Below, one piece after another: positions 1 to 64,000 of a DNA stretch of 64,000 bases. Numbering within the stretch: the stretch's first letter is position 1; every line of letters starts with the position of its first letter. The position numbers were made by a program, and so were the translations under genes. Source of the stretch: Candidatus Heimdallarchaeum aukensis (GTDB taxonomy: Archaea > Asgardarchaeota > Heimdallarchaeia > Heimdallarchaeales > Heimdallarchaeaceae); the NCBI GenBank assembly GCA_021513695.1, contig CP084166.1, positions 224,001 to 288,000 of the forward strand, in the 5' to 3' direction. The notes beneath the pieces are model-generated. The model saw nothing but the letters and a program-made list of their open reading frames with translations, was not told the DNA's origin and made no database searches.

Positions 1-980
1 TCTAATAATTGATTAGCAGCAACAACAACAGAAGCTGAAGCAGGTTCAATAAATAAGCCTTCTTTTTTTGCTAAAAGAAGGGCTTGATCTATCATTTTTT
101 CTCCCTCTATTTCAATTTCTTTTCCTTTAGTTTTTAGAAGAATATCGCCGATTTTTTGAGAAAGTGTCTGAGGTGTAGGAATCTTTAGAGATTCTGCATA
201 AAAGTCTAAATCTTCTTGTTTCAAAGACACAGCATAAAATGAGGGGATTTTTTCTATCCAACCAGATGCTAAAGCATCTTCAAAACCCCTATATATAGAA
301 TAGAAAAGAGAGCCAGAACCTTTTGGAATAATAATATTTTCAATTGTTTCAGATAAGTGAGCGATTTCTAAACCTATAGTTTTCTGACCTTCAACAGTCA
401 AAATATTGTCAGATGAAGCGAAAAAAACTCCACCCTTTTGTAGTTCTCTCCCCTTCTCAATTGCTTCTTCAGTAGTAGAACCATGTTCGACTACTTTACT
501 TCCATAAACTTTCATCTGTTCAATTTTTGATAATTCTAAATTCGAAGGTACAATGTTAGTGAGTTCTAAACCTGCTAATGCAGAGTAAGCTGATAAACTT
601 ATGCCTAAAGAACCAGAACTAGAGCACACCAGTTTAGAAATAGAGGAAGAAGAAAGATAAGAAGCAATAAGTGAAGATGCACGGTCTCTGAATGATCCAG
701 TTGGATTTCTAAATTCAAGTTTTAGTTTTAATCCTTTTAGTGATGAAATGTTGTTAATTAATAAAATAGGTGTATTTCCTTCAGACAATGTATAAACCTT
801 CTCTAGTGAAGGTAAAAAAGGACTGAATGACCATATATTTGATATTTTTATCTTACTTTTTTCAGGTCCTTGAATAGGGTCTATGTTTTGGATAGAACCA
901 CAAAAAGGGCAAAGAAGATCAAAATTAATAGATAATGTATCTTTCTTACATTTGATACAATACGGTTTTTTCTTCCACAT
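1..980 (-). CDS. threonine synthase-like PLP-dependent enzyme (5' ~326 codons; 3' end runs off the window)
   Basis: My own minus-strand translation from the ATG at 980-978. It reads MWKKKPYCIKCKK..CPFCG (two CxxC pairs, Zn-ribbon-like), then LEFRNPTGSFRDRASS (ThrC-type PLP-motif region) and a GSGSL loop. It is absent from the ORF track because it is open at the window edge. Confidence 0.7.
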   Translation of the reverse strand, partial: MWKKKPYCIKCKKDTLSINFDLLCPFCGSIQNIDPIQGPEKSKIKISNIWSFSPFLPSLEKVYTLSEGNTPILLINNISSLKGLKLKLEFRNPTGSFRDRASSLIASYLSSSSISKLVCSSSGSLGISLSAYSALAGLELTNIVPSNLELSKIEQMKVYGSKVVEHGSTTEEAIEKGRELQKGGVFFASSDNILTVEGQKTIGLEIAHLSETIENIIIPKGSGSLFYSIYRGFEDALASGWIEKIPSFYAVSLKQEDLDFYAESLKIPTPQTLSQKIGDILLKTKGKEIEIEGEKMIDQALLLAKKEGLFIEPASASVVVAANQLL

Positions 981-991
981 TTTTTAGCTCC

Positions 992-1186
992 TTATTCTGT
1001 TAAAACAGGCTCTTCTTTTGGATCGATTCTAATATCGCTATTACAGAGTGCATCAAAAATTTCTTCGATCTTAAAAGAATCAGGGTCTTTAAAGTAGAGA
1101 TAAAGTTCCAAATCTCTCTTGATTAAGAAATCAAGAAGTTTTATAAGCAATTCTTTTTCTGTTTTTGAGTTAACAATAATTTGCAT
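992..1186 (-). CDS. hypothetical small acidic protein, probably co-transcribed with the ThrC-like gene
   Basis: 64-aa ORF. Its stop lies 11 nt upstream of the ThrC-like start on the same strand. No recognisable motif. Confidence 0.4.
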   Translation of the reverse strand: MQIIVNSKTEKELLIKLLDFLIKRDLELYLYFKDPDSFKIEEIFDALCNSDIRIDPKEEPVLTE

Positions 1187-1371
1187 TATATAAACATAGA
1201 TTTTCTATTCTTATATTTTTTGAATAAATATTACATTATTTTTGAATAAACAAAGTTGTCCTAAACATTCTTTAAATCAATATCTTTCATATTTTTTTGA
1301 TTTGAAAAATAATTGTTTTTAAGATAATTTTATAAATAACCTCTATCTTTTGATAAAATAAGGAGTTAAAA

Positions 1372-3081
1372 ATGCCACAGAAATTATGGAAATATATACC
1401 TTCAATACCTGATGAAATTGAAATACCAGATAAGAGTATTATTGAATTATTTAGAGAAACAGCTAGCAATTTTCAAGATTTACCACTAACTTATTTTGAA
1501 GGAAAATACAAAACCTACAAAGAAGTAGTTGATGACATTAATCGTTTAGCAAATGGTTTAAGAGATTTGGGTATAAAGAAAGGTGATAGGGTTGCAGCCT
1601 TTTTACCCAATAGCCCTCAATTTGTAGTAACTTTCTTAGCTGTACATTCATTAGGAGCTATTTTTACAGGTATTAGTGCACTCAGTTCCCAAAAAGAACT
1701 TCAATATCAACTAGAAGATAGTGGAGCAAAAGCTATAGTCACTTTTGATGTATTTTTAGACAAAGTCAGAGAAGTTAAAGGTGAAACATCACTAGAGCAT
1801 ATCATTGTCACATCTGCAGCTGATGAGTTGCCTTCAATTAAAGCATTTTTATATAGATTAATAATAGGTAGAAAGAATCCTAAAGTAAAAAATGAAATAA
1901 AATACAAGGATTTATTAAAGAAAAGTTCAAATGAACCAATTATTACAAAAGTAGATCCAAAGGAAGATATAGCAATTCTGCAATATACTGGTGGTACAAC
2001 TGGTGTAATGAAGGGTGCAATGCTTACTCACAGAAACTTAGTTGCCCAAGCGATTACTCTAGATTATTGGAAAAATTGGTTAGATAACGTGCCAGAAAAG
2101 CCATATAGAATAGTTGGAGCTTTACCGTTTTCTCATATTTTTGGACTTTCAACTTCGTTATTATGGCCTGCGATTGCTGGAGCAACAATATATCTGTTCC
2201 CTGACCCAAGAAAATTAGAAGCAATAATGAAGTCAATAGACAAATTCAAAATTCAATTTTTCATGGGTATTCCTGTAATGTTCTTGAAAATATCAGAACA
2301 TCCTAATGTGGATAAATATGATCTATCCTCTTTACTAATGTGCATTTCTGGAGGAGAATCCTTACCGCAAGTAACAGTTGAAAAATTTGAATCAAAAACA
2401 GGTAATGTTCTAGTTGAGGGATATGGTTTAACTGAATCTTCACCTGTTACACATGTCAACCCTGCAAATCGAAAATATAGGAAAATAGGAACAATCGGTA
2501 TACCAATACCTAATGTAAAAGCAATGATAGTCGATACAGATACATTAGAAGAAATAACAGAGTTTGGAAAACCAGGAGAATTATGGATTCGAGGACCTTC
2601 AGTGATGAAAGGATACTGGAACAATAAAGAAGCAACAGAAAACTCTCTAGTGAAAGGTTGGTTAAGAACAGGAGATATAGCTGTCATGGATGAAGAAGGG
2701 TTCTTTGCAATAGTAGATAGAATAAAAGATATGATTATCGTTTCAGGCTATAAAGTGTGGCCTAATGAAGTTGAGGATGTGCTATATAGTCACCCTGCAA
2801 TAAATATGGCAGCAGTAATTGGTGAAAAAGCTGAAACAAAAGAAATAGTAAAAGCATATCTAGTAAAAGAACCAGGACATGAAGAGTTGTCGCTAGAAGA
2901 AGTAAGAGAATATTGTAAGAAACACTTGGCTCCTTATAAAGTTCCAAGAAAAATAGAATACTTAGAAGAATTACCACGCACAGCTCTTGGAAAAGTTCTA
3001 AGAAAAGAACTAAGAGCATTATCAGCGGTAACATCTGCTCAATCATTACCAAAAGAAACTATTGAAAAACTAGCTAAATAG
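1372..3081 (+). CDS. AMP-dependent acyl-CoA synthetase (long-chain fatty acid--CoA ligase type)
   Basis: AMP-binding motif LQYTGGTTGVMKGAMLTH, plus GYGLTE, RTGD and C-terminal PRTALGKVLRKEL. 569 aa. Confidence 0.9.
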   Translation: MPQKLWKYIPSIPDEIEIPDKSIIELFRETASNFQDLPLTYFEGKYKTYKEVVDDINRLANGLRDLGIKKGDRVAAFLPNSPQFVVTFLAVHSLGAIFTGISALSSQKELQYQLEDSGAKAIVTFDVFLDKVREVKGETSLEHIIVTSAADELPSIKAFLYRLIIGRKNPKVKNEIKYKDLLKKSSNEPIITKVDPKEDIAILQYTGGTTGVMKGAMLTHRNLVAQAITLDYWKNWLDNVPEKPYRIVGALPFSHIFGLSTSLLWPAIAGATIYLFPDPRKLEAIMKSIDKFKIQFFMGIPVMFLKISEHPNVDKYDLSSLLMCISGGESLPQVTVEKFESKTGNVLVEGYGLTESSPVTHVNPANRKYRKIGTIGIPIPNVKAMIVDTDTLEEITEFGKPGELWIRGPSVMKGYWNNKEATENSLVKGWLRTGDIAVMDEEGFFAIVDRIKDMIIVSGYKVWPNEVEDVLYSHPAINMAAVIGEKAETKEIVKAYLVKEPGHEELSLEEVREYCKKHLAPYKVPRKIEYLEELPRTALGKVLRKELRALSAVTSAQSLPKETIEKLAK

Positions 3082-3083
3082 AC

Positions 3084-3114
3084 TTTTTTATTTTTATTTT
3101 TGTTTTTATTTTTC
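3084..3114 (+). terminator. oligo-T tract between convergent genes (archaeal-type terminator candidate)
   Basis: ttttttatttttatttttgtttttattttt sits directly after the 3081 stop. The region is shared with the convergent 3162..4112 gene. Confidence 0.3.
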
Positions 3115-3161
3115 TAAATTTTGGTCTTATTTTATTGGAAAATGAAGGTGATGTTAGTTTA

Positions 3162-4112
3162 TTACTTTGTTAGAAACTCAAGTTTCTCGATATTAATAAA
3201 ACCAAAACTCACTAGATTTGAAAATAAAGAGAGAAAATAGGGGAAAGAAATAATTAATTCTTCATTCTTAAAAATCTCATAAATATCGTAAATCGTATGA
3301 TTAATATTTCCACAGCATTCTTTTAGCATTTTTATGAAAAGTTTGTAAACTTTAACTGGTGTCATCGGGAAAATCTCATCAAAATTTTTTTCGAATATAT
3401 CAATATTTGTTTTGTAACTGTGTGGAATAGCGATTCTAGATTGTAATAACAAATCCAACTCTAGCAATGAAATATCATCAGGGGGATTTTCAATAATTCT
3501 ATCAATGTAAGCAGGGATAAAAGCTAGTGAAAAATTGTCTAAATAAACAAGCTGTTCTATTAAATCGTTAATTTTCTTAATCCACAGTTGAGCTATTTTA
3601 GTATTTAGTGATGAATTGATGCAGATCTTAGTTTCTATGAAGTTGAGAATAGAGTATTCAACAATTTCATTGCACTGTTTATCAGTATTATTGGAATTCT
3701 CTTCAAGATAGTATATTTCTTCTCTTAATTTGTCTATTATCTTAAGAGAGTATAGGTTTACTCCTCCGTAATCAATCGTTGGGGTTAATATTTGCTGATT
3801 ATATTTTGAAATTGATGGTATTGGAATCCCGAATTCTACATCTTGTTCTCCTATTATTGAAGGTGTTTTATCAATATCCGTACGCAAAAGAACATGAGAT
3901 CTAACTGAATTGTTAGTGTCTATAAAGAGTTTTGTAGCTCTTAATGAGCTATCTCCACACTCATGTACATCTACAAGTTCAAAGATATCTTTACCTTCGT
4001 TCAAAAAAGGTAAAATCGTCTTTGGAATGAAAATTATTCTTTGTTTTTGACATGCTGTACATAAATACTCTATTGAAACTCGAGATTCAGCTCTTATTGT
4101 CAATTTCTTCAA
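3162..4112 (-). CDS. hypothetical CxxC..HxC protein, paralog family A
   Basis: N-terminus reads IEYLCTACQKQRI..DVHECG. It is a full-length paralog of 16127..16990, sharing IEYxCxxCxKQRI, DVHxC, G[IL]P[IL]PS and a C-terminal LxNLVxxGxINI. It is divergent from the GTPase gene. Confidence 0.6.
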   Translation of the reverse strand: MKKLTIRAESRVSIEYLCTACQKQRIIFIPKTILPFLNEGKDIFELVDVHECGDSSLRATKLFIDTNNSVRSHVLLRTDIDKTPSIIGEQDVEFGIPIPSISKYNQQILTPTIDYGGVNLYSLKIIDKLREEIYYLEENSNNTDKQCNEIVEYSILNFIETKICINSSLNTKIAQLWIKKINDLIEQLVYLDNFSLAFIPAYIDRIIENPPDDISLLELDLLLQSRIAIPHSYKTNIDIFEKNFDEIFPMTPVKVYKLFIKMLKECCGNINHTIYDIYEIFKNEELIISFPYFLSLFSNLVSFGFINIEKLEFLTK

Positions 4113-4507
4113 TAAAAAGTATACTTAATTATTTATATATTTATACATACGGTTTTTCTTTCTACTCGATGTGAAGAGAAATACTTGTTGTATGTAATTT
4201 ACAGAAAATGAGAACTTAAGTTTCAATGAACATATGACCATTTTCTAGCCAAAAAAGACCTGAAAGAAAGTCAGTGTTTTGAAAATAAAAAGATAAAAAT
4301 TTATTTGAAAACAATTTTATTAAATAGAACCTTTGTCAAACAGTTTCAAAGTAAATAGAAGAATGTTTAGTATAGTTTTCTTTTTTAGTTTAAAAGATTT
4401 AAAAAGGGAGTTTATAGTTTAAGAAAAAAACATTTATTCTTTTAATTGAATATTGTTAGAGTAGATAAGTTTTAATAGAATAAAGGTGAATTATATTAAG
4501 TAAACCA

Positions 4508-5092
4508 GTGGTACAAATGAACTCATTGAATCAAAACATCTTTAAAATCGTACTCCTTGGAGAAGGAGCTGTAGGAAAAACCTCTTTAAAACGAACTTAT
4601 ATGGGTGAAGAATTCGTAGAAGGATATAAAATGACAGTAGGTGCTGATTTCGCAGTCAAGAAACTGGAGGTAGATTTCTACAAAATAACTTTGCAGATAT
4701 GGGATCTAGCAGGGCAACCTAGGTTTGATGCGGTAAGAGAGGCATACTATAGAGGAGCTAAAGGAGCTTTACTAGTTTTTGATATCTCTAGACCAGAAAC
4801 ATACGAAATACTACCTAAATGGCTAAATGAGTTAATAAAAAACAGTGGTGGACGAAAGGTACCAATAATTCTAATTGGAAATAAATCTGACTTGCGCGAA
4901 AAACATGATCAAACTGTTCCAATTAACTATGCTGAAGATTATGCTGAAAAGCTAACAATGTGGTCTGGATATCACGTGTCTTACGTTGAAACAAGTGCAA
5001 AAACGGGAGAAAATGTAGAAAAAGCCTTTAGTGAATTAGCTCTTCAACTTGTACGTAATTTAGAAAAATTAAAAGTTGAACTAGGGATATAA
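4508..5092 (+). CDS. Rab-like small GTPase (Ras superfamily)
   Basis: G1 GEGAVGKTS, switch I TVGADF, G3 WDLAGQPRF, YYRGAKGALLVFDIS, G4 GNKSDL and G5 ETSAKTGENVEKAF. There is no C-terminal Cys. The ATG at 4517 is an alternative to the GTG at 4508. Confidence 0.9.
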   Translation: MVQMNSLNQNIFKIVLLGEGAVGKTSLKRTYMGEEFVEGYKMTVGADFAVKKLEVDFYKITLQIWDLAGQPRFDAVREAYYRGAKGALLVFDISRPETYEILPKWLNELIKNSGGRKVPIILIGNKSDLREKHDQTVPINYAEDYAEKLTMWSGYHVSYVETSAKTGENVEKAFSELALQLVRNLEKLKVELGI

Positions 5093-5096
5093 AAAA

Positions 5097-5867
5097 TTAC
5101 TTTCTAAAATATGGTATTTTTACATAAGGTAATTTAATAATAAATTTGTCTTTTGAATAAACAATTATTCCACCAAGTCCTTTAACACAATGTTCGATAA
5201 AATCTTGTTCTATTGACTTTACTTTTTCTCTTTTACCTAAAGTTTCAACCAATTTAAACTTATCATAAAGATTAATTTTAAATACAAAATCCAGCATGTT
5301 CTGCTCATTACTGTATATAATTATAATCTCTGAATTTTTTTGTTGTTGCAATAAGGATTGAAACATAAGATATTCAAATAGGATATCGAGATTTTCATCT
5401 TTAACTATACATAAATCAGCAGAACCTTCAGGAAAAATAATGTCTGGAGATTGTTTAGTATAATGAGTGAGAAGATAGTGAGAAGTTAATTCTTTTATGA
5501 ACTCATGCAAGTTAACAAATGTCTTTTTGTACAATCTTCTAGATAATAACGTTATCAACTGTCTAGTAAATTTAATTTTAAAAATACTCTCTTCTAAAAG
5601 TAGAAGTGATTCATTATTCTCAAAACTTCCTTCTTTCATTGCTGATAAAATACTTAAATTATATACTGTATGGAGAAGATTTCCCATGTCATGGGTTAAA
5701 ATTTCAACTATTTTTGTTGTTCTTTGGTTTTCAGTCTCTATTTCTCGAGTCTTAATTTTTAGATTTTTACTTAACTGATAATTCCAAAGAAATAGAGATA
5801 TGATTAATATAAGTACTAAAGCGAATATAGAGACTACAGCGATTAGAAAAATTGCATAGCTATTCAA
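5097..5867 (-). CDS. membrane-anchored histidine-kinase-like protein with a weak/degenerate ATPase half
   Basis: One N-terminal TM helix and the H-box-like motif ILTHDMGNLLHTV. The C-terminal half lacks clear N/G1 boxes and has only the G2-like KGLGGIIVYSKDKFIIKLPY. Confidence 0.5.
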   Translation of the reverse strand: MNSYAIFLIAVVSIFALVLILIISLFLWNYQLSKNLKIKTREIETENQRTTKIVEILTHDMGNLLHTVYNLSILSAMKEGSFENNESLLLLEESIFKIKFTRQLITLLSRRLYKKTFVNLHEFIKELTSHYLLTHYTKQSPDIIFPEGSADLCIVKDENLDILFEYLMFQSLLQQQKNSEIIIIYSNEQNMLDFVFKINLYDKFKLVETLGKREKVKSIEQDFIEHCVKGLGGIIVYSKDKFIIKLPYVKIPYFRK

Positions 5868-5953
5868 GAATCTTCATTAATGTCTACATTTTATTACTTA
5901 TATTTTTTTTTAATTAGATAATGTGATGAAAAATAAAGAAAATAAAAAACGCT

Positions 5954-7330
5954 TTACCCTGAAACTGTAATATTGGCTATTGAAACAGCAGGAGCATCTA
6001 AAGGCCAAGGTGATTGTAGTACATCATCACCAATTGAAATAAAGTTTTCAAAGACTTGGTAATAGTTTCCTGCAATGCTTACAGATCTTAAAGGTAATGT
6101 ACGTTCTCCTTTTTCAATTAGAAAAGCGTTGTTTGAAGTTATACTGAAATCTCCTGTAATTACATTTGCTGTGAATAGTCCTATTGGTGTCTCTTCAATA
6201 TAGATTCCTTTATCTATTTCTGCTATCTGTTCTTCGAGGTTTTTCTTTACTGGTTCAACTACGAGTTTTCTAGGAGAAACACTTGGGATATTTTCGAAAG
6301 CAATTCCTCCCATCATACCTCCTCTGCTTGCATTAGCTGTTGTTTCTGTATTTGCAGCTTTAGCATACATTCTATCAAAGAGGAAAGTTTTCAAAATTCC
6401 TTTTTCGATGATTGAAGTTTTACCTACTGGGCTTCCTTCTCCGTCAATTGCTACTGTACTTTGACTTTCAGGTATTTGTCCGTCGTCAATTAAGTTGAAC
6501 CTTTCATCAGCAATCTTTTTACCTAGCTTGTCTCCTAAAGGATTCCTTTTTTCCACATATGCAGCTCCAGAGAGTGATTGCATAAATGGAACAGTAAGAA
6601 ATGCTGAAGAAGTATAAGGATGAAGTACAATAGGAAGTTTTTCACTCACATTAAAGGGTTTTGAACCTAAATGCTGAAAACCTTTTTCTACTGCTTTTTG
6701 ACCTAGTTCACTAATATCTTCATTCTTTCTACTAAGGACAAATTCAGATGCAGTTTTCCTATCTCCTTCTTTCATTACAACTGCATACGCTGATCCTCCA
6801 AAGACAGTAGATAAAGTAGAAACTAAACATCCTTCAGTAGTTCCAATAGCGTATCCTCTTACTACTTTTTCGACGTTTACAGATACACCTATGATTCTTT
6901 GATCATTTTTATCAACATTGTAAAGTAGTTCTGAAATTTTGTCTGCTAATTTCTCAGGAGTTAAATGTAAAACTTCATGGTCGAGAATACCATCTTTAGA
7001 TTGTTTACTTTCACTTACAAAACTTTCAAAAAGAGGATTTTTTGGGCTAGCTTTAGCAATAGCATAAGCTTTTCTTAAAGCTTCCTTGATTGATTTTTCA
7101 GAAAAACCAGTACAAGAGGAGAAACCTAGTTGTTTTCCTATTGCAACTCGAATTCCTACCCCCTGAACTACACCATCTCTACTGTCTACTTTACCTTTGT
7201 TTTCGCTTAAACTGGTCTCTAACGAATTATAAACAAAAGCTTCAGCAGACGGAATGTTAAGATCTCTAGCATATTTAATCGTAGTATCGGCAATATTCAA
7301 TATTTTTTCTCGTATTTCATTCAGTTCCAT
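5954..7330 (-). CDS. pmbA: PmbA/TldE family metalloprotease partner
   Basis: 458 aa of the PmbA_TldD family type, lacking HExxxH. Its start overlaps the tldD stop by 1 nt (ATGA). Confidence 0.85.
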   Translation of the reverse strand: MELNEIREKILNIADTTIKYARDLNIPSAEAFVYNSLETSLSENKGKVDSRDGVVQGVGIRVAIGKQLGFSSCTGFSEKSIKEALRKAYAIAKASPKNPLFESFVSESKQSKDGILDHEVLHLTPEKLADKISELLYNVDKNDQRIIGVSVNVEKVVRGYAIGTTEGCLVSTLSTVFGGSAYAVVMKEGDRKTASEFVLSRKNEDISELGQKAVEKGFQHLGSKPFNVSEKLPIVLHPYTSSAFLTVPFMQSLSGAAYVEKRNPLGDKLGKKIADERFNLIDDGQIPESQSTVAIDGEGSPVGKTSIIEKGILKTFLFDRMYAKAANTETTANASRGGMMGGIAFENIPSVSPRKLVVEPVKKNLEEQIAEIDKGIYIEETPIGLFTANVITGDFSITSNNAFLIEKGERTLPLRSVSIAGNYYQVFENFISIGDDVLQSPWPLDAPAVSIANITVSG

Positions 7331-8781
7331 TATTTTGCACCTCCAACTAAAACTTCATCTACAAGTAACTCTGCACCCCCAAGTCCAACAGGTAATGGAA
7401 ATTGTCCACCTTTACCACATCCACCAAAATAACCAGTCATAATGTTGAAATCTTTGGTTACTCCTTGAACTTGTTTGATTAATTCTAAGATATTTCCTGA
7501 AAGTGATGCATCTCTTACAGCATACTTTATCTCTCCATTTTCAACCCAATAACCTCTATTGCAATTGAATAGAAAGTTTCCATCTAAACCCACTTGACCA
7601 CCTGATGAAGAAACTGCATAAAAACCATCTTTAAGCTGTTCTAGAGCTTCCTCTAGACTTAAGTCTCCAGGAGCAAAGTAAGTATTTTTCATTCGTGGGA
7701 TAGGTGGATACATAAAGGTGATAGCTCTTGAATTTCCTGTTGGTTCAGCATTCATCTTTTTAGCTGTTCCTCTGTTATGTAAGTATCCTTTCAATACTCC
7801 TTTCTCTAAAAGAACAGTTTTGTCAGTTTTAATTCCTTGGTCATCATAAGGAAGCCACAGACCATTTGTTTCTCTTGGGATTGTTCCTTCATCGATAATT
7901 GTTGCCATTTCAGTACCTAAAACTTCGCCTATTTTATCAGATAATGGAGACATTCCAGTTACAACAAAATCACTTTCAGATAAATGTCCAAAGGATTCGT
8001 GAGCCAATACTCCTCCTAATCTCCATCCAATAAGGGCTTTCTGTTTTCCCGCTTTAATTGGCTTTGCTTCAGTTTGCTCTTTGCAATATTTTCCAGCATT
8101 GGTTCCAATTGTTTCAGGAAGATATTTCTCTTTTTCAAAAACTTCTAAACCAAGTGAAGAACCAATTCCATCAATACCCATAGCTCTTTTTCCTTCAATC
8201 ATGGATATAGCTTGTATTCGAAGGTCAACTATCAAAGGTTGCCAGAAGATTTCACTTTCTTCAGAATTCACAAAATATTTGTCTCCATATAGTTCTCCGT
8301 ATAACCCTGTTGTACTACTCGGTTGAATGTGATTTTCAATAGCTTTTACTCCCCGTTTTAACATGGATAATTTTTCATCAAACTCTACATTCTTAGGGTG
8401 CTTCTTTACCTCTGTAAATTGTTTATCAACAATAGGATTCTGTGTTTCAAATTCCATTTTGACTTTATTTCTAGGAGCTGTTGCTTTAGCTATCTTGACT
8501 GCATTTTCAACTGTCTGAAGAATACTTTCCCAGTTTCTCTCTGGAGTGAAAGAAAAACCAGGAGAACCATCGAAATAAGCCATTATTCCAAAACCTTTTC
8601 TTAATTTAGTAGAAGCCTCTCTAATTCTTTCGTTGAGCAGATTAACTGTCATTAAGCTCATATCATCGTATCTAGCCTCAACAAAATCTGCTCCTAAATC
8701 TAATCCTTTATTTACTGCTTTATGTAGTAAATCAAAAATATATTCGTCTATAGCCTTCATCTCGAAAACAACATTGCTCAA
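7330..8781 (-). CDS. tldD: TldD metalloprotease
   Basis: 483 aa. It has the HExxxH motif in LAHESFGHLSE and the C-terminal GGCGKGGQ region typical of TldD. Confidence 0.9.
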   Translation of the reverse strand: MSNVVFEMKAIDEYIFDLLHKAVNKGLDLGADFVEARYDDMSLMTVNLLNERIREASTKLRKGFGIMAYFDGSPGFSFTPERNWESILQTVENAVKIAKATAPRNKVKMEFETQNPIVDKQFTEVKKHPKNVEFDEKLSMLKRGVKAIENHIQPSSTTGLYGELYGDKYFVNSEESEIFWQPLIVDLRIQAISMIEGKRAMGIDGIGSSLGLEVFEKEKYLPETIGTNAGKYCKEQTEAKPIKAGKQKALIGWRLGGVLAHESFGHLSESDFVVTGMSPLSDKIGEVLGTEMATIIDEGTIPRETNGLWLPYDDQGIKTDKTVLLEKGVLKGYLHNRGTAKKMNAEPTGNSRAITFMYPPIPRMKNTYFAPGDLSLEEALEQLKDGFYAVSSSGGQVGLDGNFLFNCNRGYWVENGEIKYAVRDASLSGNILELIKQVQGVTKDFNIMTGYFGGCGKGGQFPLPVGLGGAELLVDEVLVGGAK

Positions 8782-8885
8782 GTATTAATAAATCTATACT
8801 TTCACTTTGAGCTAAATCATTTCACCCTTTGGTTAAAAATCTTTTTTTAACCGTTTTTCTTGATCTGATAAAGGTAAAGATAATT

Positions 8886-10922
8886 TTACTCAAAATAAAC
8901 TTCTTTGATCTTTGTATCAATATATTCTTTTATTTCTTCATATTCCAATATATCTTCATGAGGATACTCTAATAGCTTTTTTTCAATCAAGACGGCTATT
9001 TCTTCAGTCTTTTTCTTTAGTGCATACGAAAAACGGTCTACGAATAAAGCAATTGTAAATTCACTTTTTCCTAATAAAAGCATTATATATTCAGAGTGTT
9101 CCAAAATTCTTAGCTCTCCTTTCTTTAGTTTTAGAGTTTTGCTTATATTTTTTATAGCATTAATCATTCCAACAATAAGCAACTCATCAGAATGGAAAAT
9201 ATCTCCATAAGAGTAACTATAGAAAGGAACATTTTCAACAATTAATAAGAAATGAAAAAGATGGAAGTTATTTCTACTGCTTCTAATCTCTGAAGTGAGT
9301 AATCCCTTTGTAGTGTATTGTTTTATTAGATTATCTATTTCTAAAGAAAAATCCATAGAAAAGGGAGTTTGTTCGAATTCTGAGTTTGCTTTTGCCTTCT
9401 TTAGTAGTTGATAGATTTGTCTAATATTCTCTTCTTTATAATTTAAATTATGCTTTTTACATATTATTTCCACTCTTTTTAGCAAATCTTCTGAAAGGTG
9501 AAGTTTGTTTGTATATATGTAAACTGTTGCTAATAGCAACATATAATTTACTAATTGATAAAAGGCATTAAGTTCTTTCAATAGAATAATTATTTCTTGA
9601 GAATATAACTCGATTTCCTCTAATATTTTTTGCTTATTAATTTTATTAGTCTCGATTTTAAACATTACAAGATATAATTCAATCAAGTAAAGAAGAGCAT
9701 TTAATGCTTGGGGAAAAAGGTTCAATTCTCTGGCATAATTTATTCCTTTTAGTAAATAATCTCTGGATGAATAGTAATTCATTTTATAAAATTCAAAAAT
9801 GCCTTTAGTTGTAATATAGGTAGTATAATAAGCGTTAAGTTTAGGCTCATCTAATTTAAATGTCTTTGAATATTTTTCTAAATACAATCCTGCTTTATCA
9901 AAATTGTTAGATATAGCGTATGTCTCTGCTGCTAAAGGATAAATATAATCAAGAGCAATATTGTATTGTTCACTAATTTTAATAGCCTGTTCTAGAAATT
10001 TAAGGGATTCAGGAATGTTATTTAACAGTCTGTAAGCATAGATTATTTCTGCATTTATCATGGCTATATTTCTTAATTCTTTCTTTTTTTCCATAAAAAT
10101 AAGAATGTTAAATAAGTGTTTTAAACCCTCTTTGAAAAATCCTTGTTTGAGCAAAACTACTGCATAATTTGCTTTAGCAACTATTTTTCCTCTTTCAATT
10201 TTTTCAGAACTGAATAATTTAATTGCCTCTGCATAGGCAACCTTACTTTCTATTATTGATCCAGAATAAAGAAGGCAATTTCCTTGCATATTTAGTAAAT
10301 ATGCGTGCAAGTAAACATCTGAAATATCATGTTTTAGGATTTTTTGTAATGCTTTCTCTGAAATGTAAATTCCTTTAATATATTGATGTTTCATGTAGTT
10401 GAACAAGGTTTCTGTATAAAGATACATTATTTCGTAAAATCTACAAAGTTTTTTATCTTTTTCAAATTCACTAACTTGGTCCAATATCTCTAATGCTTTA
10501 TTCAAATATTCTTCTGCTTGCTCAAGTTCGTTTATAACAGAATAGTATTCTACTACATGAAGAAAAAAATCAAAAAGATAGATAATTTGAGTATTGATTT
10601 TACCTTTATCCAGTTTTTCTATTATTTCTTCGATTTTTGGATAATCTCCTTGTATTGCTACAATACGCGAAAAAGAAGCAAAAATTTCAAAAGATTTAAA
10701 CTTCAGATAAAACTCTGATAATTTTTCTCTATCATCATAAATTAATAGAATTTTAGCAATTAAAGCTTGATAATCTGAAGGAACTGAAGAAGATAGAATT
10801 TCATCCCAATACTTTAGGATTGTATTGTAGAAATCAAAATAAGTGTTAAACAACTTTGGATGCATTTTTCCATGTAAGAAATCTTCTTCTAAAAACCTCT
10901 CATATCGCTTTATTTGCATCAT
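8886..10922 (-). CDS. TPR-like repeat protein with C-terminal longin/roadblock-like domain
   Basis: 678 aa with helical repeats. The C-terminal ~100 aa read FLLIVENVPFYSYSYG..ELLIVGMINAIKNISKTL..LRILEHSEYIMLLLGKSEFTIALFVD. It is a tandem paralog of 11047..13095. Confidence 0.6.
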   Translation of the reverse strand: MMQIKRYERFLEEDFLHGKMHPKLFNTYFDFYNTILKYWDEILSSSVPSDYQALIAKILLIYDDREKLSEFYLKFKSFEIFASFSRIVAIQGDYPKIEEIIEKLDKGKINTQIIYLFDFFLHVVEYYSVINELEQAEEYLNKALEILDQVSEFEKDKKLCRFYEIMYLYTETLFNYMKHQYIKGIYISEKALQKILKHDISDVYLHAYLLNMQGNCLLYSGSIIESKVAYAEAIKLFSSEKIERGKIVAKANYAVVLLKQGFFKEGLKHLFNILIFMEKKKELRNIAMINAEIIYAYRLLNNIPESLKFLEQAIKISEQYNIALDYIYPLAAETYAISNNFDKAGLYLEKYSKTFKLDEPKLNAYYTTYITTKGIFEFYKMNYYSSRDYLLKGINYARELNLFPQALNALLYLIELYLVMFKIETNKINKQKILEEIELYSQEIIILLKELNAFYQLVNYMLLLATVYIYTNKLHLSEDLLKRVEIICKKHNLNYKEENIRQIYQLLKKAKANSEFEQTPFSMDFSLEIDNLIKQYTTKGLLTSEIRSSRNNFHLFHFLLIVENVPFYSYSYGDIFHSDELLIVGMINAIKNISKTLKLKKGELRILEHSEYIMLLLGKSEFTIALFVDRFSYALKKKTEEIAVLIEKKLLEYPHEDILEYEEIKEYIDTKIKEVYFE

Positions 10923-11046
10923 TTTATTTCATTATTACTTTATCATAGTATATCTCAAGAGTCGTTAAAAGTTTATCTGATTTTCAAAAATTGATTGATT
11001 CTCGGCGACTCAAAAATAATAAAATAGCTAGAGTTCAAAAGAATAA

Positions 11047-13095
11047 CTACTTTTCAAATATTTCAATTCTTAAATTATCTATTTCTTGTTTTATAGGAGT
11101 TAAAATCTTATTGGTAAAATAGTCAATCTGCAAAACTTCTGTTTGTTGCAATAAACTCTCAATTTTGTTAGCAAATTGAATCAAACGTTCTTTTACAGAA
11201 TAATAGAACTCATCAATGAAGAGAACAACTGAATATTTCTTTCGTTTTTCAATCATTACTATAAAATCAGTAAACTCGATAAGCTTAAAGATTCCATGTT
11301 TTTTTGTCAGAGAGTCACTGAACGATTCAATAGCTTTGAATAATCCAGATAGAAGAAGTTGTTTTTCTTCAATTTTTTCTCCTTTAAATTGATGTGAATA
11401 TAATGGTAAACCGTTAAAGTGAATAATTATTAGATTTATTAGGTGATCTTTGTTATATAAATTGAGGTTTACTTCTATGTTCCTAATTTCTGTAGAAGGT
11501 TTCTGTAATGTTTTTGTTATACTATTCAAACTGAATATTTGAAGAGCTTTATCATCTAACTTTTCAGGATTCTGTTCCATTTTTTTCAGTGTTTGCATTT
11601 CACGTAAAATTTCTTTAAGTTGAGTATTCATATTGTAGTTTTTACATAACTCTACAGTTAAAGAGTAAATATGGTTCGCAAGATCGAATTTCTCCTGAAG
11701 TGCATAAATCCTAGCTAAAAGTAATTGAAAATCTATTTTTAAGTAAATGTTGCTGTGTTTTCGTAATATTAGGGATATCTCTTCGCAAATTTCCTCTAAT
11801 TCACTTATAATTTCTTCAGAATACTGTATTTGTAATTTCTTAATCAAGTAAATTGAATGATATTTCAGTCCAGTTAGATAAAGGGGAAAATTTTTGATAC
11901 TTTTAGCTATTTCTATTCCTTTTTCCAGGAAAATAGATGCATTGTATAAATTTCCTCTTATTAATTCGTAATATCCCTTTAAAGAATAAAATGCACCATT
12001 ATGGAAACTGATGTTTTCTTTATCTTTTAAGATAATATTTTCAAATGTTTTCAAAAGTTTTTCAACAATATCAAATTTTTGAATTTGTATTGCGAACTCG
12101 ATTGATGATATTAATACTTCGTCGTCATAGACTAATCTTGTTTCTAAGAGTTTTATATTTTCTTTAAGATATTCTACTGCTTTTTCTGTTTTACCAATTT
12201 CTATTAGGCATTGCATAATCTCTCTATTTATTAAAGCTACATTTCTCAACTCATTGTTTTCAGAGAAAAATTCTTTGATTTTTATTAACTTAGGTAGAGC
12301 TTCTTTATGTTTTCCGAGTTTGATATCTAAAGAAGCTATATTTCCTTCTGTTACAATTTTTCCTCGATTATTATTCATTTCATTAAACAAATTAAATGAT
12401 TTATAGTAATTTGACTTCGATTGTTTAAGCAACCCTTTAAACATGTAAGCGTTACCTAGAGTGTTGTAAGTAACTGCTAAAAGAAATTCATCTGTTTTTT
12501 CAATATTTTCTAATATTTTTTTGGCTTCACTAAAGTAAAAAATAGCTTTATCTGACTCTCGATATCTAAAAACAGTGAAACCCAGAGTATAGAATAAATT
12601 TGCTTGAAGAAAAAGAAACAATTGACCTTCACTCTTATTTAAGAGAAGTTTGCATTGTGAAATTAGCTGAGAAGCTAATTCATTATTGAAAGTTGTAGCA
12701 AATATTTTTATTTCAGAGTTGTAGAAGTAAAATCTAGGAAAAATTGAAGATTTAGAAATAGATGCTAGATCAGTTTCTGCAATATATGTTTGTGCTTTAA
12801 TTAATCCTCTTTTTAATCGTAATATGTTGAGTAAAGGGCCTAAAGTTTCGATTGAATTATATTTTTTATAAAGAAATTCTAATTTATCATATTCTCCATA
12901 CATATTAAACAAATAACTAATTAAAAATTGAACATCAGGGGGTATGAAAATGTCTCTTATCTTTTTCCAATAATTTTGAACATTTCTGTAAAGATTAAAC
13001 TCTTTCACTTCTGTTATAGTTTTTAACTTTAGATATTTTTTTATCCAATTTTGATCATCAGAGTTTAATAACTGTAAATACCAATCCAAAACCAT
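11047..13095 (-). CDS. TPR-like repeat protein with C-terminal longin/roadblock-like domain (tandem paralog)
   Basis: 682 aa. It shares the blocks RGKIV, ELRN[IV]A[ML]IN and the C-terminal LIIIHFNGLPLYSHQF..LLLSGLFKAIESFSDSL..FKLIEFTDFIVMIEKRKKYSVVLFID with 8886..10922. Confidence 0.6.
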   Translation of the reverse strand: MVLDWYLQLLNSDDQNWIKKYLKLKTITEVKEFNLYRNVQNYWKKIRDIFIPPDVQFLISYLFNMYGEYDKLEFLYKKYNSIETLGPLLNILRLKRGLIKAQTYIAETDLASISKSSIFPRFYFYNSEIKIFATTFNNELASQLISQCKLLLNKSEGQLFLFLQANLFYTLGFTVFRYRESDKAIFYFSEAKKILENIEKTDEFLLAVTYNTLGNAYMFKGLLKQSKSNYYKSFNLFNEMNNNRGKIVTEGNIASLDIKLGKHKEALPKLIKIKEFFSENNELRNVALINREIMQCLIEIGKTEKAVEYLKENIKLLETRLVYDDEVLISSIEFAIQIQKFDIVEKLLKTFENIILKDKENISFHNGAFYSLKGYYELIRGNLYNASIFLEKGIEIAKSIKNFPLYLTGLKYHSIYLIKKLQIQYSEEIISELEEICEEISLILRKHSNIYLKIDFQLLLARIYALQEKFDLANHIYSLTVELCKNYNMNTQLKEILREMQTLKKMEQNPEKLDDKALQIFSLNSITKTLQKPSTEIRNIEVNLNLYNKDHLINLIIIHFNGLPLYSHQFKGEKIEEKQLLLSGLFKAIESFSDSLTKKHGIFKLIEFTDFIVMIEKRKKYSVVLFIDEFYYSVKERLIQFANKIESLLQQTEVLQIDYFTNKILTPIKQEIDNLRIEIFEK

Positions 13096-13104
13096 ATTTT
13101 TCCC

Positions 13105-13800
13105 CTAAGTATATCTATCTTTAGGTCTCCTTTCTGGTATCATTTCAATTTCTTGATTTTTTGTGAAATCATAATCTTTCTTAAAGAATAGAGCACAATA
13201 GCATCTTCCATATTCATTGATATCTTCTTCTGCATAATCACAAGGACAACAAATATCTCTATCAAGCTGAATATTTTCGTTTGTATCTCGACAAGGACAA
13301 TTAAAATAACCTATTCTATTATAATTATCTTTTAGTCCTTGTATTAACATGTCTAAAGTTCCATCGTTATTTGGATGTAACTTCCAATTCTTCTTTTTAG
13401 CTATATTCTGAACATATTTCTTTACTTCTTCAAAAGTTTTTGACTTTTTACTTCTTCCAATACCATGAAAGAGTTTCTCCCATTTCTTTTTGTTAAATCC
13501 CATTTCATATTTTTCTCCGTCAATAACTACGAATGGAAAAGCTATAAACTCCAAATTAAAAGCATGTCTTATTTCTTTTTTGATCTCTTTTTTTTCATTA
13601 TAGTTTATTAGATCTATATCGATAAAATAGTAAGAAATTTTATTATCTTTTAGCCAATTTTTACTTTTTTTACACCATTGACATGTAGAGATAGCAAAGA
13701 GAAAAACTTCAAAATCAGTTGTTGAATCTTCAAATAGCTCTAAATTATAGTTTGGCAAACTCTTAATTTTTTTTGCTATCTTTAAGTTTAGTTTCTCCAT
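13105..13800 (-). CDS. glutaredoxin-like / ferredoxin-thioredoxin-reductase catalytic-subunit-like fusion protein
   Basis: The N-terminal Grx/Trx-like part has CQWC and FPFVVIDG. The C-terminal part reads CPCR-x15-CCPC-x14-CYCALFF, matching the FTR catalytic-chain CPC..CPC..CHC pattern with H replaced by Y. Confidence 0.7.
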   Translation of the reverse strand: MEKLNLKIAKKIKSLPNYNLELFEDSTTDFEVFLFAISTCQWCKKSKNWLKDNKISYYFIDIDLINYNEKKEIKKEIRHAFNLEFIAFPFVVIDGEKYEMGFNKKKWEKLFHGIGRSKKSKTFEEVKKYVQNIAKKKNWKLHPNNDGTLDMLIQGLKDNYNRIGYFNCPCRDTNENIQLDRDICCPCDYAEEDINEYGRCYCALFFKKDYDFTKNQEIEMIPERRPKDRYT

Positions 13801-13875
13801 AGTATCACTTATTCGTCAATATTATACTAACTGTGTTGATTAATAATAAATGTTCTTCTACTATCAATCCAATAA

Positions 13876-14427
13876 TTATAAAGTATTTAAAAAGGCTATT
13901 TCATTGAAATTCTTTCTTGGAGGTCTATTTTTTTCAGAGTTTGCATCCTTTTCTGATAATACTTCAGTATAATTCTCATTATGTCTTCCCACTATAATTA
14001 ATGTAATAATTCTGTATTCTTGGGGAATATTCAATACATTTTTAGCTTCTTCTTCGTTAAACCCAGCTATTGGATGGGCAACAAGTCCCATTTCTGTTAA
14101 ACGTAGGATAATATTTGCTGTTGCCATTCCTGTATCAAAAAGATAGTATTCTCTTCCTTTAACTATACAATCTAAATCTGGTTTAGAGAAAACAGCAATT
14201 ACCATTGAAGCTTTTTTCGCCCAAGCATTTGCTTCAGATAAAGTAGAAAAGATTTTTTCCAGATTTTCTTTCCCGTAAACAAAGACAAATCTCCAAGGTT
14301 GTTTGTTAAAACAAGAAGGAGCTAAACTTGCTAATTCAACCAATTCCTTTATCATTTCTTCTTTTACTTCAAAGGGAAGTAATGATCTGTATGCTCTCCT
14401 TTTATTAACTATTTCATAAAAATTCAT
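13876..14427 (-). CDS. nitroreductase family protein
   Basis: RRAYRSL..APSCFNKQPWRFVFV is a typical nitroreductase N-terminus. 183 aa. It abuts bcp with no gap. Confidence 0.8.
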   Translation of the reverse strand: MNFYEIVNKRRAYRSLLPFEVKEEMIKELVELASLAPSCFNKQPWRFVFVYGKENLEKIFSTLSEANAWAKKASMVIAVFSKPDLDCIVKGREYYLFDTGMATANIILRLTEMGLVAHPIAGFNEEEAKNVLNIPQEYRIITLIIVGRHNENYTEVLSEKDANSEKNRPPRKNFNEIAFLNTL

Positions 14428-14904
14428 TTAATCACCTTTTATATTTAAAATTGTAGACAAAACATCCATAGAATGCTCTTTAACTTTTACTTTTTCCCAT
14501 ATCTTAGCAACTTTTCCTTCAGGAGAAATAAGGAAGGTCTTTCTAGCTGTACCAAAAAACTTCTTCGGTCCCATTTTCTTCTTAACCCAACAACCATAAG
14601 CTTCAATTATTTCATGGTTTTCATCGCTTAGTAAAATTACTTTTAGATCCTTTTTCTCTTCAAATTTCTTAAGTTTACTAATTGGGTCATTACTTATCCC
14701 AAAAATTATGGCATCTCTTTTCTTGAATTCTTCAATTTGTTCAGAGAATGTTTTTGCTTCAATTGTACATCCTGGAGTATTTGCTCTGGGGTAAAAATAA
14801 ACTACAACCCATTTTCCTAAATAGTCTTTTAGACAATGTTCTTTCCCATTTTGGTCCTTTAGACAAAAATCAATGGCTTTATCACCAACTTTTAAATTTG
14901 ACAT
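14428..14904 (-). CDS. bcp: peroxiredoxin, Bcp type
   Basis: The motif YFYPRANTPGCTIEA carries the peroxidatic Cys. 158 aa. Confidence 0.9.
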   Translation of the reverse strand: MSNLKVGDKAIDFCLKDQNGKEHCLKDYLGKWVVVYFYPRANTPGCTIEAKTFSEQIEEFKKRDAIIFGISNDPISKLKKFEEKKDLKVILLSDENHEIIEAYGCWVKKKMGPKKFFGTARKTFLISPEGKVAKIWEKVKVKEHSMDVLSTILNIKGD

Positions 14905-15006
14905 AATATCAAAGACTAGTTGTTTTTCAAATTATTTAAAAATGATGTTCTAACAAAAAAAATTTAGAAAGTTAGTTAAGAGAAAATTGAGAAAATTAAG
15001 AATTTT

Positions 15007-16023
15007 TTATCTGTGATATCCAACACCAATATCTTCTTTTACATCTAGATCAACAAAAATACATTCTTTCTTCTGTGGTACTGGATTAAGAGAATCTGCC
15101 ATCCAAAATTGATAATTTTTGAAGTTTGCAGCAGAAGCAACGTTTCCATCTTTATCCATTACCAAAATAGACAGAGTTCCTACATTAGGTTCCAAATTTT
15201 CAATCATTTTTATGGCATAAACAGCAGCTTCTTCTACATTTTTTCCTTTAGATAATTCATATACAGCTATTCTAGCGAGAGATAATCTGATGGCTATTTC
15301 TCCTACGCCTACACAAGCAGCTGCTCCATATCTGCTATCAGCATAATTCCCAGCACCAATTAAAGGAGAATCACCCGCTCTACCAGGAAACTTGAAAGAT
15401 AAACCACTAGTTGAAACTCCTGAGCAAATATTTCCATTAATATCTCGTGCAATAACATTGACTGTTCCATGTTTCTCTTTGGCATATTTTTCATACCAGG
15501 ACATTAAATCATTATTTTCGACCATTTTCTTGAAAGATTTAAAATATCTCTCTTTAAGTTTCATAGTTTTCTCGTTGTCGTAAGGATAAGTCTCGATCTT
15601 TTTCTTTTTTAAGAAATCATTGTATATAGCTTTGGCATTTTCTGTAAGTAATTCTGATTGAGGGAATCCAATAACATCTGCGAACAAATCAGCAAATTCC
15701 CCAACTAAAAGAACATGTGGGGTTAATTCTAATACTTTTCTTGCAATTGAAATGGGATTTTTGTGTTTTCTAACTCCTGCAACCGCTCCAGCTTTTAAGG
15801 TAGTTCCATCCATTATAGAGGCATCTAGTTCCACTTCACCTAGTAAATTGGCTAATCCTCCAATACCAACTGTCCAGTCATCCAAATTGTCTTCAACAAT
15901 CTTTATTGTCTCTTCTACAGCATCTATTGCCTTATTTCCTTGTAACAAAAGCTCAATCCCTTTAGGTAAACCAACATCAGAACGAATCGTTCCTGCAATA
16001 ACAGCTCTTTCCAATTTAATCAA
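15007..16023 (-). CDS. Ntn-hydrolase isoaspartyl peptidase / L-asparaginase (Asparaginase_2, taspase-like)
   Basis: The autoprocessing-site region reads KHGTVNVIARD, followed by GRAGDSPLIGAGNYAD. Confidence 0.85.
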   Translation of the reverse strand: MIKLERAVIAGTIRSDVGLPKGIELLLQGNKAIDAVEETIKIVEDNLDDWTVGIGGLANLLGEVELDASIMDGTTLKAGAVAGVRKHKNPISIARKVLELTPHVLLVGEFADLFADVIGFPQSELLTENAKAIYNDFLKKKKIETYPYDNEKTMKLKERYFKSFKKMVENNDLMSWYEKYAKEKHGTVNVIARDINGNICSGVSTSGLSFKFPGRAGDSPLIGAGNYADSRYGAAACVGVGEIAIRLSLARIAVYELSKGKNVEEAAVYAIKMIENLEPNVGTLSILVMDKDGNVASAANFKNYQFWMADSLNPVPQKKECIFVDLDVKEDIGVGYHR

Positions 16024-16126
16024 TTGAGAGTTCAGCTGGAATTAAAAAGATTTACTATTTGGAATCAGAAGATGAAGTCTTAAGCTATTTAATAGTAGAA
16101 AAACATGTGGATAAAGAAAAGAAAAA

Positions 16127-16990
16127 TTATTTTTTATCTACAAAATTTATGGTTAAGATATTAATTATACCTTTTTCAACTAAATTAGCTAAGATTGCGA
16201 TATATTCACTAAAAGAAAAATTATACTTTAGTTCATTGTATATTAGTAATATGTTGTTTTTATCATTGTTTTTACACTTTTCAATAATAGAAGCTAGATT
16301 TCGACTTTCAACAGTATCAAGGTCATTAAAAATCTCTCCAAATTCAGTGTCTTCTTTTATAGTTTGAGGAATTGAGCAAATACTATTTATTATTAATTCA
16401 AGAGCAAGTTTATCGCTCAAGTTCATCTCGTTCGTTACCTTATCATCTAAAAATTTTAGTACAAGTTCTAAAGCTTTGACATCAATATAGGTTGCTTTAG
16501 AGTAAGCTTCTTCAATTCCAGTTAACCATTTTTTAACTTGTTTTTTCTGAACTTCTTTTTCTGTTAATATTTGAATTTCAAGGAATTGGTCATCAATAAT
16601 TATTTTATCTAAGTCGTTTTTTTTAGTTTGATCAAAAACAAATATCTTATTTCTAATTTTATCGTTTATTTGGAAATAATCAATGTTTCTGATTCTAATA
16701 AGATGATCAGTAATGATTTCAATTTTCGATCTCTCTACTTTTTGAGGAGAAGGAAGAGGAAGTCCAGGAATACTAGATTCATCATTTTCCTTTTTTACTG
16801 GAATCTGTGTCCTTACATTTAAATCAGAATCCACATGAAGTAGAATAGCATTTTCCTTATTACCTTTGCATTTGTGAACATCAATAATATCCATTAAACC
16901 TCTCGTATCTACATTAAAATTTATATTTTCAGGAAGACCCATTATTCTTTGTTTTAAGCAGATGTTACATTGATATTCTATCTTCTTCAT
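16127..16990 (-). CDS. hypothetical CxxC..HxC protein, paralog family A
   Basis: IEYQCNICLKQRI..DVHKCKG, GLPLPS and a C-terminal ILANLVEKGIINIL. It is a paralog of 3162..4112. Confidence 0.6.
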   Translation of the reverse strand: MKKIEYQCNICLKQRIMGLPENINFNVDTRGLMDIIDVHKCKGNKENAILLHVDSDLNVRTQIPVKKENDESSIPGLPLPSPQKVERSKIEIITDHLIRIRNIDYFQINDKIRNKIFVFDQTKKNDLDKIIIDDQFLEIQILTEKEVQKKQVKKWLTGIEEAYSKATYIDVKALELVLKFLDDKVTNEMNLSDKLALELIINSICSIPQTIKEDTEFGEIFNDLDTVESRNLASIIEKCKNNDKNNILLIYNELKYNFSFSEYIAILANLVEKGIINILTINFVDKK

Positions 16991-17153
16991 TCAAACTCTA
17001 CCATTAAATTATATATTTATTTTATTCATGAAGGAATTAATTAATATTTTGGTTTTTTCTTTTAAAATTTCTTAGAGATAAAATTATATTTTAAAAAGTA
17101 ATCTTAAATTATGGCTTAAAACCTTTCTAGTTTAAACTTTTTTGTAATTTAAA

Positions 17154-18062
17154 TTAAGTTGGAATTTTATCAATTATTTTTTTCATTGTTTGTGTAAATT
17201 CGTATACACCAGGTTTGATATGAAAGTAATCATATGTTGGAACAGTTAATGTTTTACAGTTTGGAATAATCTCTTCTAATTTCTTTGACTCTTGATAATT
17301 GTGATATTTATCATGTTCTGTTAATATTAAGAAAACAGGGCTTTTAATACCTTTAAAGTCGTTTGTAGCATCCCACTTCCTAACTTGATTACAGTTTTTC
17401 CACTTTTCGATATTGATTTTTTCAACTCTCTGGTAATAAACTTCTTTCTGAAAACCTTCAGACACTTTGTTCCTTAAATACATTCTACCTATTTTTTTGC
17501 CTAACCAATTTACAATATTTTTAGGAAGAATTAGTGCTAATGTGATCAAAAAACCAGGCGCTCTAGGTTTTCTAGCAGGACTTGCAAAAAAGCAACACTT
17601 TGGCTCAATTTTTTCTTGAGTTATACAATGAGCAATGTATGTTGCTCCTACACTCGAACCGAAAAATACTATGTTCTTTTCTTCAATTTGGTAATGTTTA
17701 ATGATCTCTGCTATATCTTTTGCCATTCTCTGAACAGAACATTCTGAATCTTTTTGTAAATTGATAGTGTCTTTATCTCTAGGATCAATAACAAGTAAGT
17801 TGTATACTTCAGCTATAGCATCCCAAAGATCTGTCCATGTTTCTTTTTCAGAACCAAAACCTTGAATAAAGACAAAAGTGGTTCTATTAGTATTCTTATT
17901 TTTATTAGAATAAATGCAATAAATATCTAGGTTGTCAGAAACAGTAACATATTCTTTTTTTGCTTCATTAATGAATTTCCAATCGAACTTGTATTTTGAT
18001 TCAAAGTCGTTTTTAGGCATAAAAATGATTGTGAAAAACTTGTATAAAAAGTAATCCATCAT
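17154..18062 (-). CDS. alpha/beta hydrolase
   Basis: Nucleophile elbow FFGSSVGA (GxSxG) and a C-terminal IKSPVFLILTEHD. It is a distant paralog of 21917..22798. Confidence 0.7.
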   Translation of the reverse strand: MMDYFLYKFFTIIFMPKNDFESKYKFDWKFINEAKKEYVTVSDNLDIYCIYSNKNKNTNRTTFVFIQGFGSEKETWTDLWDAIAEVYNLLVIDPRDKDTINLQKDSECSVQRMAKDIAEIIKHYQIEEKNIVFFGSSVGATYIAHCITQEKIEPKCCFFASPARKPRAPGFLITLALILPKNIVNWLGKKIGRMYLRNKVSEGFQKEVYYQRVEKINIEKWKNCNQVRKWDATNDFKGIKSPVFLILTEHDKYHNYQESKKLEEIIPNCKTLTVPTYDYFHIKPGVYEFTQTMKKIIDKIPT

Positions 18063-18127
18063 AAATGGAATTTATAGGCCTTTAAACAAATAAATATACA
18101 AATTCGTGAAAATAAATTTATGTTGTT

Positions 18128-18219
18128 TCATAGGTTAATTTCAGTTTTATTCATTGTTAATCACATACCCTCGTAACCCACTTTCTATATTTTTGTTACC
18201 TATTTTTCTTGAGTAAACA
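18128..18219 (-). mobile_element. truncated left-end remnant of the IS481-family element found intact at 37789..38799
   Basis: The reverse complement is collinear, without indels, with IS positions 37789 to about 37880. It shares TGTTTACTC, then a 35-nt block at 33/35 identity (ggtaacaaa.a.atagaaagtgggttacgagggta), and an ATG at the same +65 offset. Similarity decays about 25 nt into the ORF. Confidence 0.7.
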
Positions 18220-18259
18220 AGATAGAACAGAGCCTTAAATGTTAAAAAAAAGAGAAGGC

Positions 18260-18730
18260 TTACTCTCCAAGAATTTTTGTTTTAAGATTAGCCATTTCAA
18301 TTGCTGAAAGAGCAGCATCTACTCCTTTATTTCCCATTTTTGTTCCTGCTCGCTCTATTGCTTGTTCTAGTGTATCAGTTGTTAATATTCCGTAACTTAT
18401 TGGTACATCTAGGTTCAATGATGCTTTAGCAACTCCTTTTGATACTTCACTGGCTACGTAATCAAAATGTGGCGTTGCACCTCTAATAACTGCCCCCAGA
18501 GCTATTATTGCATCATATTTTTTCTTTTCGCCCATTATTTTGAGAGTATAAGGTATTTCAAAAGCTCCTGGAGTCCATACTACATCTATATCTTCATTCT
18601 CGACTTCATGTCGTATTAATGTATCTATGGCTCCTTTTAGCAATTTACTTGTAATTAGTTCATTAAACCTACTTACAACTATTCCGATCTTTAAATTTTT
18701 TCCTGTTTGTTTTCCTTCAAAAATTTTCAT
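18260..18730 (-). CDS. ribH: 6,7-dimethyl-8-ribityllumazine synthase
   Basis: 156 aa with a typical RibH sequence ([23 protein letters not shown]). Confidence 0.95.
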
Positions 18731-18741
18731 TTATACTCCTC

Positions 18742-19944
18742 TCAATTATCGATAATATTCAACAAATGACCCAATTTCTCTTGTTTCGCTTTTAAGTAAG
18801 CATAATTTTGTATATTAGGATCCATTCTCAAAGGTATTCTCTGTGCTATTTTTATGTTGTATTTCTCAAGTTTTTTTATTTTATCAGGATTGTTTGTTAA
18901 TATTCTGATCTCGTTTATTCCTAAATCTTTCAAAATATCCGCAGCTATCTTATAATCTCGCAAATCTGCAGGAAAACCTAATTTTAGATTTGCATCGAAA
19001 GTATCATATCCACACTCTTGAAGTTTGTAAGCTTTCAATTTATTTAATAAACCAATTCCTCTTCCTTCTTGTCTTAAATAGAGTAGTACTCCCGTTCCTT
19101 CCTCTGCTATCATTTCCATAGATTTCTCAAGTTGCGAACCACAATCACATTTTAATGATTTTAAAACATCACCTGTAAGACATTCAGAATGTAATCGGAT
19201 CAATATTGACTGATTTTCTTTTATTTCTCCTTTAATTAAAGCAATATGTTCTAATCCATTATACTTGTCGCTATAACCTATAATCTTGAATGTTCCAAAT
19301 TTTGTAGGTATATTTGTTTCTACTACACGTTCAACAAAGCTCTCATTTTTTAATCTATATTCAATCAATGAAGATATTGTTATAATTTTCAATCCATATC
19401 TTTGAGCAAAAGAGAGTAACTCTGGAACTCTTGCCATGTGTCCATCATCTTTTATTATTTCGCAAATAACAGCTGCGGGAAAAGCATTACAGATTTTTGC
19501 TAAATCAACAGATGCTTCTGTATGTCCCTCTCTTTTTAGAACTCCTCCTTCTACAGCAATTAAAGGAAAAATGTGTCCGGGTCGTCTGAAATCTTCTGCT
19601 TTTTTAGTACGGTCTGTAATGTCACGAACAGTTTTTGCACGTTCATAAGCAGAAATTCCTGTAGTACAATCAATACTGTCAATCGATACCGTAAAAGCAG
19701 TTTGGTTGGGATCATTATTCTTTGTAACCATAAGAGACAAGTTTAACTCTCTTGCTCTTTCAGAAGTAATGGGCACACAGACCAACCCTCGAGCAAAACG
19801 GATCATAAAATTAATTGTATCTGGTGTGATTCTATCGGCTAAAGCTACAAGATCTCCCTCATTCTCTCTCTCTTCATTATCAATTACAATGATACATTTT
19901 CCTTCTTTTAAATCTTTTATGGCTTCTTCTATTGAATTAAACAT
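18742..19944 (-). CDS. ribBA: bifunctional 3,4-dihydroxy-2-butanone-4-phosphate synthase / GTP cyclohydrolase II
   Basis: 400 aa. The N-terminal half is DHBPS-like ([13 protein letters not shown]). The C-terminal half is GCH II-like ([20 protein letters not shown]). Confidence 0.95.
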
Positions 19945-19954
19945 TTAACCACTC

Positions 19955-20611
19955 CTAAAAACTATGTTCAAACAAAAATTCTTTTGAAAGAATGATTGAT
20001 TGCCTTTTCTCCTCATTGAACTTTTGCAGCAAATGTTCAACATATTTTGATAATATGTCGCACTCGATATTAACTACAGAACCTATCGAATATTTTCTCA
20101 TGATAGTATTTTCCAAAGTATGAGGAATAATAGAGACAGTAAAGCTACTAGAATTTTTATAGACACCGACAACAGTCAAACTTACACCATCAATAGCAAT
20201 CGAACCCTTTGGAACAATATAATTTAGAAGAAATGAACGAGTTTTTATTCTAAAAATTATTGAATTTTGTTTTGTTTCTTTCTTAACTATTTCTCCCATG
20301 GCATCAACATGCCCTTGTACAAAGTGGCCGTTTAATCGATCTTGTAACTTCAAAGCTCTCTCAAGATTAACAAATGAACCTCTCTGAAGAAATTTTAGAT
20401 TTGTTCGTTCTAATGTTTCTGGCATCATATCAGCTGTAAAGGCTGTACTAGTAAAACCAGTAACTGTTAAACATACTCCATTAACAGAAATACTTTCTCC
20501 AATACGTATATCTTGTAAAACTGTTCTAGCCTTTATCTCAATTTTACACTGGCTTCTTGACCTATTTAGATGATTAACTAAACCTATTTCTTCAATAATT
20601 CCTGTAAACAT
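19955..20611 (-). CDS. ribE: riboflavin synthase alpha chain (bacterial/eukaryotic type)
   Basis: MFTGIIEEIG start, duplicated lumazine-binding halves, 218 aa. Confidence 0.9.
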   Translation of the reverse strand: MFTGIIEEIGLVNHLNRSRSQCKIEIKARTVLQDIRIGESISVNGVCLTVTGFTSTAFTADMMPETLERTNLKFLQRGSFVNLERALKLQDRLNGHFVQGHVDAMGEIVKKETKQNSIIFRIKTRSFLLNYIVPKGSIAIDGVSLTVVGVYKNSSSFTVSIIPHTLENTIMRKYSIGSVVNIECDILSKYVEHLLQKFNEEKRQSIILSKEFLFEHSF

Positions 20612-20994
20612 TGGTTCGACCTACATTGTTCCATTTGTGTGAAATTACGGTAATTTGAATTTAGGAACTCTAATTGAATTAAAAACCTACTCATATATTA
20701 ACATTGTTACTCATATACTGGTAATTGCTCTATAGAGAAAACAAAGAAAAGAGTATTTTAAACGTAATTCTTTGTTATTATTCAAAAATAGGAGTACAAA
20801 ACTGTCAAAATATATAAAATACTAAACAAATTATTTTGATAAATCTGTTTTAAAATTAATTAAAAAACTTTCAAATAAAGAATAAGACCCTCAACAACCT
20901 TCTATGGCTTTACTTTTTAGTTTTGTTTTTTTATATCTGTTCTAAAAAGATGCCTTTTTGTAACAACCTCTTTCTTATTTATTACCCCCTTTAT

Positions 20995-21029
20995 TTCGAG
21001 TGGAAAGACCTTTTTTTCGAGTGGAAAAA
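20995..21029 (+). repeat. short direct repeat TTCGAGTGGAAA x2 with 21-bp period
   Basis: ttcgagtggaaaga at 20995 and ttcgagtggaaaaa at 21016. Both lie in the 550-bp ORF-free region upstream of ribE. Confidence 0.5.
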
Positions 21030-21163
21030 ATGATAGATAAAAGATTGGAATCATTAAAGTAGGACGTTGTAATAGGTCTGAAAATTTATTTAAAATGTAA
21101 TAATTTGAAAACTTAATTTCATTACTTTCTGGTAATAAGTATTAAATGAGGAAAAAGTAGAAA

Positions 21164-21802
21164 TTAAATTCCACTAGATATTAAGATATAGTGCAAAGCT
21201 GCTCCTATTATTATGAAGATATGGAAAAATTCATGTCCTTCAATTACTCCAGGAATGAGAATAGGCTTTTTGTAATAGCTCATTATCGCACCGACAGTGT
21301 AAGCAATTCCCCCTAAAAATAAAAACATAATCTTAACAAATCCTAGATTATTTAACATGTAAGGTAGAGCAAGGACTGCTAACCAACCCATTATTATGTA
21401 CATAGTTGTATCCCATATATTTTTTTTCTTTATTTTTTTAGACAACTTGAGATAAACGCCTGCTATAGCTACAATCCACTCTATAATAATCATGGGGATA
21501 TAGTATAATTTGGGAAGGAAAAGATAAGAAATAATGGTATAAGAGCCTGCAATCATTAGGTAAATAGCTGCATGATCTATTTTTCTTGCCAACAATTTCT
21601 CGTAATTATCACCCTTTTGGGAGTGATATATGGCACTAGCACTAAACATTGCTAACATACAGATTGAATAAAGAAGAGCAATAAAGAATACTCTTAAATC
21701 ACTAAAACTGTTAATAAGAAGAAAAACTGAACCAATTAAAGCTAAAACAGCTCCTAATGCATGACTAATAGTGTTAAAGGTTTCTTGTTTATTGTAGAAC
21801 AT
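21164..21802 (-). CDS. hemolysin III / PAQR family membrane protein
   Basis: Seven TM segments. Motifs SAIYHS, DHAAIYLMIAGSYT and HEFFHIFIIIGAALHY. Confidence 0.85.
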   Translation of the reverse strand: MFYNKQETFNTISHALGAVLALIGSVFLLINSFSDLRVFFIALLYSICMLAMFSASAIYHSQKGDNYEKLLARKIDHAAIYLMIAGSYTIISYLFLPKLYYIPMIIIEWIVAIAGVYLKLSKKIKKKNIWDTTMYIIMGWLAVLALPYMLNNLGFVKIMFLFLGGIAYTVGAIMSYYKKPILIPGVIEGHEFFHIFIIIGAALHYILISSGI

Positions 21803-21916
21803 AAGTAATGGTTTTCTAACTTGTATTTATTTATTTTCAAACAAAATTTTGTTAACCTAATTTTTGGAAAAAAGAAAGACTAATTAAGACAATGAATCTT
21901 TCGAAGTTAGACAAAG

Positions 21917-22798
21917 ATGGTTAGACGACCAAAAAAAGAATACTGGCTTGAAGAAGAAGCAGAAAAAATGATTTTAGAACTAGAAAATGGAGCAAAGTTA
22001 AGAATACTTTATTTTAAAGCAAAAAATAAAAGCAAAGAGACTTTAAATTTAGTGTTCTATTCTGGTTTTATTTCTTATGTTTATATCTGGGAAAAAGCTA
22101 TAGAAAAACTCCGAGAAAAGCATGATATTTACTTTATAGAAACAAGAGAAAAAGAATTTTCACGCTTTCCTAAAGATGAAGTAGTATATAACACAGAAAC
22201 TTTAGCTGAAGATTTCGTTTTGGTTCTTAAAGAATGTAAAATAATAGGGCATGATTTAGAAAATACTGTATTTATAGGTTCTTCAATAGCTTCTGTAGCT
22301 ATGCTTGAAGCAATGGGAAAATATGACATTAATCCTCTGATATCTTTCCACTCTTCTCCTCAAATGAAATATACAGCAGCTGACAGAAGAAAAAATATGC
22401 ATATAGTAGGAAGAATACCCTATTTTATTGTTCTTCTCATTAAACCACTGATTTTCTTCTTTTATGGTTTGAAATTTAGAAAGGATAGAGATTCTGCAAG
22501 AAGAAGAAAACATACATTAGCCAGATTGCTGCAACCTTCTCAACAAAAATGGATGAGAAAAGCTAAAACATTTGCAGCACCATATGAAGTAGATAAAGAA
22601 GCTCTAAAAAAGATTAAGTCCCCAGTAATAATAATTGGTGCAAAAGAAGATCCAGAACACGATGAAGAAGAAGTACAAAAACTAATAAATCTTATTCCTA
22701 GGAGCAAGTTCAGAAAAGTTAAAGAAAAAGCAGATACTCACAACGAAGTCTTAGCTGAGATAGTTTTTGAAGAATTAAGCAAATTAAGGAAAAAGTGA
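21917..22798 (+). CDS. alpha/beta hydrolase (paralog of 17154..18062)
   Basis: FIGSSIAS elbow and IKSPVIIIGAKEDPEHD. Same architecture as 17154..18062, in inverted orientation. Confidence 0.6.
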   Translation: MVRRPKKEYWLEEEAEKMILELENGAKLRILYFKAKNKSKETLNLVFYSGFISYVYIWEKAIEKLREKHDIYFIETREKEFSRFPKDEVVYNTETLAEDFVLVLKECKIIGHDLENTVFIGSSIASVAMLEAMGKYDINPLISFHSSPQMKYTAADRRKNMHIVGRIPYFIVLLIKPLIFFFYGLKFRKDRDSARRRKHTLARLLQPSQQKWMRKAKTFAAPYEVDKEALKKIKSPVIIIGAKEDPEHDEEEVQKLINLIPRSKFRKVKEKADTHNEVLAEIVFEELSKLRKK

Positions 22799-22931
22799 AA
22801 AAAAGAACTTTGCCCTAAATAATCAGAATAGTGTTTAGGAAATGATTCACTTTATTTTTAGACAAATCTCGCAAATATTTTTATAATAGTCAATTTTTTT
22901 TTAAGATATAACTCTTAAAGGCGAATTTTGT

Positions 22932-23565
22932 TTGAATATGCGAGAAAATGAAGAAATAGAAATTAAAGGAAAAAGTAAAATTAGAAGAATAGCATCTCTT
23001 GATTTTCAAAGAGGATTGGCAATTTGGATGATGGTTTTTTTACACGTCTGGAATCATATTTACGACTTTAGTTGGATAGATTTAGGAACAATATTTCAAG
23101 AAGCAAACTTTCTTTTTGGAATTTGGGTAATTTTCTGTGGATTTTTCGGCGGGTGGGCTGGATATTTCCTTTAATTTCTTCAACAGTTAACGCTTTAGCT
23201 TCTGTGAAAAAAGTAAGAAAAAGTGGAAGTGCTGAAAGAGTTTTAGCAAAGCAAATTCTTACAGGAATAGGGGTTCTTATAGCTGGAAGATTGACAGAAG
23301 CTTTTGGATACTACGGTTATTTTGAAGAGTCTTTAGGTCAGGAAAATCACTTTTTTCGATAGAAACTTGGACCGATACACACTACTACTCTTTTATTTGG
23401 AGAAGAATCTTTATGGTTGAAGCTCTTCAGATTATTGGCTGGGCTATGATAATTAACGCTGTTATTCAATTTTTCTTGATCAAGAATGGAGGAGCAGAAA
23501 AAACGGTAAGAAACTTGATGATTTATGCTTCTTTAGTTGTTCTTGTTGCTACTCCTTTCATATGA
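22932..23565 (+). pseudogene. frameshifted and 3'-truncated DUF1624/HGSNAT-like membrane acyltransferase gene
   Basis: Three consecutive fragments sit in different frames. The first is 22932..23174 (RIASLDFQRGLAIWMMVFLH). The second is 23072..23362. The third is 23413..23565 (MVEALQIIGWAMIINAV..). The total is far shorter than typical family members. Confidence 0.6.
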
Positions 23566-23590
23566 GTTGAAATTTTACTTAATTTCTTCA

Positions 23591-23760
23591 GGACTCTACC
23601 CAACCAGTCAACAAACATATCGAAAGTTGTGAGGACTGGGTTAAGAGAACATGAAAGACACAGTCTTAAGTGAGTTCTCTAAAGGGTTCATCTCCTGATC
23701 CCGGGCACTCATCACTCCCACATGGAAGACCGGGTGTCGTAGGAATGAAACCTACGTCTT
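23591..23760. other. GC-rich structured island (candidate ncRNA or mobile-element scar)
   Basis: Local GC is clearly above the flanks. A nested hairpin spans 23645-23679 (gagaac/gttctc enclosing aagac-aca-gtctt, with AUGA / AAGUGA internal loops). A second hairpin spans 23738-23756 (cgtagg-aatgaaa-cctacg). There is no convincing ORF. Confidence 0.25.
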
Positions 23761-24043
23761 TAAGCATATAGATCAAAACACTAGATAAATGAGAATTGAA
23801 TATATAAAGACTGCAGAAAAGTTGTGACACTTCCCAATATCGTGTATTCTTTATTAATCCAAATGTGCTTCTGGTTGTTCTTGGTCTAATAACTCCACAA
23901 ACTAAAAATTTAGTTCTTTACGTAAAAAAGTATTTCATCAAAACTAAACTTCAGAGAGATGCTAAAATAATGTGGAATGGTTAAATTATAAAGAACTTTC
24001 CAGATCCTAACTCTTTTTTTCTTTTAAAAAAATGAGAAAAAGA

Positions 24044-24856
24044 TTACTCTTTAACTGCTTTTAAGGCAAATAAAAGAGGAAAATCAATTTTTTCATCTTT
24101 GAAGTACCAATATCTGTCTTCATGTTGTACTAAAAAAGGAAATTGCTTAAATTCACTAAACGGATATTCGTTAAACAATTCAATTTTTAGTCCTTCTTTT
24201 ATCAAAGAATTGAGGATTTCACTTATAGTATGCATCCACTCGTAAGTCTTTAAATGTTCGATTTTTTTATCAGAATCAGTGTAAGTGTATTCAGAATCAA
24301 ATTCCATTGCTTCTTTTGAGAAATAACTGTATCTAATTTTTAGTTCTTTTTCATTTTCATCATCAAAGACATGTGAGAGAGGGTGCGATTCTACAATTAG
24401 AAAATTTCCACCTTTTCTTAAAAATTTGGAAATTATTTCTGCCCATTTTCTTATGTCAGGTAACCAAGGTAGAACACCATAAGTAGTGAAAACAATATCA
24501 AACTTTTCTTTTAGAAGCTTATCAAGATCATAAATGTTTGCACAAATAAATTTAGCACGAACATTAATTTGTTCACTTAATTTTTTGGCAAAGGTAATAG
24601 CTTTTTCAGAAAAGTCTACTCCAGTCACTTGAGCTCCCATTCTAGCTAAAGAAAGGGTATCCATTCCAAAGTGACATTGTAAATGGAGTATTTTTTTTCC
24701 TTTTATATTTCCAAGCAGTTCAAGCTCAACTGAGTGTAAAGAGTTTTTTCCTTTTAGAAAACCCTCTAAATCATAGCTTTTTGATTTTGAATGAATCTCA
24801 ACAAGTTCATCCCATCGCTTTTTATTTGTTTCCATAAATTCTTTGTTGCTATCCAT
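24044..24856 (-). CDS. class I SAM-dependent methyltransferase
   Basis: Motif I region ILHLQCHFGMDTLSLARMGAQVTGVDFS. 270 aa. Confidence 0.8.
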   Translation of the reverse strand: MDSNKEFMETNKKRWDELVEIHSKSKSYDLEGFLKGKNSLHSVELELLGNIKGKKILHLQCHFGMDTLSLARMGAQVTGVDFSEKAITFAKKLSEQINVRAKFICANIYDLDKLLKEKFDIVFTTYGVLPWLPDIRKWAEIISKFLRKGGNFLIVESHPLSHVFDDENEKELKIRYSYFSKEAMEFDSEYTYTDSDKKIEHLKTYEWMHTISEILNSLIKEGLKIELFNEYPFSEFKQFPFLVQHEDRYWYFKDEKIDFPLLFALKAVKE

Positions 24857-24967
24857 TATGGAAAACTGAAAAGTTAGCTAATAAGAATTTCTATATATTA
24901 TCTTTTACAATATTTTAAATAGAAGTTTTTTCTAAATAGGCAAAAAGCAAATACCTACGAAGAGTAG

Positions 24968-26365
24968 ATGATCTTGAATTTTAGAAAAATATCTATCAAA
25001 GAAAATTTATTGAAAATGGTTATTCCTTTAGTACTATTCATCATTTCAATTACTGTTCGTTTACTCCTCAGAAAATGGTTTTATGCAAATTATGATGTAA
25101 CACATTATATTTCTGAAGAAGGATACTATTGGGAAACATATTTAGACGCAGATACTTACTATCAGTACTACCTTTACGCTTTTAAGCATGAAAATTGGTT
25201 AATTTACGATCCTTCCAGTCCATATCCTCTCTCAGGATATGTTTATGGCCCTTTATTCGTATACTTTTTGACTATACTATCTTATTTTGTAGGTATATTT
25301 TTTCCTAACTCCACAAAACTTGAAATAGCTTGGAAAACAGTGATTTTTGCCCCTCAATTGTTTGACTCTCTATCAACAGTTGTTATTTATTATATTATTA
25401 AAGCAATGGCAAAAGAGATATCAGAAGAAAAAGTAAAAAGCAAAGTAAGAACAGAAATAATAGCTATTTCTACTTCCATCATTTTCATTTTTATGCCTGT
25501 AGTTTTATTCTACAATAATTTTCTTTATCTTAATTCTTATATGTATACCTTCTATGCGTTACTAGCTTTCTTATTTCTGATAAAAGAAAAGTTTGATCTT
25601 TCTGCATTTTGGTTAGCTATCTCGATAATGACAAAGCAATTATCTCTTTTTCTTCTCCCACTGTGGTTTTTGTATATTTTTAGAATAGATAAGAAAAAAG
25701 CGCTGAGATATGGGATTTTAACTTTCTTACTAGGTTCACTTCTTTCTCTTCCTTGGATAGTTCTTTTTCCTGAAAGCTTTTTGGTAAGAATGTTTTTTCA
25801 AGGTACTCCTAAACTCACTTCTTTCTCTATTGAATATAGATGGATTTTATGGTCAACAACTCCTTTCCATGCTTTCCTGTATTGGGGCTGGGATAAAGCT
25901 GCTTTGTTTTACTTTAAACTGAATCAGAAATATATTCCTTTTATAATATTCAATGTTTTGAGCTATTTCTGGATTATTTTAACAGGAAAAAAACTCAACG
26001 AAAATAAAAGTAATTTATTAACATCTCAAGCTCTTTTTGCTCTAGGGATGCACATTTTTCTGTCTAGAGGATGTTACAAATATTATGACGCATTTTTTAT
26101 TCCTTTTGTAATTCTTGCTTTAGGAGGAAAAACATTATCAATAAAGAGAGATTGGTTAAAAATCCTATATCTAAGTTCCTTTAGCATATGGATTTTCTTC
26201 TTAAATTTGTGGATAGTAATTAAAATTAAGTGGTTACATCAATTTTATGTTTTCTTGATATTTCTGACGGTATTATTGTTAATTGATGAAGATCTATTTC
26301 TTTACTTATTTAAGAAAGAAGCTTACTCCTCAATTATCAAAGAAATAGATTTTAGAAGAAAATAG
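24968..26365 (+). CDS. polytopic membrane protein, GT-C-like glycosyltransferase candidate
   Basis: 465 aa with at least 10 hydrophobic segments and aromatic-rich loops, resembling PMT_2/DUF2029-type enzymes. No catalytic motif was verified. Confidence 0.45.
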   Translation: MILNFRKISIKENLLKMVIPLVLFIISITVRLLLRKWFYANYDVTHYISEEGYYWETYLDADTYYQYYLYAFKHENWLIYDPSSPYPLSGYVYGPLFVYFLTILSYFVGIFFPNSTKLEIAWKTVIFAPQLFDSLSTVVIYYIIKAMAKEISEEKVKSKVRTEIIAISTSIIFIFMPVVLFYNNFLYLNSYMYTFYALLAFLFLIKEKFDLSAFWLAISIMTKQLSLFLLPLWFLYIFRIDKKKALRYGILTFLLGSLLSLPWIVLFPESFLVRMFFQGTPKLTSFSIEYRWILWSTTPFHAFLYWGWDKAALFYFKLNQKYIPFIIFNVLSYFWIILTGKKLNENKSNLLTSQALFALGMHIFLSRGCYKYYDAFFIPFVILALGGKTLSIKRDWLKILYLSSFSIWIFFLNLWIVIKIKWLHQFYVFLIFLTVLLLIDEDLFLYLFKKEAYSSIIKEIDFRRK

Positions 26366-26482
26366 ACTTATCACTTATATTTCTATTATTATGTATGTTC
26401 TTGGAAATTTTTAAGATTAATTATTGATTTGTTGTTAGTGTTAAAACAAAAAAGAAATAAAAAGATAGTTTGTGCTCTTACA

Positions 26483-27424
26483 ATGACCTCTCTACGCGAA
26501 ATTATCAAACCAAACAAAAAGTTCAATCTAATCAATTTAGATGAAAAAAAAACTGTAGAATTTTGGATTATTTGCTTAGTTGTTGTTATAGATTTGATTT
26601 TTTCAGTTATCATAAATTTGGTTATTTATCGCTTTGGAATATTTAATTGGATTTACGATATAACAGGTTTTGTAACGCCAACAATGCTTGCTTATACAAT
26701 ATTATATTTAGTTATTATAGGTTTATTAATAATTTATTTAGGAAAGCTAAAACCTAAAGATTTAGGATTTTCAACTAGCAAACTTTGGCAAGGTGTTTTA
26801 ATTGTGTTTGTTGGTTGGTTCATTATTCAAATTGCAGGTGTAATTTATTCACTAATTATAAGTGGGACATTAACAATTGATAGTTATATGGTTCAATCTT
26901 CTGCAAAGTTAATAATTATAAAAAACGTTGTTCAATGGTTTTTTAATGCACCATTTGAAGAATTTTTATTTAGAGAATTTTTACTTACACAACTATATTT
27001 ACAGTTCAAAAATAGATTAATTGATGATCCTAAATCGGTTAAGAAGTCTCTAACTCGTTCTTTGATAATATCACAACTAATATTCTCGTTTATGCATATT
27101 CCAAATCGTATTCTATGGGTAGTGAGTTCAGAAAGTTATACTGTAAAAGAAATAATCTGGGCAGCGGTTAATCCTCTTCAATACGGAGTTTTGTTCCTAA
27201 TAGGATTAACATTTGCCATGTTGTATCACAGGACTGATAATATTTTCATTGTTATAGGAATACATGCACTTTTTAATGAACCTAACTCTTTGTTCTTTCC
27301 TAAATGGATAGGTTCAATCTTAATTTATGTTCTTGCAATAATTATAATCCTTTTCTATCCGTTTTTCTTGAGTAAATACTCTAAAGAAAAAGAAATAATT
27401 ATTGAAAAAGATAAAATCCCTTAA
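26483..27424 (+). CDS. CPBP family intramembrane glutamic endopeptidase (CAAX protease/Abi family)
   Basis: FEEFLFREFL (EExxxR), FSFMHIPN (FxxxH) and IHALFNE (HxxxN). The ATG at 26483 is preferred over the track's TTG at 26429. Confidence 0.8.
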   Translation: MTSLREIIKPNKKFNLINLDEKKTVEFWIICLVVVIDLIFSVIINLVIYRFGIFNWIYDITGFVTPTMLAYTILYLVIIGLLIIYLGKLKPKDLGFSTSKLWQGVLIVFVGWFIIQIAGVIYSLIISGTLTIDSYMVQSSAKLIIIKNVVQWFFNAPFEEFLFREFLLTQLYLQFKNRLIDDPKSVKKSLTRSLIISQLIFSFMHIPNRILWVVSSESYTVKEIIWAAVNPLQYGVLFLIGLTFAMLYHRTDNIFIVIGIHALFNEPNSLFFPKWIGSILIYVLAIIIILFYPFFLSKYSKEKEIIIEKDKIP

Positions 27425-27509
27425 GCTTTTTCATTTTTCATCATATATTTTAGTCGTTTGCTAAACAATTGCTTCGTTTCGCTTTATATTTAAACGTAAA
27501 AGTTTTTTA

Positions 27510-28337
27510 ATGCAAAATAAAAAGCAATTTATGAAAAATCTTTCTTCAATTGAAGACATTGAAGATGAGTATGTAAGAATCCGTCTTCAAGAATTAGCTA
27601 AAGAAGATTATGTACTAGGAATTCAGATAAATGGTAGCAGAGCAACAGGTTTTGCTCGACCAAACGCTGATTGGGATGGTTTTTTGTATGTCACAGAGGA
27701 ATATTACAGTTCATTGTCTCTTAGAGAAATTCATATTTTAGAATTTGATGAAACAGTTGAACCAAAAAGATTACTTTTTGATTTTCTCCTAATTACAGAC
27801 AAATGGATGGGAGAAAGGTTAAACTCTCCTCAAGATGTAGAGCACTATGCATTTGTTGAAGGTAAAATAATTTATGATCCTACTGGAAAACTCAAAGCAT
27901 GGACAAAAAAAATAGCTCAATATCCTGAAGAAGAGCATGAAATTAGACTAAAAGCAAAATATATGCTGTGGAGAGAATCATTAGGTTTTGGACTAATAAA
28001 TGATAAACGGGGATTTGAAACAAATAAGAATGTTAATTTGCATAGAGCAGTTCTTGCTGCTGTTCATTTATGGTTTACAATTCGAAAAAGTTGGACTCCT
28101 CCTTTGAAGTGGTGGAGTTTTCATGCAAAGAAAATGGGTATGGATAATAATACTTACAAACTTTTTGAAAAAATAATTAATAATCCTGACTTAGAAGATA
28201 TGAAAAAGATAGATGCAAAGTTCAAGGAAATGATTAAGGAAAGTGGATTTGATTTTGTAGATAATATGTATGACGTTTATATGGAATATTATAGAGCAAA
28301 TCGCGATGAAGCTTTCCATAGACACATGTTCTTGTAA
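27510..28337 (+). CDS. minimal nucleotidyltransferase-fold protein with helical C-terminal domain
   Basis: NGSRATGFARPNADWDGF fits hG[GS]-x10-DxD. The helical C-terminus ends ..RANRDEAFHRHMFL. Confidence 0.55.
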   Translation: MQNKKQFMKNLSSIEDIEDEYVRIRLQELAKEDYVLGIQINGSRATGFARPNADWDGFLYVTEEYYSSLSLREIHILEFDETVEPKRLLFDFLLITDKWMGERLNSPQDVEHYAFVEGKIIYDPTGKLKAWTKKIAQYPEEEHEIRLKAKYMLWRESLGFGLINDKRGFETNKNVNLHRAVLAAVHLWFTIRKSWTPPLKWWSFHAKKMGMDNNTYKLFEKIINNPDLEDMKKIDAKFKEMIKESGFDFVDNMYDVYMEYYRANRDEAFHRHMFL

Positions 28338-28415
28338 TTTTTTTGTAAAAAAATTAAAAAGCGAATAGAGTATCTTCTATCTAGAATGTTTTTTTCCTTT
28401 GTTCTAAACTGAATA

Positions 28416-29279
28416 ATGATTTTTCTGATCTCTCTTAAAAAAATTCAAAAAAAAAATAAATATCAAGAAGAAGAAAAAAGAACCATGAGCGAAGAAAAAT
28501 CAAAAGTTAAGTCATTCTTTAATCCAATTTCTTTTGTAGTTATTTTGCTAATTTGGAATTGGTTAGGTGGTTATCTACTTGATCTTTTTTCAGTTCCGTC
28601 TCAATGGATAGGGACTTATTATCTAGCAGGAACACTTATTTGGAGTTTAGTTTTTGCTAGAGTAGTCAATAAGAAACTAGAAAATATTGGTGTTACAGTT
28701 AAAGTCAAATTTGATTTAAAGTCTTTATTACTAATTATTTTAGCTGCTTTAATAGGTTCAGTATATTTGCTTTTGTCTGCGATCTACAAGTATTCTTTAC
28801 CTTTGGTTGAAATAAACACAGAAATCATAGTCACACTTATTGTTTTACCTATCTCAATTCTAATACAAGCTTTTTTTGAAGAGATAGCTTGGGCAGGATG
28901 GCTTTATTCAAACTTGAAAATGAGAGAAGAAGTAAAGAACTTGATTATAGGTTTGGTATGGGCTGTCTGGCATGTTCCTTTCTATCTATGGGGAATCAAA
29001 TATTTCACATATACACCCTTGTTATACTCTCTTAATGTCATAGGGATAATCTTATCACGTTTTGTTATTAACTGGTTCAGAAAAGAAATGGACAATGTAT
29101 GGTGGCCAACTTTCTATCATGGAGGAATAAATTTAGGTGGATTTATAATCATAGTATTGTATCCTGGTATCGAAAAAATAGCTGAAGTTATAGTATATTC
29201 AGGGTTAATACGAACAGTTATAATCTTGATTTTACAGATTGTAATAACTTTTATTGGAAAGAAAAGAGAAAAAGTTTAA
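28416..29279 (+). CDS. CPBP family intramembrane protease (second copy)
   Basis: FFEEIAWAGW, VWAVWHVPF and FYHGGINL. The protein is polytopic. The ATG at 28485 is an alternative start. Confidence 0.7.
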   Translation: MIFLISLKKIQKKNKYQEEEKRTMSEEKSKVKSFFNPISFVVILLIWNWLGGYLLDLFSVPSQWIGTYYLAGTLIWSLVFARVVNKKLENIGVTVKVKFDLKSLLLIILAALIGSVYLLLSAIYKYSLPLVEINTEIIVTLIVLPISILIQAFFEEIAWAGWLYSNLKMREEVKNLIIGLVWAVWHVPFYLWGIKYFTYTPLLYSLNVIGIILSRFVINWFRKEMDNVWWPTFYHGGINLGGFIIIVLYPGIEKIAEVIVYSGLIRTVIILILQIVITFIGKKREKV

Positions 29280-29291
29280 TTTTTCTCCTTT

Positions 29292-32099
29292 TCAATCCAA
29301 TTTTAGCATTTTTATTTCTATTGGATCAAAGCCAACTTTTAATTTGTTTTCTACTTTTTCTAATTCCTTTACAACTGTTCCATCAATCATAATTTGATTT
29401 ACTTTAGAAACAGTAGCAGGTACTTGAATCGTAGTTTCTTGTTTCTTTTCAGATAGATTGTATAATGTAACTAAAATTGCTCCATCTTTCTTTCTTAATG
29501 AAGATATTCTGATAAAAGGGTTAGAATTGGTTATTATTGGTTCAATCTTTTTATTTTCACTGTTATTACTTACAACAATAGAAATAGGTTGTAAACAAGC
29601 ATTTTCAGAAAGATTATCTGAATAAACAATGTTCTTATTTTTGGAGTGAGCTACAATTGAATACTCAAACTCGAAAGACTTGTTTTCTTCTTGTGCTCCT
29701 GGAGTGTATAAAAAGGGGCCAGCATGCATAGGTCTTTCTGGAAAATCAGAACGAGATAACCAACCTACAGATCTGAGGAGTGTAAGACATAATTTTGAAC
29801 CTTCTACAAGCTCAACTTCAGGTAAACCTTTGTTTATTAAAGTAAAAGCTTCTTCACCTTTCTCATTTCCTACTCTGATCCACCTTTTCTGTGCTTGTAT
29901 TCCAGAAGGTTTTTCTACATAATTTTCTGCTTCTTTCGGATAAGAATTTCTTTCAATATAACCAAAATGAGTAGAAGTGTAAGTTTTTTTACTTGAGAAA
30001 GGTAATGAGAAAGTAATTCTTAAACGATGGTCTTTTGCAGTATTGAATATTTTTGTTTTTATATCAATTCGTGGAGAATCTCTGAAAAAAGTAAAATGAG
30101 TAACTACATCAATTTTTGTTTTTCCTATTCTCTTTTCTCTTTTCTCATCTAATTGCCTAAATGTTTTAAAAGTGGCTTTTTCTTCGACTACTGTGAAAAC
30201 TTCACCTTTTGTTATAATTCTTCTTTTAGTTTTTGACAATTTAGTCTTTACAGGACCTACAAAACTGTAAGTGTATTCATCTCCTCTATCTCCAGTGTCT
30301 TCAAATTGATGAAGTAGAGAATATTCAGTTTTTGTTTTCTTATCATAAAGAGAAAAGGAACCATTTCTCTTAAATTTGACAATATAATAATTGTTAGAAA
30401 TAGTATTCTTTGTTACATTAAATTCTTTTTGAGTTATTGTGTTATCATTTGCTTTTATTGATGAATTAACAGTAAAGCGAGTAAAAGACCAAGGTTTAAG
30501 AGGAGCAAATGAAGCGTATTTTTGCTTAACTCCTCTAGTAGCAACAACATGAAAAAGCTTAAACTTACCACTATTGATCATCTCTTTCAATTCTTTCTTC
30601 ATTTTATCGATATTTAGTTCACCAATAGGTTTCTTTCCACATATAATTTTAATCTCACAAATAGAGTTTTCCTCATCTTTGTTAATAATTACCTCATTGA
30701 TGTAATCATCAATTATTTTTCTACCAGGAAGAAGTTTTAATCCTGATTTTAACATCAATGGTTTCATCTTTTCGTCTAAAATTTTTTCTTGCGAACTATA
30801 AAGTGGTTGAATAGTGTATCTTTGACCGTCTTCACTTATTATCGTCTTTATAGGGAAGTCTAATGGAAAATCAAATTCAAAATAAGTAGGTTCACTACTA
30901 TTTGTCGGGTTGAAAATCATAATCTCTTTAGGCTTTTCAGATTCGTCTAAAGACATTTTAGCTAAAATATTTTCTAAAATGATGTTAGCAATACTTTCAG
31001 ACCAATAAAACCTTGATTTCATTTCTTCATGAGTTTGATCAATTGAACACCCACAAATCGAGTCATGAGGGTGGTTTTTTAGTAACCATTTCCAAGCTAA
31101 ATCTAAATAGGTTTTAGGATATTCAAACGTATAATAATAAGATAAATAAGTTGAAAGTGGTTCTGCATAATGTACAAGGAGATCCTCTATTTTTTGGTTC
31201 CACTGTTTAATCCAAACCCTACTGGAATATGTGTCTTGCAAAAGAGGAGCTCTTTCTGAAGAACGAAATTCTCCTGCATAATGAGCAGGTCCATAATTTT
31301 CCTTTTTCATTTTTTCATTCAATTTTTCTATGAATTCACTAAGAGAACCTAATTTTACTTCAAGATTTTCATATTTTATTTCTTTTAACATTCTGGGGAT
31401 TTTTTCCTTTGGAAATTGGTGGTCCGTTCCATTCATAAGTAAATATAAAGGAAAAGGAGAAAAACTTTCTAGATCTTTTACACAAGTTTCTATTTGAGAT
31501 TTAAGTTCTTCTTTATTTTCGTCTGTTAAATGAGCTGCATTTCCATATCCATAAGGCATGTAAATTCCTAAAATTGATTTAGTAGAGTTTTCATTTCCTT
31601 TCCAAATGAAGGGTACTGTATTTATTTCCTCTCCTACTCCTCTCCAGATAATAGAACCAGAAAAATCAGTTAAATCTGAAACTAATTGAGGAATAGCTCT
31701 TGTATGACCAAACTGGTCAGGAAGATAAGCGAGTTTCATTAATGGAATGTTGTATTTTTTTGAAAGATTATAACTAACTTCAAGATTTCTTATCAAACTT
31801 TCTTGTCCAACTAACCATTCGTCTGGAAGAACATACCAGGGTCCTACTTCAATTTTTCCTTTTTTAATCAAATCCAGTAATTCTTCTTTATTTTCTTTTC
31901 TAATCTCAAAATAATCTTCCAAAACTATAGTTTGTCCATCTAGCATAAAGTAATAATCTTGTTTTCTATTTATCTCAATTAGCTTGTCGATTAATTTTAC
32001 TAAGTTAGCTCTAAAATATTGAAAAGGTTTATACCATTCTCTATCCCAATGTGTATGAGGAACAATAATTACTTCTTTCTGTTTATCCTTGATGTCCAT
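29292..32099 (-). CDS. GH38 alpha-mannosidase
   Basis: N-terminal VIIVPHTHWDREWY, YLPDQFGH and the 935-aa size are typical of GH38. Confidence 0.9.
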   Translation of the reverse strand: MDIKDKQKEVIIVPHTHWDREWYKPFQYFRANLVKLIDKLIEINRKQDYYFMLDGQTIVLEDYFEIRKENKEELLDLIKKGKIEVGPWYVLPDEWLVGQESLIRNLEVSYNLSKKYNIPLMKLAYLPDQFGHTRAIPQLVSDLTDFSGSIIWRGVGEEINTVPFIWKGNENSTKSILGIYMPYGYGNAAHLTDENKEELKSQIETCVKDLESFSPFPLYLLMNGTDHQFPKEKIPRMLKEIKYENLEVKLGSLSEFIEKLNEKMKKENYGPAHYAGEFRSSERAPLLQDTYSSRVWIKQWNQKIEDLLVHYAEPLSTYLSYYYTFEYPKTYLDLAWKWLLKNHPHDSICGCSIDQTHEEMKSRFYWSESIANIILENILAKMSLDESEKPKEIMIFNPTNSSEPTYFEFDFPLDFPIKTIISEDGQRYTIQPLYSSQEKILDEKMKPLMLKSGLKLLPGRKIIDDYINEVIINKDEENSICEIKIICGKKPIGELNIDKMKKELKEMINSGKFKLFHVVATRGVKQKYASFAPLKPWSFTRFTVNSSIKANDNTITQKEFNVTKNTISNNYYIVKFKRNGSFSLYDKKTKTEYSLLHQFEDTGDRGDEYTYSFVGPVKTKLSKTKRRIITKGEVFTVVEEKATFKTFRQLDEKREKRIGKTKIDVVTHFTFFRDSPRIDIKTKIFNTAKDHRLRITFSLPFSSKKTYTSTHFGYIERNSYPKEAENYVEKPSGIQAQKRWIRVGNEKGEEAFTLINKGLPEVELVEGSKLCLTLLRSVGWLSRSDFPERPMHAGPFLYTPGAQEENKSFEFEYSIVAHSKNKNIVYSDNLSENACLQPISIVVSNNSENKKIEPIITNSNPFIRISSLRKKDGAILVTLYNLSEKKQETTIQVPATVSKVNQIMIDGTVVKELEKVENKLKVGFDPIEIKMLKLD

Positions 32100-32180
32100 A
32101 CTGATCTTTTCGAAGCTAAATAAATAAAAGTTATTCTCAAGAAAGGAGATATCTGAATATAAAAGAAAAAATATGTTTAT

Positions 32181-33065
32181 CTATTTTGTAGCAATGACAA
32201 AGTAAAATTCTTTAAAATCTTTAATTTTAACGTTTTCTTTTTCAAATACTTTGAAGAACAACTCTTCTAATTCTTCTTTTTTAAACTTCCTTAATTTTCT
32301 CTCTTTTATTGTTTTAGCAAAGTAAAAACTAAATCCCTTTGTTTCAGTTTCTATTGCGTCTACTATATAACTTTCGAAAAACTTGAATTCAAAAAATCCT
32401 GCTCTTCCTCCCTTTTTTAAGATTCTCTTTGTTTCATGAAGAAATTCTATAGAATCTTCATCATTAAGTAACCCTAAATTTAAAGTTGAAAGAAACCTGT
32501 CTAAAAGATTATCTTTTAGAGGTATTTCATCATATTTTGCCCTTATGTTTTGATAACTATCTATTGCTGTTTCATGTGCTTCTGGCATCAGGATATTATA
32601 ACGACTGAATTTCTCTTTTGGTCCAGCGTTAACACACTTTGTACATAGAGTTGGAATTAAAAATTGCTGATTACCAGAAGATATAGTACCAAAAGTTAAA
32701 TCTTTAGAACATTTCATTTGTTTTTTACAGTCATTATTTAGTTCAATTGCCATTTTCTTGCTTACTCCTTCTATCAAGGCACCTAAAGACCAATTCAGCA
32801 TAAATCCAATCTGTTTTTTTCCATACTCTGTTATAGACAAATATGATCGATACCCTTGCCCTTTTATTTGCTCATCCTTAATTAGTTTCTCTTGTTTTAA
32901 TCTTTCAAAAATAGCATAAAAAGAACTATCTGGTTTGTTTCCTAAAGAAGGGTATTTAGTTCTGATTATGTGAATAATCTCACTTTTGTATAAGGGCACG
33001 TTTGAATTTTTTAGGATAGTTAATATTTCTAGGCCTAACCAATTAATAGCGAATAAGGCATCCAT
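32181..33065 (-). CDS. PadR-like winged-helix protein with extra C-terminal domain
   Basis: LTILKNSNVPLYKSEIIHIIRTKY..FYAIFERLKQEKLI. Central cysteines CKKQMKC and CTKC. C-terminal LKKGGRAGFFEF (methyltransferase-like remnant). Confidence 0.5.
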   Translation of the reverse strand: MDALFAINWLGLEILTILKNSNVPLYKSEIIHIIRTKYPSLGNKPDSSFYAIFERLKQEKLIKDEQIKGQGYRSYLSITEYGKKQIGFMLNWSLGALIEGVSKKMAIELNNDCKKQMKCSKDLTFGTISSGNQQFLIPTLCTKCVNAGPKEKFSRYNILMPEAHETAIDSYQNIRAKYDEIPLKDNLLDRFLSTLNLGLLNDEDSIEFLHETKRILKKGGRAGFFEFKFFESYIVDAIETETKGFSFYFAKTIKERKLRKFKKEELEELFFKVFEKENVKIKDFKEFYFVIATK

Positions 33066-33237
33066 ATCTGTTGATTAAAAATGCAATTATTAAAAATTTT
33101 TCTTTTAAAAAAGTGTTTGTTCTCTTAATTTATAGTTTTTGATTATTATATAACTATCTTTAATAAACTTGAATTTATTCAGCGAATAAAAATTGACTCG
33201 GACAAATTGTTTAAATATTAATAAATATAAATGAATC

Positions 33238-33519
33238 TTGATAAGAATGGATTTAGTAGTTAAGGATCCTGAAAAAATAGTAGAAATCGCAAAAGTACTC
33301 TCAAGTACAACAAGATTCAAAATAATTCACTTATTGAAAGACAAAGAAATGACAATTAGTGATCTCGCAGATGAAATTCGTCAAACACAAGCAAATACAT
33401 CAGCTCAAATAAAAATGATAGAAAATGTAGGGTTGATGGAAAATAAGTATGAGCCTGGAGATCATGGAGTGAAAAAACTTTGTAAAACAAAGGTCAAAAG
33501 AATAATAATTGAGATATAG
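33238..33519 (+). CDS. ArsR/SmtB-type winged-helix regulator
   Basis: RFKIIHLLKDKEMTISDLADEIRQTQANTSAQIKMIENVGLM. The ATG at 33247 is more plausible than the TTG at 33238. Confidence 0.7.
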   Translation: MIRMDLVVKDPEKIVEIAKVLSSTTRFKIIHLLKDKEMTISDLADEIRQTQANTSAQIKMIENVGLMENKYEPGDHGVKKLCKTKVKRIIIEI

Positions 33520-33552
33520 ATATCATAAGTAGAAATATTGGAAATTTCTTAA

Positions 33553-33747
33553 TTATTTCTTTTCTAAATATATTACTTTTTCAAACATATTTGTAAGTGG
33601 TAATAAAACAAAAAGATTACTCTCTTCAGGTAAATTGTCGATAGAAGTGTAGAGTATAAAAGGCGAGTCTTCAGATTCTCTAATCATAATCTTAAAGAAA
33701 GGATTCAGAGAAACAATTTTTTTAATGTCTTCAATAGATATGGTCAT
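33553..33747 (-). CDS. hypothetical small protein
   Basis: 64-aa ORF with no recognisable motif. Confidence 0.3.
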   Translation of the reverse strand: MTISIEDIKKIVSLNPFFKIMIRESEDSPFILYTSIDNLPEESNLFVLLPLTNMFEKVIYLEKK

Positions 33748-33759
33748 GATTTACTTTTT

Positions 33760-34050
33760 TACGTAAAGTTTTTCACACTCTGTCTTGCAAGAGAGAAAAC
33801 TAAAGGAAGTTTAATCTCTTGAACTCAACCAAGCCATACAATGCCATGAAGGGGTTGAGACAGACATCATACACGAATCGTGGGAATCATAAAGAAGAAA
33901 AGAACTAAAAACTCTTTTCTTCACTCCACGAGAGACAAAAAAGAAAGAATTACTCCTATAATAGAGAAGGAGTTAAGTTCTTTTTTGTCTACTGGGGCTG
34001 CAACCAATGGCTGAGCCCTCGGCAAACAGTGAAATGGGAAGAACTGAACC
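33760..34050 (-). ncRNA. candidate omega (re)RNA of the TnpB element
   Basis: It sits where omega RNAs are expected, overlapping the tnpB 3' end and the ~240-nt ORF-free tail. A perfect 10-bp hairpin spans 33894-33922 (gaagaaaaga/tcttttcttc). A 7-bp hairpin spans 33824-33859 (ctcaacc/ggttgag). The palindromes tcttgcaaga and tttacgtaaa lie near the distal end. Confidence 0.4.
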
Positions 34051-35443
34051 TTTGACCAGTGAGGTAATCAGTGATAGTTGTTCCTCGAGGACGAAAAAGA
34101 GCACCAAGGAACTTACGAGCGATATTCATTGCTCCTGTGAGGTCAGAGTGGAAAGTGTAATTGCAAGAGGGGCAATGGACTAAACCTCTAACAGGACGGA
34201 CAACTTTCCTTCCACAACGAGTACAGTGAGAGGATGTCCCTCTTTCCTCTACGGTTAATATTCGATGAGGGTCAAAACCTCTTAATATCAATGCTCGACG
34301 GAGAAGAGTAAGAACTAGAGAAAAGTTCCACTGATGAAGTTTCCTGCGAAACTTACGCGCACTGTTCCCTTTTCCTTTATCTTTTCTCACATTTTTGGGG
34401 TAACCTACGACGACGAAAAGGTCATACCTTCGAGCATAGGTCTCTATCGTCTGCACAACCTCACTTATAAATTGGTGAATATAGGACAGTTTAACGTTTC
34501 TATATCTTCTTCGGAGAAGACTAAGAAAACGATAAACTTGGTGTTTTTTACCCGACTGGTCGTTTAAAGCTGCTTTCCTCTGAAGACGGGAAAGTTTGAG
34601 TTTATATCTATGATTGATTTTATTCCATTGTTTGGTATACCAGAATTTTATTTCTTCACTTGTTAATTTCTTTTTAGGGGTTAGTAACACTCCTGCAGCA
34701 GGAATGTTTATCCCTAGATCTATTCCCAGCACAGCTGGAGGAAGAGAAGAAGAACTTTTTTTTTTAGGAGGATAAAAAGAAGGAGGAGGAAGAACTCTTA
34801 GTTGGAAATACACCCACCACTCATGTGTAGAACGTTTATATCTTAGTTCTAAACTTTTTATTCGTCCTTTCTTTAATTCCTTCTGGTGGAAAGTGCTCAT
34901 CTCTAAAGGCAACCATAACTTCTGATGATATGGGGTATTTCTTTTCCACGTATCTAACGAGTCTCTTATCCCCACCCACCAACGAGCGAGAGTGTTATTC
35001 TTCTCTTTAGGTAAATGGACGAGAACGAACCTCTTTGCATTAATTAGTTGTCTTCTTGCTCTCTTTATTGGAGGACGAGTATTATTAGGTCTATACCCTT
35101 GTTCATATAATTGTACGGCTATATCTCTACACTCTTGAAATTCATTGTGGGAACAATAAGGGAACATTTTCTTCAGATCGTGAGGGACATTCTTTCTTCT
35201 CTCTTCTTCTTTAACTTTTGAAGTAGTTAGCGTCAACTCATCTAGTTTTCCTCTATGCACTCTTATTTTCCCTTTTTTAGTTTTAGTACATATTTTTCTT
35301 CTGTTGTGGTGTATAATTCTCACATACTTTTCTATTATCCTCGTATCTCTTCCCGTTATTCTCCTTAACCTTTCCTTCTTCCTCGTCGTCAATACCTCCT
35401 TCTTTATTCTCACTTTCAAGGTTTTGACGACGTCCTTCACCAT
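33989..35443 (-). CDS. tnpB: TnpB-like RNA-guided nuclease (IS605 OrfB family)
   Basis: RuvC-I LGIDLGINIPAAG, zinc finger CTRCGRKV..CPSCNYTFH and RuvC-III HSDLTGAMNIARKF. 484 aa with a K/R-rich N-terminus. The RuvC-II position reads VVVGYPKNV rather than the expected xxxEDL. Confidence 0.85.
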   Translation of the reverse strand: MVKDVVKTLKVRIKKEVLTTRKKERLRRITGRDTRIIEKYVRIIHHNRRKICTKTKKGKIRVHRGKLDELTLTTSKVKEEERRKNVPHDLKKMFPYCSHNEFQECRDIAVQLYEQGYRPNNTRPPIKRARRQLINAKRFVLVHLPKEKNNTLARWWVGIRDSLDTWKRNTPYHQKLWLPLEMSTFHQKELKKGRIKSLELRYKRSTHEWWVYFQLRVLPPPSFYPPKKKSSSSLPPAVLGIDLGINIPAAGVLLTPKKKLTSEEIKFWYTKQWNKINHRYKLKLSRLQRKAALNDQSGKKHQVYRFLSLLRRRYRNVKLSYIHQFISEVVQTIETYARRYDLFVVVGYPKNVRKDKGKGNSARKFRRKLHQWNFSLVLTLLRRALILRGFDPHRILTVEERGTSSHCTRCGRKVVRPVRGLVHCPSCNYTFHSDLTGAMNIARKFLGALFRPRGTTITDYLTGQRFSSSHFTVCRGLSHWLQPQ

Positions 35444-35569
35444 CTTTCTCTTTTCTCCTTCTTTCCTCTTTTTTTTGTTTCTTCTTCTCTTTTTTATTCT
35501 ACTTTTTTCCCTATAAAAACCCCTCTCCTTCCTCTCCTCTCCTTTCTTTTTTCTCTCTACATTTTCCTC
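35444..35569 (+). repeat. 126-bp polypyrimidine (+) / polypurine (-) tract immediately upstream of tnpB
   Basis: By my count 115 of 126 positions on the + strand are C or T. The tract contains ccctataaaaa (a TATA-like element on the minus strand). Confidence 0.8.
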
Positions 35570-35581
35570 AATAATTGTAAA

Positions 35582-36082
35582 TTACGTAAAAAATAGACGC
35601 ATGCTAGAAGTTAATTTCTTTAGAGATTCAAGAGGTATAGCTGAAAGATTATTTAGAATTGTAAACTCTAAATTCATTTTTGTTAATATTTGACTAAAAG
35701 CAGTTATCCTCTTCCTAGCATTAGACAGATGATCTCGTATGGTTGAAGGGCTATTTTGAGTAAACTTTGCTATTTCTTCTGATTTGAAATCTAAAATATC
35801 GTGAAGATAAAAACAAAGAAATTGTTTGTCAGATAAAACGGAAGAAACAGGATTAATATCAGAAAAATAACCAAGGTTTACTAATTTAGAAACAGTTTCT
35901 AAAAAATCTAATTCTTGAACTTCTTCTTTAATACTATCTTTCCTTTTAAAAGAAAAAAGAATAACTAAGGAAGCTCTTCTAATTTCCATGTTAATGAAGA
36001 GTTTTAAATGTTTAATACTTTCAGGAATTTTGGGTAAAAATTCTTTATGATCTTCATTTTTTACTAGAATCGAAAATTTCAT
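35582..36082 (-). CDS. sigma-70 region-4-like HTH protein
   Basis: LSDKQFLCFYLHDILDFKSEEIAKFTQNSPSTIRDHLSNARKRI fits the r4/LuxR-type HTH pattern. 166 aa. Confidence 0.45.
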   Translation of the reverse strand: MKFSILVKNEDHKEFLPKIPESIKHLKLFINMEIRRASLVILFSFKRKDSIKEEVQELDFLETVSKLVNLGYFSDINPVSSVLSDKQFLCFYLHDILDFKSEEIAKFTQNSPSTIRDHLSNARKRITAFSQILTKMNLEFTILNNLSAIPLESLKKLTSSMRLFFT

Positions 36083-36137
36083 TCAATAAATCAATCTCAC
36101 TAATTATTTATAAATGAAGAAAAAAAGATTTCTCATA

Positions 36138-36145
36138 TTTATAAA
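36138..36145 (+). promoter_or_regulatory. archaeal TATA box TTTATAAA
   Basis: It ends 24 nt upstream of the ATG at 36169, implying a leaderless or very short 5' UTR. Confidence 0.4.
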
Positions 36146-36168
36146 GAAATTCAATTATAAATCATTGA

Positions 36169-36801
36169 ATGAGAAAATTTCATGATTCAGAGAAAGAACA
36201 TCTATTTGAGCTAATAAGAATTATTCAAACAAGTTTAGATAGTATTCTTCAAAACAAAGATATCTATGAAAGTTCATATGTAGAAGAATTAGAAAAAAGA
36301 AATATTGCATTCATATCGTTATTAATCTATATCCAGAAAACGATTAGTGAAGTAATTTTGTGGGATTCTGAATTTGGAAAGGATTTATTTTTAGTCAATA
36401 AAGAAACTGATATTTCAAGAATTAGTAAATTAGACATTATAAAGGAAACAAATCTTATTGCTCAATCCATTACCCGACTAATTAAGCATTTAATTCAAAT
36501 TTTTTTGGATAGTAGAATGAAATATAAAATGGATATTTCTCAAGCAAATGAAACTCATCTTTTTCCTTTCCCCTTTTATTTTGAAAATGAAATGCAAATA
36601 CAGAGTTTAGCAGAAGCAGTTATAAAGATCGATAATCAATTAAGTAGATTATTTGACGAAGGATTTGTTACAAAATCTAGAAAAAGGAATATTAATTTAG
36701 ATTTGACAAATTCAATTTCTTTTGCAGATAAAGAAAATTTTAAACCTCACGAAAGACCTAATTTAGAAGATGTTCTTGATGAAATACTAATAGAAGGATA
36801 G
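36169..36801 (+). CDS. hypothetical helical protein
   Basis: 210-aa ORF preceded by a TATA box. No recognisable motif. Confidence 0.5.
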   Translation: MRKFHDSEKEHLFELIRIIQTSLDSILQNKDIYESSYVEELEKRNIAFISLLIYIQKTISEVILWDSEFGKDLFLVNKETDISRISKLDIIKETNLIAQSITRLIKHLIQIFLDSRMKYKMDISQANETHLFPFPFYFENEMQIQSLAEAVIKIDNQLSRLFDEGFVTKSRKRNINLDLTNSISFADKENFKPHERPNLEDVLDEILIEG

Positions 36802-36830
36802 CTATAGTCATTTTTTCTATTTCTTCTTTC

Positions 36831-36838
36831 TTTATAAA
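36831..36838 (+). promoter_or_regulatory. archaeal TATA box TTTATAAA
   Basis: It ends 29 nt upstream of the ATG at 36867. This favours ATG 36867 over the track's TTG at 36858 as the start. Confidence 0.4.
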
Positions 36839-36857
36839 GTAATATTAAGATAAGATT

Positions 36858-37595
36858 TTGAGTAAAATGATATTAAGTCAAGTTGAAAACATCTTACAAT
36901 ATGAGCAACCAGATGAAATTTCTCCTGCTTTACCAAGAAATCATTATATTTTTATTGAAAAACTTATCAAATTCCTATCAAATTCAATCAACTATCCTTC
37001 ATTGTGTGAAACAAGAAGAGTTTTTTTCTCAAATCTTCTAGTAATTACTGCATTAAATAACGAAAGTAAGTATTTAACAAAGAATTTTCTTACCTCTGCT
37101 TTTTTAGCTTTATTACGTAATGTTTCAGGGCATATAGACGCTAAATCTCTCCAAGATTTGATAAACCAAATTTCAGGTACATTTATAGGAGTATCAAAAG
37201 GAAAGGCTTTTTCGTTATCAAGCGTAAATAAAATAACAAATGAATTAATAAATCTAGGTATAATCAAAAAGTCAACTGTAGATTTTTTTACTTATGTTGA
37301 AAAAGAGGCATTAAAGTTGGCAAAAAAAACTTGTTCTCATTTTGAAGAAATTAGAAATATGTCAAAAAGTGTTTCGATAAAGATCTCAAGTTTAGTAAAG
37401 AAAAGAATTGTTCCAAGGATGAAAGTTAAACAATCATCAACAGTCTTAGTTCTATCTATCTTATTTAATTATTTACCAAGAAAAGGATATTATAGAGATA
37501 ATGTGTTCAAATTTGTTAGTGAAAAACAAAAAGTGGATTTTCAATTATTAAAGAAAAGAGTGTATAGATTTAGATCAAAATTTAATATTTCGTAG
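36858..37595 (+). CDS. TFB/TFIIB-core-like (double cyclin-fold) protein without Zn ribbon, tentative
   Basis: It is a paralog of 44359..45690. Paired blocks are KNFLTSAFLALLRN / NYFTSNLVAMYFLALLDH, FSLSSVNKITNELINLGIIKK / FSFYNIKKIQNDLYSRGILKRK, and KKRVYRFRSKF / KSVYRFRSRL (compare TFB IRNRYKEL). Confidence 0.35.
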   Translation: MSKMILSQVENILQYEQPDEISPALPRNHYIFIEKLIKFLSNSINYPSLCETRRVFFSNLLVITALNNESKYLTKNFLTSAFLALLRNVSGHIDAKSLQDLINQISGTFIGVSKGKAFSLSSVNKITNELINLGIIKKSTVDFFTYVEKEALKLAKKTCSHFEEIRNMSKSVSIKISSLVKKRIVPRMKVKQSSTVLVLSILFNYLPRKGYYRDNVFKFVSEKQKVDFQLLKKRVYRFRSKFNIS

Positions 37596-37678
37596 CTTTT
37601 TAGTAACTCAAGTTTGCTTTCTTTTCTTCTCTAAGATTAAATACTCAAAACTCTATTATTTATTAACTCTGAAAAAGA

Positions 37679-46425: not shown

Positions 46426-49400
46426 ATGAAAAAGAAGTTGAAATTCATGTTAATTATGTTTTTAGTTTTGCCATTATCATTAAATCATGTCTTAGCAGAA
46501 AATGTTATTGAACTATTAAATCTTCAATCAAGATATCCTATTAATTATAAAAGTAAAGATTCAGATGTTATTTCTATAAAATCAACAATTGGAAAAGACA
46601 ATGAATTATCTATCAGAAAAAAAGAGAATAGTGTAATAAGTTCGTTAAATAATGAGTTTGTTAGTCCTTATTCTCCTAAATTGAGTTATGGATTGTACAA
46701 AACTTTTACACAGATTTCATCTGTTCCTGAATCAATAAATAAAGGAGAAAATATTAGTGTAACTTCTTCAACAAAATTTGATTTAGGAACTTTATATCCT
46801 GTAGATCAAGGAACAATTTATTGGTATGATTTGAATTGTCTAGAAGAAGATCTGGGAGTAAGTACGAGTTTTGTAGAATCAAGTAAAATAGCTATCAGTT
46901 TTAATTTAACTTCTCCCTCTAACTATATGGGTGTTTATTTTGACATCTCAAATTTAGCAGATTTAACAGGAGATGTGTTAAACGTTTATCTTACTTCAGA
47001 TCTAGAAAACTATTCTACTGATTACCTGGCGAAAAGTGAACTGTCTTTTAAGTATTACAATTCTCAAGCTGGTGTATCTGGATTTTATGCTATTTATGAT
47101 AGTCCAACAACAACTCAAGTTGATAATTCCTTATTAGCAGGTGAAACATATTTTGTGGTTTTGGAAGGAGACAGTTCTTTGAGAATCGAAACATCACTTG
47201 ATTCAGAAGAATATGATGACAATAAAGTATATGTTTTTTCAGGGGGTTCTTGGGGTTTAGAACAAGGAATAGATGCAAAAATAAGAATATTCTCTGGTCA
47301 AAAAATTACTGAAAAAACTATTTCTTCTTCTAGCAATGGAGAAACTACAATAACTTATCAGTCATCTCAATCCTCTTTTAAATATCATACTTTAGTCGCT
47401 TTCTACTATGATACTTCTGGAATGTATGATCTTTCAAGTGATTCTTCAGATTTCAAAGTAATTGACAGCACAATTCCAGAGTATATTTCATTAAATAGTC
47501 CTTCTATAGCTGAATATACAGATTACATTGAGTTGAAAGCTTATGTTGAAAACTACTATCACCAAGAACTAGAAAATCAAACTGTATATTTCTATTACTC
47601 TGAAGATAACTCTTCATGGATAGAAATTGGTTCTTCCATTTCAGATAGTACAGGAGTGGCAAAGATAAATTTCTTAATCTCAAAAGCTTCTGGATACTAC
47701 TACTTTAAAGCAGTAACACAAAATTTAGAAACTTTTAACTATACTGAAACTACCAAAGAACAAGTAATTATTGAAACTCCTCTAGTTCAAACAATTTATG
47801 GAAATCTGAGTGGATCTGATACTTTAGAGACTTTTAGTTTGAAAGTACAAGTACATGATAATGATAATACTCCAATCTCTGGAGTAATGGTTTTCTTTTA
47901 TGTAGAAGGAAAAACTTTTGTTTACGACATTACTGATGAAAACGGTTACGCAAAAACGCATAGCTATTCAGTTAATTGGGCTGTTGGATACTATAACAAC
48001 AAATATTGGGTAAATATCGACTTAGATACTAATTTGTATTCATTTCCTGATACTCAATATGGTGACATTGAAGTACAAAAATCAAATTTACAAATATACA
48101 GTTTAGATAATAATACAATCAATGTCTGGATAAACGACTCCTATTTCTCTTTTGAAGTTAAAGACCCAGAAAATGATTCTGTAGCAAATATAGAATTTGA
48201 ATCAATTTTATATGATCCTTATTTTGATGAATATGTATCTTTAGGTTACGCATTTACAAATGATACAGGATATGGTAAAATTACCCTCCCAGCTTACTTT
48301 AAAGAACCAGGAAAGTATACTTTAATAATTCGCATTTCTGACCCTAACTACAATGTTATTGAAGAAAATCTGCAACTAGAATTATATGCTTCATCAAGTA
48401 TAATAGAGTGTAATTTACCTTCTTCAATCGAATATACATACAATTCTTCTTTACTAATTGAAGGGAATGTGACTGATATAAATGGTAAACCTCTAGCTAA
48501 CGCAAACATAACTGTAAAAATTACTGACCCAAGTATATCTAGTAATTGGGTATTATACATTTATACTACAGAGACAAATTCGCAAGGATACTTTTCTATG
48601 AATTTAACTCTAGATGTTGAAGTTGATCAGGAACTGGTTATAACTATTCATGTAGAAAATTATTATGGCTCTAATGGTGAGATTTCTTATTATGCTACAT
48701 CTTCACAAGAATACAATCTTCTATGTGTTAGGCGAGATGCTGAAATTTTAAATGTTCAAGACTTTATAACCCAGAATCAAGAAACAATAATAATATCTGG
48801 TTTGCTAATTGATTCTGGAGAACCTTTAAGTGGAAAAGAGATAAGAATAATTATTCAAGAAGAGAACTACTATATTATTACAGATACAGAAGGATGTTTT
48901 TACCTTAGTTACCAAGTAAATTTTGGTACAAATGTTAACTTTACAGTTGTTTTTGGGAGTGATAATCATTATAATGTTGTCAATTTAACAAGAACAATAT
49001 TTTCTTCTCCAATAAGTTTAAACATCGAAATTGAAGATGTTATTTGCAATCCAAACACTTTAATCTATTTATCAAGCTATGTCTATTCTGATTTAGGAAC
49101 AACACCTGAAAATGTGCAAGTAGAATTTTATTGGTATGATGAACAATGGATACTTTTAGGAATAGTTTTTACAAATGAATCAGGTATAGCTCAACTGAAT
49201 ATTACAAGTCCTGATAAGGTCGGAGAATTTAGCTGGAAAGCAATAGTTGTTCAAACTGAAGATTGGTTAGAATCATCTTCTAATTTGAAATTATTCCAAA
49301 TAGGTTATCACACCTCAATAAGTATGGAAGCACCAATACAAGGACAATATGGAAATGAAATTAGAATTAATTTCACAGTTACAGATCAATTTGGACAACC

Positions 49401-52400
49401 AATAGGTGTTAACATAAACTTCTATATTGATGGACTGTTGTTAAGTGAAATATCTACAGATTCAAATGGTTTTGGAAGCTATTATTGGACAATTGATTTA
49501 AGTTCTGGTAATTATTCCTTTAAAGCTGTGGTTTTAAATCAATCTATCTATATTTCTTCTTCTTGTATCCAGGAATTTGAAATAATAAAGGCTGACGTAT
49601 ATATTCAAAGTTCAGATTTGATTATGACCTGCAATGAAACAAAAACAATGGAATTTTATGTTTATTCTATTAATGGAGAGATAACAAATCTATCGTTAAA
49701 CATATCATTGTCTAACGGTTATTCAACAGTTTTAACCAGCAATAGCTCAGGTTATGCTGTTTGGAGTATTCCTATTCTCCCATCTGGTGTATACACAGTA
49801 AACGTTACCTTTAATGGAGATGATAAATATAATACGATATCTGTTAGCTATTCACTTGTTGTTAATAAGATTGAGACAAATGTTATTCTTTTTGCAGAAG
49901 ATAGTTTTTATTCTGAAAACTATAAGATCTGTGGATATGTTGAAAATTCAGAAGGACAAGGAATTGAGGGTATTGCTGTAAATCTATTAATTAATGAAAC
50001 ATTTACTCTTTCAACAACTACATTATCTGATGGAAGTTATTTATTCCTCGTTCTTCTACTTCCTGATTATTATAATATCGAGGTACAAATAGAAGGGAAT
50101 GATTATATTAATCCAAGTTCAAGAAGCACAAGTGTTTATATCTATAAACTTTCGTCTTCTTTGAACGGAAAAATTGAGTTTATAAATGACACAATGATAA
50201 TAACGGCTAATCTAACTAGTTCATCAGAACCTGTAGAAGGACAAATAATCTATTTCTATGTGAATAATTCACTAGTAGGGACTAATCTTACTGATGTATA
50301 TGGTCAAGCAAGAGTTGAATTGTTAAATATTACTCCTAGCTTATATTCTGTAAACATTGAGTATAAAGGTAATGAAATATATCAAGAATCTTCAACAAAT
50401 ATTCAAGCAGAGAAAGATAAAGAACAGACAGAAATCAAAGTTAGTGTTGAAGAAGGTGTTTATTCTCAATCTCCAACCAATATTTTTATTTCATTAAGTT
50501 CTAATGGAGAAGCTTTATCTAACCAATATATTAAGCTGAATTTTGATAACGATAGTTATTTAGCTTTAACCAATTCTTCAGGTGTAGCAGTTATTGCTTT
50601 AGATATAAACTACCTGCCTGGAAATTATAACGGAGAGATAGTCTATGAAGGAAGTGAAATATACTCATCAAATGCTGTTTCAGTGAATATAACTATTTAC
50701 AAGTCAAACTGTGTTTTCAGTTCTCTTGAAATTCAATACTTAGAAACTCTGACAATCCTAAATGGAAAAATAGAAGGTAAATATCCATTAGAAAATGAAA
50801 GCATATTCATTGAAATAAATGGGAGTAGTTACAATGTTCTTCAAACTGATGAAAATGGAGTTTTTTCTTCAGTTTTAATTTTAAATCCTGGTGAATATAC
50901 ATTAACTGCTATATTCTTAGGAAATGATTGCTATTTACCTGTAAATCAGTCAATTTACTTTTCTATCTCTAAAATAGCTTCAGGGTTGGAAATATATGAC
51001 TTTTCTAAAACTCTGGAATATGGAAAAGAAGAACTTGTAGAGTTCAAACTTTATTCATACAACAATGAATCAGGAATTGAAGGACAAATCTCTGTTATGA
51101 TTAATGGTTCATTAATAACTATTGTAGAAACAAGTAGCGATGGATTAGGTTCATTTCTACTTCCTAATGATTTATCAGTAGGGACTTATATTCTCCAGAT
51201 TTCTTTTGCTGGAGATGATCTATATTACTCTACTTCAGAATCAATAACAATCAAAGTGAAATATAAACTTGAAATTTCAATTACTGAATCAGACTTGAAG
51301 AACTATGGAATAGAAGCTTCTATCAGCGGTATTCTAAATATTCCTCTAGAAGGAATAAGTCTAACGCTAAATATTACTAACCTAAATTATTCAAATGTCG
51401 TAAAAACCAACAGCGATGGAGAATTCATTTTTGTTATTCCAAGCAATATTCCATCAGGAAATATGACAATTGTATTGTTTATTGAAAAAACTGAAACTAT
51501 TTTAGATACAAACTATTCGTTTGAGACAACAAGGGGTTATGGAGAATATTCTGTTTTATTTACTAACCTTGAATTTGATATAAATAGCACAGAGAGTATC
51601 ACTGGTAAAATATCTTATAATGGTGATTACAGTTCTTCAGGAAAGATATATATCAAAATAAACGATACTATTGTTCTTACACAGGAATTCAACGAACTAG
51701 GTGAATTTAACATAGCTCATTCAATATTTGATCTACTTCCTGGAGATTACAACATTAAATTCTATTTTGAGTTTGATAACGAGAATTTTAGAAGCCAAGA
51801 ATTGACAATTAAAATAGAAATATTAAAACTTGAATTAAATCTGGAAGTCACTACTAGCAGTTCTGAAATTCAAGTCTATGATGTTTTATCATTAAATATA
51901 AGCGCAAATTATCCATTAGATAAGGATAGAATAAAACTATTAGTTAACAATACTGAATATTCGAATAATGAGTTTGAAATTATAGAATATGAGAATTATC
52001 TTACCGCAAACATAGTAATTGAATTAGCAGGTAATATAAACATAACTGTGATATTTGAAGAAAATGACTTCTTTTATAGAAGCGAAAAAAGTTTAATTAT
52101 TCAAGTTCTTAAAAGAGATGTTGGCTTTGAATATAATCGAGATACATTTTATTACAATTCCAGCATTCCATTGATAATAGAACTTATTTCATTTAAGAAT
52201 GAGACAGATATTGAATTTACAGTTCTTCTGGGAGAAAGAGCCGAAACAGGAGTAAAGACAATAAGTTTCATACTCACTAATATTTTCATTGGAGACTATC
52301 AAGTGTATATGTTGTTTGAAGGAAATTCTTATTACAACTCTTTTAACTCTTCATTTGTTATCCATATTATTCCTCAACCAACAAAGATAGTTTTCAAAGA

Positions 52401-52791
52401 AAATAAATCAGATTATCTTCTAACATTACTTTTACTAGATTCAGAGAATAGAAGTATTTCTAATGCAGAAACAACGATATTCTTCTTAGATACTACTCAT
52501 CTGGTTTTAGAAAATCGTACTCTCTTCACTGATGCAAATGGTTATTTGTATTTAGATGTCAGTACATTTCCTGAAAAAACAACAATGATAAGGATTGTTT
52601 TTGATGGAGATGTGGTATATGAGGATACGATGATCGATATAGAAGTTGAAGATATTGTCAAAACTTATACCCAGAATGTAAAAATCCCGAAAATGAATAT
52701 GATACATATGCTAATCTCTATTCCTGTAAGCATTATAGGATTAATAGTATATTCAAAAAAAGACATTTTCAAGAATCTTAAAAAACATTAG
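46426..52791 (+). CDS. giant repetitive cell-surface protein (signal peptide, ~20 beta-sandwich modules, C-terminal TM anchor)
   Basis: N-terminal signal MKKKLKFMLIMFLVLPLSLNHVLA. At least 15 recurrences of the T[DN]xxG[YFVI] module motif (TDENGYAKT, TNDTGYGKI, TNSQGYFSM, TDSNGFGSY, TDANGYLYL and others). Dozens of NxS/T sequons. C-terminal anchor MIHMLISIPVSIIGLIVYSKK. Confidence 0.8.
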   Translation: MKKKLKFMLIMFLVLPLSLNHVLAENVIELLNLQSRYPINYKSKDSDVISIKSTIGKDNELSIRKKENSVISSLNNEFVSPYSPKLSYGLYKTFTQISSVPESINKGENISVTSSTKFDLGTLYPVDQGTIYWYDLNCLEEDLGVSTSFVESSKIAISFNLTSPSNYMGVYFDISNLADLTGDVLNVYLTSDLENYSTDYLAKSELSFKYYNSQAGVSGFYAIYDSPTTTQVDNSLLAGETYFVVLEGDSSLRIETSLDSEEYDDNKVYVFSGGSWGLEQGIDAKIRIFSGQKITEKTISSSSNGETTITYQSSQSSFKYHTLVAFYYDTSGMYDLSSDSSDFKVIDSTIPEYISLNSPSIAEYTDYIELKAYVENYYHQELENQTVYFYYSEDNSSWIEIGSSISDSTGVAKINFLISKASGYYYFKAVTQNLETFNYTETTKEQVIIETPLVQTIYGNLSGSDTLETFSLKVQVHDNDNTPISGVMVFFYVEGKTFVYDITDENGYAKTHSYSVNWAVGYYNNKYWVNIDLDTNLYSFPDTQYGDIEVQKSNLQIYSLDNNTINVWINDSYFSFEVKDPENDSVANIEFESILYDPYFDEYVSLGYAFTNDTGYGKITLPAYFKEPGKYTLIIRISDPNYNVIEENLQLELYASSSIIECNLPSSIEYTYNSSLLIEGNVTDINGKPLANANITVKITDPSISSNWVLYIYTTETNSQGYFSMNLTLDVEVDQELVITIHVENYYGSNGEISYYATSSQEYNLLCVRRDAEILNVQDFITQNQETIIISGLLIDSGEPLSGKEIRIIIQEENYYIITDTEGCFYLSYQVNFGTNVNFTVVFGSDNHYNVVNLTRTIFSSPISLNIEIEDVICNPNTLIYLSSYVYSDLGTTPENVQVEFYWYDEQWILLGIVFTNESGIAQLNITSPDKVGEFSWKAIVVQTEDWLESSSNLKLFQIGYHTSISMEAPIQGQYGNEIRINFTVTDQFGQPIGVNINFYIDGLLLSEISTDSNGFGSYYWTIDLSSGNYSFKAVVLNQSIYISSSCIQEFEIIKADVYIQSSDLIMTCNETKTMEFYVYSINGEITNLSLNISLSNGYSTVLTSNSSGYAVWSIPILPSGVYTVNVTFNGDDKYNTISVSYSLVVNKIETNVILFAEDSFYSENYKICGYVENSEGQGIEGIAVNLLINETFTLSTTTLSDGSYLFLVLLLPDYYNIEVQIEGNDYINPSSRSTSVYIYKLSSSLNGKIEFINDTMIITANLTSSSEPVEGQIIYFYVNNSLVGTNLTDVYGQARVELLNITPSLYSVNIEYKGNEIYQESSTNIQAEKDKEQTEIKVSVEEGVYSQSPTNIFISLSSNGEALSNQYIKLNFDNDSYLALTNSSGVAVIALDINYLPGNYNGEIVYEGSEIYSSNAVSVNITIYKSNCVFSSLEIQYLETLTILNGKIEGKYPLENESIFIEINGSSYNVLQTDENGVFSSVLILNPGEYTLTAIFLGNDCYLPVNQSIYFSISKIASGLEIYDFSKTLEYGKEELVEFKLYSYNNESGIEGQISVMINGSLITIVETSSDGLGSFLLPNDLSVGTYILQISFAGDDLYYSTSESITIKVKYKLEISITESDLKNYGIEASISGILNIPLEGISLTLNITNLNYSNVVKTNSDGEFIFVIPSNIPSGNMTIVLFIEKTETILDTNYSFETTRGYGEYSVLFTNLEFDINSTESITGKISYNGDYSSSGKIYIKINDTIVLTQEFNELGEFNIAHSIFDLLPGDYNIKFYFEFDNENFRSQELTIKIEILKLELNLEVTTSSSEIQVYDVLSLNISANYPLDKDRIKLLVNNTEYSNNEFEIIEYENYLTANIVIELAGNINITVIFEENDFFYRSEKSLIIQVLKRDVGFEYNRDTFYYNSSIPLIIELISFKNETDIEFTVLLGERAETGVKTISFILTNIFIGDYQVYMLFEGNSYYNSFNSSFVIHIIPQPTKIVFKENKSDYLLTLLLLDSENRSISNAETTIFFLDTTHLVLENRTLFTDANGYLYLDVSTFPEKTTMIRIVFDGDVVYEDTMIDIEVEDIVKTYTQNVKIPKMNMIHMLISIPVSIIGLIVYSKKDIFKNLKKH

Positions 52792-52806
52792 ACCATTTTT
52801 TCTTTC

Positions 52807-52814
52807 TTTATAAA
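52807..52814 (+). promoter_or_regulatory. archaeal TATA box TTTATAAA
   Basis: It ends 35 nt upstream of the ATG at 52849, suggesting an internal promoter within the cluster. Confidence 0.35.
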
Positions 52815-52848
52815 TAAATTACAAAATAATCCTAGTAAGGTTGAATCT

Positions 52849-54264
52849 ATGAACAACAAAGAGAAAAATCAAAAACTATCCTTTTTAAAAAATCAATATA
52901 GTAGACTACTCGATAAATTATCAAAGTCAATTGTAGTAAAAATCAGAGAACAAGGAAAACTCCCTTTCTTTTTAGTAGTTTTAATTTGGATAGTTTTCTG
53001 GGGAAGCTCCTTTTACTTTATTACAGTCTTTATGCCTGTTAATTTGTTGTGGTTAAGAGTATTCTTACCTGTATTTATTTCTCTTATTGTTGTTAATGCT
53101 TCAACAGAATTAGGAAAAAAGGTAGTGGGTTATCATAATGAAAAAGAAGAGAAAGTTGAGAAAGAAAGTTCTTCTTCTCTCTTAAGTGAAGAAAAGGACA
53201 TTTCTACAAAAGAAGGTTATTCTTTGAAATCAACTTTCATTCTTCGTGATAAGAAAGGGAAAAAAATTTTTCTTATTAATAAAGGCAAAATTATTCCTGT
53301 TTTTTTGGTTAGCATATTGAGTACAGGAAACAAAGAAAAAGGATACACATTTTCTTCTTTGTTGAATTATCCTTTAAGAAATGAAATGAAAGAAATAGAA
53401 TTTTCAGTTTTAGACACAGATAAAGGAGAATATTTGCTTTTTCTAGGAAAAGAATACAAAACTAAAAACAAAAATTATACAGAATTATTAAAGGAAAATG
53501 AACAGTTTTTCTCAAAAATAGAGATTATAGTTGCTGAATTAAAGAGAGACAATAATTTAGAATTAGAAGCTGTTGAAGATTCAATACTTAATGAGCTTTT
53601 TCCTCTTTATTCTGAAGTATTATGTTGTAAAAATGAAGACACTAACAAAAAGGAACAAAAAATAGAAGAAAAAAATCATCTACAGTTAAAGAGTGAAAAT
53701 AATAATCTAAATAATGCAAATAATGGAAAAGAATATAATCAAAATGGTGAGAGCAGTAATAGATTCAGACCTTTTTCAGTTAAAACTGAACTTACACCAT
53801 ACCAATTAACGAAGGTTGCAGAAAAAAAAGAACTACTATTATCTGAACTCACTTATTCTTTTGATAATTTCATTGATATGTCTAAAGTATTTTATAAAAA
53901 AGCTCTTGAACATCAATTGAACGCAAAGTTTCCTATCTCCGAGGATAATTTTCTTAAACTTATACAACTCTTTGTAGAAAAGAATAAGTATGAATTCTTT
54001 TATCCAAGTTTCTTTAAACTAGAGAAGTATGAATCTTTCAAAGTCTTTGAAACTCCTAGTTCAGAAGAGATAGAAGAGTTTTCTGAAGAACTAGTAAAAG
54101 AATGTATGTTTACTAATTTAGATACTGAAGTAAAGAAAGAGTTGCATTCCTTCCTTACTCAAAAAATCAAAAATAGGAAGCATAGGCAAGAAGTAAAACC
54201 TGTAGGAATTAAAGTATCTTCTACAATTCCTAGGCCATCAGTAAAATCTTTATCAGAATCTTGA
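52849..54264 (+). CDS. membrane-anchored hypothetical protein
   Basis: 471 aa. Two to three N-terminal TM segments, then a soluble region with a low-complexity N/K/E linker. Confidence 0.5.
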   Translation: MNNKEKNQKLSFLKNQYSRLLDKLSKSIVVKIREQGKLPFFLVVLIWIVFWGSSFYFITVFMPVNLLWLRVFLPVFISLIVVNASTELGKKVVGYHNEKEEKVEKESSSSLLSEEKDISTKEGYSLKSTFILRDKKGKKIFLINKGKIIPVFLVSILSTGNKEKGYTFSSLLNYPLRNEMKEIEFSVLDTDKGEYLLFLGKEYKTKNKNYTELLKENEQFFSKIEIIVAELKRDNNLELEAVEDSILNELFPLYSEVLCCKNEDTNKKEQKIEEKNHLQLKSENNNLNNANNGKEYNQNGESSNRFRPFSVKTELTPYQLTKVAEKKELLLSELTYSFDNFIDMSKVFYKKALEHQLNAKFPISEDNFLKLIQLFVEKNKYEFFYPSFFKLEKYESFKVFETPSSEEIEEFSEELVKECMFTNLDTEVKKELHSFLTQKIKNRKHRQEVKPVGIKVSSTIPRPSVKSLSES

Positions 54265-54273
54265 GGAGATTGA

Positions 54274-54909
54274 ATGATTGAAATAGTTTTTTTGAATTTC
54301 TTGAATCTCTTTGTTAAAATATGGCTATCAGCTCTTTTAATTAATATTCTACTTTCCACTCTCTTAAAACCAATTTATAAACATCTGTTGGCAATAGGCT
54401 TGGTTTTCAATTTACCAATTAAGCGACTATTTTATTGGATCTATAGAGTACCCATTGAGAATATAGATTGGGAAAACGGTCTAATTAGAACAAAGAAAGT
54501 GAATAATATGGATTGTCTAGCAACTACAGTTGTGATCATGCCTGTATTTATTTTAAGCTACTTATCTAGTTGGTTATTCTATTTTGCAGGTAAAATCTAT
54601 CCCTATGGTTACAAGTTCTTTGGAATTGTTCTTTATATTGTCGCTTCGTTAAGTCTAGCTTTCAGTATTCCTAACTTTGAGGAATTGAAATTGTTTAATA
54701 ACATTAATCTTCATTCCTCTTTGGTCTATTTACTAAAATGGGTATTTGTAGTTATAGTTGTCTTTTCAATAGTTGAGTTTACTTCTATCTCTCTTGATGT
54801 ATTAACTACAGTGATATTAGTTCTTTTAGCTACTCCATTTTATAGTTATAAAGAAGATGAAGAAAATGTAGAGAATATTAAGAAAATTATTGGTGATCCA
54901 TTTGCATAA
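54274..54909 (+). CDS. polytopic membrane protein (paralog of 45683..46423)
   Basis: 211 aa. LAFSIPNFEELKLF pairs with FAFFSIPDVQDLMLPF in 45683..46423. Confidence 0.5.
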   Translation: MIEIVFLNFLNLFVKIWLSALLINILLSTLLKPIYKHLLAIGLVFNLPIKRLFYWIYRVPIENIDWENGLIRTKKVNNMDCLATTVVIMPVFILSYLSSWLFYFAGKIYPYGYKFFGIVLYIVASLSLAFSIPNFEELKLFNNINLHSSLVYLLKWVFVVIVVFSIVEFTSISLDVLTTVILVLLATPFYSYKEDEENVENIKKIIGDPFA

Positions 54910-55525
54910 ATGGACTCTTTCCAAAAATGAGCGAATGATACATCTTTATGGTCCCCCAGCAAGTGGTAAGACTACTTTAGCAATTCAATTATCTAGAAAA
55001 GTCTTTCCTCGCTCAACAATTTATTTCATTACTTCGCATAGAAACGCAATTACAAAAAGAGCAAAACAGATACTAAACAAGAATTATCTTAAAGAATTTT
55101 ATTTAATTAAAGTTTCTAGTTTAGATGATTTATTTGAAAAAATTCAATCTATTAATAGCTTAGGAAAAACAATAGGATTGATTGTAATAGATTATATCTC
55201 TGATTTTGTTAGAGGGAAGCTATACAAGGAAGAAGTAAAAAACAAGGTAAGGAAGATATTAGAAAAACTTTTTATTTTCTCCTCACAAAAAGATTGTTTA
55301 GTTGTGATAGTCAATAGTTTTTCAATAAAAAATGAAGCTCCTTTGAATTCTTTAGTTGAAAGTTTTTGTGACATGTCAGTTTATTTGTCGATTAAAGATG
55401 ACAAATACAATTTGGAATCAAATGGTAAAAATATAAAAAGAACTTTTGTAGTCGATGAAAAAATTATTTCCAGCTTCGTTATTGATGAAAAAGGAATTAA
55501 AGATTTAATTATTGTGTCTGAATAA
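54890..55525 (+). CDS. RadB/KaiC-like RecA-superfamily P-loop ATPase
   Basis: Walker A HLYGPPASGKTTLAIQLS, Walker B GLIVIDYISDFVRG, then LVVIVNSFS and a C-terminal FVIDEKGIKDL, giving a RadB-like layout. The start is ambiguous (TTG 54890, GTG 54893 or ATG 54935). Confidence 0.65.
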   Translation: MVIHLHKWTLSKNERMIHLYGPPASGKTTLAIQLSRKVFPRSTIYFITSHRNAITKRAKQILNKNYLKEFYLIKVSSLDDLFEKIQSINSLGKTIGLIVIDYISDFVRGKLYKEEVKNKVRKILEKLFIFSSQKDCLVVIVNSFSIKNEAPLNSLVESFCDMSVYLSIKDDKYNLESNGKNIKRTFVVDEKIISSFVIDEKGIKDLIIVSE

Positions 55526-55585
55526 ATTTTTTTCCTTTAAATAGTATTCTTTAGATTAACTAATAAAAAAGGAAGTCAATGGTTA

Positions 55586-56056
55586 ATGTATTCAGAGCAA
55601 GAAGTGATAAGAAAAATAACAGAAACTTGGAAATTTGAAAATAAAGTATGCGTGAAAGAACTACAAATTCCTTTAGTAGGCAAAAATATCAATTATCCTT
55701 TTTTAGAAAATAGAAAAAGCATTCGTATAGATCTTGCTTGCTATGATATTGTATCTGATAAAATTATTTTTGTTGAAGCAGAAAATGGTCTGTGGCTTCC
55801 TCATCCCCAAATTTATAGACCTTTTTGTGATATGTTATATGTTGCTACTCCCTATGATGATAGTTACTATAGAGAAAAGCAACTTGAGTGGGCAAAAAAT
55901 GAAGGAATAGGAGTAATTGAAGTTCTTTATGATGGTTACATTATAGAAACATTAAAACCTGTAGTTTTTCCTGATTCGATGGATATCTCTTTAAGAGAAG
56001 AAGTTCTAGCACATTTTGTTAAGAAACTCAAAAAAAACGAAAAAATAGCTGATTGA
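55586..56056 (+). CDS. MmcB-like / PD-(D/E)xK nuclease-fold protein, tentative
   Basis: IRIDLACYD..KIIFVEAENG is a D..ExK-like core with K replaced by E. It is followed by YRPFCDMLYVATPYD and EGIGVIEV, resembling the MmcB-family Y..CD.fYfa.P..G pattern. Confidence 0.4.
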   Translation: MYSEQEVIRKITETWKFENKVCVKELQIPLVGKNINYPFLENRKSIRIDLACYDIVSDKIIFVEAENGLWLPHPQIYRPFCDMLYVATPYDDSYYREKQLEWAKNEGIGVIEVLYDGYIIETLKPVVFPDSMDISLREEVLAHFVKKLKKNEKIAD

Positions 56057-56113
56057 TTTTTTATTACTAATTTTTTCTCTCTTTTAAAAACAATTTTATT
56101 TATAATTTAGCTG

Positions 56114-59100
56114 ATGAAAGGAACTGCTATTGCCACATCAAAATTTCAAGGTAAGAATCAAGCTATTTATTCAATAAAAAAAGATGATAAAATTACTTTA
56201 TACTGTGCGTTCATTATTAGACCAAAAAAGAAAGAAGTTGAGAAAAAAGGAGATTATGAAAAAAAAACTACTATTTTTGTAACAGATACTAAAAGTCTTT
56301 TTTTGCCTTTGAATATTGATTCAAGTCTAAAAATTATGCTTCACCGCTTTATTTTACCAGCTAAACTCAGAAAAATAACAAAAGAAAAAAATAAAGGAAT
56401 AGAAATCTCTAGAAAAAAAGAAGAGAGTGAAGAAATCAATGTATTTTTAACTTATTATATCTTTAAAATCTCAAAAACTTATGATCTTACCGTAAATTTA
56501 CTTTCAATGAATACATTGTTAGAAGATTTTGCAGAAACTGTTAGATCTAATTTAAAAGAGTTGTTCTTATCTTTAGGAGCAGTAGGAAGAATAACAGGAG
56601 AATTATTAGAAAAAATCGTTTGTTTGAATGTTACAGATAAATCGTCTATTATCAATAACAACTCTAAAGAATTTTTAACAGAGCTTGCAAAAGAGTTTGT
56701 TGTAATAGAAAAAAGTACAGAAATCCAATCAATTTTCCTCCCTGGTCCTTCCGTAGATTTAAGAACTTCGAGTGTATTTTTTACTCCTTCAAGAATAGAA
56801 TCTGCTTTTCCTTTAGGGAAGACGGAAGAAGGTTTTCTTGTAGGCTTTCCTCCCTCTTTCTCTTACCCCATACTTTTGTGTGGAGATAAGAAAATAAGAA
56901 AAATTTTACTCTCCAAAATTTTAGAAAATTCATCTGCTAAATTTATTGTTTTAGGAGAGATAAATGGAAAAATAAGAAAAAAGAATGTAAAGTTAAGTTT
57001 AGGAGAGAATTTTACATTTAATATCTTATCTCCTATGTTTATGCGAAAAGTACTGTCAGAGAGAGATTATTGGCGTTATCTGAGTGATTTTCTACTCATA
57101 GTTAAAGAAGTAACCGAAGTTAGAAATGAAAATCTTTTACAAATTCCTGAAATAATTAAATTTTATATCCAAGAATATGAACAAAGTGAAGATAACCTCT
57201 TTACTCCTTTTGATTATAGTTCTGTAACTATTGACGATATTTATACAATGCTTACATCTGAACCTGGAGGATTAATAATTTCAGATTATCAATTAGCTGC
57301 TTTACGTTCTGTTTTTACTGATATTAGCGATAATTCAGTTAGCACGGTAACTAATATTAATGGAAAACATGGAATTGAAGCATTAATTGACCAGAACCAT
57401 ATAATTGACTTCAGTAAACATTCAATAAAAGTTAGAAAAATATTCGTTTATTCGTTATTGCTTCAACTTTATTTATATTTTCAAACAGATTTAATTTCTA
57501 AACCAGTAATAGTAGTAATCGACAATGCAGAATTATTCTTTTCAACTGAAGTTGAAAGAACTTTTATTTCAAAACTACTCACACTATTTGAATCTCTACC
57601 TGTAAATATTATCCTTTCAACAAGTTTTCCTTCTCATCTAGCTCTTACTGCTTTTGATTTAACAAATAATAGAATTATAGCTAATCTTCGCTCTGCTAAG
57701 TGTGCAAAATTAATTGCTGATTCACATAATTTATTAAAAGAACAGAAAGAAATGCTTCTTCGCCTTCCACAAAATTCCTTTCTTATCCTCCGGGAAGATT
57801 TTTTTGAGAAACCCTTTCTTGCTTACTTACAAAGAGAAGATCTAAATTTGTTTTCTAATTCCAGACGATTCAATCTTGAAAAATTGGATTCATTAGTAGA
57901 TATTGGAAACACTAGTGCAATTTTAGAAGATGAAAATAGAGTAATTGAACCTATTTTTGATGAAGAAGATCTTCTTCCTATTATGATTGATATTTTAAGA
58001 AAACTTGATTCTAAAGCTCAAAGGGGAATCAACTCTGAATCATTGGTTAATCTCTTTCCTGACTATCCTGCAATTGAAGTTAAGAATGCTGTAAAATTAT
58101 TAGAGTTAAGAGGATTGATTTTTCGTGAGACAGTTGATAAAGAAGGAAGAAAAGGTGAATTTTGGACAAAAATAAGTCCTTTAGGCAAGAAAATGTTATC
58201 TAGATTCGAGATTCAATCCATAGCAAAGAATGATAAAATTGACAAAGTTGAACGAAAAGAAGAGGAGATAACTATTTTAAAAAATGAACAAAGTCATAAT
58301 GAAAAAATATCTAACAAAAAGCAAAACAATGGAAAAAAAGATTCTTTAGAACAATCAGAAGTTATTAACCATTTAGAGAAGGTACAAAACAATTTAAAAA
58401 ATAGTAGGAATCCTGTTGATGCTTTTTTGGATTCAATAATGAAAGTTGAAAAAAAAGCCATACAAATATTCTCAAGAAAAGGTAAAAAGATAGGTAAAAT
58501 TTCAGATTTTTACATTTTGTTACATGACTTTATCCAAAAGGCAAAAGCTGTAGATTTCAATATTCAATCAGAGCTAAAAGAGTTTGAGCAGTACTTAAAC
58601 TCACTTTATGATGTTTTAGAAGATAGTGAATCCCTTGAACAAATGTCAGATGAAATATTAGAAAGAGTAATGAGAAAAGGATTAAATCTCTTAGATCAGA
58701 TACATGTTAAATGTTCTTTTGATAAGATCGAAAGAAACTCCAGTAATCTTCCAGAACTTCTTGAAAAAGAATTAAATTCTGATAAATGGGAAAACATTGA
58801 AACTAAATTTGATGATGAAGTAGTGAGTGATATTAAGCATAATATAAAGAATGACATACAATCAATGTTCTTAACTGATTCTGAAAAACAAGTTTTTCAG
58901 GTACTTAATCATGCATTAGAAGCTCCTAAAGACAGTTTTATTGATTATGCTAGAAAAGCTATAGCAAGACTAATGAAAATAAAAATGCAGTTTTACCCTA
59001 ATCTCGATGATAAAGAGTTTATTATTATTTTTGTAAGATTCTTTGAAAAAAATCAATTACCAATACCGTTTAATGAATCGATTCTGATGGTTGATGAACT

Positions 59101-59269
59101 AGCTTTTCTTAGCACAATTTCCAAACAAAAGAAAAAGGAAATAATCGCGAAAATAATAGAGGAAAATAACTCATTTGTGTTTGATTTAGATGATAAAAGT
59201 AAAGATAGTCTTGTTATTCAGTTAAAGGAAATTGTCTCAAAAAGTCTAAGAAAGTTAAAAGAGGAATAA
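56114..59269 (+). CDS. large HerA/FtsK-superfamily-like protein with degenerate Walker motifs plus a winged-helix-like segment
   Basis: PLGKTEEGFLVGF..YPILLCGDKKIRKILLSKIL occupies the P-loop position. PVIVVIDNAELFF occupies the Walker B position. It continues with NIILSTSFPS. Later comes VKNAVKLLELRGLIFRETVDKEGRKGEFWTKISPLGKKML. 1051 aa. Confidence 0.45.
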   Translation: MKGTAIATSKFQGKNQAIYSIKKDDKITLYCAFIIRPKKKEVEKKGDYEKKTTIFVTDTKSLFLPLNIDSSLKIMLHRFILPAKLRKITKEKNKGIEISRKKEESEEINVFLTYYIFKISKTYDLTVNLLSMNTLLEDFAETVRSNLKELFLSLGAVGRITGELLEKIVCLNVTDKSSIINNNSKEFLTELAKEFVVIEKSTEIQSIFLPGPSVDLRTSSVFFTPSRIESAFPLGKTEEGFLVGFPPSFSYPILLCGDKKIRKILLSKILENSSAKFIVLGEINGKIRKKNVKLSLGENFTFNILSPMFMRKVLSERDYWRYLSDFLLIVKEVTEVRNENLLQIPEIIKFYIQEYEQSEDNLFTPFDYSSVTIDDIYTMLTSEPGGLIISDYQLAALRSVFTDISDNSVSTVTNINGKHGIEALIDQNHIIDFSKHSIKVRKIFVYSLLLQLYLYFQTDLISKPVIVVIDNAELFFSTEVERTFISKLLTLFESLPVNIILSTSFPSHLALTAFDLTNNRIIANLRSAKCAKLIADSHNLLKEQKEMLLRLPQNSFLILREDFFEKPFLAYLQREDLNLFSNSRRFNLEKLDSLVDIGNTSAILEDENRVIEPIFDEEDLLPIMIDILRKLDSKAQRGINSESLVNLFPDYPAIEVKNAVKLLELRGLIFRETVDKEGRKGEFWTKISPLGKKMLSRFEIQSIAKNDKIDKVERKEEEITILKNEQSHNEKISNKKQNNGKKDSLEQSEVINHLEKVQNNLKNSRNPVDAFLDSIMKVEKKAIQIFSRKGKKIGKISDFYILLHDFIQKAKAVDFNIQSELKEFEQYLNSLYDVLEDSESLEQMSDEILERVMRKGLNLLDQIHVKCSFDKIERNSSNLPELLEKELNSDKWENIETKFDDEVVSDIKHNIKNDIQSMFLTDSEKQVFQVLNHALEAPKDSFIDYARKAIARLMKIKMQFYPNLDDKEFIIIFVRFFEKNQLPIPFNESILMVDELAFLSTISKQKKKEIIAKIIEENNSFVFDLDDKSKDSLVIQLKEIVSKSLRKLKEE

Positions 59270-59281
59270 AAAGGGAGAAGG

Positions 59282-61393
59282 ATGAATGAAATAGAGTTAA
59301 GTTCTGAAAAACTAGAGGATTTTCAACAGAGGTGTATGGAAACTTTTTTGAAAAAAGAAAATTGCCTTATTTCTTCTCCTTCTTCTACAGGAAAAACATT
59401 TCTAGTTAAAGAATATATTAAAAATTACATTATAGAAAACTACTCAACTATTCTACGATCTCCTAAAAAAATGAAAATAGTGCTACTGTTTCCTTATAAG
59501 GCGATTGCTATACAAGAATTTAACTCACTAGTCGATTTTGCAGAAAAAAAGATGATCAAGATATTCTTATCTGTTGGAGGAGTAAAGTTAAACAAAGAAA
59601 CAGTAATGGAAGCAAATATTATTGTTGGAACATTTGAAAAGTTTTACTTCATTTTGAATCTATTCCCTGAAATTCAAAAGAACTTGAAAATATTGGTAAT
59701 AGATGAATTTCACTTTTTAGGTTATAATAGGGGAAAAGTGATAGAAAGTATATTATTAAAAGTTAAGGAAAACAAAAATACACAGATTATTCTTTTATCC
59801 TCATCAATCGGGAATCCTGAGGAAATAGCAAGTTGGTTAGGCTTTAAACTTTTGCAATATAATAAACGCTTAGTACCGTTGGAATTGAATATAAAAAAAA
59901 TTGAAAAATCTCTTATACAAGAAATATTTTCAATCAGCAAAGCTAACTTACCTGCTATTATATTTCAAAACTCAAGATCTAAAGTAGAAAAATTAGCTCT
60001 AGAATTAGCAAAAAAAAGAAAAGATGTATTGATAAAGAATTTCGAAGAGTTTTTCGTAAATTCTCCTAACCTTATTTCAATAATGGAAGAAGTTTATTTC
60101 CCTGATAAACTAAAAGAAGCAATTTCAAAGAGAGTGGCTTATCATCATGCAGGTTTAAGTGATATAGTTAGAGTATTTGTAGAACAATTATTTCTTTCTG
60201 GAGAGATTGATTACTTGATTTCTACTTCCACTCTGTCAGCTGGAATAAATCTTCCAGCTAAAATGTCAATTTTTGTTATAGAAAGAAAACAATCTGAAGT
60301 TGATAATAATTTAATTTTTCAAATTCTGGGGAGAGCAGGAAGATTTGAGTTTCAAGATAAAGGAATAGGAATTCTATTAATAAGACCAGCTTATTTGAAA
60401 GAATATAGCGACAAACTTTTTGACCAAAGAGGAAAACCTATTTACAGTAGTTTAAAAAGCCAATTTTTTGACTATGATTTTTTGATCAAATATTTTCTGG
60501 TAGAAATCGCATTTTCTAAGGAACCTGTTTCAGTAAGGATAGAAGATTTATTAAAAAAAATCGAGAATTCACTATGGTTTTATAGTAACAAAGAAATATT
60601 CTTAGTATTTAACTCTAAAGATGTTCATTATGCACTTTTTTCTCAAGCCTACTCAAGTTTGGATTATGAAGAGATAGTTGATTATTATGAGAAATTAGAT
60701 GAAGCTTTTGGTATAAAGCCTTCTAATTTACAACTCGTTTCTAAGCAAGAAAAAGGCAAAGGTAACTTCTCTTTTATAATTTTAGAGAATGAAAAAAAAT
60801 ACAAAGTAATTATGAATTTAGAAAGAAGACAATGTTCTTGTCAGTCAAAGTACAGCAATTATCTTTGTAGACATCAGCGTTTTTTGATTAAGATGTATCC
60901 TTTCATGAAAGAATATTGGTTAAATAAATATGGAATAATCGATTGGCTGATCGATAATGGTTTTTTAGTTAGAAGCAAAGGAATGAAGGTTAATCCTACT
61001 TTATTGGGAAAAATTTCTGCAAAATTTTTTATTCACCCTTATTCTTTTCTTCATTTTCTTCATTTATTAATTATCTATCCTAACATTAACTTTTCCTCTT
61101 TTTTTACTAAAGTTGTTCTATTCGATGAACAAATAAAGAGAGATATTAAGTCAAATGAACTAACAAATATACAAGCTTTGCAAATATTTCAACTATTAGT
61201 AAAACAAGAACCATTAACAATATGCTCAAAATACAATATTTCAGACAGTCTATTAGAAAATTGGCAAGAAATATATACCAAGTACAAGAGTTTATTTTTT
61301 GAATTAAAGAAACTTATGGGAAAAAATCTAGCAAAAGGGAACTTTACAAATAATTTCCTCACGAAAAATGAAGTTGAAGAAACAATTCGTTAA
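59282..61393 (+). CDS. Ski2/Hel308-like DExH helicase with SWIM-type zinc finger
   Basis: Motif I SSPSSTGKTFLV, II VIDEFHFLG, III LSSSIGN, then HHAGL, STSTLSAGINLPA and VI QILGRAGR. The SWIM finger reads RRQCSCQSKYSNYLCRHQ (CxC..CxH). Confidence 0.8.
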   Translation: MNEIELSSEKLEDFQQRCMETFLKKENCLISSPSSTGKTFLVKEYIKNYIIENYSTILRSPKKMKIVLLFPYKAIAIQEFNSLVDFAEKKMIKIFLSVGGVKLNKETVMEANIIVGTFEKFYFILNLFPEIQKNLKILVIDEFHFLGYNRGKVIESILLKVKENKNTQIILLSSSIGNPEEIASWLGFKLLQYNKRLVPLELNIKKIEKSLIQEIFSISKANLPAIIFQNSRSKVEKLALELAKKRKDVLIKNFEEFFVNSPNLISIMEEVYFPDKLKEAISKRVAYHHAGLSDIVRVFVEQLFLSGEIDYLISTSTLSAGINLPAKMSIFVIERKQSEVDNNLIFQILGRAGRFEFQDKGIGILLIRPAYLKEYSDKLFDQRGKPIYSSLKSQFFDYDFLIKYFLVEIAFSKEPVSVRIEDLLKKIENSLWFYSNKEIFLVFNSKDVHYALFSQAYSSLDYEEIVDYYEKLDEAFGIKPSNLQLVSKQEKGKGNFSFIILENEKKYKVIMNLERRQCSCQSKYSNYLCRHQRFLIKMYPFMKEYWLNKYGIIDWLIDNGFLVRSKGMKVNPTLLGKISAKFFIHPYSFLHFLHLLIIYPNINFSSFFTKVVLFDEQIKRDIKSNELTNIQALQIFQLLVKQEPLTICSKYNISDSLLENWQEIYTKYKSLFFELKKLMGKNLAKGNFTNNFLTKNEVEETIR

Positions 61394-61404
61394 ATATTTC
61401 TCGG

Positions 61405-61412
61405 TTTATAAA
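61405..61412 (+). promoter_or_regulatory. archaeal TATA box TTTATAAA
   Basis: It ends 29 nt upstream of the ATG at 61441. This favours ATG 61441 over the track's TTG at 61432. Confidence 0.35.
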
Positions 61413-61431
61413 TTATTTCTTTTATTATCAT

Positions 61432-63276
61432 TTGAAGCTGATGAAAAGAGATAATTTCCTACTTACATTTTTAATTTTAATTATAGTATGTACAATTTTA
61501 CTTATTCCGCTTTATTTTACTGAAGCTCACTATTTAGAACAAGAGGAAGAAAAAAAGCAAATAAAAAATGAGCTTCAATCTACTATCCTTATTCCTCATG
61601 ATATTGTCTTTAATTTCACAGATAAACTTTCTAAATACACTTACTCTTTTGTTCAGAATCTTACATTAAGTGGATTATATGGTTTAGAAATTCTGTTTAA
61701 AACTGGTGGGAGTTTAGCTTTAAGTGATACCTTAAAAGTAAAGATAGTTATGGAGGATAGAATAAATATCAGCTTCACAATAGATAAATTATTTCAAGAC
61801 TCCAATATTCATTCTTTAACAAAAAGTCTTTATTGTGAAAATATTGGAGAAGAAGCAAAGATAACAATATATTTTGAAGGACAATGTTTCATTGGAAAAG
61901 AGGGTAATCTAACTCTTTTCAAAACTATTAATCTTTATTCTTATGATATTCTATCTTTAAAAACAGAAAAAATTATTAGTCCTGACGTTATCCCTCATTC
62001 TATCTCTTTTTCAGGGAATTCTTTCTCCAAAAAGACTTTTTCTGTAAAATCATTTTTTAATGTAGAAAATACAAACATCACAAAAATTAAGTTAAATTTT
62101 ACATTTAATACAAATGATTTTGTTTCACTAGAAAGAAAAATAACTTTTCAGATAGGTTCAAACCTTACAGAAAAGGATTTTAGTTCAGGATTAAACACAA
62201 TTTTATTGTCATTAGATTGTGGAAGTGATCTAAATATTTTGAATATCTCTTTTACAGTAGGTTATAGCTCTGATATCATACATTTAGAGGATTTTAGTTT
62301 AAGTATTGAAGTAGAGAAAGAAGAAGAAACAAGTAAAGAAAGAGAAATTCTTGAATTTAAAGAATGGGAAGGAGATAAGATAGATTTAACTTTTGACATC
62401 TCAATTCTAAAAAATGAGCAGAGTTCTAAGGAGTTAATAATAAACTTAAATCTTAGTTGTGGTTTTGAAGGTGCAACTGTAACTCCTTACATTGAATTTA
62501 GAATTATTTCTGGAATATATACTATTTATACAGGAAAAGTAATGAGTTATGAACAAAGCGAAGAAGAGTTAATAAAAATAAATACTTATACCTACACTTA
62601 CAATAAACCTCTATTAGTTAACTTTTACGCTAAATTAGAAAATAGTGGGAAAGGACAGATCTTTATTTACAATTCTTCTAATCTTACTGCTTCAAAAATC
62701 CCACAAATGTCTTCTAAAGGTTTATTTAGGGAAGTAGAATCAGAGAAAAACGTCTACACTCCTCAACTAGGTGCAGTCATCCTAAATTACTACGATGTCT
62801 TTTTCAATGATTATTCATTAACAATAGATTATGTTTTTAATTTGACTTTTACCCTTTTCACAGATTATGATGAAGTTTTTGATAGAATAAATGTTGGAAT
62901 AACAATAGGCGTAAATACTTCAATAAATAAGATTTTTAGTAAACCTGGTAAGATCTCAATTACTGAAGACGTTAAAATCTATCAAGGATATAACGAGGTT
63001 AAAATCAAGTTAACAATTTATGGTTCAGGAACCTATGTCTCTCTCAGAAATATAACTTATAGACTTAATCCGATTAAAGATTTTTCTTTTCAAGATGAAA
63101 ATCAAACAATTAGTTCGGTAAATATTCCCTTGATAAAACCCCCTTATACAATAAGTTTAGGAATAAGTTCGATTTTAGGTCAATGGGTAATTGGAGGAGT
63201 ATTCGCTAGAGTGTTTAACAGTAGCAAAAAGAAAAATAAACTCTCTAAAAATATGAAATATAAGTTAGAGTTTTAA
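61432..63276 (+). CDS. beta-rich surface protein with N- and C-terminal hydrophobic anchors
   Basis: N-terminal TM/signal FLLTFLILIIVCTILLIPLYF, many NxS/T sequons, and a C-terminal ISLGISSILGQWVIGGVFARVF followed by a basic tail. Confidence 0.6.
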   Translation: MKLMKRDNFLLTFLILIIVCTILLIPLYFTEAHYLEQEEEKKQIKNELQSTILIPHDIVFNFTDKLSKYTYSFVQNLTLSGLYGLEILFKTGGSLALSDTLKVKIVMEDRINISFTIDKLFQDSNIHSLTKSLYCENIGEEAKITIYFEGQCFIGKEGNLTLFKTINLYSYDILSLKTEKIISPDVIPHSISFSGNSFSKKTFSVKSFFNVENTNITKIKLNFTFNTNDFVSLERKITFQIGSNLTEKDFSSGLNTILLSLDCGSDLNILNISFTVGYSSDIIHLEDFSLSIEVEKEEETSKEREILEFKEWEGDKIDLTFDISILKNEQSSKELIINLNLSCGFEGATVTPYIEFRIISGIYTIYTGKVMSYEQSEEELIKINTYTYTYNKPLLVNFYAKLENSGKGQIFIYNSSNLTASKIPQMSSKGLFREVESEKNVYTPQLGAVILNYYDVFFNDYSLTIDYVFNLTFTLFTDYDEVFDRINVGITIGVNTSINKIFSKPGKISITEDVKIYQGYNEVKIKLTIYGSGTYVSLRNITYRLNPIKDFSFQDENQTISSVNIPLIKPPYTISLGISSILGQWVIGGVFARVFNSSKKKNKLSKNMKYKLEF

Positions 63277-63473
63277 TTCTAATATTTTCTGTTTCTAAAT
63301 AAAAAGTGCTATTAGAAAGCTAAAAATTCTTAATTTGTTCATTGATATTTATTTAACCAATTAAACATTTTTAAGATACTCCTAATACAGATTTTAGAAC
63401 TCTTTAATAAAAGAACTACAACAAGAAGATTATTCATCATGTTAAAAACTTAAGAAAAGTTTATTAAAGATAA

Positions 63474-64000
63474 ATGACGTCATCTGTCATGTCAACAACT
63501 GTCCTAAAATCATTATTGTTAATTCTAGTTCTTGCTCCAACAATAGTAATGATAAATAATAATGAAAATAATTTATTTAACCTACAAAATGAAGAAAATA
63601 GTAAGAATGAGATTTATTCATTAAACAACAGTAATGAGAATTTTATTGACATATCGAATAAAAAAAATAATGATAATATTCTAGAAAACGACGTAAGAGC
63701 TAGTAATAAGGATAGAATACTTTTATCTTCTCTTCCAGATAGCGCTAATTGGGTAGAAAAAAATGAGTCATTTACTGGTAGATTTTATCAATCATTAAGT
63801 GATTTAGATGAAGATAAAATCCCAGAGCTTATAACTCTTTCTGATACTAATGGGCAAATTCAAGATATTGGAGAACCTGGTTATACAAAATTTTTGGAAT
63901 ATAACGAAACAACAGGAACTTTTTCAAATGAACTATTGTCTATTAGTACAGCGGGCCCTACAATTTATTATCCTGTTGAAGCTTATGCTGATAATGCTGT
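63474..64000 (+). CDS. secreted/surface protein, 5' part (open at the window end)
   Basis: My own translation from the ATG at 63474. It reads MTSSVMSTTVLKSLLLILVLAPTIVMINNNENN.. (signal-like), then an N-rich linker and ..DEDKIPELITLSDTNGQIQDIGEPGY... There is no stop before 64000. Confidence 0.55.
   Translation, partial: MTSSVMSTTVLKSLLLILVLAPTIVMINNNENNLFNLQNEENSKNEIYSLNNSNENFIDISNKKNNDNILENDVRASNKDRILLSSLPDSANWVEKNESFTGRFYQSLSDLDEDKIPELITLSDTNGQIQDIGEPGYTKFLEYNETTGTFSNELLSISTAGPTIYYPVEAYADNA

Follow-up and report, generated by a model that had tools for sequence, protein, structure and literature searches.

The helicase encoded at 59282..61393 (+ strand; 703 aa; here termed F) of the window, a 64,000-nt stretch of the Candidatus Heimdallarchaeum aukensis genome, keeps the RecA1-RecA2-winged helix (WH)-ratchet ring of Hel308, has lost domain 5 and has gained a SWIM module within its WH domain. 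F is best read as a clade-specific variant on the Hel308 lineage, known from Heimdall-group Asgard archaea only. Together with five upstream genes, designated A to E, it constitutes a six-gene, vertically inherited operon that normally adjoins radA. All genes described below lie on the + strand of the window.

The motor core of helicase F

The original prediction placed F in the Ski2/Hel308 class with an intact set of SF2 motifs, and both points are borne out. The sequence of F matches a Ca. H. aukensis protein at 100% identity. RecA1 (aa 10-195) and RecA2 (aa 196-380), encoded at 59309..60421, carry motifs I, II, III, IVa, V and VI, including SSPSSTGKT (I), DEFH (II), SSS (III), YHHAGL (IVa) and QILGRAGR (VI), all of which are invariant or near-invariant over 18 homologs displaying 37-100% identity. 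The invariant columns in this set comprise D141-E-F-H144, S173-S174, H288-H-A-G-L292, T315-S-T317 and Q347..G350-R-A-G-R354. The (F/Y)HHAGL form of motif IVa, defined as a trait of Hel308/Hjm (PMC10484726), is thus present, with Y287 near-invariant in front of the invariant pentapeptide. The two RecA domains with motifs I-VI are followed by ring-forming WH and ratchet domains, the arrangement of Ski2-like SF2 enzymes.

The fold of F is Hel308/PolQ/Brr2-like, and its nearest sequence relatives are Hjm/Hel308, Brr2 and ASCC3. Comparison with canonical Hel308 by hhalign returned an E value of 4e-61, F being aligned up to approximately residue 465 with Hel308 up to approximately 473, while residues 21-465 of F fell on positions 35-477 of the NCBIfam model PRK00254. 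Against the Hel308 equivalog models NF040935, NF001308, NF002251 and NF002654, F scored 131-161 bits, where the cut-offs are 887-1216 bits. The caveat, raised at the outset, that F might prove an ordinary Hel308 ortholog with conserved synteny does not apply; synteny is kept (see below), yet F lies far under the Hel308 cut-offs.

A SWIM module inserted in the winged-helix domain

The alignments to Hel308 and PRK00254 place the N-terminal helices of the WH domain at aa 390-445 (60449..60616); the corresponding domain 3 of Hjm spans residues 400-492 (PMC2636818). The WH domain is then interrupted by a SWIM-bearing insertion of ∼95 residues (aa 446-540; 60617..60901), delimited by translation and model secondary structure, which is predicted to consist of two helices, a three-stranded β-sheet, a zinc knuckle and a helix. 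In the AF2 model the β-sheet (residues 483-512), the knuckle and helix 530-538 have pLDDT values of 82-93. When the insert was deleted from the F profile, hhalign ran on co-linearly into the WH wing and the ratchet, giving 553 aligned columns. The recognition helix and wing of the WH domain (aa 541-590) and the shortened ratchet-like helical domain that follows (aa 591-680) are encoded at 60902..61321. The insert-deleted profile stops at position 636 of 715 in Hel308, past which there remain ∼20 disordered residues (684-703; pLDDT <50), and a search of the 18 F members for an HHH Pfam match found none. These data show that F does not possess the equivalent of Hjm domain 5 (residues 643-720), an HhH/HLH domain that binds single-stranded DNA and is reported to be regulatory (PMC2636818). 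A distant relative of F, from L033, matches PF21280 (archaeal helicase domain 4) C-terminal of its zinc knuckle.

The candidate zinc ligands of the insertion, C518, C520, C529 and H531, form a CxCx8CxH signature at 60833..60874 (CSCQSKYSNYLCRH), recognized from the translation, the homolog alignment and a match to the Pfam SWIM family. The original prediction had pointed to this signature and allowed that the Cys/His pattern might not be conserved. All four residues are invariant in 18/18 homologs, and CxCx8CxH is found in each of the 24 distinct genomic copies of F that have the C-terminal half. A CxCx6-25CxH pattern arose in only 1 of 20,000 composition-preserving shuffles of F, and the segment containing the knuckle (516-540) displays the highest conservation in the protein (0.77, compared with 0.66 for RecA1). 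The Pfam SWIM model (PF04434) matches residues 507-536 of the window protein at 16.3 bits (E 0.007), under its cut-off of 19.6; weak matches at E ≤0.1 occur in 10 of the 18 members, the best having an E value of 1.7e-4. When residues 390-703, the SWIM-bearing half, were searched against 1.84 billion representative sequences, only family members and no outside relatives were recovered. F is predicted to bind zinc. Copies of F from Heimdallarchaeaceae all read CxHQR[FY] at the end of the SWIM signature, while the L033 relative retains CxxCx6CxHxxA (reading CWHVLA) despite decayed ATPase motifs, which argues that the knuckle has a binding or scaffold role independent of the motor. The view that a SWIM finger is atypical of canonical Hel308/Ski2 enzymes stands, as the conserved SWIM-type knuckle of F is absent from canonical Hel308.

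It could be argued that F is simply the Hel308 ortholog of the Heimdallarchaeaceae, rapidly diverged, in which the SWIM finger acts as a structural zinc clip for the WH-ratchet ring and confers no new function. The retention of the overall architecture and of motif IVa is consistent with this explanation, as are the reported absence of Hel308 from 18 of 42 Asgard genomes (PMC10946056) and the presence of F at a single locus per genome, one metagenome-assembled genome (MAG) excepted. However, F scores approximately seven-fold under the equivalog cut-offs, has lost domain 5 and is embedded in a lineage-specific operon, and its SWIM segment is not only more conserved than the motor but also retained in L033 despite the decay of the motor motifs there, and thus simple orthology is unlikely.

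A conserved operon adjoining radA

The genes A-B-C-D-E-F are separated by gaps or overlaps of 12-60 nt. The order G-A-B-C-D-E-F-RadA-Giant is kept in ∼20 Heimdallarchaeota species, in which the helicases are 38-44% identical and the outer flanks differ. The radA gene is directly downstream of F in most other genomes; the RadA/Rad51 recombinase of the window (41578..42669; 363 aa; HhH and Rad51 core; Pfam Rad51, E 2e-51) is 54-57% identical to the RadA adjoining F in 16 loci. In a divergent lineage (L002/L021) A-F are present without Giant, G and RadA, and in other Asgard lineages a B/C/D/E module adjoins true Hef and XPD repair genes. Hef is a homolog of FANCM/XPF. The GC content of the cluster is like that of its surroundings, no integrase or tRNA borders it, and there is no tRNA in the 64-kb window. 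A scan for bacterial-type promoters and terminators gave counts equal to the shuffled expectation, the bacterial consensus being uninformative for an archaeon.

Three of the operon products beside F have recognizable folds. C (54890..55525; 211 aa) is a RadB-like, core-only RecA/Rad51-fold ATPase with intact Walker A and B motifs, its invariant residues being G21, P23, K27-T28 and I100-D101. It matches the NCBIfam radB model TIGR02237 at 53.6 bits (E 2.5e-14; cut-off 172), the RadB structure 2cvf in a profile search of the PDB (E 5e-11) and the core of the window RadA by hhalign (E 1e-6). D (55586..56056; 156 aa) has a PD-(D/E)xK fold. The original description of D as an MmcB-like nuclease fold is upheld in that its nearest fold is 3dnx, a DUF1052/MmcB (PF06319) structure. 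Five members gave no match to Pfam, however, and a 44-sequence profile none to PDB sequences, while the invariant residues D49..E64-x-E66 lack the canonical lysine (D..ExE, not D..ExK). D therefore has neither sequence-profile membership of MmcB/DUF1052 nor the canonical catalytic triad. E (56114..59269; 1051 aa) combines a degenerate HerA/mad8-like P-loop core with an RPA32C-like winged helix, ends in a long helical region, and is the HerA-like gene that had been noted to intervene between D and F. Among six E members, PADLOC models matched mad8 in five (best E 9e-9) and HerA in one, the similarity residing in the Walker-B half of the P-loop domain, and Pfam RPA_C was matched by four. The Walker A of E reads AGDKK[TIN] and its Walker B IDDAE (IDNAE in the window), in place of the canonical GxxGxGK[ST] and hhhhDE of HerA/FtsK ATPases. 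Homologs of E are confined to Heimdall, with distant E-like proteins in L032 and L033; the Walker A region in L033 reads GGLQKQR, and degeneration of the P-loop extends to all lineages seen. An E profile found no match among PDB sequences.

The remaining members are associated with the membrane or cell surface, with one exception. A (52849..54264; 471 aa), the first gene of the conserved core, encodes a protein with 2-3 N-terminal transmembrane (TM) helices. Hydropathy and cluster conservation identify B (54274..54909; 211 aa) as a polytopic membrane protein with 5-6 TM segments; its gene overlaps that of C by 20 nt, and it has distant homologs in L032 and L034. G (61432..63276; 614 aa; 16 N-x-S/T sites) is membrane-anchored and probably extracellular, and in other genomes its gene is usually upstream of A. 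The Giant (46426..52791), a 2121-aa Ig-like-repeat surface protein with a signal peptide, a C-terminal TM segment and Pfam matches to Big_1, Big_3_5 and CarboxypepD_reg, travels with the cluster, as judged from synteny. Pfam searches with A, B, D, E and G returned nothing useful. The exception is a 602-aa Hef-helicase-like protein with degenerate motifs (39411..41219), a peripheral and tentative member, which gave no Pfam match but matched by blastp the Hef of L034 (E 2e-9) and a Hef-like protein of L032 (E 2e-8).

These membrane and surface proteins raise the possibility that the block encodes a membrane-anchored DNA uptake or transfer machine, a functional analogue of crenarchaeal Ced/Ups. 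The Giant and G would mediate cell contact, A and B would form the membrane conduit, E would be the remnant of a HerA/FtsK/VirB4-like translocase, and F, D, C and RadA would process and recombine the incoming DNA. The TM and signal-peptide features of the block and the HerA/mad8-type P-loop similarity of E are consistent with such a machine. The Giant, G, A and B also stay in one block with the DNA enzymes, on the same strand, despite rearrangements, both in Heimdallarchaeaceae and in the distant L034, with RadA-to-Giant gaps of 1-44 nt. Several observations nevertheless make this explanation doubtful. Similarity to pilins, VirB4, VirB6 or CedA/B was found in no member, degenerate Walker A and B motifs in all lineages are improbable for a translocation motor, A-F occur without Giant, G and RadA in L002/L021, and the link to Hef and XPD is in keeping with a repair function, not with transport.

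The nature of the partners also bears on whether F instead belongs with the RNA helicases of the Brr2/ASCC3/Slh1/Ski2 type, with a role in RNA surveillance or the rescue of ribosomes and a coincidental gene neighbourhood. ASCC3 and Brr2 obtained the highest summed phmmer scores with F, and the WH insertion parallels the arch domain of Mtr4/Ski2. In contrast, the best per-domain match (148 bits) and the highest identity (28%) were both to archaeal Hjm, Sec63, arch and KOW domains were sought in F and none was found, and the partners kept across deep divergence (RadA, RadB-like, PD-(D/E)xK, Hef and XPD) are all DNA enzymes. A role centred on RNA surveillance is therefore very improbable.

The original prediction had likened the cluster to Hachiman, with F as the HamB-like helicase and D as a HamA-like effector, and had itself noted that the two genes are not adjacent, as is the case. 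In support of Hachiman or another helicase-plus-nuclease system of anti-virus defence, PADLOC HamB models match F with E values down to 3e-34, models for PDC-M23B, SngC and BrxH match it too, D has a PD-(D/E)xK fold and E is similar to mad8, a defence protein of MADS (a literature search on the meaning of ‘mad8' found nothing informative). The HamB matches on F, however, comprise two separate stretches of generic helicase core, with no HamB-specific similarity past the SF2 core, and those to PDC-M23B, SngC and BrxH are likewise limited to the core; no HamA (DUF1837 PD-(D/E)xK) match was obtained and none adjoins F. Hachiman logic is unsupported because an ordered operon by radA in ∼20 species, unlike a sporadic two-gene defence island, points to vertical inheritance, with which the GC content and the borders free of integrase and tRNA are consistent; a defence function is thus barely credible. 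An Aloposon or other mobile element was also rejected, since Heimdallarchaeum Aloposons have tandem genes of 3,000-6,000 aa, a tRNA integration site and an upstream ParA/MinD ATPase (PMC8813620), compared with a single 2121-aa gene, no tRNA in the window and no significant ParA/MinD match in the neighbours scanned.

A proposed repair module

In the repair model A-F form a recombination-dependent module for stalled or crosslinked forks, with F as a competent, Heimdallarchaeia-specific 3′-to-5′ DNA helicase of the Hel308 lineage, a proposal for which the chances appear evenly balanced. The repair theme derives from the RadB-like nature of C, the closeness of D to DUF1052/MmcB and the position of the module beside Hef and XPD in other Asgard archaea. 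MmcB has a protective role against mitomycin C and cisplatin (PMC9578287), and loss of Hel308 or HELQ leads to crosslinker sensitivity (PMC10484726; PMC8755542). RAD51 paralogs are co-workers of HELQ (PMC3778836; PMC13125761), Hel308/Hjm binds Hjc and PINA, and in the Shu complex it is the SWIM proteins that bind Rad51 paralogs (PMC5727457; PMC6316741). The DNA substrate, polarity, physical interactions and repair pathway that we infer for the module are as follows. F would unwind or remodel the fork or D-loop, D would incise or bind branched or damaged DNA, C and RadA would form or regulate the recombinase filament, and E, with its degenerate P-loop and winged helix, would serve as a scaffold. 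The SWIM insert may be a docking surface that connects F either to branched DNA or to another protein, the RadB-like C or RadA being the most plausible partner, and such docking may replace the regulation exerted by domain 5.

The repair model is weakened by the absence from the SWIM of F of the CxHxxA alanine that defines Shu2/SWS1, by the missing canonical lysine of D, which may be non-catalytic, by the degenerate P-loop of E in every lineage seen and by the 3-4 membrane or surface proteins in the block, which a pure repair model does not explain. An RNA substrate for F is also conceivable, as its best PDB sequence matches include the RNA helicases ASCC3 and Brr2.

Heimdallarchaeia are the archaea nearest to eukaryotes. 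At stalled and crosslinked forks in eukaryotes HELQ cooperates with RAD51 paralogs, the SWIM protein Shu2/SWS1 with RAD51 paralogs, and FANCM takes part. A more ambitious proposal, which is speculative and improbable as a whole, is that the module is the archaeal counterpart, possibly the forerunner, of this eukaryotic HELQ-RAD51-paralog/Shu/FANCM crosslink-repair network, in which the SWIM finger would dock the RadB-like paralog and the complex would have a membrane tether or a connection to the Giant, linking intercellular DNA exchange with recombinational repair. If the coupling is real, the module would be a compact prokaryotic model of how SWIM fingers and Rad51 paralogs communicate with a fork-remodelling helicase, and the SWIM insert would join the arch domain and Sec63 as a third decoration of the Ski2-like scaffold. 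The module's unexplained co-inheritance with genes for membrane and surface proteins could be a sign that Asgard archaea exchange DNA. Should the coupling be false, F is still a clade-specific Hel308 derivative, and the locus still counsels caution against naming helicase-plus-nuclease pairs defence systems.

Comparison with known systems

E resembles HerA/FtsK ATPases, such as those of HerA-NurA and MADS mad8, in the Walker-B half of its P-loop domain, but differs in its length of 1051 aa, its degenerate Walker motifs and the added RPA32C-like winged helix and long helical tail. As in Hachiman, a Ski2-like SF2 helicase and a PD-(D/E)xK protein share one cluster, although here the two genes are apart, HamA is not matched and the likeness to HamB is limited to the core. 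D is 13% identical to MmcB/DUF1052, with D..ExE in the archaeal family compared with D..ExK in MmcB, and DUF1052 is mostly alphaproteobacterial (PMC3424549).

The insertion of F occupies the domain in which Mtr4/Ski2 have their arch, but it comprises a small SWIM zinc finger and β-sheet rather than an arch/KOW, and its genomic setting is one of DNA repair, not of the RNA exosome. With Shu2/SWS1, F shares a CxC..CxH knuckle whose genetic partners are a core-only Rad51 paralog and a recombinase; the SWIM domain of the Shu complex is in contact with its Rad51 paralog (PMC5727457), whereas here the link is one of gene linkage. The Shu2/SWS1 motif is CxC..CxHxxA, with an invariant alanine (PMC6316741), which is replaced by F or Y in helicase F, while the L033 relative has the alanine but CxxC; in addition, the SWIM of F is inserted in a helicase, not stand-alone, and displays no detectable homology to Shu2/SWS1 past the knuckle. 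F differs from Hel308/Hjm in the ∼95-aa SWIM in its WH domain, its short ratchet, the lack of the HhH/HLH domain 5 and its six-gene operon. It is nevertheless Hel308/Hjm, together with metazoan HELQ and the helicase-like domain of POLQ, that F most resembles, in its RecA1-RecA2-WH-ratchet order, its motifs I-VI and IVa, its best sequence and fold matches and, with respect to Hel308/Hjm, its association with recombination proteins.

A Hel308-lineage helicase with an inserted SWIM module

The window is identical to part of the genome of Ca. Heimdallarchaeum aukensis (3.08 Mb), which has been described (PMC8813620), since the helicase discussed here, F, equals a protein of that organism at 100%. 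In the window, which has a low GC content (~29%), the 703-residue helicase F is encoded at 59282..61393 (+). Its ATG, which begins 12 nt beyond the upstream stop codon, is preceded by a GGGAGAAGG motif. Pfam places DEAD at residues 14–180 and Helicase_C at 274–355, while the SWIM match at 507–536 is sub-threshold (16.3 bits vs 19.6). The protein has 18 full-length relatives (37–100% identity), all labelled Heimdall or Asgard, beyond which there is a sharp drop to core-only matches (E ~1e-25). Alignment of the 18 relatives showed strict or near-strict conservation of motifs I, II (DEFH), III (SSS), IVa (YHHAGL), V and VI (QxxGRAGR), in accord with the original prediction of an intact set of SF2 DExH motifs. 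The four ligands of the proposed CxCx(n)CxH SWIM signature, C518, C520, C529 and H531, are invariant in the same alignment, as are S525, N526, Q532 and R533, and C[ST]C...SN[FY]xC[KR]HQR[FY] is present in every one of the 24 distinct genomic copies that include the C-terminal half. As a CxCx6-25CxH pattern arises in 1/20,000 shuffles of the protein, and the knuckle segment is its best conserved part (0.77 vs 0.66 for RecA1), the SWIM observation is real rather than a chance occurrence.

The AlphaFold model of F is confident (pLDDT 84, pTM 0.84) and, in Foldseek, aligns over its full length to Hjm/Hel308, the POLQ helicase-like domain (POLQ-HLD) and Brr2 (TM 0.58–0.65). In the comparison table, where 498–534 of the 703 residues align with each entry, the figures as given are POLQ-HLD 33.4, Brr2 31.7, Ski2 30.8, Mtr4 28.9, Hjm (28% identity) 24.1 and Sso Hel308 22.2. 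The best single-domain sequence match is Pyrococcus Hjm (148 bits), which, with the structural alignments, bears out the assignment of F as Ski2/Hel308-like. The NCBIfam Hel308 equivalogs score only 131–161 bits against cut-offs of 887–1216. Together, these sequence comparisons indicate that F belongs to the Hel308 lineage but is not an ordinary ortholog. The possibility that it is a plain, fast-evolving Hel308 ortholog, a view that overlaps the repair model discussed below, sits poorly with these scores and is rather unlikely.

Profile-profile alignment of F with canonical Hel308 ends at around residue 465, within winged-helix (WH) domain 3, which spans residues 400–492 in Hjm (PMC2636818). 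When residues 446–540 of F were removed the alignment continued co-linearly to Hel308 position 636 of 715, thereby covering the recognition helix and wing of WH (IIDWLIDNGFLV..PTLLGKISAKFFIHP) as well as the ratchet. Thus, the SWIM module is an insertion inside the WH domain, and is built from two helices, a three-stranded sheet, the knuckle and a further helix; the ratchet is shortened and domain 5 (HhH) is absent. A search of the C-terminal half (390–703) against 1.84 billion representatives found only nine proteins, all from the F family.

Organization of the gene block

F is the final enzyme in a compact block of genes that share one strand; the members start at 52849 (A, 2–3 TM), 54274 (B, 5–6 TM, overlapping C by 20 nt), 54890 (C), 55586 (D), 56114 (E), 59282 (F) and 61432 (G). 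GC is uniform across the 64-kb window, which contains no tRNA. Related loci were gathered through identical-protein look-ups and a scan of species-representative genomes; the scan returned 22 Heimdallarchaeota loci, and its sole hit outside this group was a core-only match in Bathyarchaeota (24% identity). The gene order in the recovered loci, G-A-B-C-D-E-F-[0–8 kb]-RadA-Giant, where Giant is an Ig-like-repeat surface protein, is kept at a mere 38–44% helicase identity, and the outer flanks differ. In the window and H. endolithica the order is rotated, with RadA (41578..42669 (+) in the window) followed by Giant-A-B-C-D-E-F-G, while a divergent lineage (L002/L021) retains A–F alone.

Genes for a TnpB/Cas12f-like protein (33989-35443 (-)) and an rve-family integrase/transposase (37854-38792 (+)) lie just upstream of the block, and may be linked to the rotated order in the genus Heimdallarchaeum. 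In two metagenomic contigs (L005 9553-11689, L028 9950-12155) the helicase is encoded by two separate ORFs, perhaps because of a frameshift, a misassembly or pseudogenization. Two contigs of MAG SRP214966_co4_346 (L015 and L029) each carry a helicase-RadA-Giant segment, with helicases 40% and 36% identical to F, which may point to a duplication or to a bin of mixed origin.

Proteins encoded with the helicase

C consists of a RecA-fold core alone, and its Walker motifs are intact. It matches RadB (2cvf, E 5e-11) and the radB equivalog TIGR02237 (E 2.5e-14, under the cut-off), and aligns (E 1e-6) to the core of the RadA encoded in the window, a canonical HhH-plus-Rad51 protein. Most Heimdall loci encode a RadB-like C with an additional low-complexity N-terminal extension of ~110–130 residues (L001 5355-6374; L004 1940-2923), which is missing in the window (54890-55525), H. 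endolithica and L005.

Of the genes in the block, D is conserved best; its family has 64 members, and E25, R47-I-D49, E64-x-E66, H73-P, Y77 and Q99 are invariant in 44 aligned sequences. Its model (pLDDT 90.7) contains an alpha-beta-beta-beta-alpha-beta nuclease core, substantiating the nuclease fold proposed for 55586..56056. Glu replaces the Lys of the canonical triad. PF06319 is now called the MmcB-like family in Pfam. The structure 3dnx represents this DUF1052/PF06319 family (PMC3424549), and MmcB, a PD-(D/E)xK endonuclease under SOS control, gives protection from mitomycin C and cisplatin (PMC9578287); no link of D to MmcB/DUF1052 was found at the sequence level.

Homologs of E occur only in Heimdallarchaeaceae, and the protein has no Pfam domain. 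Its description as HerA-like holds in part: PADLOC mad8 covers the Walker-B half in five of six members and HerA matches one of the six, but Walker A and Walker B are degenerate. Four of the six also have an RPA_C-type WH match. In E (56114-59269, residues 254-262 and 469-473) a P-loop-like core is kept, but Walker A, reading AGDKK[T/I/N], and Walker B, reading IDDAE (IDNAE in the window), are non-canonical in every lineage examined; E may be an ancient pseudo-ATPase scaffold.

Just 5' of radA, a 602-aa protein (39411-41219 (+)) shows similarity to Hef in the helicase region (blastp E 2e-9 to a true Hef in the Asgard locus L034). It has no Pfam match, both motif I and motif II seem degenerate (LPENF.., LHADKS), and the protein may derive from a Hef that became inactive.

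In most Heimdallarchaeaceae loci radA is followed, at 1–44 nt, by the gene for a ~2,100-aa surface protein that combines Ig repeats with a signal peptide, a C-terminal TM and numerous N-x-S/T sites (L001 12257-19796; L004 9029-16587; L006 4961-12456; window 41578-42669 and 46426-52791, with three small genes between the two). It is odd to find a giant extracellular protein paired with the main recombinase, and the arrangement is conserved. Upstream of the giant gene, the window encodes a 246-aa four-TM protein (45683-46423 (+)), homologs of which (L031 9070-9888; L034 2558-3367; E 1e-6 to 2e-9) directly adjoin a D homolog in two distant Asgard contigs, suggesting that it also belongs to the module.

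Wider distribution in Asgard archaea

Distant D homologs sit in rearranged versions of the block. The Kariarchaeaceae locus L032 groups B-like, D and E-like genes with XPD-like and Hef-like helicases and has no SWIM helicase. In this locus (GCA_054388035.1, 2978-15163) the XPD-like helicase lies between a degenerate C-like gene and D, and the Hef-like helicase, a 557-aa protein and the 1207-aa E-like protein are transcribed divergently; XPD-like genes are also found near the cluster in L005 and L007. L034 has Giant together with B-like and E-like genes, a Rad51-fold C, D and a true Hef. L033 is arranged as D, E-like (hhalign E 2e-14), F-like helicase, true Hef (DEAD, Helicase_C, ERCC4, HhH) and XPD. 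Thus, the B/C/D/E module predates the Heimdallarchaeaceae SWIM helicase and always accompanies fork- or crosslink-repair helicases. The L033 F-like protein (8992-11274, GCA_976558965.1; 25% identity) aligns to the F family profile across the insert (E 7e-30), matches the Hel308 domain-4 model and carries a CxxCx6CxHxxA zinc knuckle at the SWIM position, while its motifs I (GKD), II (DEVQ) and VI are decayed; the zinc-knuckle insert can thus outlast the motor.

Possible function of the module

Loss of Hel308 or HELQ causes sensitivity to crosslinkers (PMC10484726, PMC8755542), HELQ acts together with the BCDX2 RAD51 paralogs (PMC3778836, PMC13125761), Hjm binds Hjc and PINA (PMC10484726), and the Shu-complex SWIM proteins use their SWIM domain to bind Rad51 paralogs (PMC5727457). 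Coherence with these data favours a model, to which we give about an even chance, in which the block would be a module for recombination-dependent repair of forks that are stalled or crosslinked, and SWIM a putative docking insert. The repair model leaves the membrane and surface proteins unexplained, which keeps alive a role in DNA exchange, although we consider this improbable. An RNA helicase role for F is less probable again. The resemblance to Hachiman defence, in which the nuclease HamA is paired with the helicase HamB, found no support: HamB is absent among the top 60 matches in the comparison that gave the POLQ-HLD, Brr2 and Hjm figures above. A defence system is the least credible reading.

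Comparison with known systems

F is unmentioned in the genome paper (PMC8813620) and in the archaeal Ski2 survey, which recognizes Hel308, ASH-Ski2 and Brr2-Ski2 groups and does not mention SWIM (PMC10946056), and a full-text literature search for SWIM, Hel308 and archaea together found nothing relevant. Fusion of SWIM to SF2 ATPases is known in bacterial SWI2/SNF2 proteins (PMC10236294), but not for Hel308 or Ski2-like helicases. As F does not contain the Shu2/SWS1 signature CxHxxA, its resemblance to these proteins is one of logic and not of family membership. The arch domain of Mtr4 and Ski2 is likewise a WH insertion (PMC10946056), in the domain that houses the SWIM module in F. F is of note for its lineage and, through its putative function, for a parallel with eukaryotic HELQ, Shu and FANCM.
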